Origin: a virus
Taxonomy: Duplodnaviria; Heunggongvirae; Uroviricota; Caudoviricetes
Reading direction: 5' to 3' (one strand)
Length of the DNA: 32,635 bases
Virus record (IMG/VR): IMGVR_UViG_2627853795_000005
Coordinates: 1-32,635 of that record
Shown here: positions 1 through 32,635 of the stretch, one piece after another
Layout: the number at the start of each line of letters is the position of its first letter
How positions within the stretch are numbered: the stretch's first letter is position 1
The notes under the pieces: generated by a model
The model's input: the letters and a program-made list of their open reading frames with translations, nothing else
What the model was told of the DNA's origin: nothing
Databases searched by the model: none
Position numbers and translations under genes: made by a program

Positions 1-990
1 TTATGTGGATGAAATGTGGATGCCTCCTTTTAATGGATTAAGTGAAATTGCATCCTGGAGGAAATCAGGAGCGAGGTGCGCATAGGTCATAGTTTGCTGA
101 ATCGTGGCGTGCCCCATAATTCGCTGGAGCGTAAGTATATTTCCTCCATTAATCATAAAGTGAGCTGCAAAGGTATGGCGTAGAACATGTACAGCCTGTC
201 CCTTTGGTAGGTCTGGCTTAACACTGCGAAGCACCTTGCGATATTCCTCATAATTGACGTCAAACAAAAGGCCGGATTTCTTTGTTTTGATCTCACTAAC
301 AACCTCATCAGAGACAGGAATAATTCGAACTTTTCCGTTTTTAGTTTTGTTAAACGTCACGCGATTATTGATGATGTGTTCCGCGCGCAGATTTTTCGCT
401 TCTCCCCATCTCGCCCCAGTACTGAGACAAAGTAGCGTAATCCGCCGGGCATCACCGCTTACTGCATCCAGCAATTTGGCGATTTCTTCCGTGGTGAGGT
501 ACGTCATTTCGGGTGATTTTCGTTTCAAAGAGGGGAGGGCGCGGAGTGGATTTTCTCCGTGAAATTCCCCGGCATTTGCCAGGAGTGTAAACATTCCTCC
601 GAGATCCGACTCATCACGCCGAACAGTAGATTCTTTTACTCCTAAGGATAAACGGGAGCTTCGATAAGCTGCCATGAAACGAGCATTAATCTGGCTAACC
701 CTTGGATCATTCATTTCTTTGATGATTTTTTTCAATCTGGTTAGAACGCCGTTAGCATATGGCTTATTGCGTCCACCCAATTCCCACCATAATGGAAGCA
801 GATCTGAGAGATGACGTTGCTCTGTTGGCTTTTCAAGCCATTCCTTATCGTGCATGTGGCTGAGAACATAGCGCTCAAAGGCCACTGCATCTGCCTTTTT
901 CTTAAAAATCCGCTGAATCCGACGTCCACTTCGGCCACGCGGTCTAACATCCACTTTATACCGTCCACCATCGAGTGCCTTAATTGCCAT
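1..990 (-). CDS. int: Tyrosine integrase (P2 Int-like)
   Basis: ORF 1..1023; N-terminus MAIKALDGGRYKVDVRP and C-terminal LRHTFAAHFMINGG...TLQRIMGH...YAH motifs match recalled P2 Int. Start set at internal ATG (988-990) because a GGAGGG RBS lies 8 nt upstream; the longer ORF start at 1023 has no RBS. Stop codon is at window position 1-3. Confidence 0.9.
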   Translation of the reverse strand: MAIKALDGGRYKVDVRPRGRSGRRIQRIFKKKADAVAFERYVLSHMHDKEWLEKPTEQRHLSDLLPLWWELGGRNKPYANGVLTRLKKIIKEMNDPRVSQINARFMAAYRSSRLSLGVKESTVRRDESDLGGMFTLLANAGEFHGENPLRALPSLKRKSPEMTYLTTEEIAKLLDAVSGDARRITLLCLSTGARWGEAKNLRAEHIINNRVTFNKTKNGKVRIIPVSDEVVSEIKTKKSGLLFDVNYEEYRKVLRSVKPDLPKGQAVHVLRHTFAAHFMINGGNILTLQRIMGHATIQQTMTYAHLAPDFLQDAISLNPLKGGIHISST

Positions 991-1056
991 TGGCAAGCCC
1001 TCCGGTGAAACGAGGAAAGACATTCCCAGTTTGTAAAACGTAAGAATAATAAAGGG

Positions 1057-1359
1057 TTAACCAATTTTCCTTTCGGATGGGGGTAAGTCCGTTGGCTCTT
1101 GCCCATAGTGTGCGAGAGCCGGAGCTACCTGCCCGGATTCAGGCGCAATTTTTCCAGTCATAAACCACAAGGCATATTTTTCGAACCGCGGGCAATTTAA
1201 GATTTTCATCATTACATCCCCTTTGGGTATGGATTCGCCAGTCTCATAACGCCATAGCGCGTTATGCGGAATACCTATTAACTCCGCAGCCTCATTGCGA
1301 CTTGTAATGCGCTCACTTTCACGCATTAGTTTTAGTTTTTCACCAATCTCCAAAATCAT
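1057..1359 (-). CDS. C: Immunity repressor C (P2 C-like)
   Basis: C-terminal half ...KILNCPRFEKYALWFMTGKIAPESGQVAPALAHYGQ resembles recalled P2 C (TKYTLWFMTNQIAPESGQIAPALAHFGQ). Start chosen at the ATG with a GGAGA RBS (MILEIGEKL...). Confidence 0.85.
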   Translation of the reverse strand: MILEIGEKLKLMRESERITSRNEAAELIGIPHNALWRYETGESIPKGDVMMKILNCPRFEKYALWFMTGKIAPESGQVAPALAHYGQEPTDLPPSERKIG

Positions 1360-1453
1360 ATTGCATTCTCCAAATATGTAGTGCATTATGCAAACAATGA
1401 GTTGAACTATGGGGTAAATATCTCACCTATACCCCAAACAGGGAGATTATCAC
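1360..1453. promoter_or_regulatory. C/cox developmental switch region (Pc/Pe promoters and operators expected here)
   Basis: 94-bp AT-rich intergenic region between divergently oriented C (-) and cox (+). Position is by analogy to P2; individual -35/-10 elements were not confidently resolved. Confidence 0.5.
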
Positions 1454-1780
1454 ATGAATGAAGAACTATTGAGGGCATTGTTTAAGATCCCAGACCCCAT
1501 CACCGTCGATGAATTTGCCCGCCGCACGGGCAAGACCGAATCAGCCGTAAGAAAGTTGGTGGAACGTCGGCTCATCCCTCTGGCCACTGAGCGTGAAGTT
1601 TTAGGCGAGGAAGGAAGTTCACGCCGCCTTCTCATCCTATGGAACGAGTGGCTCGAAATGGTCTATGACGCAACGAAACAACTTCCTCCTGAGCGTAAAG
1701 ATTGGCGCAATCACTGGCTTAATAAAGCCAAGAAGCTGGCGGAAGATTTGGGATTAGGCTTTCTTAATTTTGCTGCATGA
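1454..1780 (+). CDS. cox: Cox-like excisionase / transcriptional regulator
   Basis: Position immediately right of the switch region; segments ITVDEFARRTGKTESAVRKLVERRLIP and WNEWLEMVY...ERKDWRNHWL resemble recalled P2 Cox; AGGGAG RBS. Confidence 0.75.
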   Translation: MNEELLRALFKIPDPITVDEFARRTGKTESAVRKLVERRLIPLATEREVLGEEGSSRRLLILWNEWLEMVYDATKQLPPERKDWRNHWLNKAKKLAEDLGLGFLNFAA

Positions 1781-1798
1781 GATGCAGGGAGTTTTGAT

Positions 1799-2140
1799 AT
1801 GAAACAGCAACGTAATTCACGCTTTCGTAATGGTGCTGAACGCCACGCCAACCGTTTCGCTACCAGTGCATCACGCAGCAACATCCGCTACAGCCTGAGT
1901 GATACACACGCAACACCGGATGGCTACCCAGTAAAACAAATCGGCGAGCATGCCTGGCTGATTGAGAAAGCTGGAATCGTAGTCCACAAATGCCCACGCA
2001 ATCCGTTTACCGGAAACCGCATTTTTGCACTAAGCAGCGGCGACAATCAGTTCGGACAGGATTTCACATTATACGAAGCACTTCGCACGGTTGATCGTCT
2101 GCTTCGTGGGCAAAGTTTTATTAAACAGGCTGATTTATAA
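1799..2140 (+). CDS. Hypothetical early protein
   Basis: 113-aa ORF with AGGGAG RBS, in the early operon after cox. Confidence 0.6.
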   Translation: MKQQRNSRFRNGAERHANRFATSASRSNIRYSLSDTHATPDGYPVKQIGEHAWLIEKAGIVVHKCPRNPFTGNRIFALSSGDNQFGQDFTLYEALRTVDRLLRGQSFIKQADL

Positions 2141-2150
2141 CAGGTGCTTT

Positions 2151-2438
2151 ATGACCAAAGAGCATGCACAAGGTGTATTTATCCGTTTTATTGATTTTCG
2201 CGGTGAACTGTTATTACGCGCATCCGCTATTGATGGAGTGACTCCGGCGGGTAAAAACGGAGCCGCCGAAGCCACTTACATTTATCTGAACGGCACACGG
2301 CTGCTTGTGGAACTTCCGTACCAGACCGTACGAGAAATCATTAGCGAAGCTGAAAAGGCACGTCAGGTTAATGGCGATAAACCCTATATCGAAATTATTT
2401 GTATGGATTCAGAAGCAGAAATCCAGAAGGCAGATTAA
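2151..2438 (+). CDS. Hypothetical early protein
   Basis: ATG at 2151 (MTKEHAQ...) with upstream purine-rich RBS; tight spacing with neighbours. Confidence 0.55.
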   Translation: MTKEHAQGVFIRFIDFRGELLLRASAIDGVTPAGKNGAAEATYIYLNGTRLLVELPYQTVREIISEAEKARQVNGDKPYIEIICMDSEAEIQKAD

Positions 2439-2448
2439 AGGGTGTGCG

Positions 2449-2691
2449 ATGGACAAAGAATATAAAGCTCTTATCAATAAAGCACTTGAGCGTTTTTATT
2501 TTCGCCTAAACACATCAGGGGCCCAGGCAGAACACGCAGCCCATGATTCATTAGCAAGGGCAATCAGAAGCCTTTATGACGTGGCTTTTTACGCCGACGA
2601 TTTGGATGCGATTAACGAGCTTTCCGAACTCGTCTGCGCTGCAGAATGCGGTGAACGCATTGAACCGTATAAACTGGGGAATATCGTATGA
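2449..2691 (+). CDS. Hypothetical early protein
   Basis: ATG at 2449 (MDKEYKAL...) preceded by AAAGGGTG; ends with an ATGA overlap to the next small ORF. Confidence 0.55.
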   Translation: MDKEYKALINKALERFYFRLNTSGAQAEHAAHDSLARAIRSLYDVAFYADDLDAINELSELVCAAECGERIEPYKLGNIV

Positions 2692-2801
2692 GCATATTTA
2701 TGTCATGGCTTATTCTGATTATTTCGGTGGCCTGCGCAATCGGGATTATGCGAATTATTAATTCAGTAAAAAAGATTGAACGCTTTTTCACTGGTGAATA
2801 A
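2688..2801 (+). CDS. Possible 37-aa hydrophobic (single-TM) micro-protein
   Basis: My own translation: MSIFMSWLILIISVACAIGIMRIINSVKKIERFFTGE; start overlaps the upstream stop (ATGA). Below the 60-aa cutoff of the ORF track. Confidence 0.35.
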   Translation: MSIFMSWLILIISVACAIGIMRIINSVKKIERFFTGE

Positions 2802-2894
2802 CGATACAAATAAAACATCAAATTAAATAAGAAAACGTGAAAACCATCCGTATTAACGGAGGTATTCGCACACGCAAATAATGGAGATACAAAA

Positions 2895-3305
2895 ATGCAC
2901 GCAAAAGAAGAAGGTATCATCAGAGCACTGAAAGAAATTTCAAAGACAGAAAACGAAGTAGCGAAAAAAGCCATAGCAAATAATCATATGGACGTCGCAA
3001 CCCACACACTGATAGTCGCAAGAGTCACGGCCGAAGCAGCCGAAATTATCGAAAAACAGGATGCTGAACTAACGGTTCTCAGAACACAACCAGTCACCGG
3101 GCTGGATTTGTCTAACACCGGACGCCTTATTTACACAATTGGCTCGGAGCCACAGCAATACACCATTATCGCCGGATTACAGGATAAATACCTGATCACT
3201 CCTCACCCCATAAGGGAATCAGAAATTCTGACAAATCTCCGCCTGATAGAGCGCTCTCAAGTCGCATTCATTGATGACGCACAGCGCACCGTATTTAACG
3301 CATAG
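2895..3305 (+). CDS. Hypothetical early protein
   Basis: 136-aa ORF with GGAGA-type RBS after an AT-rich spacer. Confidence 0.6.
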   Translation: MHAKEEGIIRALKEISKTENEVAKKAIANNHMDVATHTLIVARVTAEAAEIIEKQDAELTVLRTQPVTGLDLSNTGRLIYTIGSEPQQYTIIAGLQDKYLITPHPIRESEILTNLRLIERSQVAFIDDAQRTVFNA

Positions 3306-3328
3306 GGTTACTGGACAAAGGGGGCGCA

Positions 3329-3532
3329 ATGGCAATTAAACGTTTTTCCGTCATTCGTTTCACATCCAGAGGGCGTGAATACGAAGTTGACGAACGGCTG
3401 ATTAAAACGCTCGACCGTCACCGTTCGCAACCTGACGCGCATCACATTTATCTCACTGACGACACTTACTTCTGCGCCACCAACGTGGTGCAGGTGAACC
3501 TTATCCGACAGGTACAGGAGTCACGCAGATGA
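3329..3532 (+). CDS. Hypothetical protein
   Basis: 67-aa ORF; stop overlaps the next start (ATGA). Confidence 0.5.
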   Translation: MAIKRFSVIRFTSRGREYEVDERLIKTLDRHRSQPDAHHIYLTDDTYFCATNVVQVNLIRQVQESRR

Positions 3533-3774
3533 CCATTCTGGACTATATCGCCGCCAATCCGGGTTGTAGCGGTGGAGAAATCGCCGCCGCGCTGAATACC
3601 CCAACCACAGCCATTAATGCGGAGTTACGCCGACTCTGGCGCAGCGGTTCAGTCATAAGAAAAGAGCGCAAAACAGGCGGTCGCTTTTCTTACCAGATAA
3701 ACCCGATGCCGTTCGGGTGCGGCAATCCACTTACCAACATGTTAAACCAGCTACTGAAGGAAGTCAGAGCATGA
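3529..3774 (+). CDS. Small putative winged-helix DNA-binding protein
   Basis: 81-aa ORF; pattern GEIAAALNTPTTAINAELRRLWRSGSV looks like a helix-turn-helix; translationally coupled on both sides. Confidence 0.55.
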   Translation: MTILDYIAANPGCSGGEIAAALNTPTTAINAELRRLWRSGSVIRKERKTGGRFSYQINPMPFGCGNPLTNMLNQLLKEVRA

Positions 3775-3893
3775 GCACCATCAACCATCAGGAACTACGT
3801 GAACTGGCGACTGCCGTGCAAAGAATGTCTACCCAAAAATCACTGCCATTCCGTGTGAGCCCTGTCCGGCAGGTACAGGAGTCACACGGATGA
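3771..3893 (+). CDS. Possible 40-aa micro-protein
   Basis: My own translation: MSTINHQELRELATAVQRMSTQKSLPFRVSPVRQVQESHG; ATGA-coupled at both ends; its 3' end is a duplicate of the 3' end of ORF 3329..3532. Confidence 0.4.
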   Translation: MSTINHQELRELATAVQRMSTQKSLPFRVSPVRQVQESHG

Positions 3894-4090
3894 ACAGAAG
3901 GAGAATTACACGCAGACATCGCCGCACACGCCTGAGCTCCCCGCCAACACTAAAGAAACTCATTCAAAGCGAGATCGGTGATTTCTTCGCTGGATTTGGA
4001 TCACCAGGCGAACCAGAAACACCAGAAGCGATGCAGCGCGAACTCACGATGCGCATCGACAACGTTTTCGATTTTTTCCTTAACCAGTAA
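3890..4090 (+). CDS. Hypothetical basic small protein
   Basis: 66-aa ORF, Arg-rich N-terminus; start coupled to the upstream stop. Confidence 0.5.
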   Translation: MNRRRITRRHRRTRLSSPPTLKKLIQSEIGDFFAGFGSPGEPETPEAMQRELTMRIDNVFDFFLNQ

Positions 4091-4104
4091 GGGAGTAAAT
4101 CACA

Positions 4105-4656
4105 ATGAAACTCAAACCAATGGGTACGCCTGGTGTGGCTCCGGCACATGTAAAGCCATGGACACAGCAGGAGGATGAACTTTTAGCCACGTTATACCAC
4201 TCCCACACAGCGCCGGAGCTGACAAAGCACTTTCAGAGAACCGAGTCAGCAATACGAAGCCGCATCCGTCTTTTGCTCTCTCAGGGGGTTATTCACGCCA
4301 AACAAACTCCACTGAGTACAAAAGAACTCAGCATGCTCATCAGGAATCGCCACACAAAAACCATCCGGGAACTCGCGAATGAGCTGGGGCGCTCGCCATC
4401 CACGGTAGAACTGAACCTGAGAAAAAGAGGGTATCGGTTCAGGAAATACGGGGAACTCCACCACAGAACCAGATACAGCGATCACCTGGTGGAGCTGGTA
4501 ACTGAACTGCGTGATGAGAAGGGGATGACATTCAGCGAAATCAGGAAGCACATCCGGGACACGACCGGGATATCCCTTAAAAGATGGGTCCCCGCCAGGC
4601 TTTACGCACGATATACCGCCGCTGATACCGTGCTTTGCGAACTACTACCGGACTGA
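4105..4656 (+). CDS. Hypothetical protein, possibly a tandem helix-turn-helix DNA-binding protein
   Basis: 183-aa ORF with AAGGGAG RBS; two segments (PWTQQEDELLATLY...AIRSRIRLL and TKELSMLIRNRHTKTIRELANELGRSPSTVELNLRKRGY) look like HTH/Myb-like repeats. Confidence 0.6.
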   Translation: MKLKPMGTPGVAPAHVKPWTQQEDELLATLYHSHTAPELTKHFQRTESAIRSRIRLLLSQGVIHAKQTPLSTKELSMLIRNRHTKTIRELANELGRSPSTVELNLRKRGYRFRKYGELHHRTRYSDHLVELVTELRDEKGMTFSEIRKHIRDTTGISLKRWVPARLYARYTAADTVLCELLPD

Positions 4657-4976
4657 GTAACCACTATGTACACACAAAAAAACCGCTTGCCATGCCGCAA
4701 TCAGTCAGGTTACATTTTCGCTGCACCTCATAAAACGGGTGCCGGGTTTCGCAGCCTGCTGACAACCAAAGCGCACAACCGCGCCAGCGGTTTTTTTGTG
4801 CGTACTGTATTGCCACGTTTTTTTCGCGTCAGAATTATGGCGGGGCGTACGGGGCCGACTTCGGTCGGGCCGGGTTCTTTGGTTGCCGGTACTGCGAACC
4901 CCGTACGTCTCGCCACCCACAGTTTCGCAGCTCTGGATGGTGAGTTTTCAAAACTTACAACCAAAGAGGCCACACC

Positions 4977-5207
4977 ATGGCAAACCGCAAACAGCACCGC
5001 GCTATCGCGGAGCGTCGTCACATCCAGACTGAAATCAACCGCAGACTTTCCCGCGCATTCCGCGTCGCTAAAATCATGCACATCAATATGCTGCATGAGC
5101 GTAGCTGCGAACTTTCAAACCTCTACTCATCCGCTGTTTTCAGTTATCTGGCGGATGATCTGCGCGAGCTTCAGCAGCTCATCCAGCAGCAAAACAAACT
5201 CCATTAA
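4977..5207 (+). CDS. Hypothetical small protein
   Basis: 76-aa ORF with AGAGG RBS 9 nt upstream; sits directly after a highly structured non-coding stretch. Confidence 0.45.
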   Translation: MANRKQHRAIAERRHIQTEINRRLSRAFRVAKIMHINMLHERSCELSNLYSSAVFSYLADDLRELQQLIQQQNKLH

Positions 5208-5279
5208 TTCCTGTTCCGGGCCTTTCCTGCACCTTGCGGCGGGAGGCCTTCGCACATCTGTAACAAGAGGATTGCCGCA

Positions 5280-5645
5280 ATGATTCTCGCCAACGACTTT
5301 CTTGAATACCTGCTCAACACAGAGCGTGATCTTGCCGTTCGCGTGCGTGAACGTTATGACATGTACCTGAAATCCCTGCCTGTACCGCAGCTCGCTGACG
5401 GAAAGATTGTTATTGATGGTCGCTACATGATTGACAGCCACGAGGGAAATTACAGGCTTTACCGCATTGAAGGTGGCACTCCGTCCGTTATTGGCATTTA
5501 CCAGCGCCCATCCTCTGCAATCGTCGATGTGATTGCCGACAGCATCCGCATCACACATCGCTATGCCGACACAGAAGACACCGTGCTGGAAATTCAGCGG
5601 CTGGCTGCCGTTTGCCGTGACACCCTGAACGGTATGACGCAGTAA
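5280..5645 (+). CDS. Hypothetical protein just upstream of the replication gene
   Basis: 121-aa ORF with AGAGGA RBS; 6-bp gap to A. Confidence 0.6.
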   Translation: MILANDFLEYLLNTERDLAVRVRERYDMYLKSLPVPQLADGKIVIDGRYMIDSHEGNYRLYRIEGGTPSVIGIYQRPSSAIVDVIADSIRITHRYADTEDTVLEIQRLAAVCRDTLNGMTQ

Positions 5646-5651
5646 ATCAGT

Positions 5652-8474
5652 ATGACGACAGAGTACATCAGGGACTGGCAACAACCGCGCCACGCAGTGG
5701 GGCGTGAAGGAACGGGGATCCCCGCACCTGAATCCGCGCTTTCCTCCTGGCTGGATGCCTACCAAGCAGAGAACGAGCGCCGACAGGAAAAGGCTGATGC
5801 GGCGTTCTCTGCCACGCCACTGGGCAACCTGATTAATAAAAGCCTGGACGCACAGGAAAAACAGGACAAAACCATCACGCTGGCAGGAGACGCCAGAAGA
5901 CAGGCACGCGGCACGGTGGATGAAGCCATGGCCTCGCTGCGCCTGCTGCCGTCCTATCTGCGCGATCCGCTTATTCGCCACCTCTCCTTCCTGCGCAAAA
6001 AACAGGAAGTCGATCGCCGGAAAGGCAAAAAGAGCTGGCAGGCGGAACGCTATGCACGCGGAACCCTGCGCAAAATATTCGAACGTCTGGATCGCACTGA
6101 CGGACACTGGCTGACACCGGGTTATCGCTCCCTTGCCGGACGCGAACGCCTGGACGATTTGCTTTACCTGCCGCAGCTCAACAAACACCAGATACAGACG
6201 CTGGCCACCATGACGGCGGCGATGTTCAGCAGCACCTTCGAAAAACTCTGCGATGGCTTTGGTGCGACTGATGGCGAGCTGACCATGGATGTAACGCTGA
6301 AGGCGTATCAGATGCTGGCCCGCATGGCGTTACACCTGCACGCCATGCCTCCGCATTATGACGCACTGACAACAGACAAAGACCGGAGGAACGAACCAGA
6401 CACGGAGCTGCTGCCGGGCGCAATCCTTCGCCTGACCTGTGCGGAATGGTGGAAACGCAAACTGTGGCTGTTACGTTGCGAGTGGAGAGAAGAACAACTC
6501 CGCGCCGCCTGTCTGGTTTCCAGAAAAACATCGCCCTATCTGAGCCAGGATGCGTTAAGCGAGTTTCGCGCACAGCGCGAGAAAACACGCGATTTCCTGA
6601 AAAGTTTCATGCTGGAAAACGAAGACGGGTTCACGATTGATCTTGAGACAGTGTATTACGCGGGAGTAAGTAACCCGGTTCACCGTAAGGCAGAAATGAT
6701 GGCCACCATGAAGGGGCTGGAACTTCTGGCCGAAGCCCGTGGCGACAGAGCGGTGTTTCTGACTGTCACCTGCCCGTCAAAATACCACGCAACAACGGAG
6801 AACGGTCATCCGAATCCCAAATGGAACGGGGCCACTATGCGCGACTCCAGCGATTACCTGGTTAACTCGTTTTTTGCGGCGGTCCGCAAGAAACTGAACC
6901 GCGACGGCCTGCGCTGGTATGGCATCCGCACGGTGGAGCCTCACCATGACGGCACCGTGCACTGGCATATGATGGTCTTTGCTCATCCGGAAGAAATCGA
7001 CACCATTGTGTCCCACACCCGCGATATTGCCATTCAGGAAGATCGTCACGAGCTGGGTGATGATATTACCCCACGCTTTAAGGCAGAGTACGTCGACGGC
7101 TCAAAAGGCACACCGACCAGCTACATCGCCACCTACATCGGGAAAAACCTGGACAGCCGTGCCGTGGATGGCATCGACCCGAAAACGGGCAAGCCACGCG
7201 TTGACCACGAAACAGGTAAATCAATGGCCGAGAGCGTGGAGCGTGCCATCGGCTGGGCGCGCCTTCACCGGGTCCGCCAGTTCCAGTTCTTTGGCATCCC
7301 CTCCCGTCAGGTGTGGCGTGAACTCCGCCGCCTTGCCAGCCAGATGGCACGCAACCCGGAAGGCCCGCAACGGCTGAAGGATGACGCAATGGATGCGGTA
7401 CTCGCTGCCGCTGATGCCGGATGTTTTGCCACCTACATTGAAAAACAGGGGGGCGTACTTGTTCCGCGCAAGGACTACCTGATTCGCACAGCCTACGACC
7501 TCGCAGATGAGCTGAACGATTACGGCGAGCAGAGTGTACAGATTTACGGGATCTGGTCGCCGCTCATTGGGGAGTCTTCCCGCGTATGCACGCATCCGGA
7601 TAACTGGAAGCTGGTAAGACGCAAACCGGAAGCGGAAGACAGCGCCCGCGAAAATGGTTTTGACCTTCAGGGCGGCCCTGCCGCCCCTTGGACTCGTGGC
7701 AATAACTGTCCCCGTGTACAGGAAACAGGCAACAACGGGACAGAACAGCCGGAAGAACGGCCAGCACCGTGGCCGCAGCTTCCTGACGGCGTTGAAGTAA
7801 ATGAATGGATGCGCTCACTGAAACGGCACGAACGCCGGGCGCTGATGCGTTCGCTTCGTGACAAACAGGCAAAAAACAGCAGCGATGAAATGCAGAACTG
7901 GACACAGAGCCGCAAACAGCAGCGGCCTTTGCCTGATAACCACGAGTTACTCGCTAAAGAATGGCGGGAGTCTGCTGAATCTCTCGGCCTGCATATCGGT
8001 GAACAACAGATGCAGCACCTGTTACGGGGCGGCAGTCTGTACGTTGACGGCAGCATCATTGCACCGCAGGGATTTGAAATTGTACGCAAACCGGATACCC
8101 GCCCGGACAGCCGAATCACGCAGCTCTGGCAGCGTCTGAGCCGTAATCATGGCGTAAGCAGCACGGAGATCCGCCATAACCCGGTCGCCAGCTATCTGGC
8201 ACAGCTGGGGGCATCAGACCCTGAAGCCGCCGCACGCCTGGCATCCACACTTCAGCAGGACCAGAACACCATGAAAACACCCGTTACCGTGCTTTCTGAC
8301 ATGCTGCGCGCCATCCGCGACGCAGAGCACGCACAGAGAATCAGTGAAACCACTGAACGCGCCAGCCGCAAAGCAGACCTGCTGCGGGGTGGCCTGACCA
8401 GTGGAAACAAAAAACAGACAGAAACGGGACTCACGAATCCCGTAAATGAGCAAAAAACGCGCAGCGATATATGA
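5652..8474 (+). CDS. A: Replication initiation endonuclease gpA (HUH rolling-circle initiator), with a long C-terminal extension
   Basis: 940-aa ORF; metal-binding motif HWHMMVFAH and paired catalytic tyrosines in YIATYIGK (Y-x3-Y), as in the P2 gpA family; synteny. Longer than my recollection of P2 gpA. Confidence 0.9.
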   Translation: MTTEYIRDWQQPRHAVGREGTGIPAPESALSSWLDAYQAENERRQEKADAAFSATPLGNLINKSLDAQEKQDKTITLAGDARRQARGTVDEAMASLRLLPSYLRDPLIRHLSFLRKKQEVDRRKGKKSWQAERYARGTLRKIFERLDRTDGHWLTPGYRSLAGRERLDDLLYLPQLNKHQIQTLATMTAAMFSSTFEKLCDGFGATDGELTMDVTLKAYQMLARMALHLHAMPPHYDALTTDKDRRNEPDTELLPGAILRLTCAEWWKRKLWLLRCEWREEQLRAACLVSRKTSPYLSQDALSEFRAQREKTRDFLKSFMLENEDGFTIDLETVYYAGVSNPVHRKAEMMATMKGLELLAEARGDRAVFLTVTCPSKYHATTENGHPNPKWNGATMRDSSDYLVNSFFAAVRKKLNRDGLRWYGIRTVEPHHDGTVHWHMMVFAHPEEIDTIVSHTRDIAIQEDRHELGDDITPRFKAEYVDGSKGTPTSYIATYIGKNLDSRAVDGIDPKTGKPRVDHETGKSMAESVERAIGWARLHRVRQFQFFGIPSRQVWRELRRLASQMARNPEGPQRLKDDAMDAVLAAADAGCFATYIEKQGGVLVPRKDYLIRTAYDLADELNDYGEQSVQIYGIWSPLIGESSRVCTHPDNWKLVRRKPEAEDSARENGFDLQGGPAAPWTRGNNCPRVQETGNNGTEQPEERPAPWPQLPDGVEVNEWMRSLKRHERRALMRSLRDKQAKNSSDEMQNWTQSRKQQRPLPDNHELLAKEWRESAESLGLHIGEQQMQHLLRGGSLYVDGSIIAPQGFEIVRKPDTRPDSRITQLWQRLSRNHGVSSTEIRHNPVASYLAQLGASDPEAAARLASTLQQDQNTMKTPVTVLSDMLRAIRDAEHAQRISETTERASRKADLLRGGLTSGNKKQTETGLTNPVNEQKTRSDI

Positions 8475-8522
8475 AGCGCGCACAAAACAGGCAAAAACGG
8501 GATTTCAGAATCCCGTAAACGA
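8411..8522. repeat. Two about 39-bp direct repeats (period 73 bp), each with a 6-bp-stem hairpin (acggga / tcccgt), spanning the A stop and the parM upstream region
   Basis: Read directly: 8411..8449 aaaacagacagaaacgggactcacgaatcccgtaaatga and 8484..8522 aaaacaggcaaaaacgggatttcagaatcccgtaaacga. Confidence 0.7.
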
Positions 8523-8550
8523 TTAATTAATCAACATAAGGAAAACCGAC

Positions 8551-9510
8551 ATGAAAATTTACATCGACGACGGCTCCACCAACATCAAGCTGGCATGGAC
8601 TGAGAACGGCGAACGCCGCAACGCCATCAGCCCGAACAGCTTCAAGTCGGAATGGTCTGCGCCGTTCGGTGGCTCGCAGCCTGCTAACTACATGCTTGAT
8701 GGCGTGCGCTATGGTTTTGATCCGGTCAGCGATCGCTTTGTCCAGACGACCGACACGCAATACCAGTACAGCGATGTGAATGTCATTGCCATTCATCACG
8801 CGCTGGTCAAATCAGACATCACGCCACAGGAAGTGGATGTGGTTGTTACCCTGCCACTGAGCGAATATTTCGACACAAACGCACAGCCGGACATGGCCAA
8901 CATCAACCGCAAAAAAGCGAACGTCATGCGCCCGGTGGAGTACCAGAACGGCGAAGCATTCACTATCCGTAACGTACGGGTTATGCCTGAATCCATTCCG
9001 GCTGGCTTTAAAGCACTGGCTGACATGAGTCCGTTTGAATCCCTGCTGATTGTGGATTTGGGCGGAACCACGCTGGATGTGGCAAAGGTTCAGGGGCAAC
9101 TGGCAGGTATCAGCCAGGTGTTTTGCGATCCACACGTAGGCGTTTCTCTTATGGCCGATGCCGTACTGTCGGTGATGGCCACTAACGGTATGCGCACCAG
9201 TCACCACATCGCCAATACCATTATCGAACATCGCCATAATGAAGCCTGGCTGCGCCAGCACATCCACAATGACGCGCATTACGCCAGCCTGATGGCGGTT
9301 ATTCGTGAAAAGGAAGAAACACTGAAACAACGCGTGATCCGCGCGCTGGCGGTTTTTTCGGGTTACGGGCGGGTGATGGTTGTCGGTGGCGGGGCGGAGA
9401 TTGTGGCACCCGCTATCCGCGAAGCCTGCGGAGTTAATGCGACTTTCATCGCGGACGGGGTGCCACAGTTTGCTCTGGTTAATGGGCTGTACGCAATGGA
9501 CAAGGAGTAA
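8551..9510 (+). CDS. parM: ParM/StbA-like actin-type segregation ATPase
   Basis: N-terminal IDDGSTNIKL motif, ISPNSF, QYSDVNV..HHAL, MPESIPAG, DLGGTTLD, GGGAE and LVNG blocks co-linear with recalled plasmid R1 ParM; AAGGAAAA RBS. Confidence 0.8.
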   Translation: MKIYIDDGSTNIKLAWTENGERRNAISPNSFKSEWSAPFGGSQPANYMLDGVRYGFDPVSDRFVQTTDTQYQYSDVNVIAIHHALVKSDITPQEVDVVVTLPLSEYFDTNAQPDMANINRKKANVMRPVEYQNGEAFTIRNVRVMPESIPAGFKALADMSPFESLLIVDLGGTTLDVAKVQGQLAGISQVFCDPHVGVSLMADAVLSVMATNGMRTSHHIANTIIEHRHNEAWLRQHIHNDAHYASLMAVIREKEETLKQRVIRALAVFSGYGRVMVVGGGAEIVAPAIREACGVNATFIADGVPQFALVNGLYAMDKE

Positions 9511-9514
9511 ACCA

Positions 9515-9826
9515 ATGACGACACCAACCAGACGGATAAGTTTCTATCTGAAGCCCGCCGCCGTCAAGAACGAAGGAGAAGCATGCGCCTGGCTGGACAG
9601 CCTTACACCAGAAGCCCGCAAAAGCGGCCAACGCGTGGCTTTTCTGGCCGGGCTGGCACTTCTGAAGACGAATCCGGCAGAGGCTTACCGACTGGCCGCA
9701 TGGGCTGATGATGAGATGTTACCTGTGACACAAATCAGCTCAAAAAAGTTTGAAGCACAGTCTGCACCAGTGGCTAAGATAACCAGCCAGATGGCTGGGA
9801 ATATCCGGGCGTTATTTCCTGAGTAA
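9515..9826 (+). CDS. parR: ParR-like adaptor / DNA-binding protein
   Basis: Directly downstream of parM (5-bp gap) with AAGGAG RBS; N-terminus RRISFYLKP and AFLAGLAL, C-terminal IRALFPE resemble recalled R1 ParR blocks; size about 100 aa. Confidence 0.6.
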   Translation: MTTPTRRISFYLKPAAVKNEGEACAWLDSLTPEARKSGQRVAFLAGLALLKTNPAEAYRLAAWADDEMLPVTQISSKKFEAQSAPVAKITSQMAGNIRALFPE

Positions 9827-9946
9827 AAGCATCTGCGCGAAAAATGCTCACGTTTATAGAGACAGTATCATTCCATTTGGCACACTTACTTCAATAATCG
9901 ATCTGTTAAACAAATAGATTGTCTATTATCTATCGATTAAAACGAT

Positions 9947-10011
9947 CAATTATCTTGACAGTAATGTGCCTTTTTGTAAGATCGTTCGCATTGTGAGCGA
10001 CAAGATAATTG
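9947..10011 (+). promoter_or_regulatory. Candidate sigma70 promoter bracketed by a perfect 11-bp inverted repeat (putative operators)
   Basis: TTGACA at 9955-9960 with TAAGAT about 16 bp downstream; CAATTATCTTG at 9947-9957 and its reverse complement CAAGATAATTG at 10001-10011. Confidence 0.45.
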
Positions 10012-10088
10012 CGCGGCATTGTCCATGCAAAACGCCCCAATAGCAGCAACTATTGGGGCGTAAAACTCGGTCGGACTCACTTAACCTG

Positions 10089-10174
10089 ATATGCGTGCCT
10101 TCCGAAGTAAATCAAAATGTGCGTCGTATATTTTATTGCTTACACGCACCTCTGTAAAGGCACGCATATTTTTC
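10089..10174 (+). promoter_or_regulatory. Long leader stem-loop (13-bp perfect inverted repeat) followed by a T-run, immediately upstream of the RBS of ORF 10191: candidate attenuator or cis-regulatory RNA
   Basis: ATATGCGTGCCTT at 10089-10101 pairs with AAGGCACGCATAT at 10157-10169, then TTTT; nested 6-bp inverted repeat gtgcgt/acgcac inside. Confidence 0.4.
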
Positions 10175-10190
10175 CTATGAGGTAAATAAA

Positions 10191-10460
10191 GTGCGGGCTA
10201 AAACAGGTATTTGCAAGAACCCTCATCGTTATAATCCAACATTTCTGTCTCTCCCTGAATATCAAGGACAAGAAGGTCGGCACAAATGCGCTGCCTGTGC
10301 TTTTGAGCTAGGCATAAAAGATGCGCTTGAAGGACGCGCTATGGCTCAGAATGATTTAGTTTTAGCTAACATTCCGTTTAGCCAGGCTGGAACTGTAAGG
10401 CACAGAGATGCCTATGAAGCATATGTTCGTGGTTGGCGATTAATAAACAGCAACAATTGA
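10191..10460 (+). CDS. Small Cys/His-containing protein of unknown function (hotspot cargo)
   Basis: 89-aa ORF with GTG start and GAGGT RBS 8 nt upstream; motif CKNPHRY...RHKCAACAFELG suggests possible metal binding; a strong intrinsic terminator follows the stop. Confidence 0.55.
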   Translation: MRAKTGICKNPHRYNPTFLSLPEYQGQEGRHKCAACAFELGIKDALEGRAMAQNDLVLANIPFSQAGTVRHRDAYEAYVRGWRLINSNN

Positions 10461-10468
10461 TACTTTTG

Positions 10469-10492
10469 AAGCGCCGATAAGGCGCTTTTTTT
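10469..10492 (+). terminator. Rho-independent terminator after ORF 10191..10460
   Basis: aagcgcc-gataa-ggcgctt stem-loop followed by a T7 run. Confidence 0.8.
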
Positions 10493-10493
10493 G

Positions 10494-10660
10494 TTTGCAC
10501 GATAGTGCACAAGTTTGCACAATTTTTTTGAACGACTTTTTGTACTTCCGGCCCGCGTGGTGGCTGGATCCGTCAAGGATCCGTACGTGCACAAAAAAAC
10601 GCGTTTTTTCTGCGCGCAGGTGACGGGGGAACAGCCCGCGTTTCAGAGGGTAAATAGCAT
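10494..10660. other. Candidate cos region (terminase recognition and cohesive-end site)
   Basis: Non-coding stretch downstream of Q with TTTGCAC x2, GGATCCGT x2, GTGCAC x2 and a 16-bp perfect palindrome AAAAAACGCGTTTTTT (10594-10609); GGTGACGGGGGAACAGCCC (10619-10637) loosely resembles the recalled P2/186 cohesive end (GGCGAGGCGGGGAAAGCAC). Exact cut sites not determinable. Confidence 0.35.
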
Positions 10661-10896
10661 CCCCTGAACGATGTCGCAGCGACACAACAGAATGGCTGTA
10701 TTTCTCACGCTGAGCGTGAAAAAGACGTGAGGGCTTTTGATTTGATGGGGTGGAAAATAAGGCCGTCAAAATCGCACTGAGGCGGCGAGAACATGCAGTC
10801 AGCGCAGTGGGATTGCGTAAGAGTCTGACCATCGATGATGGCAATAAGCAGGAAAGCGTCGTGAAATTATCTGATTGATACAGGAGCTGGAGAGTC

Positions 10897-10919
10897 GGGG
10901 CATAAATTTTTTATGCCCC
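10897..10919 (-). terminator. Perfect 10-bp-stem palindrome downstream of Q (possible terminator of the P-Q operon or packaging-related element)
   Basis: ggggcataaa-ttt-tttatgcccc, 27 bp beyond the Q stop codon. Confidence 0.3.
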
Positions 10920-10946
10920 GGCGAAGCAGCAGACAAGCGAAGCGCG

Positions 10947-11993
10947 TCAGGATGTGGGCTGGGTGTCTAACAGTGCGTAAGGGTTAAAGCGGATCACCTC
11001 TTCGCCAAGCCAGTCATTGATGTGCTTCATGGCCTCCATGACGGGCATCAGCTCGTTAATTGCGTAAACCCGCGCGGCCTTCTCCACATCACCAAACGCA
11101 CTTTTTTCACCCGGCATCGCCCCCATCAGTTGCGGCGGAACGCGGTGCGCAGCCAGCACATCATCACGGGATGCCGCCTTAACATTCATGAACTCATCCT
11201 TTGCGGTGATCTGCTGGAACGGCAAAATTTGCACCCCCTCTTTGCCCCCGTTGGGCGCATGAATGAGCACGTTTTTAAACGCACCACCACCACGTGCCCC
11301 CTGTAGCGTTTCTTTCAGGGAGTCCATGCTTTCGCGGTTTACCTGCGCTGCACCGATGTAGATGATGCACCCGGCGTGGGATCCGTTGTCGTAATACAGT
11401 TTTCTGAACATGTCCGCCGAATGAGACAGGCTGGCCGAGAGTAATGCGCCAAGATATTCCGGCATGCCGTAGATTTCCTGGTTAATATCCGGATTCATCA
11501 GGTGGCACACTTTGCCAGGGCGAAACTGGAACGCGTCCTTGCCATCCTGCACATACCACCATGATTCAAGATCGCTTCCGCGTCGCATGTATTTCGCCAG
11601 GGCGTGCCGTAATTTAAGCGGTTCACCGAGCATATTGCTTCGAAGCTCAAGGAATGCGTTACCGAACACAAACCAGTCCAGCGCCAGCGCCGAGAAATCC
11701 TGCCGGGAAAGCAGCGGGTGCGGAATATAGCAACCGAGCAATACATTGCGCTTAAAGTAAAGCGCAGACTGATGCCAGGACGTTTGCCGGGCAGCTCTTG
11801 CCAGACCGTACCAGTCCACCGGGGTTTCATACCACCGCCCGTTATCAGCACAGTACATATTGTCCAGCAGGTCATGCCCGGTCAGGCGATAAGGACCATC
11901 AAATGTGAATGCACTGAGCGATGATTCTTTCCTGAGCGCATCAGCGAGATCAATGCGTGAACTCATGCGCACTTTTTTATTTTTTCTGCTCAT
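10947..11993 (-). CDS. Q: Portal protein gpQ
   Basis: 348-aa ORF, size and position (between cos and terminase, leftward) as for P2 gpQ; start overlaps the P stop. Confidence 0.85.
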   Translation of the reverse strand: MSRKNKKVRMSSRIDLADALRKESSLSAFTFDGPYRLTGHDLLDNMYCADNGRWYETPVDWYGLARAARQTSWHQSALYFKRNVLLGCYIPHPLLSRQDFSALALDWFVFGNAFLELRSNMLGEPLKLRHALAKYMRRGSDLESWWYVQDGKDAFQFRPGKVCHLMNPDINQEIYGMPEYLGALLSASLSHSADMFRKLYYDNGSHAGCIIYIGAAQVNRESMDSLKETLQGARGGGAFKNVLIHAPNGGKEGVQILPFQQITAKDEFMNVKAASRDDVLAAHRVPPQLMGAMPGEKSAFGDVEKAARVYAINELMPVMEAMKHINDWLGEEVIRFNPYALLDTQPTS

Positions 11994-13744
11994 CAGAACT
12001 CCATAACCGTGAAACGCTCGTTTTCTCCTTCGCCGCCAATCGGTTCGTTAATGACAGCAAGCATGGTCGCCCACGCAAGGTCGCCGTGGCTGATCCCCCT
12101 CGCGCGGTCCGTTTCGTAAGTGATAAAGCCGCCCGGTGTTTTCACCTTACGCACGGCGTTAAAGGCCGCGACCAGTTCGCGTTCGGCGCGATCGTATTCC
12201 CACCGCCCGGCACGCATTATTTGCAGCATTTTCAGTACCAGCGACCGTTTTGATGACAGCGTGAAGGTGTACGGAATAGCAGCAGGGAAAAACCGTTTCA
12301 CTATCTGATAAACAGCCTCCCCGTTCCCGCCCGTCACATCAATGCCGATGTGTTCCACGTTGTAGCGACACGTGAACTCTTCAATGACTCTGGCCTGTTC
12401 TTCAAACTCCAGCCCCTGAACGCGTCGCGTCTCCACCGTTCGAAAACGGCCACCAGGAACAGCCGGAGGAACCACCACGGACACCGCGCCGCTGTCGCCG
12501 TTGCCACTGCTGCCGTTTGCGTCATACCCAATCCATACCGGACGATTTCCCATCGGACGGGGAGCAAAAGGTTTCCAGTCTTTCCAGTCGTCGTATCCGT
12601 CAACGCCGCAGCCAATCAGGATATTCAGGTTAAATGCCGATTCCCCTTCGCGGACAAACTCACACATGTAGAGATTGAGGAACTCGTCTTCGGTGTTTTC
12701 ATCGCGGATTTCGTCAATATCGGTGTGTTTCCAGCCGTGATTAACCACATCTTCCAGCGTGACAATCTGCCGCCATGTCCGGTCAGGGCAGATAAGTCCG
12801 TTATGCAGCGTTTTCCAGTCCACAGAAAAACGCTGGCGTTTATGCGAGGCCTTTTTCTCGTTCCAGCGGTCGCCGTTCCAGTAGGCGTATGCCTCGTGCG
12901 TTTCGGTGGATGGCGTGGAGAAGTAGGTGCGCCGCAGTCCGCTGAGGGTTGCCATAGCGCCAGCCACCTTACGCAGTTCAGCAAAGCGACTGACCCAGAA
13001 AAATTCATCAAAATAAAAATTGCCCGTATAGGACTGTGCCGACGCAGCAGAAGTGCCGAGAAAATGCAGCTCTGCGCCGTTGGAGAGGATGATTTTATCG
13101 CCCCCTTTCAGCTCCACATCAACTTCAGCCGCGGCCTTCTGAATAATGCTTTTAAACTGGAACGCCTGACGACGCGACGCAGACAAAAAAATCTGGTTAC
13201 GCTGGTAAGGTTGCGCCACATCGTCACGCAGCGCCATCAGCAGAGCTTCCTGTGCAAAATACCAGGTCGCCCCAATCTGTCGGGATTTCAGGATCATCCT
13301 GTTACGTATCCCGGCTTCCCTGCAAAGGGTCAGGGAGTCAAACCAGCCCCGCTGATGCCACTCCAGCCTGCTGATGATTTTTTCCCGCAGTGCGGCAATC
13401 TGTTCCGGCGTGAAATGATTTTTGAGTTTTTTCGCCCGGCCTTTCTTTCCTGCGGCCATCACATCCGGCTGACCATCATGCAGCTTTTTAAGCTGCCGGG
13501 TCAGCAGGTCTATTTCCTTAAAGTCACCGCCTGTTTTATTCTGTTTTTCAGTAAGCTGGATGAGGCGCGCATCGATGGACTGCGTGACACGCTGCACGGG
13601 TGGCGTTTCATCCCACTGGTCGCGTTTTTTCCACGCATAAATCGTGTTCGGGTTTATTCCCATCAGACGTGATATTTCTGCGGGCGGATAACCCTGCCAG
13701 TAAAGTTGCCGCGCACGCTGGCGCACAAAAGCGTCCTGAATCAT
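11993..13744 (-). CDS. P: Terminase large (ATPase) subunit gpP
   Basis: 583-aa ORF; N-terminal ...QLYWQGYPPAEISRLMGINPNTIYAWKKRDQWDE matches recalled P2 gpP; divergent from O. Confidence 0.9.
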   Translation of the reverse strand: MIQDAFVRQRARQLYWQGYPPAEISRLMGINPNTIYAWKKRDQWDETPPVQRVTQSIDARLIQLTEKQNKTGGDFKEIDLLTRQLKKLHDGQPDVMAAGKKGRAKKLKNHFTPEQIAALREKIISRLEWHQRGWFDSLTLCREAGIRNRMILKSRQIGATWYFAQEALLMALRDDVAQPYQRNQIFLSASRRQAFQFKSIIQKAAAEVDVELKGGDKIILSNGAELHFLGTSAASAQSYTGNFYFDEFFWVSRFAELRKVAGAMATLSGLRRTYFSTPSTETHEAYAYWNGDRWNEKKASHKRQRFSVDWKTLHNGLICPDRTWRQIVTLEDVVNHGWKHTDIDEIRDENTEDEFLNLYMCEFVREGESAFNLNILIGCGVDGYDDWKDWKPFAPRPMGNRPVWIGYDANGSSGNGDSGAVSVVVPPAVPGGRFRTVETRRVQGLEFEEQARVIEEFTCRYNVEHIGIDVTGGNGEAVYQIVKRFFPAAIPYTFTLSSKRSLVLKMLQIMRAGRWEYDRAERELVAAFNAVRKVKTPGGFITYETDRARGISHGDLAWATMLAVINEPIGGEGENERFTVMEF

Positions 13745-13898
13745 TGCTCCCCCTGAGTAATTACAGGAAGATTACCCGCGCGCGAAACCGTTCTCCTTAA
13801 CCCCCTGTTCTGGCCGTTTTCTTACAACAAAAGCCCTTTGTATCAGCCTGTTACGCTTTGCCATCATGACTGAAGAACCAGTCAGAGGGGCAAAAACT
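13745..13898. promoter_or_regulatory. Divergent late promoter region between P (-) and O (+)
   Basis: 154-bp intergenic region between divergent operons, by analogy to P2 PP/PO. I searched for TGT-N12-ACA at correct spacing and did not find it. Confidence 0.4.
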
Positions 13899-14735
13899 AT
13901 GGCTAATGAAAAAAAGACATCCCGCAAAAAGTTTCGCGTGGCTGTCTCCGGATCAACTGTTGATGGCCGCGAAATCAGTCCGGTGCATCTGCGTGAAGCC
14001 GCCGAGAACTTCAACCCGGATGTTTACGCTGCCCGCGTGAACGTTGAGCACTATCTCTCGCCATGCCCGTCAAGCGAATTTTCCGCAATGGGCGATGTCA
14101 CCGCACTGAGTACGGAAGACATTACGGAAGGTCCGCTGGCCGGACGTACTGCGCTGTATGCAGAAATCGAACCGACCGAGCGCATGAAGCAGCTTGTCGC
14201 GGACGGCAAGAAAATCTATTCCAGTATCGAACTGCACCCGCAGTTCTCCGTTAACGGGCGCGCCTATCTGGTCGGGCTGGCGATGACCGACACCCCGGCA
14301 AGCCTGGGCACTGAGCGCCTGAAATTCACGGCACAGCAACGTCAGGCGGTGATGACGTTCAACAGTGTCCAGGGTGAAGCACCGCTCATTTCCGAAGCCA
14401 TCGAGTCTGAAATCATCGAAATGGCAGAACAACGCCAGGAAGAAGGCACCCAGTGGTTTAACCGCGTAATGGGGATTATTGGTCGTGGCCGCAAAGCGGA
14501 TGACGCCAGTTTCTCCCGTATTCAGGAAGCGGTGGAAGGCGTCGCAACGTCACAGGCCGACATTATCGACCGTTTTAATGTGCTGGAAACCCGCCATCAG
14601 CAGGACCGCCAGAAAATCACGTCACTGACCACAGAGCTGACAGCACTGAAGGAAAAACTGCGCACGCAGGACGGCGATCCGCAGAACCGCTTCACCGCAA
14701 CGGGCGCAGCCTCCGACCAGCTGGCTGACTTCTGA
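13899..14735 (+). CDS. O: Capsid scaffolding protein gpO
   Basis: FRVAVSGSTVDGREISPVHLREAAENFNP and AYLVGLAMTDTPASLGTE blocks match recalled gpO; start placed at MANEKK ATG with AGAGGGG RBS (ORF track starts 33 nt earlier). Confidence 0.85.
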   Translation: MANEKKTSRKKFRVAVSGSTVDGREISPVHLREAAENFNPDVYAARVNVEHYLSPCPSSEFSAMGDVTALSTEDITEGPLAGRTALYAEIEPTERMKQLVADGKKIYSSIELHPQFSVNGRAYLVGLAMTDTPASLGTERLKFTAQQRQAVMTFNSVQGEAPLISEAIESEIIEMAEQRQEEGTQWFNRVMGIIGRGRKADDASFSRIQEAVEGVATSQADIIDRFNVLETRHQQDRQKITSLTTELTALKEKLRTQDGDPQNRFTATGAASDQLADF

Positions 14736-14757
14736 TAAGACAAAGGAGCAAATTTTT

Positions 14758-15810
14758 ATGAATCTGGTGATGTCAGATATTACCCGCAACAAGCTGGGTT
14801 GCTATATGGCGCAGCAGGCGTCGCTTAACAATATCCCGGTATCTGCACTGGTATCGCGATTTACCGTGGAACCCTCGGTGCAGCAGCGTTTTGAAAACGC
14901 AGTAAAGGAGAGCACTGAATTTACAAAAAAAATTAACGTGTTCGGTGTGACTGACCAGAAAGGCGAAAAAATCCTCCTGGACACCACCGGGCCGATTGCG
15001 CGCACGAATACCAGTTATGACGGCACAAAACGCCGTAACCCGAATAACGTGGTTGATCTGAAAAACCGCAAATACCAGTGCGAACAGGTGAACTACGACA
15101 CGTTTATTTCGTATCCGCAGCTTGATGCCTGGGCGGCACACCCTGATTTTCAGTCCCGCGTCAGCACACAGATTGCCCGGCAGGTGGCGCTTGACCGCAT
15201 CATGATCGGTTTCAACGGCACGTCTCACGCGGATGAGTCCAACTTCAGCACTAACAAGCTGCTTCAGGACGTTAACGTGGGATGGCTGGAGCACATCAGA
15301 ACCGACGCCAGCGAGCGCGTTATGAATGATGTAACGCTGACCTCCCGCAACATGGACAACACCGTGGCGCACGCGGGTAAATATGCGAACGCTGATGCTC
15401 TGGTACAGGACGCGCGCTCATCCCTGCTGGATGAATGGCACAAGGAAGCTGACGACCTCGTGGTGATTATGGGGCGCAACCTGTTTAACTCGCTGCGTCT
15501 ACCCGTGCTGAACAGCATCAGCGGCCAGAATCCCAATGCGGAATTACTTGCCGGACAGCTCATCCTGTCATCGCGCGCCATTGGCGGGCTGGATGTATTC
15601 CTTGCGCCGTTCTTCCCGGATGCAACGATGCTGATCACCTCGTTCAACAACCTGTCAATTTACTGGCAGAAAGGAACAATGCGTCGCCTGATGAAAGACG
15701 AGCCGGAATACAACCGCATCGCCACCTACCAGTCCATCAATGACGCTTATGTCGTTGAAGACTATGGCAAGTGCGCGATGGTCACTGGCCTGAAGTTCGC
15801 CGACAGCTAA
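14758..15810 (+). CDS. N: Major capsid protein gpN
   Basis: 350 aa; RFTVEPSV, IGFNGTSHA, LQDVNVGWL, DDLVVIMGRNL, MLITSFNNLSIYW, DAYVVEDYG blocks match recalled P2 gpN; AAGGAG RBS. Confidence 0.9.
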   Translation: MNLVMSDITRNKLGCYMAQQASLNNIPVSALVSRFTVEPSVQQRFENAVKESTEFTKKINVFGVTDQKGEKILLDTTGPIARTNTSYDGTKRRNPNNVVDLKNRKYQCEQVNYDTFISYPQLDAWAAHPDFQSRVSTQIARQVALDRIMIGFNGTSHADESNFSTNKLLQDVNVGWLEHIRTDASERVMNDVTLTSRNMDNTVAHAGKYANADALVQDARSSLLDEWHKEADDLVVIMGRNLFNSLRLPVLNSISGQNPNAELLAGQLILSSRAIGGLDVFLAPFFPDATMLITSFNNLSIYWQKGTMRRLMKDEPEYNRIATYQSINDAYVVEDYGKCAMVTGLKFADS

Positions 15811-15855
15811 TCACCTCACGGCGGGCATCATGCCCGCCTGTAACGGAGAGAAAAA

Positions 15856-16656
15856 ATGATTACTCCTGCACAGCAACACTGGCAGAACGTGATGGCACAG
15901 CGCGCAGGCCGGGCGAATGAAGGCGTGGACCACGCCGCGCGTACCGCGCATGAAGAGGTGCTGTATCGTCTGCGTCTGGCACAGGCCCGGCTTAAGGGCG
16001 TACAGGCCAGAAGCGCGAAAGCCGCCATCAAAAAAGAGTTATTGCCGGACTTTTCCGGCTGGATTGAGGGAACGCTGGAGGCTGACGGCGGGCAGCAGGA
16101 TGAAGTGATTGCCACGCTGATGGTGTGGGCGATTGACTGCGGCGATCTTCCGCTGGCGCTGCGTATCGGCGCGTATGTGGTCCGCCACAACCTCATCATG
16201 CCGGATAACTTTGGACGTACTGCTGCCACGGTACTGACCGAAGAAATCTGTAATCCGGTACTGACGCAGGCCGGGACGGATGCCGACGCGGATTTGTCCG
16301 CCTTTATCGAACCACTGGACACCCTCCGGGAGATTGTCACCGACCAGGACATGCCGGACGAAGTGCGCGCCAAATTATGCAAAGCGTGCGCCTTTGCCCG
16401 CCGTGGCCTGACCGATGCGGACAGCATGGCCTCATCACTGAAGCTGCTGCGCGAAGCGATGCACCTGAACCCGAACGCAGGTGTGAAACGCGAGATTGCA
16501 ACCCTTTCCCGCGCCCTGAAAAAAGCCGATTCCGCAGCCGCACCAGAAGATGCCAGCACACCGCAGGCGCAGGACGAAAGCAGCAAAAGTAAAAAGACAA
16601 CGCGGAAGCCTGCAACACGAAAAACCACCGCGACGCAGAAGGCGAAGCGCGGTTAA
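15856..16656 (+). CDS. M: Terminase small / endonuclease subunit gpM
   Basis: 266 aa; MPDEVRAKLCK and AGVKREIATLSRALK blocks and lysine-rich tail match recalled gpM. Confidence 0.85.
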   Translation: MITPAQQHWQNVMAQRAGRANEGVDHAARTAHEEVLYRLRLAQARLKGVQARSAKAAIKKELLPDFSGWIEGTLEADGGQQDEVIATLMVWAIDCGDLPLALRIGAYVVRHNLIMPDNFGRTAATVLTEEICNPVLTQAGTDADADLSAFIEPLDTLREIVTDQDMPDEVRAKLCKACAFARRGLTDADSMASSLKLLREAMHLNPNAGVKREIATLSRALKKADSAAAPEDASTPQAQDESSKSKKTTRKPATRKTTATQKAKRG

Positions 16657-16757
16657 CGACTGACCCCGTCAGCGGGCGGCGTGCGCGGTGTTCCGGTCTG
16701 ACTCCGTGACCGTTTACACCGCGCACCCACCGCCCGATTTTTTCAGGAGTGAACCCC

Positions 16758-17252
16758 ATGAGTATGGTTGCCAGAACCAACCCCGGACCCGCAGAGGACG
16801 ACATCACCGATACCGATGATGGTGATACCCGTATTTCAGCAGGTGCATTCTGGCCGGATATTGTGCTGCGTGAGCTGCGTCTGGCGGTACGACTGCCGGG
16901 GCGCGTGACCACCTCCCGCCTGCTGCATACCGCCACCGGGGCCGTGGCACACGTTACCCGCGAGCTGGAAGCGTGGCAGCAGGAACAGCAGGCGGCTGGC
17001 CATCAGACGCTGGCCGATGTTCCGGCACCCGTAATTAACGGAGAAAGCGTCAATCTCTGGCACTGGCGCAATGCGGTTTACACCGCCACACGCGCCCTGA
17101 TTCTGGAGCGTTACCGCGATGCGGACACAACGGACAAGGGCGACCGCCGGGCGGACGCACTGGATATACAGACATCGGATTTGTGGCGCGATGTGAGCTG
17201 GGCCATCTCTGACATTCTGTGCCGCCCGCGAATCTTTGCGGAGTTGTGCTGA
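16758..17252 (+). CDS. L: Head completion / stabilisation protein gpL
   Basis: Size and synteny; ATG at 16758 follows CAGGAG RBS. Confidence 0.8.
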   Translation: MSMVARTNPGPAEDDITDTDDGDTRISAGAFWPDIVLRELRLAVRLPGRVTTSRLLHTATGAVAHVTRELEAWQQEQQAAGHQTLADVPAPVINGESVNLWHWRNAVYTATRALILERYRDADTTDKGDRRADALDIQTSDLWRDVSWAISDILCRPRIFAELC

Positions 17253-17452
17253 TGAAAGTGAAGGCACTGGAAGGCGACACCGTGGATTCGCTCTGTTTCC
17301 GGTACTACGGCACGACGCAGGGCGTCACCGAAAAGGTGCTGGATGCCAACCCCGGACTCTGTCAGCAGGTATTTCTGGACGCCGGGCAGGAGGTGGAGAT
17401 GCCGGAGCCGGAGAAGAAGAAACGAGAAATGATTCAGTTGTGGGGGGAGTAG
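17252..17452 (+). CDS. X: Tail protein gpX
   Basis: 66 aa; MKVKALEGDTVDSLCFRYYGTTQGVTEKVLDANPGL and C-terminal NLWGE-like tail match recalled P2 gpX; ATGA overlap with L stop. Confidence 0.85.
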   Translation: MKVKALEGDTVDSLCFRYYGTTQGVTEKVLDANPGLCQQVFLDAGQEVEMPEPEKKKREMIQLWGE

Positions 17453-17454
17453 CA

Positions 17455-17778
17455 GTGAGCACCATTCAAACAGGGATCACAGAGCAGGTTATTGCGTGGC
17501 TCTTTGACCACCTGCCAACGGTGTATGCAGTAGGCGCGGCGGTCAGCATTTCCGCGCTGATGAGTCTTTATGACGGACGAACACTGGTTCAGACCGTAAC
17601 GGGATCGCTGGCGTGCGGCGTTCTTGCCATGGCCGTGGCCGGGTCGTTGCGCTTCTTCGGGTTTCCTGAAGATGCCGTGACGTTTATCGGCGCATCAATC
17701 GGTTTTATGGGTGCAGAGAAAGCACGCGACAAGGTTATTGCGGCCTTTAATCGCAGGGTGAAGGAGAAGGACGAATGA
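17455..17778 (+). CDS. Holin (three predicted TM segments)
   Basis: GTG start after GGGGGGAG RBS; hydrophobic segments VYAVGAAVSISALMSL, VTGSLACGVLAMAVAGSL, VTFIGASIGFMGA; position between X and endolysin. Confidence 0.75.
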   Translation: MSTIQTGITEQVIAWLFDHLPTVYAVGAAVSISALMSLYDGRTLVQTVTGSLACGVLAMAVAGSLRFFGFPEDAVTFIGASIGFMGAEKARDKVIAAFNRRVKEKDE

Positions 17779-18167
17779 GCAACACATTTAAATTCAGCAG
17801 CCGGAGCGAAAAGAATTTGCAGGGCGTAAATCCTGATCTGGTGAAAGTGACCCGACGGGCACTGGAAATCTCGGAAGTGGATTTTGGTATCACCGAAGGG
17901 TTGCGCAGCCGTTACCGCCAGAAGCAACTGGTGGCCACGGGTAAGAGCCAGACCATGAACAGCCGCCACCTTACGGGGCATGCCGTGGATGTTGTGGCTT
18001 ATATCGGCAGCCAGGTGTCATGGGAATGGCCGCTGTACGAAAAAATCGCAGCAGCATTCAGACAGGCCAGCCGGGAACTGAATATTCCGGTGGAATGGGG
18101 CGGCGACTGGAAGACCCTGAAAGACGGACCGCATTTTCAGTTACCACACGGAGCCTATCCGGCATGA
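17775..18167 (+). CDS. Endolysin, peptidase M15-type (zinc D-Ala-D-Ala / L-Ala-D-Glu peptidase fold)
   Basis: 130 aa; SRHLTGHAVDV and C-terminal GGDW...GPHFQL motifs typical of M15/VanY-like endolysins; lysis-cassette position. Confidence 0.8.
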   Translation: MSNTFKFSSRSEKNLQGVNPDLVKVTRRALEISEVDFGITEGLRSRYRQKQLVATGKSQTMNSRHLTGHAVDVVAYIGSQVSWEWPLYEKIAAAFRQASRELNIPVEWGGDWKTLKDGPHFQLPHGAYPA

Positions 18168-18571
18168 AGCTCTGGCCCACGCTGGGCGTCGCTTTCCTTC
18201 TGATTGCCGCATGGGGAACATCCATGCGTCTGTCGTGGTCGCTGGGCCGGGAGAACGCCAGAAACGAAGCGCAGGCCAGCGCCCTGAAAAGTACCGTCGA
18301 CACCCTGAATATCATCAGCACCGGGGTACAGGATATGCAGCAGGTGCTGGCGCAACTCCGCGTGGAAAATCAACAGCGAAATCAGGACGGAGAGGCCAGA
18401 CGTGAACAGCTACGCAACGATATTGCAAAAGATGAATGCGCCCACGCTTTGCCTGACGCTCGTTTTACTGACAGGTTGCGCAGGCACGCAGAACGCGCCA
18501 CGGCCAGCGCCGTCAGTCCGGCTTATACCGCAGACGCTGACCATACCAGTAATGCCTCCCCCCTTCCCTGA
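18164..18571 (+). CDS. lysB: i-spanin (LysB/Rz-like)
   Basis: N-terminal TM (LWPTLGVAFLLIAAWG), then a coiled-coil-like charged region; ATGA overlap with endolysin stop. Confidence 0.8.
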   Translation: MKLWPTLGVAFLLIAAWGTSMRLSWSLGRENARNEAQASALKSTVDTLNIISTGVQDMQQVLAQLRVENQQRNQDGEARREQLRNDIAKDECAHALPDARFTDRLRRHAERATASAVSPAYTADADHTSNASPLP

Positions 18572-18722
18572 TACTCCCACATGGGGAAATCTCGGTATAT
18601 GGGGCGACCGCCTTCTGGATGCACTGGAAACCTGTAACGCGGATAAACGGGCCATTGAATTACTGGAACAGCGCAGACTGCAACGACTGAACAACGAGGA
18701 CAACAACCATGCTGAAAACTGA
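18402..18722 (+). CDS. lysC: o-spanin lipoprotein (LysC/Rz1-like), embedded in and extending past lysB
   Basis: Lipobox LLTGC followed by a Pro-rich region; GTG start at 18402 with GGAGAGG RBS (alternative ATG at 18432); +1 frame relative to lysB. Confidence 0.75.
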   Translation: MNSYATILQKMNAPTLCLTLVLLTGCAGTQNAPRPAPSVRLIPQTLTIPVMPPPFPDTPTWGNLGIWGDRLLDALETCNADKRAIELLEQRRLQRLNNEDNNHAEN

Positions 18723-19176
18723 TTCCCTGCGTGAAGCCATGACCCGTTCATGCCGATGGTGTCAGGCCAACCCGGAAAAATTCACCATTTTCGTGGAGAG
18801 CGGCAACATTGAAACGACCGGAGAAACGCCCTCGTTTGTTTACCGCTATCAGATGGTGATGTTTGTCATGGATTACGCCGGGGAGCTGGACGACCTCACG
18901 CTGCCGCTACTGGCGTGGTTATCAGAAAATCAGCCACAGTTGTTGCTCAATCCGGAGCGTAATCAGGACATCAAATTCTCCGCCGTTATCAATGACGATG
19001 ACAGCGCCGATCTCCTGTTTACGCTCCCTCTGCGGGAACGCGTTCGCATCACGCGCAGCAGTCAGGGCACGCCGCAGGCAGAACACCTGCCGGAGCCAAA
19101 ACCCCGCCTGCCATCTTCCGAAGGCGACTGGTCGCATGTATTCCAGGATGTGACGTGGGGTGAAAGCGATGGATAA
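18709..19176 (+). CDS. R: Tail completion protein gpR
   Basis: 155 aa; MLKTDSLR... and LLAWLSENQP blocks match recalled P2 gpR. Confidence 0.85.
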   Translation: MLKTDSLREAMTRSCRWCQANPEKFTIFVESGNIETTGETPSFVYRYQMVMFVMDYAGELDDLTLPLLAWLSENQPQLLLNPERNQDIKFSAVINDDDSADLLFTLPLRERVRITRSSQGTPQAEHLPEPKPRLPSSEGDWSHVFQDVTWGESDG

Positions 19177-19804
19177 GGCATTCACCCGCGTGGATGAAAC
19201 CTTTGAGGCCATCCGCGACAGCCTGAATCAGCAGGCCATCAATAACATCGCCAGAAAGCTGGCACAGGATTTACGCCGCGCCCAGCAGGCGCGTATCCGG
19301 TCACAGAAAGCGCCGGACGGGACCGCGTGGACACCACGCAGACGCCGCGTAACCCGGATACAGGAACGCATTCGCTTTATCTGGAATAACGAAGCACGCA
19401 CGCTGAAAAACTGGCATCACGACACGGGGAAATACGGGCGAACCATTACCGGGTGGGATGAGGATAAAAATAATATCCGCACGTTTTACCGGGATGACAT
19501 CGACCGTTTTCTGGAAATACGCACCCGGCGCATCAACCAGGACAGCACAAAGCGCGTCCCCATGTTCGTAAAACTGCGCACCGCCCGCTACCTGAAAGCC
19601 CGTGCAGATGCTTCCGGTGTGACGGTGGGTTACAGCGGCGTGGCCGCACGTATTGCCCGCGTTCATCAGTTCGGTGAGCGCGATCAGGTTGCGCCGGGCA
19701 TTTTCACCGATTACCCGGTACGTGAGCTGTTGGGTATCAGCCAGGCAGATGAGCGCCTGATTTATAACACGGTGCTGGGCCGGATTGCGGAGGCTGTACG
19801 GTGA
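19169..19804 (+). CDS. S: Tail completion protein gpS
   Basis: Synteny between R and V; ATG at 19169 (a GTG at 19160 is an alternative start). Confidence 0.75.
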   Translation: MDKAFTRVDETFEAIRDSLNQQAINNIARKLAQDLRRAQQARIRSQKAPDGTAWTPRRRRVTRIQERIRFIWNNEARTLKNWHHDTGKYGRTITGWDEDKNNIRTFYRDDIDRFLEIRTRRINQDSTKRVPMFVKLRTARYLKARADASGVTVGYSGVAARIARVHQFGERDQVAPGIFTDYPVRELLGISQADERLIYNTVLGRIAEAVR

Positions 19805-20382
19805 GCGCAGAACTCATGCGACTGCTGAGCAATATCATCCGCACCGGGATCATCTCTGAAGTTGATGAGAAGTCCTGGCGCGTGCGCGTTCGCAGCGGCG
19901 AACTGGAAACAGGCTGGCTGCGCTGGAACACCACGCGCGCGGGAGCCTTCAATGTGTGGCTGCCGCCATCACCAGGCGAACAGGTGGTAATTGCCTGCAT
20001 TGGCGGCAACCCGGAAACCGCCATGATAATTGGCAGCCTGTGGAGTGATGCCAATCCGGCACCCGGCAAAAGCCTGAAAGAAATCGTGATCAGCGCGCCG
20101 GACGGCGCGGTGTTCCGCTACGACGCGGACGCTGGCGCACTGAGCGCCAGCGGCATGAAAACGGCCACTTTACAGGCATCCGTCAGCGTGAAACTGGATA
20201 CGCCCGTCGTGGAATGCACAAACCTTCTGAGAACGGCGACGCTTGACGTCACAAAAGGAGGAAAGATGAGCGGCAATATCACGCACAGCGGCGGCAACTT
20301 CACCTCAAACGGCATTACCGTGCATACGCATAAACACGGTGGCGTGAAAGGCGGCAGCGATTCGACAGGAGGCCCGCAGTGA
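19801..20382 (+). CDS. V: Baseplate spike / assembly protein gpV
   Basis: IRTGII, GEQVVIACIGG, CTNLL...TLDVTKGGKMSGNITHSGG..SNGITVHTHKH blocks match recalled P2 gpV; GTG start overlapping S stop. Confidence 0.9.
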   Translation: MSAELMRLLSNIIRTGIISEVDEKSWRVRVRSGELETGWLRWNTTRAGAFNVWLPPSPGEQVVIACIGGNPETAMIIGSLWSDANPAPGKSLKEIVISAPDGAVFRYDADAGALSASGMKTATLQASVSVKLDTPVVECTNLLRTATLDVTKGGKMSGNITHSGGNFTSNGITVHTHKHGGVKGGSDSTGGPQ

Positions 20383-20729
20383 CAACCCGCTACACAGGAA
20401 TGAATCCGGACGGGACGGGAAACCTGAACGATATGGAGCACCTGAAACAGTCAGTCAGGGATATCCTGACCACCCCGCTGGCAAGCCGGGTTATGCGACG
20501 GGAATATGGCAGCCTTGTGCCTGATTTGATTGACGAACCCATGAATAACACCACGCGTCTGCAATGCATGAGTGCTGCCGTGATTGCGCTGACACGATGG
20601 GAACCCCGCATTGCCCTGGATGCCATCGACGTTGTCTGGAAAGCGGGAGGCCGCGCCGGGGTGACGCTGTCGGGCACTGTCATGCAGACCATGCAAAATG
20701 TTGAATTAACCATCACGCTGAGGGAGTAA
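20379..20729 (+). CDS. W: Baseplate wedge protein gpW (gp25-like)
   Basis: MTTRYTGMNPDG...SRVMRREYGS...WEPRI blocks match recalled P2 gpW; GTG start with AGGAGG RBS. Confidence 0.9.
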   Translation: MTTRYTGMNPDGTGNLNDMEHLKQSVRDILTTPLASRVMRREYGSLVPDLIDEPMNNTTRLQCMSAAVIALTRWEPRIALDAIDVVWKAGGRAGVTLSGTVMQTMQNVELTITLRE

Positions 20730-20732
20730 ATC

Positions 20733-21629
20733 ATGCCTGCCGTTGACCTTTCCCAGTTACCGGAACCCGCCATCATCGCGGAGCCTGACTTTGAGGCAAT
20801 TCTGGCTGACACAAAGGCCATGATGATTGCGGCTTATCCCGCCGAACAGCGTGAAGCCGTCTCCGCCGCGCTGGAGCTGGAATCGGAACCCCTGAACGTT
20901 ATCGCCCAGACAACAGCGTTTCGTGAAATGCTGTTACGCCAGCGGGTCAATGAGGGGGCACGCGCCTGCATGTTAAGCCACAGCGCCGGGACAGACCTGG
21001 ACAACCTCGCGGGCAATATGAACACAAAGCGCCTGACCATCACTCCGGCAACGGATACCACCGACGCGGTGATGGAGAGCGACACCTCGCTGAGACTGCG
21101 GGCGCAGCGGGCGTACGACGGCCTGAGTGTTGCTGGCCCGTCAGGTGCATACGAGTATTTTGCCCGCAGCGCCAGCGGTCTGGTGCGTGATGCGCGGGCT
21201 ATCAGCCCGTCTCCGGCAAATGTGACGGTTTCCATCCTGTCCACTGAAGGCGACGGCACAGCAACGGAGGCGTTGCTTAATACCGTTCGCGCCGTTCTGA
21301 ATGCAGAGGATACCCGCCCGGTGGCCGACCGCCTGACCGTACAGAGTGCCAGAATCGTGACATGGCGGCTGAATGCAAAACTGTACTTTTACCCCGGCCC
21401 GGAATCCGAACCTATTCTGGCCGCGGCTGAATCGTCGTTCAGGAAGTGGCTGGCTGAGCAGGGGCTTATCGGTCAGGACGTGGCGTTGTCCGCCATTGCT
21501 GCCGCACTTCATGTGCACGGCGTGCAACGCGTGGAGATAATCGAACCCACACAGAATATGGCCATCAGCGACATACAGGCGGCGCGCTGTGAGTCATTTA
21601 CCATCAGCGAAGGTGGGCGCAATGAGTAA
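20733..21629 (+). CDS. J: Baseplate assembly protein gpJ
   Basis: N-terminus MPAVDLSQLPEPAIIAEPDFEAILAD matches recalled P2 gpJ. Confidence 0.9.
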   Translation: MPAVDLSQLPEPAIIAEPDFEAILADTKAMMIAAYPAEQREAVSAALELESEPLNVIAQTTAFREMLLRQRVNEGARACMLSHSAGTDLDNLAGNMNTKRLTITPATDTTDAVMESDTSLRLRAQRAYDGLSVAGPSGAYEYFARSASGLVRDARAISPSPANVTVSILSTEGDGTATEALLNTVRAVLNAEDTRPVADRLTVQSARIVTWRLNAKLYFYPGPESEPILAAAESSFRKWLAEQGLIGQDVALSAIAAALHVHGVQRVEIIEPTQNMAISDIQAARCESFTISEGGRNE

Positions 21630-22152
21630 TTCACTGTTACCGCCATCAGCCAGCAATTTCATGCGTTGTGCCGAAGCCGTCGGAACACGCATTACAGACA
21701 TTCCGGTAGACCTCAACACGCTGTGGTCGCCGGACACCTGCCCGGTGCATCTGCTGCCTTATCTCGCCTGGGCATTTTCCGTTGACCGCTGGGATCGCAA
21801 CTGGCCGGAAGAGACAAAGCGACAGGTGATTCGTGATGCATGGCTGATACACCGACACAAAGGGACCATCAGCGCACTGCGCCGGGCCATTGAGCCGCTG
21901 GGATACCTCATTCGCGTGTCTGAGTGGTGGGAGTTCGGCGGAGAACCGGGAACATTTACCGTTGAAGTCGGCACGCTGGACAGTGGCGTGACGGAGGAAA
22001 TGTATCTGGAAATGGAGCGGTTGATTGCTGATGCCCGCCCGGCCAGCCGCCACATGACAGGGCTGAATATCATTCAGGAGATCCCGGGGGATATTTTCGC
22101 GGCGGCAGCAACTTACGACGGTGAAGTCATTACCATTTATCCGGACGATTAA
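21622..22152 (+). CDS. I: Baseplate protein gpI
   Basis: LWSPDTCPVHLLPYLAWAFSVDRWD and EMERLIADARPASRH blocks match recalled P2 gpI; ATG at 21622 overlaps J stop. Confidence 0.9.
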   Translation: MSNSLLPPSASNFMRCAEAVGTRITDIPVDLNTLWSPDTCPVHLLPYLAWAFSVDRWDRNWPEETKRQVIRDAWLIHRHKGTISALRRAIEPLGYLIRVSEWWEFGGEPGTFTVEVGTLDSGVTEEMYLEMERLIADARPASRHMTGLNIIQEIPGDIFAAAATYDGEVITIYPDD

Positions 22153-22154
22153 GC

Positions 22155-24551
22155 ATGAGTACCACAACACGAAAATTTAAAACCGTTATCACCGATACGG
22201 GTGCAAAAAAATTAGCTCAGGCAGCCGCGCCAGATGGTAAGCCTGTCCGCCTGACTCATATGGCCGTGGGCGACGGTGGCGGCACGTTGCCCACACCAGA
22301 CAGTAAGCAGACCCGTCTGGTGCATGAGGTGTGGCGACACACTGTTAATCGCGTCATCCTGGACGCAACACATCAGAACCGCATTATTGCGGAGCTGGTT
22401 ATTCCTCCTGAAACGGGCGGATTCTGGATCCGGGAAATTGGTGTATTTGATGAGCACGGCGATTTAATCGCGGTGGGCAATACTGCGGAAAGTTACAAGC
22501 CAGCCGTTGCCGAAGGATCCGGACGTGCACAAACATTTCGCACCATTCTGACCGTATCCAGCACTGCCACCGTGGCGCTTACCGTGGATAACACCATGGT
22601 GATGGCCACAGTGGATTACGTGAATGACAAACTGAAAGAGCATGAACAGTCACGACGTCACCCGGATGCCTCGCTGACCGCAAAAGGCTTTGTTCAACTC
22701 AGTAGCGCCACTAACAGCGATTCTGAAACGCTGGCCGCAACGCCGAAAGCGGTTAAGGCCGCGTATGACCTGGCTAACGGAAAATATACCGCTCAGGACG
22801 CCACGACGGCACGAAAAGGGATAGTCCAGCTCAGTAGTGCCACCAACAGCACGTCTGAAACAGTGGCCGCGACACCGAAAGCGGTTAAGGCGGTAATGGA
22901 TGAAACGAACAAGAAAGCGCCCTTAAACAGCCCGGCGCTGACCGGAACGCCAACAACACCAACTGCGCGACAGGGAACGAATAATACCCAAATCGCAAGC
23001 ACGGCTTATGTGATGGCCGCGATTGCCGCCCTTGTAGATTCGTCACCTGATGCACTGAACACGCTGAACGAGCTGGCGGCGGCGCTGGGAAACGACCCGA
23101 ATTTTGCGACCACCATGACTAACGCGCTTGCGGGTAAGCAACCGAAAGATGCCACCCTGACGGCGCTGGCCGGGCTTGCTACTGCGGCAGACAGGTTTCC
23201 GTATTTTGCGGGGAATGATGTCGCCAGCCTGGCAACCCTGACAAAAGTCGGGCGGGATATTCTTGCGAAATCGACCGTTGCCGCTGTTATCGAATACCTC
23301 GGTTTACAGGAAACGGTAAATCAGGCTTCTGGCGCATTACAAAAAAACCAGAACGGCGCAGATATTCCTGATAAGGATCGCTTCCTGAGTAACATTAATG
23401 TTTACAGCAAAGGCGAGGTGGATAAGAAAAAAGGAATGCAGCAGTACGCATTTAATGCGCCGTCTAATGCAGTTGGTGGAAAGTGGTATCCAGTTATTTT
23501 CCGGCGTTCCACAGGCAGCACTGGCGAGCTGGCTTCCAGAGTGATTATAACGACCACATCTGCCGGCGGTAATTACGAAATGAATAACTGCGAATTCAAT
23601 GGAATGGTAATGCCTGGTGGCTGGACTGATCGTGGTTCATATGCGGCAGGTTATTTTTCGACGTATCAGACTAATGAGCGCGCAATCCATTCCATTGTAA
23701 CAAGCCTTAAAGAAGATGATGTATGCAGCGTTTTTTACGTTGAAGGCAGGGCTTTTCCTGTGCGGGTTTCTGCTGAAGAAGGGCTAACGGTTATTGTTCC
23801 AACTCAGGATTATACCGTCGGTCAAACAACATATAAGTGGGGAGCAACTAATCCCGCGACAGAAAGCACGAACGCACAAGCTATTCTGGATTTTAACAAT
23901 GGGCGAGGGTTTTATTGTTCTCACTCAATATTCGGTATTAATGCCATTTTTAGCGGAAATCTGGGGATTGGAACGGCTAATGCCCTGGGTGGCAATTCAA
24001 TAGTTTTAGGAGATAACGATACCGGGTTTAAACAAAATGGTGATGGGGTGCTGGATGCTTATGCTAATGGTGTGCATGTATTCCGCTTTAGAAATGGTTC
24101 AGCAATATCATTAAAGGGTATTCAGGCTGGGGAAAGTAAGTTATTCACACTTTCAAGCGCAAATACCGCTGCCCGTAATGCATCATTTAACTTGTGGGGA
24201 AATTCGTCAAGACCAATTGTTGTAGAGCTTGGTGATGATTCAGGCTGGCATTTCTGTAGTCAGCGGAATACAGATAACTCGGTGATATTTGCTGTAAACG
24301 GTCAGATACAACCAAGCAATTGGGGTAACATTGATTCCCGATATGTAAAGGATGTTCGGCTTGGCTCACAGCAATATTATGGTGTAAACAACTGGCAAAC
24401 ATGGGACTTCCAGTGCCCATCGGGCTATGTACTGACGGGTATCAATGTTCAGGATGTCGGGAAAAACTCTGCCGATAATATTGCGGGCGTTTATTACAGA
24501 CCCGTTCAAAAATATATAAATGGCACCTGGTATAATGTAGCGAGCGTTTAA
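22155..24551 (+). CDS. H: Tail fibre protein gpH (conserved N-terminal anchor, divergent lower-GC distal part)
   Basis: 798 aa; N-terminus and [20 protein letters not shown] repeat match recalled P2 gpH; C-terminal end ...[16 protein letters not shown]. Confidence 0.9.
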
Positions 24552-24552
24552 T

Positions 24553-25080
24553 ATGATGCACTTAAAGAACATAAAAGCGGGTAATACTAAAACACCGGAG
24601 CAGTATGAGTTAACAAAGAAGCACGGAGTTATCTGGCTTTACTCTGAGGACGGAAAAAACTGGTATGAGGAAGTGAAAAACTTTCAGCCAGACACAATAA
24701 AGATTGTTTACGATGCAAATAATATTATTGTCGCCATCACTAAAGATGCCTCCACACTTAACCCTGAAGGTTTTAACGTCGTTGAGGTCCCCGATATAAC
24801 AGCCAATCGTCGGGCCGATGATTCCGGTAAGTGGATGTTTAAGGACGGAGCTGTAGTTAAACGGATTTATACGGCAGACGAGCAGCAACAACAGGCCGAA
24901 TCACAAAAGGCCGCGTTACTTTCCGAAGCGGAAAGCGTTATTCAGCCACTGGAGCGCGCTGTCAGGCTGAATATGGCGACGGATGAGGAGCGTAGCCGAC
25001 TGGAAGCATGGGAACGCTACAGTGTTATGGTCAGCCGTGTGGATACGGCAAAGCCCGAATGGCCACAAAAGCCTGAGTAA
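24553..25080 (+). CDS. G: Tail fibre assembly chaperone (gpG/Tfa-like)
   Basis: 175-aa ORF directly after H; low-GC; typical Tfa size and position. Confidence 0.8.
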
Positions 25081-25085
25081 AAATT

Positions 25086-25105
25086 AAGGCCCGCTATCGG
25101 GCCTT
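25086..25105. terminator. Bidirectional intrinsic terminator between convergent tfa (+) and gpU (-)
   Basis: aaggcccg-ctat-cgggcctt hairpin, A-run upstream on + strand (T-run on the minus strand). Confidence 0.7.
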
Positions 25106-25152
25106 GTCTCATTCAGGTTGCTAATCTAACCATTAGCGGTTTTTGTGTTAAA

Positions 25153-25647
25153 TCAGAACAGCCCTTTAACTGAACTGGTTGCGCTGTTAAGGGATGATGT
25201 GACCTTATCTTTGAAGCCGGACAGCATATCACTGAACGATGAGGATTGCAGGCGTTCCCGCAAATCCTCATCGCAGCGTTCAAGAGTCAGTGAAAACTCT
25301 ATCTTTTTCGCCTTGCCGTAGCGATCAAACTCGGAACGGGTCGTATTCGTTTCAGTCAGTACATACATGCCGTAAATCTGCCCGACACCATCAATCAGAG
25401 GCCAGGGGCGTCCTGTATATGCCTGCGTGGTCAGCAACGAAAGCGACACTTCGCCACCTGTAATTTCAGGATAAAGCACGCCGGAAAGCACGATGCGATC
25501 ATCACCTGCGCCGATATACTGCCAGCTTGCTGAACGGTTAACGCGTTCATTTTTCACATGCCGCCAGCTTTTGTTTTGCTGTAACTGCTGATGCGGCAAT
25601 GTGCGCAGCTCAAAAACAAACATGCCGTAGATCATCATCATGGCCAT
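25153..25647 (-). CDS. U: Tail protein gpU
   Basis: 164 aa; QNKSWRH, LSGVLYPEITGG, WPLIDGVGQIYGMYVL, KIEFSLTLER blocks match recalled P2 gpU. Confidence 0.85.
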   Translation of the reverse strand: MAMMMIYGMFVFELRTLPHQQLQQNKSWRHVKNERVNRSASWQYIGAGDDRIVLSGVLYPEITGGEVSLSLLTTQAYTGRPWPLIDGVGQIYGMYVLTETNTTRSEFDRYGKAKKIEFSLTLERCDEDLRERLQSSSFSDMLSGFKDKVTSSLNSATSSVKGLF

Positions 25648-25653
25648 GACTCC

Positions 25654-28503
25654 TCAATCTTTATCGTAAAAACTGCCACGCCCGGCACGGGCGCGCCGTT
25701 CCATTTCTGCCCTGACCATTTCGCCAACCAGTTTCGCCAGTTCGCGGGGATTCTGTGTAACAACGTTATGCAGATGAACATGAATTTCACCGCCAAATCC
25801 GGAGGCAACAGACTCCCGGTTACGGGAAGTTGCAGGAACTGATGCCACTGGCGATCGTATAGCCTCCGCCACCGGGCGGGAGCTGGCCGCAACAACAGGG
25901 ACCAGCGCCGGAGGCAGCGGAGCCGGAACCACGGGTGTGATATTAATTGCGGGGGCAGGCTTACTGACCTGCGCAATCTTCCGCTCCTGCCACTCCCCAC
26001 GAACAGCAAGTGCGCGGGGCAGGTTCTTAAAGACAATATCGCCGGGGCCAATGCGTTTTTTCGTCTCATCAACCAGCTTACCTGTGTTATCAGCAATTTT
26101 GCTGAGTCTGCGTAGCGTACCGGTATTGTTGTCTGTGAGCGGTTTGTTGTCTCTGGGTTTATCGCCTTTTTTGTCGTCGACCTTATCTGACGGGGCCGGG
26201 CCGGGAGTCCATGGTTTCTGAACCATTTTCTTGAGAACCGGATCCCATTCCCACATTACAGGAGCCTTTGAAGCGTTCTCTATTTTCTTTCTCGCCCGTT
26301 CCGCTTCATCCGGAAGCACTCCGAGCTTTTCAAGTATCCACGCCAGTGAATCCATCAATGCTTTTGTTGGCGTCAGGACAAGCTCTATCGCTCCACCGAG
26401 TACCCTGCCGAATACCTCGCCAGCACTGGTACATTTATCCAGCGTTTCCTTGCTGGACTCCATCGGTGACAGCAGCGATTTAAACCAGTTAAAGACCTGA
26501 ATAATCCCATCGCGCACGACATCAAAAACTGGACCGAACCGTTCAAAGGTTTCGCGCAACGGAGCCAGCCGTTCCATAATCCCACTGAACACCCCTGCAT
26601 AAAACGCCTTGATGGGTTCCCAGTATTTCCAGATGAGAACCGCCGCAGCCACAAACGCAGCAGCAATCAATCCGACCGGGCTGAACAGCGCCCCGATAGC
26701 GCCCCCCAGTAACGAAACGGAACCCGTCACCATTCCCCATAGTGCTGGCAGGAGCCTGACAGCATTCATTGATCCGGTCAGGAGGGAAAAGCCAAGACGC
26801 AGTTTTGCCAGCGGGCCAGCAAGCACACCAATAGCCAACGACAACGAGCCGACCGTTGCAGTCATCGCCAGCAATGCCCCACCTGCAATCAGTAGCTGGC
26901 GCGTCAGTGCCGGATGGGCCTGCGCCAGCGCCGTCACCTTTGATACCACCCGCGTGAGCCACTGCGTGACAGAACGCAGCGGACCGTCAATCAGATCTGC
27001 AATGCGGATGCGCAACCCTTCCCATGCACTACCGAGTGATTTCAGATCGCCGTCAAGGTTGTTGGCCATAACCTTTGCTGTGCGTTCAGCCTCACCGCGC
27101 GCGCCTTCAAGTTCTTTTCTCAGTTTGGGTAAGGAGCCGTCACCCGCTGCATCAACGAGCGCCATAAACGATGTGAAAGCCTCTTCTCCGGCAATGTCCT
27201 TAAAGAACGATACCCGGTCAACTTCCCCGTATTTGCGGGTGGCTTTATAAAGGTCGGCCAGTACATCCTCCATCGGGCGCATTTTGCCGTTCGCGTCAGA
27301 GACAGCCACACCCAGCTCTTTCAGCGCCTCTGCTGCCGCCTTTGGCGGTGATGCCAGACGAGCCAGGCTGGCACGCATTGCCGTCCCGGCATCACTCCCT
27401 CTGATGCCCATATTCGCCAGCACGCCAGCCATCGCTGCGGCCTGCTCCAGCGATATTCCCAGCTTACCCGCCACCGGACCTGCATATTTCATGGTTTCGC
27501 CCAGCGCGCGAAGGTCAGTGTTGGTACGGGTAAACGCCGCTGTAAGCGTGTCGCCAACCCGGTCCATCTGGTCAGCAGAGAGGCCGAACTGCGTCAGGAT
27601 ATTTGAGCCAATATCCGCCGTCTCGCCGAGATCCATACCGCCAGCCGTTGCCATGCTCAGCACGCCGGGAAGCGCAGCCTGAATGGCCTGCGGAGTAAAA
27701 CCAGCCATTGCAAGAAATGCCTGTCCACTGGCGGCATCTCCAGCGGTGAACTGCGTTTCAGAGCCAAGTTTTAACGCCTGCTCACGCAGCGCCTTAAACT
27801 GTGGGCTGTTTTTGTCGATTCGCGTCAGTGCCTGAACGCGGGACATCTCTTTCCCGAACCCAATCGCGGGCTGCAAAAAACGCCCGGCAGCATAGCCGCC
27901 CGCCGCTGCCGCACCTGTTGCCAGTGCACCACCTGTTTTCAGTTTTCCCGCGGTTTCCTGCGCGCGCGAATACCGCTCACGCGCCCGCGTTACACGCGCA
28001 AGCGCCTGCCGTTCGCGTTCAAGCTGGTTGTTGTACTGTTCGGTGCGTCTGATGGCCTGTTGAATGGTGTTATCGCTGCCTGTCAGGGAAATGCCGTGGC
28101 GTTTCAGCTCTCCGCCAAGCTCCCGCATTTTCTGAATTTCCCGTGCGCGCGATTCATTCAGGCGTTCAAGCCGGGTGCTTAACTGCAGCATCAGCTTTTG
28201 TTGTTTTTCGCTGAGCACTGTACCCGTGCGTTGTAACTGATTAAGGGCGTTAAGCTGGCGTCGTGCTTTCACGATGCCAGCATCCGCTGTACTGACAGCG
28301 TCGCGGGCACGCTCAAATGAACGCGCCTGACGCTCGAGATTTTTGATCGCCCCCTGAGTTCGCTGGATGGAGTCACCAAACTGCCCCATCAGGCGGCGGG
28401 CGTTTTCGGCAGGCCGGGTCAGCCTGTCAACGGCGCTGAAAGCGACCCGGATATCAAGAGTCTTCATTGTCTGCATTCCCGCTGCGAAGTGCCGCCCGCT
28501 CAC
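25654..28503 (-). CDS. T: Tail tape measure protein gpT
   Basis: 949-aa ORF, coiled-coil N-terminal part and Gly/Ala-rich hydrophobic central segments typical of tape measure proteins; true start may be an internal Met a few codons in. Confidence 0.9.
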   Translation of the reverse strand: MSGRHFAAGMQTMKTLDIRVAFSAVDRLTRPAENARRLMGQFGDSIQRTQGAIKNLERQARSFERARDAVSTADAGIVKARRQLNALNQLQRTGTVLSEKQQKLMLQLSTRLERLNESRAREIQKMRELGGELKRHGISLTGSDNTIQQAIRRTEQYNNQLERERQALARVTRARERYSRAQETAGKLKTGGALATGAAAAGGYAAGRFLQPAIGFGKEMSRVQALTRIDKNSPQFKALREQALKLGSETQFTAGDAASGQAFLAMAGFTPQAIQAALPGVLSMATAGGMDLGETADIGSNILTQFGLSADQMDRVGDTLTAAFTRTNTDLRALGETMKYAGPVAGKLGISLEQAAAMAGVLANMGIRGSDAGTAMRASLARLASPPKAAAEALKELGVAVSDANGKMRPMEDVLADLYKATRKYGEVDRVSFFKDIAGEEAFTSFMALVDAAGDGSLPKLRKELEGARGEAERTAKVMANNLDGDLKSLGSAWEGLRIRIADLIDGPLRSVTQWLTRVVSKVTALAQAHPALTRQLLIAGGALLAMTATVGSLSLAIGVLAGPLAKLRLGFSLLTGSMNAVRLLPALWGMVTGSVSLLGGAIGALFSPVGLIAAAFVAAAVLIWKYWEPIKAFYAGVFSGIMERLAPLRETFERFGPVFDVVRDGIIQVFNWFKSLLSPMESSKETLDKCTSAGEVFGRVLGGAIELVLTPTKALMDSLAWILEKLGVLPDEAERARKKIENASKAPVMWEWDPVLKKMVQKPWTPGPAPSDKVDDKKGDKPRDNKPLTDNNTGTLRRLSKIADNTGKLVDETKKRIGPGDIVFKNLPRALAVRGEWQERKIAQVSKPAPAINITPVVPAPLPPALVPVVAASSRPVAEAIRSPVASVPATSRNRESVASGFGGEIHVHLHNVVTQNPRELAKLVGEMVRAEMERRARAGRGSFYDKD

Positions 28504-28983
28504 GCCAGCTAACCACTTCGCCGGGCGTCATCATGAAGATTTCGGCGGGCGACCAGTTAAAAATAACGGCAATATCTGCCACAAAGTCTTCTATGTGCTC
28601 AAAGCACACAACCGTGATCAGGCTTCCGTCGCCTGTTCGTTCTTCCCGCCAGAGTCCGCACCGCTCAAAAAATTTACGGCAACCACACATAACTGAATAA
28701 AGTCACAGGATGCCATTTTTTTGATCGTCACTTCATCCAGTCGCGGTGATGTCACGCGTGACAGCAGCGTAAACATGGATTCCGCTTTCAGATTCAGCAC
28801 ATCAGACAGCGACAAATCTCGCAGAGATCCAGCCTGCTCAATAGCTCCGGTGATCTCCACATACGTGATTTTTTCGCCGCTTCGCTCAATTGGTTGGGTA
28901 AGTTTTACGCCACGCTCACTGGTTTCTTTCACAGTGTCAGCAACGACCGTGTTTTCGTTATCGATGTTTTTCGTCTCTTTCAT
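28454..28983 (-). CDS. E': Tail assembly chaperone E+E' fusion, made by programmed -1 ribosomal frameshift
   Basis: Slippery heptamer T_TTT_TTG in the E frame (plus-strand 28665..28671); the -1 frame continues as FFERCGLWREERTG... to a stop overlapping the T start, as in P2 E/E'. Confidence 0.7.
28618..28983 (-). CDS. E: Tail assembly chaperone gpE
   Basis: 121-aa ORF between tube and tape measure genes; contains the frameshift site. Confidence 0.8.
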   Translation of the reverse strand: MKETKNIDNENTVVADTVKETSERGVKLTQPIERSGEKITYVEITGAIEQAGSLRDLSLSDVLNLKAESMFTLLSRVTSPRLDEVTIKKMASCDFIQLCVVAVNFLSGADSGGKNEQATEA

Positions 28984-29037
28984 CAGGAAACTCCTTTCAG
29001 TCAGAGGCGACGCACTGCGCCGCCTGCATATTACTTA

Positions 29038-29550
29038 TCAGCCAAGCCCAAGCGCGGAACGGATGCGATCGGGCACAATGTCCTTGCCGTCCTTCCGGTA
29101 AATGAAGTTCAGCAGGTCAATCTCCCACAACGGGCGATCGTTAACACTCAGCTTGTAGTAGGTGTTTTTAATGGCGTAAGTGTGTGATGTGGCTTCGCCC
29201 TGTTTGGCTTCCCCCATATCAATTTCCGTCACACGTCCGCGCATTTCGACTTCATACAGGTCGCTTTCTGCATCGGTGTAGTATTCACCCGCAAAACGCA
29301 GCAGCGTGCCGTCAATCGTGCCGCCATACTTAAGGAACAGCTCACGAACTGCGCCCCCCATGACAAAGCTCGCATCAAGCGCGGAGTCATCCAGGCCGAG
29401 ATCAATACTTACCGCTCCCATCATGCCACCACCCCGGTAGCTGTCGGTTTTGCGCGTCAGCTTAGGCAGAGTGACGGACGTCACCTTACCCACTTCGTTT
29501 TCACCATCCACAAACAGCGTAAAAAAGCGAAGATGTTTTGGTACAGCCAT
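29038..29550 (-). CDS. FII: Tail tube protein gpFII
   Basis: 170-aa ORF directly downstream of the sheath gene on the minus strand; size and position. Confidence 0.85.
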   Translation of the reverse strand: MAVPKHLRFFTLFVDGENEVGKVTSVTLPKLTRKTDSYRGGGMMGAVSIDLGLDDSALDASFVMGGAVRELFLKYGGTIDGTLLRFAGEYYTDAESDLYEVEMRGRVTEIDMGEAKQGEATSHTYAIKNTYYKLSVNDRPLWEIDLLNFIYRKDGKDIVPDRIRSALGLG

Positions 29551-30734
29551 CAGGCACCTCCCAGCACCGCAAATGCGGGACCAAAGAATTCATCAGTAAA
29601 CGACTGGTAAAGCTCCATGTCTTCCAGCGGGGGAACAGGCGTATATTTGTAGCGAATACGCACGCGCCCCTGACGTAAATTCGTGGTGCCGTTATCCACC
29701 ACGTCATACCAGCACGACGCCCCAATCAGTTTCCCGGCAGTAACCAGTGAATCCAGTTTTGCCCTGATAGCACTGATAACATCCTTCACGTTCGCAGGCG
29801 TCAGTGGACTGTCGATGGTTTCAAACTGCGCTTCCGCAATTGAATCAGCCAGCACCTGTGCGGTTCGGGTATACACCTCAAAGATGTAGGCGTTCGTTTC
29901 CGGTGTGCGGTTGCCCCAGAAGCGGAACCCGTTGCGACGAATAATGGTCGTGATTTCTTTGTTGTTGAGGCTGTTGGCATCACTGTCTTCGGCCTGCAAC
30001 GACCAGAACACATGCCTGGACATCCCCAGCACATTTTTAACCGGAACGTTGGACAGCGATTTGTGCCAGCCCTGCTCATGGTCAATGTACGCACGAAGGC
30101 CGCACGCATAGGCAGGCGCGGGGAACGTTTCGTTTTTGCCACTTTTCGGGTTGTAGGCGATGAAGTCCGGCCATAAGAGCATCACCTCACGTTCGTTGAA
30201 TTTCTGGCGGTAGGTAATTGCCTCAGCCATCGTGTTACAGTCATGACATGAGGCATACACAAACGCGCGCAGTTTACCCGCAATCACGCACAGGGATTTT
30301 GTCACCGCCTCCGTGTCCAGCTCCGGCGCGGCCAGAATACGCGGACGGTATCCGATGCTTTCATCCTGCTCTGCAACAAGCAGCGCATACATCCCCGTAT
30401 AGCTGCCGTCATCCTCAGAACCACCGATAACCAGTTGATCCTGCGTCTTACCGCCTTCTTCTTTGTGTTCAGCCACGCGAACGACGATCACTTTTGTGCT
30501 CACCTGGTCTGCGATAGCCTTAAGCGCACGATAAAGCGTCCCCGTAGTCCCGCATTTTCCCAGCACGTCATTGACGCGGGTCAGCAGTGTGGGCTTGTTC
30601 AGCGGGAACAGCTCCGCATCCGCATCATCCGCCGTTGCCACGATACCGATAACGCTGGAATCAACATCATTAATCGCTGTTACCAGGTCGGTACTTTCCG
30701 TGACACGGGCACCATGAAAACGAGTTTCACTCAT
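29550..30734 (-). CDS. FI: Contractile tail sheath protein gpFI
   Basis: 394 aa; AELFPLNKP, KLRAFVYAS, WPDF, IDHEQGWHKSLSNV, IIRRNGFRFWGNRT, YTRTAQVLADS, YTPVPPLE blocks match recalled P2 gpFI. Confidence 0.9.
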   Translation of the reverse strand: MSETRFHGARVTESTDLVTAINDVDSSVIGIVATADDADAELFPLNKPTLLTRVNDVLGKCGTTGTLYRALKAIADQVSTKVIVVRVAEHKEEGGKTQDQLVIGGSEDDGSYTGMYALLVAEQDESIGYRPRILAAPELDTEAVTKSLCVIAGKLRAFVYASCHDCNTMAEAITYRQKFNEREVMLLWPDFIAYNPKSGKNETFPAPAYACGLRAYIDHEQGWHKSLSNVPVKNVLGMSRHVFWSLQAEDSDANSLNNKEITTIIRRNGFRFWGNRTPETNAYIFEVYTRTAQVLADSIAEAQFETIDSPLTPANVKDVISAIRAKLDSLVTAGKLIGASCWYDVVDNGTTNLRQGRVRIRYKYTPVPPLEDMELYQSFTDEFFGPAFAVLGGA

Positions 30735-30890
30735 AGCTTCAGCCCCTTGTATCCGTTAAATGATTCGGCAACAATCATCACCCACCACGCGCGTAATCTC
30801 ACCCCTGCGCCGTTCTCCCGCCACGGCGACAACAAAAAGCAGTAACCCACTCCGCACGCACATGCGACCATGCCGCACAGGGAGGGAAAG
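30735..30890. promoter_or_regulatory. Divergent promoter region between FI (-) and D (+)
   Basis: 156-bp intergenic region between divergently oriented late genes, each with a good RBS; promoter elements not individually resolved. Confidence 0.35.
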
Positions 30891-32000
30891 ATGACCAACA
30901 CCACCATGCAATTGCTCAGTCAGGGCACAGACCCCGTGAAAATGCCGGATTTTGATATTCTCGCGGAGGGGGAAACGCTGTCCGGCGTGGCAGAGCGCCT
31001 GATGAGTCTGTCACTGACCGACAACCGGGGATTTGAAGCGGACCAGCTCACCATCACGCTGGATGATGCGGATGGTCAGTTGCAGCTACCGCCACGGGGC
31101 GCGCGCCTGACGGTTCTCATTGGCTGGAAAGGCGAACCGCTGACAGAAAAAGGCACTTACATTGTTGATGAAATCGCTCACGAAGGACCGCCGGACAGGC
31201 TGACGGTTTCAGCCAGAAGCGCAGATTTTCGGGATGAATTTAACGTTAAACGTGAGGTGTCCTGGCATGATGTGACCGTTGAGCGAGTGGTATCCGCCAT
31301 CGCTCATCGGTACGGTCTGAAACCGCAAATCAGCGAAATGCTGATGGACATCGAAATCGACCACGCCGACCAGACCGAAGAAAGTGACATGTCCTTCCTT
31401 ACGCGCATGGCGGAAATGCTGGGCGCAATCACCACGGTAAAAAGCGGCAATCTGTTATTCATCATGCCAGGTGGTGGCGTGAACGCACAGGGCCAGCCGT
31501 TGCCCTCGTTCGCCATTACACGCAGCAGCGGCGATCGCCATCAGTTCCGCATTGCTGACCGCGAGGCGTATACGGGGGTGCGCGCCTACTGGCTTGATCT
31601 TAATTACGGGAAAAAGAAAAAAGTCAGCGTGAAACGCCGCAAACCGCCAAAACCCAAAAAGGAGAAAAGCAGCAGCCGTGAAGGTGATTATATGGAAGGC
31701 GCGGAAGGCAATGTGTTTGTGTTACGCAAGACTTATCAGAACGAGCAGGCAGCAAGACGCGCAGCGGCGGCAAAGTGGCAGCAGCTACAACGCGGAGCCG
31801 CATCATTCTCCATCACGCTGGCGCGTGGACGTGCAGAACTCTACCCCGAAATGCATGGCACGGTAACAGGATTTAAAAGCGAGATTGATAATCAGGACTG
31901 GATCATTGCAAAAGCCGAGCACACCATTGATAACAGCGGCTTTACCACGCAGCTTGAGCTTGAGGCAAAAATCCCGGAATGGATAGCGGAAACAGAGTGA
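30891..32000 (+). CDS. D: Tail protein gpD
   Basis: ORF 30870..32000; start placed at ATG 30891 after GGGAGGG RBS; size and position before ogr as in P2. Confidence 0.85.
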   Translation: MTNTTMQLLSQGTDPVKMPDFDILAEGETLSGVAERLMSLSLTDNRGFEADQLTITLDDADGQLQLPPRGARLTVLIGWKGEPLTEKGTYIVDEIAHEGPPDRLTVSARSADFRDEFNVKREVSWHDVTVERVVSAIAHRYGLKPQISEMLMDIEIDHADQTEESDMSFLTRMAEMLGAITTVKSGNLLFIMPGGGVNAQGQPLPSFAITRSSGDRHQFRIADREAYTGVRAYWLDLNYGKKKKVSVKRRKPPKPKKEKSSSREGDYMEGAEGNVFVLRKTYQNEQAARRAAAAKWQQLQRGAASFSITLARGRAELYPEMHGTVTGFKSEIDNQDWIIAKAEHTIDNSGFTTQLELEAKIPEWIAETE

Positions 32001-32042
32001 GCAACTTAGAATAGCGGCAGCACCACGTTAAGGGAGGTCGCT

Positions 32043-32303
32043 ATGTTCCGTTGTCCGCTTTGTGGCGCATCTGCCCGTATCCGCACCAGTCGTCCGGAAA
32101 ATGATTCAAACACTGTGCGACAAAAGTATTACCAGTGTAACAATCTGGAATGCGGCGTATGCTTCTCAACACTGGAAGCTTTCCATAAATTCACATCAAA
32201 ACACGCCTCCGGCGTTCACTCTTCAGAAGGTATCCCGTGGCATGATCTGCCAGCTTCACACAGGGGAAACAATCAGATGAGTTTGCCTTTATCTCAGAAT
32301 TAA
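32043..32303 (+). CDS. ogr: Late gene activator Ogr (zinc-finger)
   Basis: MFRCPLCGASARIRTSR...YYQCNNLECGVCF: the Cys4 Ogr/Delta zinc finger (CxxC...CxxxxC) matching recalled P2 Ogr; AAGGGAGG RBS. The C-terminal tail is longer than I recall for P2 Ogr. Confidence 0.85.
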   Translation: MFRCPLCGASARIRTSRPENDSNTVRQKYYQCNNLECGVCFSTLEAFHKFTSKHASGVHSSEGIPWHDLPASHRGNNQMSLPLSQN

Positions 32304-32494
32304 CAGGCAGAATTGCCGGAGTAACAAAAAAGCGATAGATTACGTGCGGGTGCCTTTCGGCTGATGGTCGGAGGGAATACCCGAAGGCCAGATGTGGAAA
32401 GGCCCCGGAAAACATTTCTGTTTAACCGAGGCCCTAACATATCTACCTTAAGCAAGTGATAGGTTAGCGCCTCTCCAACAAAGGAGCAAGCGCT

Positions 32495-32635
32495 ATGTCG
32501 CAAAAATCGCTTACGACCATCACGTTCTGCGTGACGGTAATCCTCATCATCTGGATGCTGCACGGTTCGCTGTGTGAAATACGGATGAGCTTTTGGGGAG
32601 CGGAGTTTGCGGCGTTCTTACAGTGTAAGCAGTAA
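32495..32635 (+). CDS. hok: Hok/Gef-family type I toxin (small membrane peptide)
   Basis: 46-aa ORF MSQKSLTTITFCVTVILIIWMLHGSLCEIRMSFWGAEFAAFLQCKQ: N-terminal TM plus the SLCEIR and AAF motifs characteristic of Hok family; AAGGAG RBS; stop codon is the last 3 nt of the window. Confidence 0.65.
   Translation: MSQKSLTTITFCVTVILIIWMLHGSLCEIRMSFWGAEFAAFLQCKQ

Follow-up and report, generated by a model that had tools for sequence, protein, structure and literature searches.

The 320-bp stretch at positions 4657-4976 is very probably a C4/CI-type antisense-RNA immunity cassette that forms part of the early operon in a prophage of P88-like type (P2 family). The window, by which we mean the whole 32,635-nucleotide stretch of DNA that was analysed, is a P88-like prophage of E. 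coli (P2 family; genus Xuanwuvirus), and phage P88 and the window share 96.5% identity across 81% of the first 25 kb. The window codes for an integrase, a P2-type C repressor and Cox pair, early genes and a 183-aa helix-turn-helix protein ahead of the cassette, which is followed by a 76-aa ORF, a 121-aa ORF, the gene A replication nickase (940 aa) and ParM. The assignment is directly supported by the family membership and structures of both RNAs in the stretch, by the three-way complementarity and covariation of their recognition sites, by the overlap of one of these sites with a ribosome-binding site, and by the homology of the downstream gene product to P4 epsilon. The features are collected in Table 1.

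Table 1 Features of the cassette and of the genes around it (positions in the window)
Feature	Position	Strand	Details or basis
205-codon through-frame, candidate counterpart of the P4 eta frame	4666-5283	+	Pfam PF10554 Phage_ASH
Long-range inverted repeat, upstream arm (partner 4783-4805)	4668-4690	+	23 nt, 91% complementary, 92 nt apart
Sigma-70-type promoter candidate for the IsrK-like RNA	4687-4716	+	TTGCCA, 18 nt, TACATT; consensus scan
IsrK-like (P4 seqA-like) leader or small RNA	4723-4797	+	Rfam RF01394
IsrK-like hairpin 1	4723-4742	+	
IsrK-like hairpin 2	4743-4758	+	presents site a1 (TTCGCAG, 4748-4754)
IsrK-like single-stranded linker		+	holds site b1 (CAACCAAAG, 4763-4771)
IsrK intrinsic terminator	4777-4792, then T7	+	6-bp stem; terminator scan
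C4-type (P4 CI-type) antisense RNA	4833-4920	+	Rfam RF01695
C4 closing stem	4838-4854 with 4899-4915	+	17 bp; inverted-repeat search
C4 UUCG hairpin	4855-4868	+	5 bp, CCGAC-UUCG-GUCGG
C4 second hairpin	4869-4890	+	12-nt loop carries b' (CTTTGGTTG, 4877-4885)
C4 3' junction	4891-4898	+	carries a' (CTGCGAA, 4892-4898)
Target site a2	4924-4930	+	TTCGCAG, same as a1, complementary to a'; 4 nt past C4 3' end
Target site b2	4958-4967	+	CAACCAAAGA, complementary to b' over 10 nt; 38 nt past C4
76-aa gene, P4 epsilon ('derepression protein') family	4977-5207	+	predicted C4 target, presumed anti-repressor
Genes likely coupled to the cassette: 121-aa gene; gene A homologue	5280-5645; 5652-8474	+	phrog_3237; Pfam Phage_GPA, 435.7 bits

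First, the kind of element is already known, and both of its RNAs belong to curated families. When the whole window was searched with Rfam, the isrK family (RF01394) was matched with 65.9 bits (gathering score 50, E = 3.6e-12) and the C4 antisense RNA family (RF01695) with 87.1 bits over its full length, 1-87 (gathering score 45, E = 4e-16), and our own C4 model found exactly one C4 copy in the window. The first-pass annotation had called the region a candidate small structured RNA or regulatory element, which the two matches above the gathering scores bear out, and the covariance-model search that it had proposed thus gave a positive answer for both RNAs. As judged from the sequence, the layout is that of an IsrK-type RNA, with a promoter-like site, two 5' hairpins and a Rho-independent terminator, and C4 starts 36 nt downstream. 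The promoter and the terminator of the IsrK-like RNA are consensus matches only. The candidate promoter ends 6 nt before the start of the isrK model match, and among 45 distinct P88-like sequences 4 of its 30 positions vary, in 1-8 sequences each and all in the spacer between the hexamers. A short stem followed by T7 had already been noted at about 4776..4795, and the terminator scan recovered it. A second promoter, for C4 (4810-4838), was considered and set aside as weak because 16 of 46 sequences show changes in its -35 hexamer. Using our own model R2, the IsrK-like RNA was found in 46 of the 46 loci searched. The c4-a1b1 motif (RF03163) scored 19.6 bits against a cutoff of 46.7, which P4 itself, at 44.1, does not reach; the a1 and b1 sites are present nonetheless.

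The C4-like RNA alone has a minimum free energy of -49.7 kcal/mol (z = -3.9), and its fold is the family structure. Its closing stem is 88% complementary, with 17 of 17 standard pairs when G-U is counted, in keeping with the earlier description of a GC-rich UUCG hairpin enclosed by a longer stem. That hairpin had been given as 8 bp long; the hairpin itself stands, but it has 5 bp, the outer GGG belonging to the long stem and the GCC starting the next helix. In alignments fitted to the models, a procedure that favours pairing, 675 of 675 cells of the C4 helices were paired across relatives and 13 of 27 pairs showed double changes, which 0 of 500 shuffles matched, and only 33-46% of the cells were paired when the partners were slid. 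For helix 1 of the IsrK-like RNA, aligned in the same way, double changes were seen in 5 of 7 pairs, and 90% of cells paired as against 28-43% with partners slid.

Second, the repeats of the stretch are arranged as recognition sites. GTTTCGCAGC occurs at 4746-4755 and 4922-4931, and the members of a second pair, CTGACAACCAAAG (4759-4771) and CTTACAACCAAAG (4954-4966), are identical at 12 of 13 positions. Both had been listed before as 10-mers present twice, and this holds, the second being a 13-nt repeat with one mismatch. A third, inverted copy of each repeat, absent from that list, lies in C4 (CTTTGGTTG and CTGCGAA). At k = 7 there are 6 k-mers with two direct copies and one inverted copy, and at k = 8 there are 3; 0 of 1000 dinucleotide shuffles reached either count, and the repeat/stem pattern exceeds chance. 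Because these inverted copies are situated where C4 is unpaired, the direct repeats are taken as sites a1/b1 in the IsrK-like RNA and a2/b2 downstream. In the window, a1 and a2 are the same and are the reverse complement of a', the same relation holds between b1, b2 and b', and the inverted repeat formed by b2 with b' (I4) is 100% complementary over 10 nt. In addition, b2 overlaps the Shine-Dalgarno sequence AAGAGG (4964-4969), 7 nt before the ATG at 4977, an overlap that had gone unremarked in the first-pass annotation.

These sites change in concert between relatives. In a plain MAFFT alignment, from which all loop-target covariation was read, the variation among 45 distinct P88-like sequences was concentrated at the six a/b sites with mirror-image base counts, and 16 specificity types were distinguished. 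For example, positions 4750 and 4926 both have C32/G10/T4, and position 4896 has G32/C10/A4. The core sites are fully matched (a1 = a2 = reverse complement of a'; b1 = b2 = reverse complement of b') in 12 of the 16 types, while the flanking 1-2 bases differ, and in the remaining 4 types one b copy is off by one or two bases. A comparison of relatives for compensatory changes had also been proposed for this region, and its outcome is strongly positive for the C4 and IsrK helices and the loop-target sites alike, because the three site copies change together and the C4 helix cells stay paired in spite of the double changes in 13 of 27 pairs. Thirteen specificity types were counted in P4-like satellites and 5 in lambdoid phages, and divergent Salmonella and E. 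coli loci add further types. The offsets are the same in the P88-like, P4-like and lambdoid loci, with a2 at +3 to +8 and b2 at +34 to +41 after C4. The predicted loop-target duplex energy was on average -22.9 kcal/mol for cognate pairs versus -10.2 kcal/mol for non-cognate pairs, and 19 of 1056 non-cognate pairs came within 3 kcal/mol of the cognate value. Cross-silencing of satellites was also considered and was rejected, as on all sampled P4-type targets every P88-type C4 stayed more than 3 kcal/mol short of its cognate energy. In the few same-genome cassette pairs available (n = 4), specificity differs in 3 and is identical in 1.

In the P4-like locus L118, the C4 loop and b sites are poorly matched, with a cognate energy of -13.5 kcal/mol versus about -23 kcal/mol for the others, and this cassette may be decayed. 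In the E. coli prophage L175, the whole cassette (isrK, C4 and epsilon-like gene) occurs twice in tandem at 3747-5050, and the two copies differ in a/b specificity (TTTCCAC / CAAACGAAG and TTCGCAG / CTAGCAAAG).

Third, the gene that follows b2 is related to P4 epsilon. The 76-aa protein is 29% identical to P4 epsilon over 66 aa (BLASTP, E = 1e-8), and its match to Pfam PF25738 'Derepression' is marginal, at 29.5 bits against a cutoff of 27, where P4 epsilon gives 170 bits. Homologues are named 'derepression protein' in GenBank/RefSeq, and the protein is presumed to be an anti-repressor. In every relative examined, the epsilon-like gene lies directly 5' of GPA or with one small ORF between. Neither the 76-aa nor the 121-aa gene had a match in NCBIfam, and the same was true of the 205-aa through-frame described below. 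A GC-rich 14-bp hairpin without a U-run lies between the epsilon-like and 121-aa genes (5218-5249), and it was rejected as a significant element, being no more stable than shuffles (z = -0.5).

Several observations concern the surroundings of the cassette. Between P88 and the window, the C repressors (109 aa in the window, 1057-1386) are 40% identical and the epsilon-like proteins 89% identical; if the small protein is an anti-repressor, it would thus have no one-to-one match to the repressor type. The gene 5' of the cassette (window 4105-4656) varies among close relatives, coding for the 183-aa helix-turn-helix protein here and for an SPFH-domain protein in P88, and the homology of the relatives starts at 4666-4673, a boundary that resembles a junction left by cargo insertion or recombination. 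A ParM/StbA-type actin-like partition gene (8551-9510; Pfam StbA_N, 269.8 bits) follows gene A in this integrated P2-like prophage, a hint that the phage may pass through a plasmid-like stage or segregate its replicating genomes. LexA control was rejected: the sole CTGT-N8-ACAG match in the window is at 7706, within gene A, and none lies near the cassette. In loci L173 and L174, the cassette and the epsilon-like gene share one element with a GPA gene of reduced length (640 aa) and with genes for a lambdoid Q antiterminator and DUF968, which suggests a P2/lambdoid hybrid.

For the way in which the cassette may work, we rely on analogy with P1, P4 and Gifsy-1 with regard to the transcripts, RNase P processing, the translational block and the anti-repressor activity. 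The promoter at 4687-4716 would be active in the lysogen and would drive an IsrK/seqA-like RNA of about 75 nt with a1 and b1, and most transcripts would end at the IsrK intrinsic terminator. Read-through transcripts would carry the C4-like RNA, presumably excised by RNase P as in P1 and P4, and its loop b' and junction a' would pair with b2 and a2 just downstream. Such pairing at b2 and the Shine-Dalgarno would block translation of the 76-aa epsilon-family gene, the presumed anti-repressor, and the block would probably be polar on the 121-aa gene and gene A. The short IsrK-like RNA, with its identical sites, could compete for C4 and relieve the block, as in Gifsy-1. Since the a/b recognition sequences differ between close phages, we propose that specificity is particular to each phage (heteroimmunity). 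When the read-through RNA is folded in silico without processing, a'/b' are taken up in cis by a1/b1 and the ribosome-binding site stays accessible, and repression would therefore need processed C4 in trans. As for precedents, C4 pairs around the ribosome-binding site and blocks anti-repressor synthesis, which is the basis of P1/P7 heteroimmunity (PMC12197685), and C4 is an RNase P substrate (PMC11143913). In Gifsy-1, IsrK binds Hfq and trans-activates downstream translation, and when supplied in trans it raises translation of a downstream anti-repressor fusion 139-fold (PMC4825925). IsrK and the C4-like STnc1160 are highly expressed in lysogens, in which the lytic genes are silent (bioRxiv 10.1101/787010).

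Satellite P4 has the same order of parts as the window (seqA, CI RNA, seqC and epsilon), then a replication gene, and Rfam calls its seqA 'isrK' (60.8 bits) and its CI RNA 'C4' (74.9 bits). The P4 CI RNA pairs with seqA and seqC. As in the window, a2 and b2 of P4 (seqC) lie at +5 and +36 after the RNA, b2 overlaps a Shine-Dalgarno (AGGAGG in P4), a PF10554 ORF runs over the RNA and an epsilon-family gene lies downstream. The promoter geometry is also alike, with TTGCCT, 18 nt and TATAGT in P4 and then 6 nt to the isrK/seqA match; we take this promoter upstream of seqA to be PLE. The two elements differ in that b2 covers the ribosome-binding site of the epsilon-like gene in the window, whereas in P4 it covers that of a 65-codon ORF, kil, which runs into epsilon. 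The isrK-to-C4 spacer is 36 nt in the window versus 99 nt in P4, the replication gene codes for a P2-type A nickase in the window and for the alpha primase in P4, and the window is a complete P2-family phage whereas P4 is a satellite. In addition, the through-frame and the epsilon-like gene of the window are read in different frames, whereas eta and kil of P4 are nested in one frame. The 121-aa gene was considered as a homologue of P4 orf151 or orf106 and rejected, as it has no similarity to either.

The immI region of P1/P7 (c4, a1/b1, a2/b2, icd, ant) also has a processed antisense RNA with two elements that match upstream and downstream sites, and by its published description it is like the window in layout, in that the downstream site covers the ribosome-binding site, with an anti-repressor under control and heteroimmunity (PMC12197685). 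The Rfam family RF01695 is named after P1/P7 c4; however, Icd/Ant are unrelated to the downstream protein of the window. In Gifsy-1 of Salmonella (IsrK, STnc1160 'orf45', AnrP), IsrK ends at an intrinsic terminator, an anti-repressor lies downstream, and the read-through mRNA is translationally silent until short IsrK acts in trans (PMC4825925). Unlike the window, Gifsy-1 is a lambdoid prophage with an AnrP-type anti-repressor and a published model centred on a small ORF, and no Q-type antiterminator output is evident in the window. Both isrK and C4 are present in lambdoid Stx, mEp460 and ST64B phages at about 70% nucleotide identity to the stretch, one GenBank record annotates both RNAs, and the a' sequence of lambdoid ASU11 is the same as that of the window. 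These phages differ from the window in their downstream anti-repressor and are without the long-range inverted repeat. Earlier work has equated IsrK with seqA and C4 with CI RNA and has pointed out comparable systems in P1, P7 and N15 as well as in lambdoid prophages (PMC3632133; PMC4825925), and IsrK-C4 was recognised earlier as the P4 immunity system (PMC3632133).

The comparison bears on what C4 pairing would do. The position of b2 on the Shine-Dalgarno is the P1-type arrangement and speaks for a block of translation, whereas P4 immunity works via termination (PMC4825925), and it is quite possible, if short of probable, that in the same cassette C4 pairing mainly leads to premature (Rho-dependent) termination as in P4, with replication, through the 121-aa gene and gene A, as the controlled process and the anti-repressor secondary. 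The constant position of the cassette directly 5' of the GPA replication gene, the synteny with P4 seqA-CI-seqC-epsilon-...-alpha and the short gaps or overlaps between the downstream genes would fit such an output, which is not mutually exclusive with a translational block. Details of termination in P4 immunity are said to be given by Forti (1999) and Briani (2000).

A further layer may be added to the antisense cassette by the through-frame. On transcripts from the upstream early promoter, this frame might be translated, and the ribosomes (possibly together with the helix 4668-4690/4783-4805) might suppress the IsrK terminator and C4 and be handed over to the 121-aa gene and gene A at the ATGA, lytic expression then being insensitive to immunity, like P4 eta. 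We hold this to be conceivable rather than likely, and we only tentatively predict that the frame acts as a translational bridge from the upstream genes to gene A. The frame begins 9 nt past the stop of the upstream 183-aa gene and in the same reading frame. Its start codon is 5' of the isrK-type start site, which argues for the added layer. It then runs through the promoter, the two RNA genes, a2/b2 and the entire epsilon-like gene (offset 2), and its end shares an ATGA with the beginning of the 121-aa gene. Its score against PF10554 Phage_ASH is 30.3 bits (cutoff 26), and the old 'cI' ORF of P4 over the CI RNA, which we take to be part of eta, scores 59.7 bits. The first-pass annotation had seen no credible ORF and no ribosome-binding site here: an obvious Shine-Dalgarno is indeed missing before ATG 4666, which counts against translation, but the frame passes PF10554 and is open in most relatives, namely in 51 of 55 distinct P88-like sequences (the other four have stops in the frame, again a point against), in 66 of the 71 P4-like sequences that are distinct, in four of the five lambdoid loci and also in divergent loci. 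ATGA overlaps are found at both frame ends in the divergent Salmonella locus L171 and at the 3' end in L173. Synonymous recoding of the epsilon-like gene left the through-frame open in just 6-17% of trials in each of four lineages, which are related, so that the probabilities do not multiply. Forti et al. (1999) reportedly showed that translation of P4 eta is confined to transcripts that start at the upstream promoter, and that these are thereby insensitive to immunity.

The helix in question joins the upstream arm to a partner that comprises the IsrK terminator's 3' half with its T-run and extends 8 nt beyond. RNA 4660-4806 is predicted to fold into this long-range helix (-57.7 kcal/mol, z = -5.1) with loss of the terminator hairpin. 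P88 and three divergent loci (L171, L173 and L176) have the repeat with the same 92-nt spacing, and it is absent from the P4 and lambdoid copies. The arm at 4668-4690, a candidate antiterminator arm, lies 5' of the point where the isrK-type transcript begins and is therefore present on read-in transcripts only. Its covariation is weak, with 4 pairs that have one double change each, a result reached by 7 of 500 shuffles, and its conservation could be due to the overlap with the A-tract and the -35 hexamer.

In RefSeq, 4666-4926 is annotated as a pseudogene under the name 'ash family protein', and together with the PF10554 match this could mean that the stretch is a mere protein-coding gene or pseudogene with no RNA function. 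We consider this highly improbable, as the variable positions covary as base pairs and loop-target complements and not as codons, both RNA models are far above threshold, and the homologous P4 element acts as an RNA (PMC3632133, PMC4825925). The RefSeq name and PF10554 denote the frame over the isrK and C4 genes (window 4666-4926; 8168-8584 in the P4 locus L084) and not P4 epsilon, which matches PF25738 only. In a survey of P4-like satellites, PF10554 was taken as the epsilon marker (PMC8628076); as PF10554 is the frame over the RNAs, that survey probably scored the RNA locus beside epsilon. Finally, the direct repeats adjoin replication genes, and the replication element that had been offered as an alternative in the first-pass annotation, be it an origin, iterons or an A-protein binding array, finds no support and is extremely improbable, as there are just two copies of each repeat, each has exactly one inverted copy in the C4 loops, the three copies covary as RNA-RNA target sites and not as iterons, and the P2 origin is annotated inside gene A.

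The antisense-RNA cassette is widespread. In IMG/VR, the stretch was present upstream of the close homologues of the 76-aa protein in all 80 loci, with isrK and exactly one C4 in each at fixed distances, and in 6 of 6 more distant loci (epsilon-like proteins 57-77% identical) isrK and C4 lie at the same distances from the ATG and have their own matched sites. The 320 bp are present at an identity of at least 80% in 1283 of 5426 complete E. coli genomes. As RefSeq labels the stretch a pseudogene instead of two regulatory RNAs, its correct annotation affects many genomes. In the early regions of P2 and 186, to which the search of these phages was confined, model R1 found no C4 at E <= 1, and the presence of the cassette throughout the P2 family was rejected on this ground. 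P2 and 186 are the models of the family, and P88-like phages may thus control the anti-repressor and replication differently, in an RNA-gated manner.

In conclusion, our literature searches found no paper describing the cassette in P88-like or P2-like phages. Compared with the searched literature, its occurrence in a P2-family lineage 5' of gene A, an epsilon homologue as the direct target and the breadth of types are new. The cassette, being homologous to the one in satellite P4, is relevant to the evolution of helpers and satellites. The three-way covariation offers unusually clean natural data on specificity in RNA-RNA recognition, with 16 P88-like and 13 P4-like types that are mostly orthogonal. 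We also put forward a wider proposal, which we regard as rather unlikely in its entirety. It holds that a common P2-family (helper-type) lineage carries, before its own replication gene, an immunity-plus-derepression cassette otherwise known from the parasite P4, that the epsilon-like protein is a self- or competitor-directed anti-repressor of P2-type C repressors, and that the conserved, overprinted through-frame (possibly with the read-in antiterminator helix) is a bridge making lytic transcripts blind to immunity. If this is true, these P2-family phages would have an RNA-gated, SOS-independent route to induction, and the pattern of immunity among them would be determined by interchangeable RNA 'barcodes', of which there would be dozens.

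Follow-up and report, generated by a model that had tools for sequence, protein, structure and literature searches.

The locus analyzed here raises the question of what two hairpin-bearing direct repeats do at the junction between the replication gene A of a prophage and the genes for a plasmid-type partition system. The window (the whole stretch of DNA that we analyzed, 32,635 nucleotides) is a P88-like, P2-family prophage in which the repeats (8408–8522) are followed by parM (8551–9510) and then by parR (9515–9826). An earlier note on this DNA had offered three readings of the repeats without ranking them, that is, a parC-like centromere/operator for ParR, a nick or origin element for gpA, and paired terminators; of these, the evidence supports the first. 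Our sequence comparisons favor, with a probability of about 0.8, the reading in which the repeats are the parC centromere/operator of a type II (ParMRC) cassette in which a pair of dyads stands in for ten direct iterons; for this reading we infer ParR binding, centromere activity, autoregulation, and the promoter.

A repeat search of the window finds one direct-repeat family, 8408–8449 and 8481–8522 (42 nt, 81% identical, start-to-start distance 73); the earlier note had described two repeats with hairpins, each of about 39 bp, and these are borne out at the slightly greater length. The two copies share 34/42 matches, and in 100 first-order Markov simulations of the window no pair within 200 bp exceeds 30/42, so the repeat is non-random. 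The 6-bp stems that had been noticed (ACGGGA and TCCCGT) are present with zero mismatches in both copies, as ACGGGA-N8-TCCCGT at 8424–8443 and 8497–8516; these are the only perfect matches to this pattern in the 32.6-kb window. The full dyad has 8+4+8 bases, ACGGGATT-N4-AATCCCGT (also written CGGGAYT-N4-AATCCCG); it is perfect in copy 2 and has one mismatch in copy 1 of the window (C at 8430), with perfect arms (GGGATT) in dyad 1 of most relatives. The loop of dyad 2 is TTCAGA, TTTAAA, or TTGAAA in the relatives. No further dyads are found elsewhere in the window, where matches with three mismatches occur at chance level. The coordinates also confirm that one repeat lies inside the 3′ end of gene A (stop codon TGA at 8472–8474) and the other in the 76-bp gap that precedes the start of parM at 8551. 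The parts of the site are as follows.

8408–8449, plus strand: repeat block 1, which consists of an A-rich flank, dyad 1, and TAAATGA and was located by the repeat search within the final 22 codons of gene A

8424–8443, no strand: dyad 1, ACGGGACT-CACG-AATCCCGT, a putative site for two ParR dimers

8450–8480, plus strand: central spacer of 31 bp, GC-rich flanks around an AT-rich core (GATATAT), delimited by haplotype comparison

8481–8522, plus strand: repeat block 2, located by the repeat search in the intergenic gap between A and parM

8497–8516, no strand: dyad 2, ACGGGATT-TCAG-AATCCCGT, with perfect 8-bp arms, identified by pattern search and haplotype comparison

The limits of homology among related loci identify the gene to which the repeats belong. 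In two loci in which the 3′ region of A differs (L096 and L003), the homology to the window is 8410–9826 (95.8% and approximately 90.6% identity, respectively); it begins at repeat 1, 14 bp before dyad 1, and stops at the parR stop codon, and the matches to P88-like phages likewise stop at 9826. The P88-type A genes that are followed by other cargo (L004–L006) contain neither the repeat nor the dyad; the earlier note had proposed comparing relatives that lack parMR, and the absence of the repeats there favors the centromere reading. Among the 88 parM loci of this lineage, 84 have two dyads and four have one. To judge from these comparisons, the repeats go with parMR rather than with A and are inherited as one unit with parM–parR. 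Two features follow from the homology limits.

8410–9826, plus strand: self-contained parC–parM–parR cassette that recombines between phage backgrounds, delimited by the homology in L096 and L003

8410–8474, plus strand: C-terminal tail of gene A with its stop codon, encoded by the cassette (...KKQTETGLTNPVNEQKTRSDI*) and delimited by comparison with A genes that have other cargo

The A genes with other cargo diverge after approximately 8374 and have different ends (915–941 aa); in L003, the stretch that corresponds to 8410–8474 is annotated as an N-terminally truncated relic of a replication protein. The picture is of a compact, 1.4-kb parC–parM–parR module, extremely common, that passes from one P2-like phage to another and from which replication gene A takes its final 22 codons and its stop codon. 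The A–parM junction is present in 1371 of 5426 complete Escherichia coli genomes, and copies of the cassette are integrated in chromosomes in 1531 places as compared with two on plasmids. A plasmid centromere has no obvious use in the chromosomal copies; we count this observation against the centromere reading.

The cassette is cargo in the gpA–gpQ hotspot of the P88-like, P2-family prophage. A putative plasmid partitioning system is known from this hotspot in P2-like phages (Rousset et al., 2022; PMC9122126), and its genes and locus are identical to those described here. The main-text passages that we found touch the partition system only briefly, and the terms ParM and segregation have no match in them; descriptions of the cis site, the cassette boundaries, or the overlap with the A reading frame were not found in the literature searched. 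Thus, the partition genes of the hotspot are already published and the parC site appears to be undescribed in that literature; because the genes were reported before, what we add is a refinement of a system already known and not a new one.

The two genes downstream of the repeats are assigned as follows.

8551–9510, plus strand: parM, an actin-like segregation ATPase of 319 aa, from Pfam and PDB profile matches

9515–9826, plus strand: parR, a ribbon-helix-helix centromere-binding adaptor of 103 aa (predicted role), from Pfam and PDB profile matches

ParM matches the Pfam StbA_N family (9.7e-81) and the ParM C-terminal domain (3e-68) as well as the full length of R1 ParM (PDB 1mwk; E 7.7e-92), and it shares 46–52% identity with plasmid ParMs. 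Its relatives fall in two groups, those with at least 92% identity and those with approximately 50%, so the lineage is narrow. In the first 120 nt of parM, 21 of the 27 variable positions are third codon positions, a pattern that indicates that parM is under purifying selection. ParR is a member of Pfam family PF10784 (Plasmid_stab_B; E 9.8e-24), and its family profile matches pB171 ParR/StbB (PDB 2jd3; E 0.0025). The N-terminal sequence RRISFYLKP, the putative DNA-reading strand, is invariant across variants of 42–98% identity; the C-terminal NIRALFPE tail is also conserved and can be aligned with the NxxxLFPD tails of plasmid ParRs, and the linker varies. An AlphaFold2 model of the ParR monomer is of low confidence (pLDDT 52.8) and was left out of the evidence.

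The parC of plasmid R1 provides the textbook comparison. It contains two sets of iterons that flank the promoter, and in the characterized members of the ParMRC family, including R1, the operator and the centromere are one site (PMC2241845). The R1/R100 ParMRC systems (parA, stbAB) resemble the present locus in that parC is directly upstream of parM–parR and in that R1-like parC consists of two repeat blocks on an A-rich, low-GC stretch; here, the GC content of the repeat region is 0.41–0.45 with an A-over-T skew of up to 0.71, and the top strand of R1-like parC is likewise A-rich. The spacing of the blocks upstream of parM is 72 bp in an R1-like locus (L012) and 73 bp here, and the R1 partners are homologous, that is, ParR belongs to the same Pfam family and has the same layout of N-terminal strand and C-terminal tail. 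However, R1 parC spans 159 bp, with ten direct iterons of 11 bp (2 × 5) on the two sides of a 39-bp promoter region, whereas the site here spans 115 bp, with the 31-bp spacer between two 42-nt blocks that contain one 8-4-8 inverted repeat apiece. No sequence similarity between R1 parC and the present site was found; ParM is approximately 46% identical to R1-like ParM, and ParR is too diverged to give a tblastn match at E below 1e-3. R1 is also a plasmid replicon, in contrast to the integrating phage here. Every characterized parC of the R1 family is an array of 10–11-bp direct iterons; with two dyads in place of such arrays, only approximately four ParR dimers would bind, as compared with ten in R1. 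We considered and rejected hidden iterons: no significant 10–11-bp direct periodicity was found in the blocks, and the helical phasing of AAAC motifs or A-tracts is non-significant (AAAC phasing is equalled by 42 of 236 shuffles).

As a second comparison, the closest relatives of ParM outside the phage lineage (50–52% identity) are encoded by IncL/M, IncK/Z, and related enterobacterial plasmids (L013, L014, L020, and L024). The two-block spacing upstream of parM is 73 bp in IncL/M, 72 bp in L020, and 73 bp in L024; in IncK2/Z (L014), the repeats are spaced by 82 and 123 bp. The IncL/M and IncK ParRs (L013 and L014) share the tail motif N-x-x-x-L-F-P-D/E. The plasmid blocks differ from those of the phage in being runs of 10–11-bp direct iterons (e.g., GTATTTTTCT or AAnTAnTTCTC) that are T-rich on the parM strand, and the parC regions of the IncL/M and IncK/Z group have recognizable −35 and −10 boxes between the blocks; the GGGATT-N4-AATCCC dyad occurs in none of the four plasmid sites. 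The parC-like reading of the earlier note is, then, supported on three counts: the repeats travel with parM–parR, they are absent from P88-type A genes without parMR, and their 73-bp layout matches that of plasmid parC regions.

By analogy with the promoters in plasmid parC (L012–L014), the GATATAT core of the central spacer is a candidate −10 element, with weak promoter scores. A consensus scan of 8400–8550 found no promoter, and a rough weight-matrix scan gave weak candidates only, with the −35 element in the loop of dyad 2 (the best, though weak, −35 candidate) or with the central GATATA. Because neither scan yielded a convincing sigma-70 promoter within the repeats or beside them, the operator role is weakly based. 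The central spacer is the most variable part of the site, a comparison that is qualitative because non-homologous rows (L003, L096, and Hafnia) skew the per-region variability count in the 3′ segment of A.

For the parC reading, we propose that a ribbon-helix-helix dimer of ParR would read the half-sites GGGAYT and AATCCC; these are 10 bp apart, center to center, so each dyad could accommodate two dimers. Inheritance together with parR and sequence-level conservation lend such binding indirect support. Because 73 bp corresponds to approximately seven helical turns, the dyads would be located on the same face of the A-rich, low-GC stretch. The ParR–parC complex would hold the ends of ParM filaments through the conserved C-terminal tail of ParR, and the filaments would drive extrachromosomal phage DNA copies away from one another. 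The complex probably represses transcription of parMR as well, since there is no candidate promoter position that the sites do not flank or overlap. If ParR binds both dyads, the centromere is much smaller than textbook R1 parC and is organized differently; four inverted half-sites would take the place of ten direct iterons, and this bears on the number of ParR dimers that are needed to capture the end of a ParM filament. With the cis site located, the retention of a plasmid partition system by an integrating phage becomes a question that can be tested directly.

A more far-reaching form of the parC reading, which we consider unlikely, is that the site is a minimal, dyad-type centromere with a job other than classical plasmid maintenance, carried in the chromosome of approximately one E. 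coli strain in four. The ten-iteron scaffold of R1 would then be replaced by two sites for ParR tetramers at a distance of seven helical turns, and the cassette would be mobile cargo of the P2 defense hotspot. The job could be positioning or distribution of excised or replicating phage circles; it could also be centromere incompatibility against related phages or plasmids, or engagement of the host chromosome when the system is expressed in lysogens.

Among the alternatives, the one that survives best is that the dyads are only operators, whether for parMR or for A and whether bound by ParR or by another phage regulator, with no centromere function. The 8-4-8 dyad is typical of the operators of dimeric repressors, dyad 2 overlaps the best of the weak −35 candidates, and most copies are in chromosomes, where segregation is not needed. 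We nevertheless regard this alternative as distinctly improbable: the sites accompany parMR into different early regions, which argues against a regulator from the phage backbone; the operator is the centromere in the characterized members of the family (PMC2241845); and ParM is under apparent purifying selection and the ParR tail, the putative contact with ParM, is conserved.

The repeats might also be a neutral, functionless relic of a local duplication or of the insertion of the cassette. In one natural variant (L055), recombination between the copies has removed precisely one 73-bp unit, as such a history would allow. However, the similarity between the copies is limited to 42 of the 73 bp, and the arms are identical in most haplotypes, whereas the loops differ. 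In a Hafnia relative, the GGGATT-N4-AATCCC cores are kept although the loops, the outer arm bases, and the spacer have diverged, and nearly every haplotype preserves the 73-bp spacing. This pattern makes a relic very improbable.

That the hairpins are intrinsic terminators of antisense (minus-strand) transcription through parMR, or insulators of the cassette, is likewise a slim prospect. Read on the minus strand, each hairpin fits the pattern of a terminator (in hairpin 2, a stem of 8 bp, a loop of 4 nt, and TTTTT), and the T-run that had been noted after hairpin 2 is present (ACGGGATTCTGAAATCCCGT TTTTGCCTGT). The T-run is the complement of the A-rich flank that belongs to the repeat, however, and no U-run follows the hairpins on the plus (coding) strand. 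Between the portal gene and the repeats, antisense parMR apart, there is no minus-strand gene or promoter-like site, and a hairpin that looks bidirectional belongs to the portal gene itself near 10897–10921; there is nothing obvious to stop. All 16 pairs of dyad arm positions vary one-sidedly, with no compensatory changes in the 51–52 haplotypes, and stem 1 has an uncompensated C-A mismatch in 21 of 51 haplotypes; this indicates that what is conserved is a sequence, as expected for a protein site, rather than a hairpin. The paired-terminator reading is therefore weak. The individual hairpins have unremarkable energies (−9 to −13 kcal/mol, z-scores of −1.6 to −2.8), and the z-score of −4.5 for the 150-nt fold arises because one dyad pairs with the other, so it is not independent evidence. 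We also rejected a structured RNA, for which these energies, the lack of compensatory changes, and the Rfam search agree: nothing matches the repeats at gathering thresholds, and at E up to 10 there is a single 8.3-bit chance match.

The last reading, in which the repeats are a replication origin, a nick site, or accessory origin repeats for the rolling-circle initiator gpA, has almost no probability: repeat 1 falls within the reading frame of A, the 3′ part of which also contains the origin and nick site in P2, and dyads are common at rolling-circle origins, but the P2 origin differs from the repeats in sequence and position, its homolog is approximately 730 bp upstream of them, that homolog is retained, without the repeats, in P88-type A genes that have other cargo, and a phage with a different, shorter A (L003) carries the repeats together with parMR, that is, the repeats are not co-inherited with A. 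The feature that occupies the place of the P2 nick site is the following.

7672–7711, plus strand: homolog of the P2 replication nick site (ori; in P2, GCGGCATCGCCGCGCCTCGGAGTCCTGTCAATAACTGT), inside A, from a blastn match of 79% over 38 nt (E 6e-4)

The origin is annotated in the P2 record as rep_origin at 29892, and the homolog in the window is at the collinear position in the alignment of the A proteins.

The two hairpin-bearing repeats that an earlier note had placed around the end of the replication gene A are as first described; a repeat search of the window reports a single family of direct repeats for the region, with a dyad in each copy. The features are:

5652-8474, gene A, 940 aa, with its stop codon at 8472-8474
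8408-8449 and 8481-8522, direct repeat (copies 1 and 2), 42 nt, 81% identity, 73 bp from start to start
8424-8443 and 8497-8516, dyads 1 and 2
8551-9510, parM
9515-9826, parR, encoding a 103-aa ParR/StbB protein (PF10784, E 9.8e-24)

With the A stop codon at 8472-8474 and the parM start at 8551, the gap between the genes is 76 bp; it contains copy 2, whereas copy 1 falls within the final 22 codons of A. The copies match at 34 of 42 positions; in 100 first-order Markov versions of the whole window, no pair within 200 bp scored above 30/42. Both copies contain ACGGGA-N8-TCCCGT with zero mismatches, the only two perfect matches in a pattern scan of the whole window. The dyad is better written as ACGGGATT-N4-AATCCCGT, which is perfect in copy 2 and has one mismatch in copy 1 of the window (C at 8430, vs T at the equivalent position in most relatives). 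The repeat region has a GC content of 0.41-0.45 and a strong A-over-T skew. No other repeat in the window reaches a similar strength except a 96-nt direct repeat (22664-22759 and 22796-22891; 77% identity, spacing 132, that is, 44 codons; third partial copy near 22998) inside a 798-aa ORF (22155-24551) that is probably a tail fibre gene.

The partition genes are already known: Rousset et al., 2022 (PMC9122126) reported that the gpA-gpQ hotspot holds a putative plasmid partitioning system in about one in four P2-like phages of E. coli. The literature searched yielded no account of the cis site or its dyad arrangement, of where exactly the cassette begins and ends, or of the overlap with the A frame.

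The decisive test of which gene owns the repeats, already proposed in the earlier note, is provided by relatives that lack parMR. Three loci with P88-type A genes carry other cargo, that is, a Dam methylase and an AAA ATPase (L004), an AAA ATPase and an S8 peptidase (L005), and three unnamed genes (L006); their similarity to the window ends after ~8374, and a search of these three loci found neither the repeats nor a GGGAYT-N4-AATCC dyad. In L003 (strain SWHEFF_58), another, shorter A (768 aa) is followed by an extra ORF and then by both repeats, parM and parR; in the PGAP annotation, the piece with repeat 1 is a relic of a replication protein truncated at its N-terminus. In L096, an IMG/VR record, the 3' part of A is different again. 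Both L003 and L096 become homologous to the window at 8410, at the start of repeat 1, and remain so up to the parR stop at 9826. Since the repeats are kept with parMR in these two loci and are absent from L004-L006, the comparison assigns them to a 1.4-kb parC-parM-parR cassette; the cassette also provides A with its C-terminal tail and stop codon.

On its left side, the cargo hotspot between gpA and gpQ begins inside the A frame (window 8375-8474 vs L004:4040-4180, L005 and L006), and the A tail and stop codon change with the cargo type (940 aa in the window; 941, 927 and 915 aa in L004, L005 and L006); the very C-terminal end of the replication protein is therefore cargo-encoded and seems dispensable.

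The A-parM junction is found in 1371 of 5426 complete E. coli genomes, nearly always on the chromosome. Two dyads are present in 84 of 88 loci of this parM lineage and one dyad in the other four; in one of the latter (L055, IMG/VR 2657245439_000011), a clean 73-bp deletion (equivalent to window 8420-8492) fuses the repeats, so this natural one-dyad allele is ready for asking whether one site suffices. In L096, both dyads (equivalents of window 8426 and 8499) have the same left-arm G-to-A change (ACAGGATT), which suggests gene conversion between the copies; the right arms and the ParR N-terminus are unchanged.

In a comparison of 51-52 distinct haplotypes, all variation in the 16 arm pairs is one-sided, with no compensatory double change in any pair; stem 1 contains a C-A mismatch in 21/51, the central GGGA/TCCC is essentially invariant, and the 4-nt loops change freely. 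Hafnia, the most diverged relative (ParM 93% identical), retains the GGGATT-N4-AATCCC cores and differs in its loops, in its central spacer and at the outer positions of the arms. The one-sided arm changes and the cores retained in Hafnia thus indicate that the dyads are conserved as sequence, as in a protein-binding dyad, and not as a folded RNA or DNA stem. An Rfam search at gathering thresholds gave no match at the repeats, and single-hairpin folding energies are unremarkable. Of the paired terminators suggested earlier, a terminator-like pattern, a hairpin with a T-run, is real on the minus strand; however, the T-run is the complement of the A-rich repeat flank, and that strand has nothing obvious to terminate. 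The suggestion that the repeats are the gpA nick site is contradicted by a P2 nick-site homolog elsewhere: the sequence at the site annotated at 29892, within A, in the P2 record matches window 7672-7711 (79% over 38 nt, E 6e-4), at precisely the corresponding position when the A proteins are aligned (AAPRSPVNNC in P2, AAPWTRGNNC in the window); L004, without parMR, has the window's sequence there. Thus, the likely ori is ~730 bp upstream of the repeats.

The parC-like centromere/operator reading is favored by the inheritance of the repeats with parM-parR and by their two-block layout. The R1 parC, 159 bp long, has ten direct iterons of 11 bp, five on either side of a 39-bp promoter region; it binds approximately one ParR dimer per iteron and combines centromere and operator in one site (PMC2241845). 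Two repeat blocks again occur upstream of parM in the related loci that we fetched. In four of these, the spacing is almost the same (R1-like, 72 bp; IncL/M, 73; L020, 72; L024, 73), and it is 73 bp in the window, a distance retained in nearly all haplotypes; the IncK2/Z locus (L014) departs from this spacing (82 and 123 bp). The low GC and A-over-T skew of the window region also resemble the A-rich top strand of the R1-like parC. Instead of runs of direct iterons, each window block contains a single 8-4-8 inverted repeat, the half-sites of which are spaced by 10 bp, and no significant hidden 10-11-bp periodicity was detected in the window site.

The parM product is full-length (Pfam StbA_N and ParM C-terminal domains), matches R1 ParM (PDB 1mwk) with E 7.7e-92, and is 46-52% identical to plasmid ParMs. 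A profile built from ParR relatives matches the solved pB171 ParR (2jd3, E 0.0025). ParR variants that share 42-98% identity all have the same N-terminal strand, RRISFYLKP, a variable linker and a conserved C-terminal tail (NIRALFPE in the window), which can be aligned to the NxxxLFPD tails found in plasmid ParRs. This predicted layout (DNA-reading strand, linker and ParM-binding tail) is as expected for a centromere-binding adaptor.

Head-to-head dimer pairs one helical turn apart are known from other ribbon-helix-helix operators; in the same manner, two ParR dimers would occupy each dyad, and the dyads, seven turns apart, would face the same side of the helix. Through the conserved ParR tail, the complex would then capture the ends of ParM filaments, and the same binding would probably repress the cassette promoter. 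Only weak promoter candidates are present: the central spacer offers GATATA (TATAAG in Hafnia), and the dyad 2 loop a potential -35. The orientation of the cassette is always that of the early operon, so transcription by read-through from upstream is also possible.

The window represents a complete prophage of the P2 family and of the P88/Xuanwuvirus type, being 95-98% identical to phages 520873, P88 and phiSM; the left end encodes an integrase, an HTH repressor-like protein and Cox, gene A has a Phage_GPA domain, and portal, tail protein D and Ogr are encoded further right. Gathering-level Rfam matches on the + strand to the isrK Hfq-binding RNA (4723-4797, 65.9 bits) and C4 antisense RNA (4833-4920, 87.1 bits), inside or beside an Ash-family ORF (4666-5283), suggest a P1/P7-style c4-type immunity module. 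The AT-rich segment between parR and the portal gene (9827-10946; GC as low as 0.30), the content of which varies among P88-like phages, looks like a separate small moron, with a promoter-like site rated good (TTGACA-16-TAAGAT, 9955-9982) and an 89-aa ORF without a Pfam match (10191-10460) directly followed by a hairpin and T-run. Some complete P88-like genomes with integrase have also been entered in databases as circular molecules of their own, 31-37 kb long (L106, NZ_CP148288.1; CP025923; CP025874; e.g., the 34.5-kb pZ1323PEC0009-2). L106 also encodes a Hok/Gef toxin near ogr, so both classic stability functions of plasmid R1 (parMRC and hok) appear to occur in one P2-like phage.

Follow-up and report, generated by a model that had tools for sequence, protein, structure and literature searches.

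A replaceable ParM/ParR module with candidate centromere dyads next to gpA in a P88-like prophage

The prophage analysed here carries, directly downstream of its replication gene gpA, a genuine type II, R1-like ParM/ParR pair, as judged from the predicted products of the two genes. By comparison with relatives, the pair belongs to an exchangeable unit of about 8375–9826, delimited here for the first time, which includes two 25-bp dyad repeats and which P88-like and other P2-like phages typically carry as an accessory, though replaceable, module. The module as such is already known: it is common, annotated, catalogued and has been commented on in the literature. As for its role, we put at about even chances that the cassette is a complete R1-type ParMRC-like unit that acts on non-integrated circular phage DNA, rather than serving a stable plasmid prophage.

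The window, by which we mean the whole stretch of DNA analysed (32,635 nt), is a P88-like (Xuanwuvirus, Peduoviridae) P2-like prophage. As the earlier note had stated, this is an integrating phage with its switch intact; a tyrosine integrase, an HTH repressor and Cox are encoded at 1–1780. Integration has been reported for both P88 and phiSM, as have plaques and lysogeny on laboratory E. coli. The parMR pair lies between gpA and the portal gene, and this slot is the gpA–gpQ hotspot of P2 (the tin/old locus) defined by Rousset et al. 2022. A gap of 76 nt separates the gpA stop from the parM start, and parMR points the same way as the early replication operon. The coordinates are collected in Table 1.

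Table 1. Features of the parMR module and its surroundings (window coordinates)
Feature	Position	Strand	Remarks
gpA (rolling-circle initiator)	5652–8474		
Left-hand boundary of the exchangeable unit	8358–8374		Falls within the final ~35 gpA codons
Repeat unit 1, 42 nt, candidate parC site 1	8408–8449	+	In the gpA 3' end; direct repeat D1, inverted repeat I1
Unit 1 dyad, CGGGACT-CACG-AATCCCG	8425–8442		
Repeat unit 2, 42 nt, candidate parC site 2, possibly operator	8481–8522	+	Intergenic
Unit 2 perfect dyad, CGGGATT-TCAG-AATCCCG	8498–8515		
parM, actin-fold partition ATPase, 319 aa	8551–9510	+	Pfam StbA_N and ParM C-terminal domain; R1 ParM in the PDB
parR, putative centromere-binding adaptor, 103 aa	9515–9826	+	Pfam Plasmid_stab_B; alignment with R1 ParR and relatives; pB171 ParR match
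Right boundary of the module (parR stop codon)	9826		Homology among cargo variants ends there
Portal and terminase genes	10947–13744		

The 319-residue frame described in the earlier note, with its IDDGSTNIKL, DLGGTTLD and GGGAE blocks, is present exactly where it had been placed, and its similarity to the ParM family lies far beyond chance. The protein matches both Pfam StbA_N (E = 9.7e-81; 269.8 bits against a cut-off of 24.6) and the Pfam ParM C-terminal domain (E = 3e-68; 229.3 bits against a cut-off of 27.4) from end to end, with the whole profile covered in each case. The alignment with R1 ParM structures (1mwk among them; E = 7.7e-92) also spans the entire protein, which is, again over its full length, 46% identical to R1-type ParM. 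A residue-by-residue comparison with 1mwk found the phosphate 1 (DDGSTN), phosphate 2 (DLGGTTLD) and adenosine (GGGAE) motifs, as well as MPESIPAG, to be identical in R1 ParM. Across seven P88-like copies, the dN/dS of parM is about 0.08 (range 0.05–0.15), a value that speaks for strong purifying selection on the gene.

The ParR-like frame of about 100 residues that had been noticed right after parM encodes 103 residues; its ATG lies 4 nt past the parM stop, with AAGGAG as the Shine-Dalgarno sequence. Here, too, the family assignment held, the product matching Pfam Plasmid_stab_B (the StbB/ParR family) with an E-value of 9.8e-24. As a single sequence, it gave no match in the PDB; a ParR profile that included the window protein matched the solved pB171 ParR (2jd3) with an E-value of 3.7e-14. 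Residues 1–66 form a conserved N-terminal part, presumably the one that binds DNA, which is homologous to the ribbon-helix-helix ParR family. Among 26 alleles, residues 67–94 are a hypervariable linker, and the C-terminal tail, xNIRALFPE, is invariant or nearly so. In the alignment, this tail coincides with the C-terminal end of R1 ParR, and we take it to be the ParM-binding part, as in the R1 ParM–ParR peptide complex. Identity to R1 ParR, whose reference sequence as used here recurs unchanged (100% identity) in over 1000 plasmid records, is 26%; the alignable parts are the N-terminal segment and, at the C-terminus, the xNAxxL tail, and the linker of the window protein is about 15–30 residues shorter than that of R1 ParR. 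An AlphaFold2 monomer of the window ParR (mean pLDDT 57) has predicted helices at residues 20–29, 32–52, 54–61 and 87–100. The N-terminal strand (residues 6–13) is unformed in this low-confidence model, which would be no surprise in an obligate dimer.

The limits of the cassette are set by two kinds of relatives. Two P88-type prophages that have no parMR agree with the window at 95% as far as the left boundary in Table 1 (positions 808–824 of the query, which spanned 7551–9510), and then diverge completely. At the other end, the homology among cargo variants stops exactly at the parR stop codon, for which reason a centromere 3' of parR was rejected. Since homology to the parMR-less relatives ends just before the first dyad and homology to the cargo variants goes no further than the parR stop, any cis site has to fall within 8375–8550.

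This interval holds two dyad-bearing units that lie 73 bp apart, the second 53 nt upstream of the parM start codon. They are the only significant repeats within the module boundaries; the 25-nt dyad pattern occurs twice in the window, as opposed to 0 expected, and the dyad repeat is absent from relatives without parMR. In eight relatives, the dyad arms are conserved or nearly invariant, and changes mostly fall in the central 4 nt. Furthermore, a CGGG-N10-CCC(G/A) dyad is located 56–60 nt upstream of parM in a Plesiomonas and a Hafnia prophage, and the ParR of these two prophages has an N-terminal segment nearly identical to that of the window ParR. The two dyads upstream of parM are the best parC candidate on this comparative evidence, and ParR would be the protein that binds them.

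The same elements may also act as RNA. Both dyads resemble intrinsic terminators on the minus strand, with an 8-bp stem ahead of a run of U residues; in copy 1, an imperfect pair of the dyad becomes a G-U pair on the minus-strand RNA only. At the equivalent place, two other relatives (L016 and L017) have a long inverted repeat that leads into a stretch of U residues. The pattern of variation among the eight relatives fits a protein-binding site and an RNA hairpin alike.

Compared with ParMRC of R1/R100 (StbA/StbB), the module has the same order of cis region, parM and parR, and the same gap of only a few nucleotides between the two genes. The cis regions are unlike each other. R1 parC is composed of ten direct 11-bp A/C-rich iterons that flank the promoter, whereas the candidate consists of two 18-bp dyads, one of which is inside the upstream gene, with no convincing promoter of its own. 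A consensus scan, which is a weak method, identified no candidate promoter upstream of parM scoring at least 8 of 12; the same kind of scan, equally weak, identified no terminator-like site on the plus strand between about 4900 and 10468. The carriers differ as well, in that R1/R100 ParMRC resides on a low-copy plasmid and the window pair in an integrating P2-like phage.

The module had been suspected of being an undescribed system within a slot of variable cargo; it is neither undescribed nor itself rare, variable cargo. The same genes are annotated as ParM or partition protein in P88, phiSM, 520873 and others, with 94–98% nucleotide identity. In P88, phiSM and other Xuanwuvirus members, ParM is 97–98% identical and parMR occupies the same place after gpA; only the ParR linker allele and the cargo downstream of parR are different. 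The module genes are covered by PHROG families 691 and 2515 (an NCBIfam search, with no match above the cut-off, was uninformative), and Rousset et al. 2022 recorded a putative plasmid partitioning system in roughly one in four P2-like prophages of E. coli. Nor is the module rare, since 1304 of the 5426 complete E. coli genomes surveyed carry it; an actin-type segregation machine of an integrating phage is, in other words, found in about a quarter of them. It adjoins gpA in at least 88% (1266 of 1437) of the E. coli genomes that have this gpA 3' end.

The variable cargo begins only after the parR stop and runs to the portal gene, which is a new observation. Relative to the P2 hotspot as a whole, parMR is thus the conserved, gpA-proximal part, as opposed to the fast-changing, mostly defence-like cargo that fills the stretch from parR to the portal gene. 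Among the genes found after the module, or in place of it, in relatives are one for an AAA ATPase, whose matches are PtuA/GajA-like, and one for a KAP NTPase that matches PDC-S20. Also new is that diverged ParMR pairs are located in the same gpA–portal slot of P2-like prophages from Plesiomonas, Hafnia, Serratia and Enterobacter. The pair thus occupies this slot even in prophages whose gpA is only 29–55% and whose portal protein only 30–46% identical. The earlier note had proposed a survey of the slot, and had counted it against its own reading if the pair proved to be a conserved core gene of the lineage with a known replication role. The presence of diverged ParMR in these four further genera means that the pair is, in part, such a lineage-conserved module, although about 5–10% of close relatives have parMR swapped for other cargo.

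A role on non-integrated circular DNA is suggested by three features taken together, namely the co-orientation with the replication operon, the lack of a recognisable plus-strand terminator and the almost invariable integration of the prophage. We propose that parMR is expressed together with gpA, probably on one transcript, after infection or induction. ParR dimers would bind the two dyads, and the conserved C-terminal tail of ParR would capture the ends of ATP-dependent ParM filaments. The growing filaments would push circular phage genomes apart, and replicating genomes might in this way be dispersed or segregated before integration or packaging. That some function is maintained is supported, at the level of sequence, by the low dN/dS of parM and by the persistence of the pair in one slot despite the divergence of gpA and the portal gene. 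Having raised the possibility of such a role, we would note that parMR is dispensable, given the close relatives that lack it and the truncated parM clusters found on long contigs.

An alternative is that the phage leads a dual life, being able both to integrate and to persist as a low-copy episome inherited via ParMRC. The earlier note had raised episomal maintenance, and the idea is already in print, as the remark that the module could permit plasmid-like maintenance (Pfeifer 2021; Rousset et al. 2022). It draws support from the close homology to plasmid ParMR, from the 47% identical ParM of the P1-like plasmid prophage D6, and from a 34,461-bp circular record in PLSDB, pZ1323PEC0009-2, which consists of a whole P88-like phage and has a 99.9% identical counterpart that is chromosomal in a sister strain. 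The genomic locations point the other way. In complete E. coli genomes, 1450 parMR places are chromosomal versus 2 on plasmids, and the one plasmid place that was inspected turned out to be an integrated prophage within a plasmid of 129 kb. ParMRC would be expected on an autonomous low-copy replicon, and 1450 of these 1452 places are chromosomal. The lone circular record could equally represent excised phage replicating in an induced subpopulation. Close homologues of the Hafnia- or Serratia-type phage ParM were found in no plasmid record of PLSDB. Among the early-region ORFs tested, gpA was the sole replication protein recognised, and no plasmid-type replication gene was seen. In P2 lysogens, expression of gpA is repressed. 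With its integrase, repressor and Cox, gpA as the only replication protein recognised among those ORFs and overwhelmingly chromosomal locations, the element does not look like a typical phage-plasmid, the circular record apart, and we regard the dual life as unlikely.

The remaining two alternatives appear less probable still. The module might serve competition rather than its own segregation, with ParR/parC or ParM hindering related phages or plasmids that have a related centromere. Its slot is where P2-like phages hold anti-phage cargo, defence-like genes replace or follow it in relatives, and ParR alleles are many. However, ParM, ParR and the product of the downstream orf89 match no PADLOC family at E ≤ 0.01, so that the defence role suggested earlier finds no support either; the variation of ParR is confined to the linker, with its N-terminus, its tail and the dyad arms essentially invariant, which is the opposite of diversifying specificity; and a full ParM ATPase machinery is kept under purifying selection. 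We consider exclusion improbable, and hold much the same opinion of the proposal that the cassette is a plasmid-derived hitchhiker, kept by its linkage to gpA and useless to the phage, with the dyads serving as leftward terminators. The latter would explain why some 5–10% of close relatives manage without the cassette, why parM is truncated in places, and why the dyads fold like minus-strand terminators, but it sits poorly with the constraint measured on parM, the intact ATPase motifs, the ParR tail conserved in all 26 alleles, and a pair that has kept its slot while the flanking core genes diverged to 30–55% identity.

For the role on circular phage DNA that we favour, the best functional model by analogy may be the AlpC/AlpA pair (AlpACS) of the Corynebacterium glutamicum prophage CGP3. 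This is likewise an actin-like filament former with a DNA-binding adaptor in an integrated prophage; the two proteins are reported to be required for efficient viral DNA replication and to support the transport of viral DNA, as opposed to plasmid inheritance. AlpC belongs to a different actin-like family, in a Gram-positive host, and its function has been shown by experiment, whereas the window module is known from sequence. More tentatively, and with somewhat less confidence than in the general role, we suggest that the P88-like ParMRC might be a small viral cytoskeleton, not a plasmid-maintenance device, that is made along with the early replication proteins and moves or separates monomeric circles derived from rolling-circle replication, or the single infecting genome when the cell divides. 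If so, it would raise the burst size or the efficiency of lysogenisation, a widespread 33-kb temperate phage of E. coli would routinely possess actin-based genome positioning, and the centromere would consist of two dyads, partly embedded in the replication gene. Were the role confirmed, small temperate coliphages would join jumbo phages and CGP3 among the carriers of phage cytoskeletons, and it would become clearer whether P2-like phages pass through an episomal phase.

In the phage collection searched, the only other phage record with a ParM homologue was D6, whose protein is of the StbA type. This 91-kb element is a plasmid prophage, for which a partition system is expected, and the window element integrates. 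The phage ParMs cluster together in a neighbour-joining tree, an unsupported grouping that might reflect a single ancestral capture by P2-like phages. However, for the Serratia-type ParM, identity to some plasmid ParMs (60–61%) is no lower than identity to the P88 type (58%). As a sign that ParM is made in lysogens, the published O157:H7 proteome offered no usable entry on the partition proteins of CP-933T. Carriers of parMR among E. coli include the O157:H7, O104:H4 and ST131 lineages.

The window is a P2-like prophage, and by profile comparison the gene pair that follows its replication initiator gpA is securely identified as R1-type ParM/ParR, as an earlier note had proposed for 8551–9826. 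ParM gives end-to-end matches to two Pfam domains, StbA_N (E 9.7e-81) and the C-terminal domain of ParM (E 3e-68), and the crystal structure of plasmid R1 ParM (1mwk) aligns with it over its full length at E 7.7e-92. Identity with R1-type ParM is 46%, and the phosphate-1 (IDDGSTNIKL), phosphate-2 (DLGGTTLD) and adenosine (GGGAE) segments of R1 ParM, as well as MPESIPAG, are identical in the window protein. For ParR, the Pfam match is to Plasmid_stab_B (StbB/ParR; E 9.8e-24). A search of solved structures with the single ParR sequence gave no match; a profile of eight ParRs, including that of the window, matched pB171 ParR (2jd3) at E 3.7e-14. The AlphaFold2 monomer of ParR, of low confidence (pLDDT 57), places three helices in the N-terminal part and one at the C-terminus, separated by a disordered stretch. 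In PHROGs, each protein falls in a 'partition protein' family.

Features of the parMR region and its surroundings in the window
Feature	Position	Strand	Remarks
Tyrosine integrase, HTH repressor, Cox	1-1780		integration switch intact
Ash-family ORF	4666-5283		early region
isrK Rfam match	4723-4797	+	65.9 bits
C4 antisense RNA Rfam match	4833-4920	+	87.1 bits
gpA replication initiator	5652-8474		940 aa; Pfam Phage_GPA spans only residues 179-503
Repeat unit 1	8408-8449		42 nt; contains dyad 1
Repeat unit 2	8481-8522		42 nt; contains dyad 2
parM	8551-9510	+	319 aa
parR	9515-9826	+	103 aa; start 4 nt past parM stop; AAGGAG Shine-Dalgarno
Variable cargo	9827-10946		
Inverted repeat, 11 bp	9947-9957 / 10001-10011		brackets the sigma70-like promoter
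Sigma70-like promoter	9955-9982	+	TTGACA-16-TAAGAT
Perfect 12-bp hairpin	10032-10061		
Promoter-like site	10158-10130	-	
orf89	10191-10460		PHROG 3941
Terminator	10468-10488	+	after orf89
Portal and terminase genes	10947-13744		

The DNA of the region is 94–98% identical to Escherichia phage P88, Citrobacter phage phiSM, 520873, 503458 and other Xuanwuvirus (Peduoviridae), in whose records the genes are already labelled ParM and partition protein, and 1304 of 5426 complete E. coli genomes carry the module. Thus, the earlier note was right about the family and the slot but wrong to call the system undescribed and unexpected, and the parMR finding itself is already known. What is new here comprises the module boundaries, a dyad candidate centromere, the cross-genus synteny, a selection estimate and a chromosome-versus-plasmid census; the remaining interest lies in the biology of a very common module. 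Apart from those of the P88/phiSM-type Xuanwuvirus group, the only ParM homologue among 50,697 phage records was that of D6, a P1-like plasmid prophage (47% identity).

With the 3′ kilobase of gpA plus parM as query, 1437 genomes were matched, both parts being contiguous in 1266 of them (88%). parMR is missing from a minority of very near relatives (gpA 88–96% identical), in which the slot is filled by a Dam methylase together with an AAA ATPase, or else by three genes for hypothetical proteins. Their homology to the window ends at 8358–8374, just before the first repeat unit, and both units are missing there. At the right edge, homology among phages with differing downstream genes breaks off precisely with the stop codon of parR (9826), and each relative examined has different genes beyond it: orf89 in the window, three genes in ST131 strain MNCRE44, a ClpX-zinc-finger set in pCREC455-3, HicAB in Serratia and a KAP NTPase in Enterobacter. 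Because of these two homology edges and the differing cargo, we regard parMR as a discrete unit of ~1.45 kb (8375–9826). It is the gpA-proximal part of the gpA–portal hotspot, with fast-changing cargo beyond parR. The last ~35 codons of gpA lie within the exchangeable module, so that the C-terminal tail of the initiator varies with the cargo.

In relatives, the slot is occupied by genes that look defence-like from their matches. In a P88-type prophage without parMR (L019, 6113–8673), the Dam methylase accompanies a 565-aa AAA ATPase with PtuA/GajA/AriA-like matches, and the Enterobacter KAP NTPase, directly after parR (L017, 7411–8757), matches the PADLOC candidate PDC-S20 at E 8.9e-72. The true variable cargo of the window prophage includes an AT-rich spacer of 364 bp, whose hairpin and minus-strand promoter-like site hint at a possible small antisense RNA. 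The family of orf89 is one of unknown function, and its Pfam match is sub-threshold only.

ParM homologues with 53–62% identity were traced to contigs of Plesiomonas, Hafnia, Serratia and Enterobacter. All four ParMs lie between gpA and portal of P2-like prophages, with a ParR gene next and then variable cargo, so that the slot holds ParMR in four other genera. The flanking core genes diverge far more than ParM (gpA 29–55% identity, portal 30–46%). In Escherichia albertii NBRC 107761, gpA and ParM are 98–99% identical to those of the window and portal and terminase only 30–35%, a clear sequence signature of mosaic exchange, with the junction between the early/parMR region and another P2-like structural module. 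A Dickeya ParM (48% identity) lies within a conjugative element, and the other relatives at ~50% identity have no phage genes nearby. Phage-borne ParMs cluster together in a neighbour-joining tree without support values; since the Serratia-type ParM is equally near to some plasmid ParMs (60–61%) and to the P88 type, phages may have captured parMR once or several times.

Across seven P88-like copies, parM is under strong purifying selection (dN/dS 0.05–0.15, median 0.08). ParR occurs as many alleles, and the 26 aligned show little or no variation in residues 1–66 and in the final eight (xNIRALFPE), with a hypervariable stretch at 67–94. The C-terminal end of R1 ParR (comparison sequence 100% identical over 117 aa in >1000 plasmid records), presumably the part touching ParM in the R1 complex structure, lines up with this tail.

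The only significant repeats inside the module boundaries are the two 42-nt units, each with an 18-bp dyad, CGGGA(C/T)T-N4-AATCCCG, at a spacing of 73 bp. Dyad 1 lies inside the last gpA codons and dyad 2 53 nt upstream of the parM ATG. In eight relatives, the dyad arms are nearly invariant and the central four bases variable. Dyads of the form CGGG-N10-CCC(G/A) occur in the equivalent place in the relatives from Plesiomonas (two copies, 72 bp apart) and Hafnia, whose ParR has a nearly identical N-terminal segment (TRRISFYL/TRRVSFYL). With somewhat better than even confidence, we take the two dyads as the best candidate for parC, the site bound by ParR in R1-type systems. Three points count against the parC reading. 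R1 parC has another form, ten direct 11-bp A/C-rich iterons around a promoter. On the minus strand, each dyad would fold into a hairpin of 8 bp with a U-rich run behind it, as in an intrinsic terminator. In the relatives from Serratia and Enterobacter, the same place is taken by a long inverted repeat and then a U-run.

The gpA–parM gap is 76 nt. No plus-strand terminator-like site was predicted between ~4900 and 10468, the first being that after orf89, and a relaxed promoter scan upstream of parM reached 7/12 at best; the same scan, run on R1 parC, picked out a plausible promoter (8/12) at its centre. These features are a weak indication that transcription of the early replication operon continues into parMR.

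Complete E. coli genomes have the module at 1450 chromosomal places versus 2 on plasmids; of the latter, the one inspected proved to be an integrated prophage within a 129-kb plasmid. In PLSDB, a few large plasmids or mislabelled replicons carry integrated copies, and plasmid records yielded no ParM closely homologous to the phage ParMs of Hafnia or Serratia type. Integration has been reported for P88 and phiSM. The action would most likely be canonical, whereby centromere-bound ParR would capture elongating ParM filaments, and these would drive DNA molecules apart. As to the target, we favour, with evenly balanced confidence, circular phage DNA in non-integrated phases, after infection or induction, because the module is overwhelmingly chromosomal, the integration switch is intact, the place next to the replication initiator is conserved, a terminator or promoter between gpA and parM is apparently lacking, and purifying selection is strong. 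AlpAC, the actin-like filament former and adaptor of the integrated Corynebacterium glutamicum prophage CGP3, would be an analogue.

Stable plasmid lysogeny is an alternative already raised in the literature: P88 was considered a putative phage-plasmid owing to its partition genes, with episomal and integrative states suggested (Pfeifer et al. 2021). Rousset et al. 2022 recorded a putative partitioning system of plasmid type in about a quarter of E. coli P2-like prophages. One circular PLSDB record of 34,461 bp from a cat isolate (NZ_CP148288.1, pZ1323PEC0009-2) comprises an entire P88-like phage, closed at its integrase end, and might represent either a real episome or the assembly of an excised circle. 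In human isolate Z1323HEC0067 of the same series, a phage 99.9% identical to it sits in the chromosome. Beside the chromosomal census, we consider stable plasmid lysogeny unlikely. A role in exclusion or incompatibility would suit a slot with defence-like genes in relatives, but no PADLOC model matched ParM or ParR (or orf89), and we hold it to be improbable. Equally improbable is a functionless relic. Truncated ParM clusters (P0009, 229 aa, 649 members; P0017, 188 aa, 555 members) on contigs up to megabase length do point to recurrent parM decay in some prophage lineages, alongside the purifying selection on intact copies. The phiSM gene is among the fitness factors listed by Magaziner et al. 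2019; a published experimental test of the parMR role was not found in the literature.

On a 226-kb contig that bears the name of a Gram-positive bacterium, Vagococcus sp. WN89Y, lies a P88-like prophage (ParM 97%, portal/terminase 98–99.7% identical), probably through contamination or mislabelling of the assembly. The isrK and C4 matches, both above the gathering score, fall in the 5′ part of the Ash-family ORF, and the pair may represent a P1/P7-like antisense control element inside a P2-like phage.

Follow-up and report, generated by a model that had tools for sequence, protein, structure and literature searches.

Antisense-controlled genes in plasmids, transposons and phages

Control of gene expression by an antisense RNA that interferes with a long-range activating structure of the mRNA is a hallmark of the Inc RNA/RNAI–repZ/repA systems of IncI-alpha and IncB plasmids and of type I modules of the hok/sok type. 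A related arrangement governs the transposase of IS10/Tn10, where the Dam-sensitive promoter pIN is combined with the antisense RNA-OUT and with fold-back inhibition. Temperate phages gate conditionally expressed genes with antisense RNAs as well, namely sar/ant and sas/sieB in P22 (PMC7067206, PMC2629481), OOP/cII in lambda and c4/ant in P1. The controller (C) proteins of restriction-modification (RM) systems, finally, are small Xre-type helix-turn-helix proteins that are encoded inside RM operons.

The locus described here spans positions 9827 to 10492 of a viral sequence of 32,635 nt (IMG/VR record IMGVR_UViG_2627853795_000005), the whole of which is referred to as the window. It encodes a protein of 89 amino acids (ORF89) and shares with the IncI-alpha/IncB and hok/sok systems a predicted convergent, constitutively promoted antisense RNA directed against the leader upstream of the ribosome-binding site (RBS). 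A long-range mRNA helix that would set the availability of the RBS and a local hairpin that would mask it complete this likeness; in contrast to these systems, the locus has no replication initiator, no membrane toxin, no evident leader peptide and neither sequence nor Rfam kinship. A parallel with IS10/Tn10 is suggested by three layers, namely GATC at the sense promoter, a predicted antisense RNA encoded in cis that targets the 5' end of the mRNA, and a structure that would mask translation initiation. However, the antisense RNA of our locus lies off the start codon, the universally conserved GATC is located upstream of the -35 hexamer and not in the -10, ORF89 is not a transposase and terminal repeats are missing. 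The phage antisense regulators have in common with the locus that an antisense RNA, here a predicted one, gates a conditionally expressed phage gene, but they differ from it in target protein and in genomic position, and the Rfam match is restricted to the terminator hairpin and remains below threshold (sar, 22 bits versus a gathering score of 43 bits).

Most likely, the stretch is a “moron”, an autonomous cassette of accessory function carried by a P2-like prophage of E. coli, and encodes a protein associated with DNA-modification systems. The complete explanation, i.e., a moron cassette with an antisense-gated leader and a DNA-modification-associated zinc protein, is based on sequence comparison and is the one that we favor with moderate confidence.

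Organization and distribution of the cassette

On this reading, five parts make up the cassette: a GATC-marked sigma-70 promoter, a leader of about 200 nt, a predicted convergent antisense gene embedded therein, a helix-dependent RBS and a zinc-protein gene with its terminator. The initial annotation had regarded this stretch as self-contained, with its own promoter, a long structured leader, a small Cys/His gene and a terminator, and this view is supported. The complete promoter–leader–ORF–terminator unit recurs, at varying map positions, in temperate phages of three unrelated backbones. In P2-like phages it follows parMR, in lambdoid phages of Providencia it lies between the lysis genes and Q, and in P22-like phages of Salmonella it comes shortly after cI. 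All leader comparisons reported below refer to a set of 25 variants, 24 of which come from P2-like, lambdoid and P22-like phages and have diverged from the present copy. The intrinsic terminator that closes the cassette on the plus strand was recovered by a terminator scan (10468-10488 plus a T-run to about 10496), in agreement with the textbook terminator initially placed at 10469..10492, and equivalents are found 3' of the gene in three further loci (L004, L008 and L002). Within the window, the cassette occupies the gpA–gpQ region next to cos (gpA, Phage_GPA, 5652-8474; portal gene, 10947-11993), which has been defined as a cargo hotspot of P2-like phages (PMC9122126). Copies of 100% identity are found in E. 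coli 300709 and O157:H7 ECP19-2498, for example. Our literature searches did not retrieve a description of the ORF89 cassette.

Counting perfect inverted repeats with arms of 11 nt or more and a gap of at most 80 nt, we found only seven different ones in the 32.6-kb window, three of them within the 666-nt stretch. Dinucleotide-preserving shuffles of the stretch contained one or more repeats of at least 11 nt in 1.8% of the trials and a 13-mer in 0.2%. The features listed in the initial annotation are present and non-random. A retron-like ncRNA, which the flanking repeats might suggest, was rejected because no reverse transcriptase is present.

The sense promoter and its GATC sites

The predicted sigma-70 promoter of the ORF89 mRNA (9955..9982, plus strand) consists of the -35 hexamer TTGACA (9955-9960), a spacer of 16 nt and the -10 hexamer TAAGAT (9977-9982). 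It matches the consensus at 10 of 12 positions in a promoter scan, with a predicted transcription start at about 9989, and its equivalent (TTGnnn-N16-18-TAnnnT) is retained in 24 of the 25 variants, which substantiates the candidate promoter proposed earlier on the basis of TTGACA at 9955. The three nearby GATC sites that had been noticed are located at 9900, 9944 and 9980. Their density (three sites per 81 nt near the promoter) exceeds the window-wide value of 2.4 per kb, and so does the frequency of three to five GATC per 330 nt in the leader variants. All variants but one harbor a GATC 5–7 nt upstream of the -35 hexamer. Its equivalent in the window is the site at 9944, at a distance of 7 nt, and another GATC (9980-9983) overlaps the 3' end of the -10. 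GATC sites within and next to the promoter elements are the feature expected of a promoter controlled by Dam methylation, and their retention at the sense promoter suggests that the Dam methylation state helps to set the balance between sense and antisense transcription.

Upstream of the promoter, a dyad-rich block with two of the GATC sites (9885..9950; GATC at 9900 and 9944) is nearly invariant between the window and three relatives of about 75% identity (L002, L053 and L057), while the flanking leader sequence diverges. This block may represent a binding site for a factor or for Dam/SeqA, or a ParR centromere. The perfect 11-nt inverted repeat bracketing the promoter (9947-9957 and 10001-10011), recovered by the inverted-repeat search, has both arms exactly where the initial annotation had located them. 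Its proposed role as an operator finds no support in conservation, the repeat being absent from the same three loci, which are the closest diverged relatives; it is either variant-specific or a chance occurrence (about 2% per region).

A predicted antisense RNA gene inside the leader

A conserved promoter and a terminator hairpin on the minus strand delimit a predicted cis-antisense small RNA gene of about 97 nt within the leader. The RNA would start at about 10122-10124 and end at about 10026-10028, just past the terminator hairpin, and it is complementary to the leader of the ORF89 mRNA. Its promoter (10158-10130) was detected by the promoter scan and comprises the -35 hexamer TTTACA (10158-10153), a spacer of 17 nt and the -10 hexamer TAAAAT (10135-10130). 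The corresponding pattern TTTAC(A/T)-N17-TAnnnT is located at the same place in all 25 leader variants; the -10 region is represented by 11 different hexamers with invariant T1, A2 and T6, and the spacers have a fixed length of 17 nt and unrelated sequences. The antisense promoter of the window variant lacks GATC, whereas most other variants contain one at this place, a point against the favored explanation.

The 3' boundary is provided by hairpin 1 (10032..10061), which has a 12-bp stem (10032-10043 and 10050-10061) and a 6-nt loop. The stem is followed by GGGGCGUUUUGC on the minus strand and by AAAAC on the plus strand. All 25 variants have a hairpin here, built from no fewer than 12 stem sequences, which are GC-rich and covary; in 18 variants its minus-strand form is the more stable one (Wilcoxon p = 0.017). 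Because U's follow on the minus strand only and because the hairpin is more stable there, we assign it to the antisense RNA, as whose predicted terminator it acts on the minus strand only. The hairpin recognized in the initial annotation (10033..10058) is hence real and slightly wider than thought, but the trailing U's on the minus strand alone do not fit an element of the sense leader. The U-tract is broken in many variants (UUCCCUUAU), which counts against the terminator reading.

The fold of the antisense RNA has a z-score of -3.8 versus shuffled sequences. Neither the leader nor the antisense RNA was assigned to an Rfam family at the gathering score; all matches stayed below threshold (22 bits at most), and leader matches were absent in nine related loci. 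The predicted transcript would be a new, previously unnoticed cis-antisense RNA encoded by a prophage and absent from Rfam.

Leader structure and predicted masking of the ribosome-binding site

The leader RNA has a fold z-score of -3.1 versus shuffles. The inverted-repeat search found a perfect repeat whose 13-bp arms (10089-10101 and 10157-10169) would form a long-range helix in the plus-strand mRNA. Of these, the left one belongs to the target of the antisense RNA; the right one shares positions with the antisense -35 and borders directly on the U-run and the RBS. Each of the 25 variants, although they differ in sequence, has a counterpart helix of left and right arm, with a mean energy of -24 kcal/mol and a z-score of about -4. 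In 20 of them the plus-strand version is the more stable one (p = 0.002), and for the P22-type group RNAalifold arrived at the helix independently. The repeat is the window's version of this predicted helix common to all variants. The initial annotation was right about its perfection and its arms, but less so about its function: together with the T-run it makes a less convincing classical attenuator than one arm-pair of a conserved long-range helix that adjoins an anti-Shine-Dalgarno element. The T-run had also been placed 17 nt before the RBS. The U-run (10170-10174) actually precedes the Shine-Dalgarno (SD) sequence GAGGT (10179-10183) by about 5 nt, and the distance of 17 nt applies to the GTG start codon (10191-10193, all on the plus strand).

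In 24 of 25 variants, a local hairpin with compensatory changes is predicted to cover the SD and frequently the start codon as well; it is weak in the window (-3.8 kcal/mol). Since an alignment across all three leader types with MAFFT and RNAalifold misplaced inner hairpin pairs, hairpins were compared sequence by sequence. The anti-SD segment has two partners at comparable energies, either the SD or the antisense-target arm (-8.7 and -20.8 kcal/mol in the window). Masking of the antisense target in partition-function modeling lowered the accessibility of the SD in 13 of 25 variants and raised it in one, a modest shift of the mean from 0.39 to 0.29. A clean ON/OFF RNA switch was rejected in view of this modest shift and of the P22-type leaders, in which the SD hairpin is compatible with the long-range helix; the switch is clear in P2-type variants only. 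The claim of post-initiation control, in multiple layers, is supported.

We propose that the near-consensus minus-strand promoter drives an antisense RNA that would pair with a leader segment of about 97 nt. The left arm of the long-range helix would thereby be removed and the anti-SD/anti-start segment freed, which would in turn mask the RBS. The long sense–antisense duplex would probably expose the mRNA to RNase III as well. Synthesis of the ORF89 protein would require sense transcription to outpace the antisense RNA, and the Dam state may serve as an input, e.g., in hemimethylated or unmethylated DNA that is newly replicated or newly injected.

The model of the initial annotation explains the same stretch by an 11-bp repressor-operator and an attenuator (13-bp stem plus T-run) that control an antirepressor-like gene without any antisense RNA. 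The repeats are real and statistically unusual, and the 13-bp stem of the window is directly followed by T5. However, even the nearest relatives lack the 11-bp repeat. The stem encloses 55 nt, and other variants have in its place helices with an anti-SD 3' arm, with the U-run as the loop of the SD hairpin. Nor does the model account for the minus-strand promoter, which is perfectly conserved, and ORF89 resembles neither Ant/Tum nor any Pfam family; we consider this model very improbable.

The predicted layout is also that of a type I toxin-antitoxin or abortive-infection module: the leader is long and folded, the SD is masked, and a convergent, well-promoted antisense RNA, with a promoter and a terminator of its own that are predicted computationally, would act upstream of the SD. 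ORF89 would then be an effector that arrests growth, probably by targeting DNA, with the antisense RNA as its labile antitoxin, and the loss of antisense transcription during phage attack or upon prophage loss would release the toxin. The location of the cassette in prophage defense hotspots, i.e., gpA–gpQ in P2-like phages (PMC9122126) and the rexAB-like position after cI (PMC2629481), is consistent with such a function. We regard this module as unlikely.

The ORF89 protein family

ORF89 (10191..10460, plus strand; 89 aa, GTG-initiated), taken from the list of open reading frames, is a real gene to judge from its conservation at the protein level where the DNA has diverged, just as initially annotated. 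Profile searches matched it to phrog_3941 (E = 9.1e-49; residues 4-89 to profile positions 1-86 of 86), and homologues from Providencia and Bacteroidales match the same profile, which carries the label “unknown function” and hence supplies a name only. The family comprises 173 representative clusters in one count and 1,536 clusters (90% identity) in another. Its invariant residues are C8, H12, R30, H31, C33, C36, S64, Q65, R70, H71 and G81, and they include a putative CHCC zinc-ligand pattern. Two beta-beta-alpha repeats (QGxxGRHKCAxCAYExGY and SQAGTVRHKxxxxAYxxGY) document an internal duplication. Structure prediction with AlphaFold2 gave a confident alignment-based model (pLDDT 88.6, compared with 43 in a single-sequence run) of a hydrophilic, presumably soluble protein with an alpha/beta fold. 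No Pfam, NCBIfam or PADLOC family was found for ORF89, close homologues having been included for PADLOC, and the PDB and BFVD contained neither a fold nor a sequence match. The suggestion that ORF89 might be an antirepressor of the Ant/Tum type is not supported, as there is no match in Pfam, NCBIfam, functionally labeled PHROGs, BFVD or PDB; a toxin or defense effector, named alongside it in the initial annotation, is conceivable. ORF89 is most likely a putative zinc-dependent DNA-binding or DNA-modification-associated factor. In L002, and likewise in many genomes of E. coli, the gene is missing from the PGAP annotation.

Toxins of type I modules are usually hydrophobic membrane peptides of fewer than 60 residues or otherwise toxic, whereas ORF89 is hydrophilic and has 89 residues. 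Non-membrane type I toxins such as SymE and RalR exist. Against a toxin also stand the missing PADLOC match of ORF89 and its close homologues and the occurrence of homologues singly on plasmids without an antisense leader, or within or fused to larger defense or modification proteins, a distribution that is hard to reconcile with general toxicity. The lack of the antisense leader in these more distant plasmid homologues confines the regulatory shell to one subfamily, and the shell thus conveys little information on the function of the protein.

Association with DNA-modification systems

A DNA methyltransferase is encoded in 11 of 13 sampled non-enterobacterial neighborhoods of ORF89 homologues, a small sample that is biased toward Bacteroidota metagenome contigs; ten of the 11 enzymes belong to the D12/Dam class, and six neighborhoods contain a DpnII endonuclease as well. 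Domain fusions of the family involve DndB/DpdB, WYL, HNH_2 and NOV_C. Outside enterobacterial phages, the family provides accessory genes or domains of DNA-modification systems (Dam-type/DpnII RM and Dnd/Dpd). PDB sequence searches with a neighboring DUF6996/6997/7226 protein and with a 279-aa fusion protein yielded nothing informative.

The small homologues inside RM operons hold positions comparable to those of C proteins, but ORF89 has no helix-turn-helix match in Pfam or NCBIfam, its modeled fold differs from the Xre type, and the gene in the window is not part of an RM operon. In the DpnII loci L109 and L110, a separate small HTH_3 gene directly precedes the homologue, a gene order reminiscent of an antitoxin or a controller that would also suit a toxin-antitoxin module.

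The recurrent, strong linkage of homologues to D12-class methylases and DpnII endonucleases raises the alternative that ORF89 is an epigenetic or anti-restriction accessory whose partner or target is a methyltransferase of the Dam family or an endonuclease specific for GATC. It might boost or block GATC methylation or restriction of phage DNA, for example, with the GATC promoter as a methylation feedback sensor. The hosts E. coli, Salmonella and Providencia supply a D12-class Dam, the early region of the window has no phage dam, nor does ORF89 have a methylase or endonuclease neighbor there, and GATC is kept at the sense promoter. The link to methylases is purely associative, however, and the fusions to DndB/DpdB, WYL and HNH show that the domain is not confined to m6A systems. 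Furthermore, DpnII-type enzymes are already resisted by Dam-methylated phage DNA, and the upstream regions of eight RM-linked homologues contain not a single GATC. We regard this accessory role as quite unlikely. Autoregulation of ORF89 via GATC in its own promoter, as in RM loci, was dropped because of the same eight GATC-free upstream regions.

Implications for phage biology

A more far-reaching and decidedly speculative reading would make the family a new class of zinc-finger readers or modulators of adenine-methylation systems, which work with Dam-class methylases or DpnII-type nucleases in RM loci and one of which was captured by temperate enterobacterial phages and wired to a GATC-sensing promoter and an antisense RNA. 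If this improbable scenario were true, the cassette would be a methylation-state feedback circuit acting on host Dam or on the GATC of phage or invading DNA. Such a circuit could stimulate protective methylation in a Ral-like manner, block restriction or trigger an abortive response when DNA is unmethylated.

The gap that PGAP leaves at ORF89 in many genomes calls for caution in annotation. The predicted three-layer control logic of GATC-marked promoter, antisense RNA and masked RBS is conserved and can be tested with reporter fusions. If the predictions hold, a new cis-antisense RNA joins the small set of phage antisense regulators, and an unnamed family of about 1,500 clusters (90% identity) without a Pfam model or a detectable structural relative gains a context in DNA-modification and restriction systems together with a tractable representative in E. 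coli. The cassette occupies two classic slots for defense and conversion genes that are expressed in the lysogen, gpA–gpQ in P2-like phages and the site downstream of cI in P22-like phages, and it is therefore a candidate for an unrecognized defense, anti-defense or epigenetic function.

Genomic context and distribution of the cassette

The window represents a P2-like (Peduoviridae, Xuanwuvirus-type) E. coli prophage, in which the integrase gene (1-1023, minus strand) is followed by Cox and early genes, the replication gene A (5652-8474), a ParM/ParR partition pair (8551-9510 and about 9515-9826), the cassette (9827-10492), a cos-proximal spacer and the genes for portal (10947-11993, minus strand) and terminase (11993-13744, minus strand). 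The cassette is located in the gpA-gpQ interval, which is known as a hotspot for cargo and defence genes in P2-like phages (PMC9122126). Of the complete E. coli genomes (5,426 in total), 166 contain near-identical copies of the 666-nt stretch, in each case on the chromosome; three phage genomes in the databases have it as well. The copy in E. coli CH4793 (NZ_CM166350.1) is split by an IS1X4 insertion, and the alignment to the ORF of phage 503458 (NC_049341.1) is broken in two by a length difference of 5-6 nt, suggestive of a frameshift. The gene for ORF89, the 89-aa GTG-initiated protein of the cassette (10191-10460, plus strand), is thus dispensable in at least some lysogens.

The partition pair of the actin type comprises a complete ParM (StbA_N and ParM C-terminal domain, E = 1e-80) and a ParR/StbB (Plasmid_stab_B; together 8551-9826), here in the hotspot of a chromosomally integrated prophage. 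It is kept in diverged relatives, with an internal stop in parM of L003. In the window, the 76 nt that precede parM contain no recognizable iteron-like parC. A block of about 65 bp (9885-9950) has hardly changed between the window and its ~75%-identical relatives (L002, L053 and L057 compared) and absent from lambdoid and P22-type cassettes. It contains the nested dyads ATCTGTT-A-AACAAAT and ATAGAT-N8-ATCTAT, repeated ATCGAT/CGATC and two GATC sites. One possibility is a ParR centromere, which would put parC on the downstream side of parR; another is that a factor acting on the cassette promoter binds here.

Several features were observed beside the cassette. Diverged P2-type relatives harbor an extra 95-aa hypothetical gene after it (L002 4626-4913, L003 4614-4901), and an Ogr/Delta-like zinc-finger gene precedes the portal gene of L002 (5226-5483). 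An above-threshold match to the Rfam family sRNA-Xcc1 (RF02221, 59.9 bits vs 53) lies in locus L086 (2804-2893, minus strand), about 1.1 kb downstream of its cassette and unrelated to the leader. The cos-proximal spacer of the window (10552-10620) contains the direct repeat GGATCCGT (10566 and 10577), which contributes two more GATC sites, the palindrome AAAAAACGCGTTTTTT (10594-10609) and the repeated motifs GTTTGCAC and GTGCACAA (10493-10523, 10505 and 10587). Just upstream of the portal gene, a sub-threshold gyrA leader RNA match (10888-10941; 22 bits vs a 45-bit gathering score) overlaps an 11-nt inverted repeat (10896 and 10910) and is probably only a hairpin or terminator.

A conserved predicted antisense promoter in the leader

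All elements listed in the initial annotation were found in the sequence, displaced by a few bases at most, and its idea of a self-contained cassette proved right. The T-run assigned to a position 17 nt before the RBS is actually located about 5 nt before the Shine-Dalgarno (SD) sequence and 17 nt before the GTG. Three of the seven distinct perfect inverted repeats in the 32.6-kb window (at least 11 nt, gap up to 80) are located in the cassette, which accounts for 2% of the sequence, and at least one such repeat occurs in 1.8% of dinucleotide-preserving shuffles of the 666-nt stretch; the accumulation is far from chance.

The leader was compared among 25 distinct sequences, obtained from 80 viral-contig loci and L002, L004 and L008, that fall into three types, namely, P2-like, lambdoid lysis-adjacent and P22-like downstream of cI. 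A predicted sense promoter (TTGnnn-N16-18-TAnnnT) with a GATC site 5-7 nt upstream of the -35 element is found in 24 variants, and the window and its nearest relatives have a further GATC overlapping the -10 element (TAAGATCG / TAGGATCG). The density of GATC sites is 3-5 per 330 nt in the leaders compared with 2.4 per kb in the window. The GC-rich hairpin 1 (10032-10061) is followed by A's on the plus strand and by a U-rich tail on the minus strand (window: GGGGCGUUUUGC), and it is built from at least a dozen different stem sequences. Owing to G-U pairs, the minus-strand form is the more stable one in 18 of the 25 variants (Wilcoxon p = 0.017, uncorrected for relatedness).

A predicted minus-strand promoter (TTTAC(A/T)-N17-TAnnnT; window 10158-10130) that is directed at hairpin 1 is present in every variant. 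Its -10 element occurs as 11 different hexamers that all retain T1, A2 and T6, and the 17-nt spacing is fixed despite unrelated spacers. Promoter and hairpin define a predicted cis-antisense RNA of about 65-100 nt, which in the window would extend from ~10123 to ~10027 (roughly 97 nt, minus strand), folds with z = -3.8 and is predicted to form a 5' stem-loop followed by a terminator. Rfam contains no family for the antisense RNA or the leader, and the reading as a known riboswitch or attenuator was not supported.

Predicted alternative structures of the ORF89 mRNA

A long-range mRNA helix connects a left arm within the antisense target with a right arm that extends from the TGTAAAG motif, the antisense -35 element on the other strand, into the stretch that immediately precedes the RBS. 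Every one of the 25 variants is predicted to form this helix (mean -24 kcal/mol, z about -4 vs shuffled partners). Its plus-strand form is the more stable one in 20 of them (p = 0.002), and RNAalifold arrives at it independently for twelve P22-type leaders. The 13-bp repeat of the initial annotation (10089-10101 / 10157-10169) represents this helix in the window, and the arms at the equivalent place in L002 are CGAGGUGUCAUCU/AGAUGAACACCUCA. The expected recurrence of the leader repeats in homologous cassettes applies to the long-range helix and hairpin 1, found throughout the 25 variants, but not to the 11-bp repeat. The latter, formerly interpreted as an operator, is missing in L002, L053 and L057 despite the near-invariant block just upstream, and sequence comparison lends the operator interpretation no support. 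The model of regulation needs to be rebuilt, with what the comparison predicts to be a conserved antisense RNA gene at its centre.

A local hairpin with a U-run as loop masks the SD, and often also the start codon, in 24 of the 25 variants, with compensatory changes on both sides (GC to AU and CG to UA, four sequences each). The window is the exception, combining a weak local hairpin (-3.8 kcal/mol) with an unusually strong long-range helix. In the window variant, the SD (GAGGT, 10179-10183) is overlapped by a mini-ORF of two codons (ATG AGG TAA; 10177-10185) that L002-type relatives lack. Two partners, the RBS and the upstream arm, are available to the anti-SD segment at similar pairing energies. 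In P2-type variants only one of these pairings can form at a time; ACCUCA of L002, for example, can bind UGAGGU in the RBS or else GAGGUGU further upstream. The two helices are compatible with each other in the P22-type group, where a freed CAUUC segment could extend the pairing over the AUG.

Because the predicted antisense RNA would be fully complementary to the upstream arm and not to the anti-SD, its binding should free the latter to close the RBS. Masking of the antisense target in partition-function modelling lowered SD accessibility in 13 of the 25 variants and raised it in one, which agrees in direction with antisense repression, if only modestly. Long sense/antisense duplexes are established substrates of RNase III, and the 70-100-bp duplex should serve as one. 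We consider it likely, with moderate confidence, that the antisense RNA represses translation via refolding and/or cleavage; confidence in the architecture of the cassette as described here is high. The conserved GATC site of the sense promoter suggests, by analogy, a possible Dam- or SeqA-dependent modulation; Dam-sensitive promoters include pIN of IS10.

The layout is close to IncI-alpha/IncB rep control and hok/sok-type type I modules, which are antisense-controlled with translation set by a long-range leader structure, to the three-layer control of the IS10 transposase and to the phage antisense regulators sar, sas, OOP and c4, but the cassette is not demonstrably a member of any of them. 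ORF89 is not a small hydrophobic toxin like those of classical type I systems, and it lacks the HTH of restriction-modification controller proteins. No earlier description of the cassette was found in the family and RNA libraries and the literature searched.

The ORF89 family and its association with DNA modification

Seven E. coli genomes harbor a copy that is ~75% identical across the promoter-proximal part only. Downstream of it follows an unannotated ORF (L002:4281-4559) with 57% protein identity to ORF89, an ATG start and the same RBS; PGAP left this homologue unannotated in L002/L003-type genomes. Other homologues (50-63% identity) are present in Providencia lambdoid phages, P22-like Salmonella phages and many IMG/VR contigs. 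Judged from these comparisons, the ORF89 gene is real. Its family comprises 173 representatives at the 50% identity level (exhaustive HMMER scan) and 1,536 clusters at 90% identity (profile search), and among the matches listed none has a Pfam domain or a name beyond "hypothetical protein". The invariant residues C8, H12, R30, H31, C33, C36, S64, Q65, R70, H71 and G81 would fit a CHCC zinc site and a duplicated "Q-G-x-x-x-R-H-K ... A-Y-x-x-G-Y" unit. The profile and structure searches proposed in the initial annotation assigned ORF89 to phrog_3941 (PHROGs, unknown function; E = 9e-49), the sole library with the family, and provided a confident AlphaFold2 model of two strand-strand-helix units (pLDDT 88.6, pTM 0.82; 66-sequence alignment), but neither a named function nor a detectable structural relative. 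Nothing ties the protein to antirepressors, one of the roles initially envisaged, and our confidence in any specific function is low.

In 11 of 13 sampled non-enterobacterial loci with an ORF89 homologue, a DNA methyltransferase is encoded within a few genes; ten of these eleven have a D12 (Dam-class) enzyme and six also the DpnII endonuclease. One recurrent order is dpnM, DpnII, the homologue and an N6_N4 methylase, with the homologue standing alone or forming the N-terminus of a 279-aa protein (L005 3007-3846, L006 1930-2769) whose ~190-aa C-terminal domain has no Pfam, NCBIfam, PADLOC or PDB sequence match. Another one is the homologue, DUF3644, a ~103-aa gene, a D12 methylase and a DUF6996/6997/7226 protein. 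DUF3644 is a HEPN domain (PMC3710099). Multi-domain members of the family are fused to DndB/DpdB, WYL, HNH_2 or NOV_C. The upstream regions of eight restriction-modification-linked homologues contain no GATC, and enterobacterial plasmid homologues (39-47% identity) are solitary genes without an antisense leader. We infer that, within DNA-modification and restriction systems, the ORF89 domain serves as a module directed at nucleic acids. The family is large, unnamed and linked to DNA-modification systems.

In a third recurrent order, an HTH_3 gene followed by the homologue is flanked by a DpnII/D12 pair on one side and by a second methylase on the other. The 70-aa HTH_3 protein (Xre-type, controller- or antitoxin-like) is encoded directly before the homologue on the same strand in the DpnII-type loci L109 (1431-1952) and L110 (2210-2731), so that tight control of ORF89-type proteins may be a general requirement.

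Follow-up and report, generated by a model that had tools for sequence, protein, structure and literature searches.

The inverted FI–U tail-gene block of a P88-like prophage is most probably an old lineage trait with a putative bidirectional Ogr site

The window that we analysed, a stretch of 32,635 nucleotides, carries the tail genes FI to U of a P2-like phage on the strand opposite to that of D and of the baseplate and fibre genes, which raises the question of whether the block was flipped in this particular element or belongs to the architecture of a whole phage lineage. The preliminary description of the region had favoured an inversion in this element, which would have separated D from its usual operon, created a new divergent control region and left a cargo site empty. 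Our analyses indicate that the inverted layout is very likely an old, fixed and functional trait of the P88-like clade, probably accompanied by a bidirectional site for the late activator Ogr.

Judged from its sequence, the window is a complete P88-like prophage of the P2 family (genus Xuanwuvirus, family Peduoviridae). P88 and phiSM cover 83–88% of it at 95–97% nucleotide identity, with P88 covering 83% of positions 1–22000 at 96.8% identity and 88% of positions 22000–32635 at 95.3%. By ICTV convention, a phage belongs to a genus when it is identical to the type phage at approximately 70% or more of nucleotides over the length of the genome. For the window and P88, coverage multiplied by identity gives about 0.8, which places the window in Xuanwuvirus. 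The head and packaging module typical of Peduoviridae is present, with Q and P transcribed leftward and O, N, M and L rightward from a divergent spacer. The order and strands of these six genes are as in P2, and tblastn identities to the P2 proteins are 47% (Q), 44% (P), 38% (O), 41% (N), 37% (M) and 38% (L). The window also encodes the gene A rolling-circle replication initiator (Pfam Phage_GPA, 1.2e-130) and the complete contractile tail set FI, FII, E/E', T, U and D, all with Pfam matches except E. H and G excepted, its proteins are 32–62% identical to those of P2. PADLOC, applied to the cargo region downstream of gene A, gave no match to a defence gene.

In the tail region, the rightward late operon reaches H near its end (tail fibre, 22155–24551, plus strand; Pfam Phage_tail_fib and Phage_fiber_2) and finishes with G, or tfa (tail fibre assembly, 24553–25080, plus strand; Caudo_TAP, 1.5e-37). 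Their products share 82% (across H residues 7–398) and 87% amino acid identity, respectively, with P2 H and G. After a gap of exactly 72 bp (25081–25152), the following genes lie on the minus strand: the tail gene U (25153–25647; Phage_P2_GpU, 5.5e-39; 46% identity to P2 U), the tape measure gene T (25654–28503 as the maximal ORF; PhageMin_Tail, 2.3e-58), the E' reading frame with its GpE domain (28454–28690; Phage_P2_GpE, 1.7e-12), the tail assembly chaperone gene E (28618–28983), the tail tube gene FII (29038–29550; Phage_tube, 7.5e-47) and the sheath gene FI (29550–30734; three sheath Pfam domains), which is the first gene of the leftward operon. The true start of T is probably near 28461, as suggested by the length of the P88 homologue (2808 bp). 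E, for which no Pfam match was obtained, is 32% identical to P2 E, and its position agrees with the GpE annotation in P88 and PhiR44_2. E' is reached by a -1 frameshift from E at the slippery heptamer T_TTT_TTG (28666–28672, minus strand), which is intact when read in the E frame and is also the heptamer of the annotated P2 frameshift site. FI is 45% identical to P2 FI and 97–99% identical to its homologues in P88 and PhiR44_2. On the plus strand, divergent from FI, are the baseplate hub gene D (30891–32000; Phage_GPD, 3.2e-17; 48% identity to P2 D) and, 42 bp downstream and co-oriented, the late activator gene ogr (32043–32303; Ogr_Delta, 5e-14), whose product has the Cys4 motif CX2C-X24-CX4C. 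D most likely starts at ATG 30891, which is preceded by a GGGAGGG ribosome-binding site, rather than at the ORF-maximal position 30870; D is 366–369 residues long in P88 and PhiR44_2, and this start fits the end of the region (30890) in the preliminary description. The gene identities proposed there for the minus-strand block (25153–30734) are upheld by Pfam, or by likeness to P2 for E, and its convergence with H-tfa, its divergence from D-ogr and the length of the tfa–U gap are confirmed.

The P2 orientation given in the preliminary description was also right. The RefSeq record of P2 gives the order G, fun (Z), FI, FII, E/E', T, U, D, ogr, with all late genes on the plus strand and fun (Z) itself on the minus strand, and it annotates a single 'F operon; encodes FI, FII, E, E', T, U, D'. 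The window has no such collinear operon, as FI to U occupy the minus strand and D, a plus-strand gene, lies upstream of FI. D is thus split from its P2-type operon, and the difference between the two layouts is a clean two-breakpoint inversion of FI–U. The window shares with P2 the same tail genes, the internal order FI-FII-E/E'-T-U, the adjacency of D and ogr, an Ogr-type zinc-finger activator and a late promoter dyad of the TGT-N12-ACA type, and the geometry of its FI/D spacer is that of the PP/PO region. Unlike in P2, the block runs counter to D and to the V–G genes for baseplate and fibres, there is no translational coupling of D to U, and Z/fun cargo is missing. The window also differs from P2 by the lack of a separate PV promoter and of a gap between S and V, which share 4 nt; between 16.6 and 22.2 kb, a dyad of the right geometry was not found.

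The inverted layout was present at 123 of 123 surveyed loci (window included) with an FI at least 54% identical to that of the window; as the surveys collected the best 80 loci per query, they do not measure the proportions of the layouts in nature. These loci come from approximately 20 genera of Enterobacterales, the only order in which the inverted clade was found within this sample, and also from phage isolates assigned to three named genera. They include P88, PhiR44_2, Citrobacter phiSM (Xuanwuvirus), SEN5 (Senquatrovirus), Kp4848-1 (Reipivirus) and Serratia KSP20, and the further genomic and viral loci that group with the window by their FI are inverted in 117 of 117 cases. All 42 loci with a P2-type FI are collinear, as exemplified by P2 and Gegevirus ST437-OXA245phi4.1. 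Across 160 FI-centred loci, an FI 54–100% identical to that of the window was without exception accompanied by a divergent D upstream of it and by W, J and I on the opposite strand, and among 165 loci none combined a clade-type FI with the collinear order. Neighbour-joining trees of FI, which is in the block, and of D, which is outside it, each contain a branch that parts all the inverted from all the collinear loci. The FI/D junction itself is present at 95–99% identity in 1356 of 5426 complete E. coli genomes (~25%). The exact 72-bp tfa–U junction is rare, with 14 complete E. coli genomes at 80% query coverage or more, in which it is ~90% identical with ~180 extra bases, and this rarity is explained by the P2-type H/G combination of the window, not by the inversion. 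That the inverted layout is the derived one is suggested by the broader range of hosts in which the collinear layout occurs, rather than by a rooted tree, and the gene order of contractile tails is a further basis for this polarity.

The closest relatives, P88, P884B11, PhiR44_2 and Citrobacter phiSM, match the window in gene order and strand (H, tfa, U, T, E', E, FII, FI, D, ogr), have a nearly identical FI/D spacer with the same dyad and, like the window, harbour a ParM partition gene downstream of gene A. The window differs from P88 in its integrase/immunity end (~1–1800), which P88 does not match, and in its P2-type H and G. The same inverted FI–U block and divergent D, with a central TGT-N12-ACA dyad in the D/FI spacer, occur in SEN4/SEN5 (Senquatrovirus), Kp4848-1 (Reipivirus) and KSP20, which are of different genera and hosts and whose FI is only 55–70% identical to that of the window. 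Members of the clade are viable phages, as illustrated by the inducibility of P88 and the spontaneous activity of phiSM (PMC6456863). The papers on P88, phiSM, SEN4/5 and Serratia PP4/KSP20 mention no tail-gene inversion, orientation or rearrangement. In the literature searched we found no prior explicit description of the layout, which is visible in deposited annotations.

These data bear on how the layout arose. Relative to P2, FI–U is indeed flipped, as the preliminary description claimed, but the flip is not an event of this element. A recent, element-specific inversion, perhaps disabling or rewiring tail gene expression, agrees with the departure from P2 by exactly one such rearrangement; nevertheless it is very improbable, as the layout and junction sequences are common to viable isolated phages and to 122 of 122 other related loci, which makes them the norm across a large clade. 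Moreover, the FI/D junction is conserved at 95% identity or more in the 1356 E. coli genomes, and conserved regulatory signals are found on both flanks of the block. A search for inverted repeats or recombinase scars between 25081–25152 and 30735–30890 yielded only short chance pairs within coding sequence, none of which joins the junctions. That the contig was mis-joined or flipped at flanking repeats, a possibility raised at the outset, is scarcely conceivable: nothing but the orientation is unusual with respect to P2, yet the same arrangement is found in many finished chromosomes, independently sequenced phages and IMG/VR contigs, and the block has no flanking repeats that might mislead an assembler. 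As negligible is the probability that the window represents one state of a reversible inversion programmed by a site-specific DNA invertase, as for Mu G (Gin), P1 C (Cin) and e14 (Pin). The likeness lies in the inversion of a tail-gene segment and in a related Gin/Cin-type invertase directly adjoining U in the close relatives P88 and phiSM. However, the segment consists of 5.6 kb of essential tail genes and not of alternative fibre C-termini, no flanking inverted repeats were found, and the alternative state was seen at none of the 123 loci. The tfa–U site holds a DNA invertase cassette in only 6 of 69 clade members and lacks it in 63, and tblastn with the P88 invertase found no homologue in the window between the stop codons of I and U, the interval tabulated. 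In P88, an invertible tail-fibre cassette with its invertase occupies ~2.2 kb between tfa and U, versus 72 bp in the window, and that invertase adjoins a classical H-C-terminus/tfa duplicate pair, its evident substrate.

An ancient module replacement, in which the ancestor of the clade would have acquired FI–U and the PF promoter from another P2-like phage and inserted them in reverse, is improbable, if less so than the preceding explanations. P2-like phages are mosaic, and the 82–87% identity of H and G to P2, compared with 32–62% for other structural genes, attests that tail modules are exchanged. Nevertheless, divergence from P2 is uniform along the window (32–46% identity in FI–U, 37–47% for head genes and 48% for D) and thus shows no sign of a foreign module, with FI–U as divergent as the head, baseplate and D proteins. 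Also against replacement, D separates the clades as cleanly as FI does although it lies outside the block, and a collinear phage with a clade-type FI is lacking among the 165 loci. We infer that the originating event was an inversion in situ.

The divergent FI/D control region postulated in the preliminary description exists, and the spacer contains a clade-conserved dyad with flanking hexamers. An Ogr-type activator dyad, TCTCCCGCCACGGCGACA (30814–30831), lies midway between FI and D and corresponds to TGT-N12-ACA with one mismatch, as its left half-site is TCT and not TGT (form T[G/C]T-N12-ACA); the PP/PO and PF sites of P2 itself likewise carry one mismatch. For another P2-like phage, a shared PP'/PO' site has been described together with the consensus TGT-N12-ACA (PMC3931495). 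A search for exact TGT-N12-ACA had seemed to indicate that Ogr sites are lacking, with six occurrences in the window where chance alone predicts 7.25, and none in the late spacers; footprinting of the clade accounts for this absence by the TCT half-site. In 108 of 113 unique clade sequences, the dyad and the FI ATG are separated by 65–79 nt, and in an alignment of 49 divergent representatives the conserved columns of the spacer are the dyad half-sites, which are the most conserved, and two flanking hexamers. At 35–40 nt from either edge of the dyad, we predict -10 hexamers for FI (GATGAT, 30774–30779, minus strand; predicted start ~30767) and, in the mirror position, for D (GACCAT, 30866–30871, plus strand; predicted start ~30878, giving a short leader of ~13 nt). 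A hexamer of the form xA...T occupies the FI-side position in 100 of 108 clade sequences and the D-side position in 95 of 108 inverted sequences versus 2 of 19 collinear ones (88% versus 11%); these sequences are related to each other, so that the counts overstate the independent support, and the collinear control comprises only the 19 of 42 loci that yielded a recognizable dyad. Ogr-type late promoters, at which transcription depends on Ogr and on the alpha subunit of RNA polymerase, are characterized by a TGT-N12-ACA dyad centred ~55 nt upstream of the start, a weak -10 element and no good -35 element, and on both sides of the FI/D dyad a weak -10 hexamer is found at the calibrated distance. 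A generic sigma-70 scan gave no match in the spacer, as expected for activator-dependent promoters, and is hence uninformative.

The other bidirectional late control region of the phage, the divergent P/O spacer, contains a matching dyad, TCTGGCCGTTTTCTTACA (13809–13826), with the same extended motif ...ACAACAAAAGC as the FI/D dyad and predicted start sites at 13762 (minus strand) and 13873 (plus strand). The spacing rule, with the hexamer 35–40 nt from the dyad edge and the start at +47, was set on the window and its clade. Applied to P2, it returns 3016 and 3127 for PP and PO, which are exactly the annotated starts, and 17625 for PF, annotated at 17626–17628. A distance of 111 bp separates the start predicted for FI from that predicted for D, just as it separates PP from PO in P2. 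In SEN5, the most distant named member of the clade, both the P/O and the D/FI spacers harbour perfect TGT-N12-ACA dyads.

We propose that one breakpoint of the inversion was upstream of the PF activator site, the FI promoter thus moving along with FI, and that the other was at the U/D boundary. Breakpoints at these positions would leave the dyad-symmetric Ogr site midway between FI and D, and the old PF site is probably a bidirectional late promoter for FI–U and D-ogr. From the sequence, we infer that Ogr binds at 30814–30831 and that both start sites are used, with activation occurring leftward for FI–U and rightward for D-ogr as at the single PP/PO site of P2. The clade would have added the -10-like hexamer and the short leader with its ribosome-binding site on the D side, and D-ogr would form a two-gene late unit that keeps ogr under late read-through. 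We consider it rather likely that the inversion was tolerated in this manner, the symmetry of the dyad having turned the one-way PF into a second PP/PO-type promoter (PFI/PD), such that two shared sites run all the late genes with no separate PV and D-ogr is under direct Ogr control. We found no description of a regulatory architecture of this type in the literature searched.

The layout might also be clade-wide with D-ogr, or ogr alone, transcribed from an Ogr-independent sigma-70 promoter, the dyad then serving FI only, as PF does. P2 ogr has its own promoter, a weak sigma-70-like match is found inside D upstream of ogr (31863–31892), GACCAT is poor as a -10 element, there is no good -35 element and the predicted D leader is very short. 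We nonetheless regard this possibility as unlikely. The D-side hexamer is at the exact mirror distance and is enriched in inverted over collinear sequences, a poor -35 element with a weak -10 element typifies the P2 late promoters that depend on an activator, D is required in step with the other tail proteins, and PP/PO provides a precedent for bidirectional activation from one site. If the bidirectional PFI/PD promoter does operate, a symmetric activator site has been co-opted to drive a gene orphaned by an inversion, and the D-ogr unit places the activator in a positive-feedback loop that is tighter than that of P2. It would then offer a testable example of an operon-splitting rearrangement fixed without a new regulator, useful for the engineering of P2-family phages and tailocins.

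The biology is ordinary, with a modest regulatory twist. Because roughly one in four complete E. coli genomes carries the junction, annotators who work from the P2 map will repeatedly meet this 'inversion' in P2-like prophages. It should be read as a clade marker, and not as damage, a recent rearrangement or a misassembly. Two deep Peduoviridae lineages are cleanly told apart by the layout, which taxonomists could adopt as a simple synteny character.

At the other end of the block, the convergent ends of G and U would be parted by a single terminator. A terminator scan detected a G+C-rich hairpin of 8 pairs, 6 of them G-C, AAGGCCCGCTATCGGGCCTT (25086–25105), followed on the minus strand by the T-run AATTTTTACT. 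This hairpin is the predicted terminator of the leftward FI–U transcript, and it probably also blocks read-through from H–G. The tfa–U cargo site is empty in the window, as the preliminary description stated, and a cargo-free site is the common state in the clade. In SEN5, a macro-domain gene is located inside the fibre region.

The ORF map and Pfam searches confirmed that the tail genes FI to U all lie on the minus strand, convergent with H-tfa and divergent from D-ogr. This FI..U block comprises the sheath gene FI (29550-30734), the tube gene FII (29038-29550), E (28618-28983, from the ORF map), the E' frame with its GpE domain (28454-28690), the tape measure gene T (25654-28503) and U (25153-25647; Pfam Phage_P2_GpU, 5.5e-39). 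H (22155-24551) and tfa/G (24553-25080) on its left, and D (30870 or 30891 to 32000; Phage_GPD) and ogr (32043-32303; Ogr_Delta) on its right, are on the plus strand. The RefSeq record of P2 bears out the gene order and orientation given in the preliminary description: G, fun(Z), FI, FII, E/E', T, U, D and ogr. Its late genes are all on one strand, fun(Z) itself being on the other, and one F operon is annotated. Comparison of the strands in the window with this map thus reduces the difference to a single clean inversion of FI..U with two breakpoints. A P2-type collinear F operon was also considered as a candidate and rejected, its defining feature having been tested for and not found. The E/E' slippery heptamer T_TTT_TTG is unbroken (minus strand, 28672-28666) and identical to that of P2, so that the block looks functional.

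The annotated records of phages P88 and PhiR44_2, the latter with Gp names, show the same layout as the window, with U, T, E', E, FII and FI on one strand, tfa convergent and D-ogr divergent. A tblastn search with FI matched 534 phage records, a spread of which were opened. Salmonella phage SEN5 (Senquatrovirus; FI 56% identical to that of the window) and Klebsiella phage Kp4848-1 (Reipivirus; 70%) have the inverted layout, and in Serratia phage KSP20 (68%) D is divergent from FI, whereas Klebsiella phage ST437-OXA245phi4.1 (Gegevirus; 49%) is collinear with P2. We then surveyed the best 80 FI loci from one-genome-per-species bacterial contigs and the best 80 from IMG/VR, with 10-kb flanks each, placing V/S, W, J, I, U, T, FII, D and ogr by tblastn with window and P2 proteins as queries. 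The loci split perfectly into 123 inverted ones, including the window, and 42 in P2 order, counts that reflect this best-80 selection and are no measure of how common each layout is in nature. In the inverted group, D is upstream of FI and divergent from it, and W/J/I are on the opposite strand wherever the flank reaches, with a single exception; FI is 54-100% identical to that of the window and 43-55% to that of P2. The collinear FI proteins are 45-51% identical to the former and 57-100% to the latter. In neighbour-joining trees, whether of FI, in the block, or of D, which lies beyond it, a single branch parts all inverted from all collinear loci. In the exception, from Trabulsiella odontotermitis, FI and D are still divergently paired, but U is followed by a co-oriented I-like gene, 6.5 kb downstream of FI; V, W and J were sought by tblastn in this locus and not found, and it may be a rearranged remnant. 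In one IMG/VR locus, the 5' end of the D gene carries a tandem repeat with units like ACAACAAACAACCAAAGAAGC.

The hosts of the inverted group are all Enterobacterales (Salmonella, Citrobacter, Enterobacter, Kosakonia, Klebsiella, Raoultella, Trabulsiella, Yokenella, Mixta, Erwinia, Pantoea, Brenneria, Pectobacterium, Symbiopectobacterium, Chania, Dryocola, Providencia, Morganella, Photorhabdus and Xenorhabdus), and those of the collinear group also include Pseudomonas, Acinetobacter, Ralstonia, Paraburkholderia, Collimonas, Stenotrophomonas and others. The general gene order of contractile tails is sheath-tube-TMP-U-D. On these two grounds, host range and tail order, rather than on a rooted tree, we regard the inverted layout as the derived state. 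A 1-kb probe of the FI/D junction detected it in 1356 of 5426 complete E. coli genomes at 95-99% identity.

The inverted FI..U block is therefore lineage architecture, and the proposal of an inversion particular to this element is not supported: the layout is the norm across a large clade, an outcome that the preliminary description had itself allowed for. Nor did the search for inverted repeats or recombinase scars at the junctions reveal an inverted repeat linking the two; all pairs reported there were short, imperfect and within genes. Control of the segment by an invertase was rejected, as the window has neither an invertase nor flanking repeats. Protein identity to P2 does not single out FI..U as a foreign module, being even across modules (FI..U 32-46%, head 37-47%, V/W 44-46%, D 48%, J/I 55-62%), with H and G the only outliers. 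The element belongs to a known genus, its layout has been visible in deposited annotations from P88 onward, and the inverted arrangement itself is ordinary. Neither an inversion nor the orientation of the tail genes is mentioned in the papers on P88, phiSM, SEN4/5 and Serratia PP4, and we found no paper commenting on it in open-access full text. A shared-site promoter model would be a modest, testable addition.

The FI-D spacers of the clade (103 distinct sequences) share a central motif, G(G)TTGT/GTCT-N-(G)ACAACAA, which is the P2 late-promoter consensus TGT-N12-ACA (PMC3931495). Of 113 unique upstream regions, 108 have this dyad, with at most one mismatch, at a distance of 65-79 nt from the start codon of FI; matches elsewhere in the spacer are scattered. 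The dyads of the P2 promoters PP/PO and PF also have one mismatch, and in SEN5, a distant member of the clade, the P/O and the D/FI spacer each contain a perfect dyad. In the window, the predicted Ogr-type dyad of the FI/D spacer (TCTCCCGCCACGGCGACA, 30814-30831) shares the extension ACAACAAAAGC with that of the P/O spacer (TCTGGCCGTTTTCTTACA, 13809-13826), and two of the only three occurrences of the extended pattern T[G/C]T-N12-ACAAC are at these central positions. Anchoring 49 mutually divergent representatives on the dyad showed that the conserved columns are the two half-sites and an xA..AT hexamer 35-40 nt from each dyad edge, one facing FI and the other D. The divergent FI/D control region of the preliminary description is thus borne out as a prediction, in the form of a spacer with a conserved dyad and two flanking hexamers.

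A spacing rule set on the window and the clade, which puts the hexamer 35-40 nt and the start 47 nt from the dyad edge, was then run on P2, where it gave exactly the annotated PP/PO start sites, 3016(-) and 3127(+), and 17625 for PF, annotated at 17626-17628. In the window it predicts an FI start at ~30767 (-10 GATGAT, leader ~33 nt) and a D start at ~30878 (-10 GACCAT, leader ~13 nt, followed by the RBS GGGAGGG and ATG 30891), 111 bp apart, like PP and PO in P2. Taken at maximal ORF length, O and D would begin at 13866 and 30870, upstream of the transcription starts predicted for them (13873 and 30878), and the annotated P and O starts of SEN5 have the same flaw. Given these predicted starts and good RBSs, ATG 13899 (after GAGGGG) and ATG 30891 are more likely the starts of O and D.

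We consider a bidirectional PFI/PD promoter in this spacer the somewhat likelier arrangement. The PF activator site would have travelled together with FI in the inversion and, the dyad being symmetric, the same site could also have served D once a -10 arose on the D side. Of the inverted-clade sequences, 95 of 108 have the D-side xA...T hexamer, versus 2 of the 19 collinear-clade sequences with a recognisable PF dyad, and P2 has CCTGCC at this position. The main alternative is that an Ogr-independent promoter drives D or ogr, and a weak sigma-70-like match inside D (31863-31892) speaks for it. With the shared PFI/PD site, the late genes of the clade would probably be driven from two bidirectional sites. 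No PV-type site or S-V intergenic gap was found, S and V (19160-20382) overlapping by 4 nt, and no TGT-N12-ACA site with promoter geometry is present between 16.6 and 22.2 kb of the window. The P2-type PV promoter and orf30 seem to be absent from the window, and since S and V are not separated by such a site or gap, O through G (13866-25080) may form one late transcript of ~11 kb.

The 72-bp tfa-U gap (25081-25152) is without cargo, as first described. It contains a G+C-rich hairpin (25086-25105), starting 6 nt past the tfa stop. On the minus strand a T-run comes after it, so that it is a good predicted intrinsic terminator for FI..U; the plus-strand T-tract is poor. Read-through from H-G past the gap would be antisense to U..FI. 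In P88, unlike in the window, a DNA invertase adjoins U beside a classical duplicated fibre-C-terminus/tfa pair. This invertible cassette (4482-6693 of the P88 locus L001), also found in phiSM and a few others, consists of a Gin/Cin-type DNA invertase together with an additional tfa and an alternative fibre C-terminus. Clade loci have 1.6-5.6 kb (median 3.0 kb) between I stop and U stop, and only 6 of 69 have an invertase in this interval, so that the cargo-free junction is the usual state. Only 14 complete E. coli genomes match the exact tfa-U junction (~90% identity), a rarity explained by the P2-type H and G: H (N-terminal 400 residues) and G (22155-25080, plus strand) are 82-87% identical to their P2 counterparts, ~85% at the DNA level, and the other structural proteins 32-62%. 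This indicates a recent exchange of the tail-fibre module between the P88 and P2 lineages.

The window is essentially an entire P2-family prophage, bounded by int on the left and ogr on the right. Its nearest phage records by megablast are Escherichia phage P88, Citrobacter phage phiSM, Xuanwuvirus P884B11 and PhiR44_2; the 95-97% identity to P88-group phages across 83-88% of the window assigns it, by this measure, to the genus Xuanwuvirus. These matches start at ~1790-1820, leaving out positions 1-1800 (integrase, repressor, cox end). The integrase is 54% identical to P2 Int and the repressor 57% to P2 C, which suggests that the integration and immunity module was exchanged relative to P88. 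Directly 3' of the replication gene A, at the position of the tin/old cargo hotspot of P2, is a partition cassette of the type II plasmid kind (8551-9826, plus strand), without PADLOC matches to defence genes in this region. It encodes a 319-residue ParM/StbA (StbA_N 9.7e-81, ParM C-terminal 3e-68) and a StbB/ParR-like protein (Plasmid_stab_B), and the same parM is annotated in P88 and phiSM. Such a cassette is odd in an integrase-bearing prophage and may reflect a phase of plasmid-like existence or a means of stabilising the replicating form.

Follow-up and report, generated by a model that had tools for sequence, protein, structure and literature searches.

The right end of the prophage and the Hok peptide

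The window, that is, the whole stretch of 32,635 nucleotides of viral DNA that was analyzed, begins with the stop codon of a minus-strand integrase gene at position 1 and ends at position 32635, where the stop codon of a plus-strand hok gene finishes. As the int and hok stop codons lie at its two ends, the window was cut at the outermost gene ends and not at att sites; it is a P2-family prophage trimmed to its outermost gene ends, with the att sites outside. From a comparison with N63, attL is expected about 94–111 bp to the left of position 1. Toward the right end of the window, a gpD-like tail gene (D), ogr, and hok follow one another in the same orientation, and the hok ORF starts 191 bp past the end of ogr (Table 1). 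A consensus terminator scan of positions 32200–32635 found no intrinsic terminator between ogr and hok. The first plus-strand terminator, which was read in relatives, comes beyond the window, after the element called fbi that is described below. The gpD-like ORF is 376 aa long in the window (30870–32000), and its RefSeq counterpart in UTI89 (L002 7301–8101) is annotated only as an 801-bp "VgrG/Pvc8 family" CDS, together with a small opposite-strand pseudogene across the upstream part. This mismatch in length is probably an inconsistency in the annotated start sites.

Table 1. Features of the ogr–hok region, listed from left to right in window coordinates.
Feature	Position	Strand	Basis
ogr, late-gene activator zinc finger, 86-aa ORF	32043..32303	+	Pfam Ogr_Delta, 52.4 bits
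Candidate hok promoter: −35 TTGCCG (32313–32318), 17-nt spacer, −10 TAGATT (32336–32341)	32313..32341	+	read from the sequence, homology
hok mRNA 5′ leader, from the putative +1 (GGGUGCC...) to the hok start region	32348..32505	+	Rfam RF01794, alignment
tac element, within the leader	32348..32362	+	pairs with downstream fbi in the MFE fold
Predicted Sok RNA, about 60 nt, 5′ end ~32453, 3′ end ~32392	32392..32453	−	alignment to K-12 sokB/sokC
Expected mok start, ATC (32441–32443) instead of ATG	32441..32467	+	mokB/mokC ATG mapped onto the window
Candidate Sok promoter: −35 TTGCTC (32489–32484), 17-nt spacer, −10 TAACCT (32466–32461)	32461..32489	−	read from the sequence, alignment A1
Predicted hairpin sequestering the hok Shine-Dalgarno sequence: AAGGAG (32481–32486) with CUCUCC (32471–32476)	32467..32494	+	fold
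hok coding sequence, 46 aa, ATG start; TAA forms the last three bases of the window	32495..32635	+	ORF scan, Pfam, PHROG

The preliminary description had claimed a 46-aa Hok/Gef ORF at the window edge about 190 bp after ogr, and this claim was borne out. The peptide (MSQKSLTTITFCVTVILIIWMLHGSLCEIRMSFWGAEFAAFLQCKQ) has a hydrophobic N-terminal stretch, followed by SLCEIR at residues 25–30 and AAF at residues 39–41. It also scored as Hok family in profile searches, the failure of which had been named there as a refutation: Pfam PF01848 (HOK_GEF) gave 29.2 bits (cut-off 22) with an E-value of 7e-7, aligning residues 9–44 with profile positions 7–42 of 42, and PHROG 251 ("MokW-like host killing") matched the whole peptide (E 2e-23). 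The peptide is therefore confirmed as a member of the Hok/Gef toxin family, with a match far beyond chance. The NCBIfam models HokA (35.9; cut-off 89) and Hok (23.6; cut-off 73) were matched only under their cut-offs, indicating that the peptide belongs to a distinct Hok subtype. A collection of 5.8 billion proteins yielded 68 homologue clusters, in which every named cluster was Hok/Gef; the full-length clusters were nearly all 46 aa long and came from E. coli, Shigella, Salmonella, and Klebsiella oxytoca. Pairwise dN/dS values between the window hok and nine relatives ranged from 0.11 to 0.32, with dS values of up to 1.8, indicating that the Hok peptide is under purifying selection.

In the 2025 survey by Escalera-Maurer et al. 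(bioRxiv 10.1101/2025.08.07.668861), 42 of the 45 Hok homologues tested were toxic. Construct 72_1621 in the supplement of that survey is 96% identical to the window peptide (2 of 46 residues differ), and construct 72_1589 is identical to the Stx-phage copy; the three homologues that the survey names as nontoxic are others than these two. The survey text thus implies that 72_1621 is toxic, and by likeness the window peptide is predicted to be toxic as well.

The hok leader, the predicted antisense gene, and the absence of mok

The spacer between ogr and hok had been expected to contain attR and/or the sok/mok control region. It was found to hold the hok leader, a candidate hok promoter, and a predicted Sok-like gene, but neither attR nor mok. 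The hok −10 box reads TAGATT, TAAATT, or TAGAAT and stands exactly 6 nt 5′ of GGGTGCC at 14 loci in three genera, its conservation spanning E. coli, Salmonella, and Klebsiella; the window shares the −35 motif TTGCC with the Stx-phage copies only. In a consensus promoter scan of positions 32200–32635, no site reached the threshold of 9/12, neither for the hok promoter, whose candidate scored 8/12, nor for the Sok promoter. Because the consensus scan gave nothing, both promoters were assigned through alignment to characterized loci and are given as candidates.

The Rfam family RF01794 matched the leader over its full length (model positions 1–157) with 47.9 bits and an E-value of 1.4e-9, which is below the gathering score of 59. 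Sister loci of the 46-aa subtype scored 36–53 bits, whereas the canonical loci (K-12 hokC, hokB, and an R1-type plasmid) scored 87–118 bits. In these canonical loci, RF01794 (named "sok") matched the hok-sense strand from the mRNA 5′ end to the hok AUG, indicating that it models the hok leader and that the window copy is divergent but complete. The strand matched by RF01794 was opposite to that of the annotated sokC and sokB (L006 602–754, −; L007 667–818, −; L009 332–503, +). Since RF01794 models the hok leader and not the Sok RNA, strand calls based on it are inverted. Other Rfam matches nearby (mir-7359, Flavi_TBFV_SL6, and sR1; E 2.6–9.2) were set aside as chance. The hairpin predicted to sequester the hok Shine-Dalgarno (SD) sequence had a folding energy of −11.7 kcal/mol alone, compared with −13.8 kcal/mol for its R1-type counterpart. 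It was present in the predicted full-length and 3′-truncated folds alike, and its outer six pairs (columns 121–126 with 147–152 of alignment A2) were kept in 12 of 12 relatives.

The minus strand had been proposed as the place to search for a Sok-like promoter, and a candidate of the form TTGCTC-N17-TAACCT was indeed found there. Its −35 box overlaps the hok SD, a layout that is the same as that of the R1-type TTGCGC-N17-TATCCT, and its −10 region (AGGTTAGCGCC) was nearly invariant across 12 loci. In alignment A1, consisting of the window, the R1-type locus, hokC, and hokB, the annotated sokC and sokB of MG1655 both projected onto the minus-strand interval given for Sok in Table 1. The predicted Sok RNA folds into an 8-nt single-stranded 5′ tail and a long GC-rich stem-loop (−27.6 kcal/mol, z −4.5), and its predicted terminator has a short U tract of three U residues only. 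On this sequence evidence, an antisense Sok gene with its own candidate promoter and complementary to the hok leader is predicted.

The expected mok frame was not borne out. Beyond the ATC found at the position of the mok ATG, all three frames are closed by TAA (32449–32451), TGA (32457–32459), and TAG (32465–32467), at −46, −35, and −30 relative to the hok ATG and 5′ of the hok SD. In the window type, no ATG, GTG, or TTG start and no near-cognate start (CTG, ATT, ATC, or ATA) was found after the last of these stops. Each of the positive controls (R1-type, hokB, and hokC) has an ORF running from the Sok target into the hok start region. As in the window, mok was absent in UTI89, P88, E2855, the Stx2a phage, phage 86, VT2-Sakai, and one Salmonella copy. 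The preliminary description had named the lack of a mok-like frame as a finding that would speak against its assignment; mok was not found, but membership of the toxin and of its mRNA in the Hok family stands.

Two upstream ORFs (32364–32459, 31 codons, and 32392–32451, 19 codons) were considered as substitutes for mok and rejected: both end at least 22–30 nt short of the hok SD, and the Salmonella and Klebsiella copies lack their start codons. The sporadic frames that extend as far as hok in N63 (ATG at −103), Sal_3 (GTG at −28), Klebsiella oxytoca (L013, TTG at −38), and phi345 (TTG at −46) were likewise set aside, having no positional homology to one another. In the R1-type hok of pMTY1886_IncFII (L009 ~444–503), the mok ATG lies 57 nt before the hok ATG and in frame with hok, as in the annotated K-12 mokC/hokC. 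By the numbering published for R1, the two would be 58 nt apart and in different frames, which would be a 1-nt difference from pMTY1886_IncFII.

In the R1 literature, translation of mok at least as far as the hok SD is mandatory. As the window lacks a mok frame, coupling between the binding of Sok and the translation of hok must work differently than in R1, hokB, and hokC. We tentatively suggest, as one possibility, that the 46-aa Hok subtype, which occurs in Stx phages, in P88-like phages, and at the ends of elements integrated in Salmonella and Klebsiella, does without mok and that Sok acts on it by a mok-independent route. By analogy, candidate routes would be occlusion of a ribosome standby site located 5′ of the structured region where hok starts or duplex-triggered decay alone. 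IstR-1 controls tisB by occluding the ribosome standby site.

The window stops at the hok stop codon, and about 125 nt of the cassette are missing from it, namely the 3′ hairpin, fbi, and the terminator. These elements were read in 99%-identical relatives, among which UTI89 matches the cassette at 306 of 309 bases. On the 3′ side of its hok stop codon, UTI89 carries the hairpin GACGGGGG-N6-CCCCCGTC, then AAAAGGCACCC, which is complementary to the mRNA 5′ end (fbi), and then an intrinsic terminator. The tac sequence at the mRNA 5′ end is GGGUGCCUUUCGGCU. Folding was performed on the window leader joined to the UTI89 tail. The MFE structure of the full-length RNA contained a 15-bp 5′–3′ helix between 32348–32362 and the fbi region, and the RNA trimmed to the 3′ hairpin formed a local 5′ tac stem (32348–32382). 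This predicted change between the full-length and trimmed folds corresponds to the switch from a closed to an open form known from R1. A consensus fold computed for 12 distinct loci had 96.9% of its pair cells paired, compared with 34–41% when the partners were slid, and none of 500 shuffles reached the observed covariation score for these loci. Compensatory changes occurred at four of five pairs of the tac/fbi extension, at three pairs of the 3′ hairpin, and, in another long-range helix, at three pairs. The Stx-phage copies are homologous only as far as fbi, so that fbi marks where the functional unit ends on its 3′ side.

Proposed control and role of the cassette

The start of the hok mRNA, the tac/fbi closure, and the Sok RNA of about 60 nt (32453–32392) are derived from homology and covariation, and the later steps of the following scheme are taken from the R1 paradigm. 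The hok mRNA would start at about 32348, and its full-length form would be shut by pairing of the 5′ tac with the 3′ fbi. As in R1, the closed mRNA would be stable and inert, and slow 3′ trimming to the hairpin past the stop codon would allow the 5′ end to refold into the local tac stem. An abundant and short-lived Sok would then pair with the leader of the trimmed mRNA, leading to RNase III cleavage or a translational block. If transcription of the cassette stopped, Sok would decay first, Hok would be made, and the inner membrane would be depolarized, again as in R1. Prophage loss, shut-off by a superinfecting phage, and induction are possible triggers of such a stop, and addiction, abortive infection, and an aid to lysis are the candidates for the biological role.

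The fixed place of the cassette past D and ogr, with no terminator between, could tie Hok synthesis to late phage transcription. According to one alternative, the main role of the cassette lies in the lytic cycle, either through read-through from D and ogr into hok or through loss of Sok on induction. The terminator data are in line with this alternative, there being none between ogr and hok and the first on the plus strand lying past fbi, as is the shared orientation of D, ogr, and hok. A related observation comes from hokW-sokW of the Stx2 prophage Sp5, for which Takada et al. (2021, PMC8621323) demonstrated toxin and antitoxin activity by experiment and proposed a role in phage release: deletion of hokW-sokW halved phage release, and HokW appeared with mitomycin C induction. 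That system resembles the window cassette in being a prophage-borne hok/sok locus, and the window peptide takes its name from a PHROG called "MokW-like host killing". However, HokW is a different, HokC-like peptide of 51 aa (with a primer-encoded start MKQQKAM), and it is encoded at another Sp5 locus than the cassette beside lom. Moreover, tac and fbi could still close a read-through RNA that is extended at its 5′ end. A main role in lysis thus appears rather unlikely to us, and such a role is in any case compatible with roles in addiction or abortive infection.

Another alternative is that the loss of mok left hok untranslatable and that a silenced cassette is merely carried along. Most chromosomal hok loci of K-12 are silenced by mutation or IS insertion. 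The missing mok frame, the sequestration of the hok SD in both predicted conformers, and a leader score under the Rfam gathering score would all be expected of such a relic. However, the low dN/dS values show purifying selection on the peptide, and the compensatory changes maintain both the 3′ hairpin and the helix formed by tac and fbi. Conservation of the promoter −10 boxes extends over E. coli, Salmonella, and Klebsiella, the mok-less state is common to old and diverged copies, and the ORF is intact in about 1190 genomes. In addition, near-identical peptides are toxic on expression, as the survey text implies. Because of the purifying selection and the structural covariation, the locus is better regarded as a working cassette with a different coupling step, and we consider a relic improbable.

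Position in P88-like prophages and relation to known systems

The hok cassette is phage cargo that is fixed between ogr and attP in P88-like (Xuanwuvirus, P2-family) prophages. Phages P88, PhiR44_2, Chuche, P884B11, and Citrobacter phage Shae_phiSM contain the ogr–hok block at 95–98% identity. The P88 sequence was obtained from virion DNA of this plaque-forming phage, and the attP core published for it (GCCACCCGAAGGTG) corresponds to the first 14 bases of the P88 record and lies 746 bp past hok, with one more gene between. The junction of ogr, leader, and hok was found in 1190 of the 1197 complete E. coli genomes with this ogr, and the ORF was intact in about 1190. About 22% of complete E. coli genomes carry the cassette via this one phage lineage, which matters for counts of "chromosomal" hok loci.

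The ogr–hok block was found at four chromosomal sites: serS/dmsA (UTI89), pheA/raiA (N63, E2855, and 504838), flk (2014C-3075), and ytfP (FAM21845). In UTI89, a 20-bp att repeat lies 261 bp past the hok stop codon; in E2855, an 18-bp att repeat lies 1677 bp past it, and in N63 the repeat comes after the methyltransferase gene. The 18-bp core beside raiA is AAAAAACGCGCCCGAAGG. FAM21845 has the same att core as P88, again 746 bp past hok. A search of the whole window allowing up to three mismatches found neither the UTI89-type nor the N63-type att core. The attR that had been placed in the 190-bp spacer was therefore not borne out, as no core was found in the window and the cores of relatives lie 261–1677 bp past hok. 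The integrase end of the window is 100% identical to that of N63, so that the attR of this prophage is probably the core on the raiA side, beyond the end of the window.

The preliminary description had weighed host DNA at the integration site against phage-borne cargo, and the position of hok inside the P88 genome, the four integration sites, and the att cores beyond hok decide for phage cargo. The opposite reading, in which hok is chromosomal and attR lies inside the ogr–hok spacer, draws on hok being the last gene before host serS in UTI89 and on the P2 att site coming after ogr, but it is refuted by the presence of hok in sequenced phage genomes, by the same block at four unrelated chromosomal sites, by att direct repeats beyond hok together with a window without a core, and by the junction being kept in nearly all genomes having this ogr.

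The interval between hok and attR varied among relatives, holding nothing, a com gene and a DNA methyltransferase gene, a TM2-domain gene in addition to those two, or a yidD-like gene with a hypothetical gene (cargo loci L020 3372–4809, L017 529–1477, L022 3486–4419, and L023 3366–3834). Because the genes between hok and attR are variable, hok is the gene that stays constant at the head of a cargo region which otherwise varies. The Com-family regulator and DNA methyltransferase genes past hok form an arrangement like com/mom of Mu.

Overall, the locus is very probably a mok-less hok/sok cassette, carried as fixed ogr–attP cargo of P88-like prophages and cut by the end of the window. The prophage extends past hok; the window, like any predictor that gave rise to it, truncates the cassette and leaves out attR, perhaps along with additional cargo.

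The cassette resembles hok/sok (parB) of R1 and hokB/sokB and hokC/sokC of K-12 in several respects. It encodes a small transmembrane toxin with the (S/D)LCE motif and AAF, and its leader can be aligned from the 5′ GGGUGC of tac to the hok AUG. A Sok antisense to the same leader segment is predicted, with its −35 box overlapping the hok SD, and the tac/fbi 5′–3′ closure and the 3′ hairpin past the stop codon are shared. It differs from these systems in its Hok of 46 aa instead of 50–52, in the lack of mok, in the lower RF01794 scores given above, and in its location on a prophage and not on a plasmid or the core chromosome. Like the moron loci of the P2 family (old, tin, and Z/fun), it forms a nonessential transcription unit that is self-contained, keeps a constant place in the backbone, and has variable genes after it. 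Unlike the classical P2 moron loci, it lies between ogr and attP and contains an RNA-controlled toxin.

The cassette as such is already known: it is annotated in RefSeq as "Hok/Gef family protein" in more than 1000 genomes and in phage records as "MokW-like host killing", and its subtype has been catalogued. Window-like peptides (72_1621 and 72_1589) belong to Hok 60%-identity cluster 72 of the Hok survey, which also reported that hok is enriched in prophages (bioRxiv 10.1101/2025.08.07.668861). That survey covers coding sequences only and explicitly excludes Mok, Sok, and the mRNA ends, and the ogr–attP position is absent from it. In the searchable literature, no description of mok-less hok loci or of hok in P2-like phages was found. 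Within that literature, and as far as shown, the mok-less architecture and the fixed ogr–attP position are undescribed. The mok-less subtype is a natural test case for control of Hok by Sok without translational coupling, mok being held indispensable in the R1 model.

Copies of the 46-aa cassette were also observed in other phages and genera. In Stx phages (VT2-Sakai/Sp5, 933W, and Stx2 phage 86), the cassette is present, unannotated, as a unit directly downstream of lom, at 44552–44912 of the VT2-Sakai/Sp5 record (L025 1521–1881) and at L024 1521–1881 in Stx2 phage 86. As Sp5 thus has a second hok locus beside lom, the published phenotypes of the hokW-sokW deletion were measured with that locus still present. 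In other genera, the subtype also occurs at the outer edge of integrated elements beside host genes. Salmonella GCA_025291985.1 (L010 3855–5559) has three tandem cassettes ending an element of the HP1_ORF34 type, and in L012 one of these is split off by an IS. In Klebsiella oxytoca (L013), Phd/Fic is followed by hok and then by host ppiD. In a Salmonella lambdoid prophage (among L014–L016), the tail-fibre end is followed by hok and then by host fieF/pfkA.

The N63 allele (L004 3892–4249) is the same as the window (32348–32635) through tac and the Sok stem (columns 1–94 of alignment A2). From the target of the Sok 5′ tail onward the two diverge, and the Hok peptide of N63 is about 55% identical to that of the window. 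This divergence looks like a recombination breakpoint within the cassette, which would change the specificity of the Sok target.
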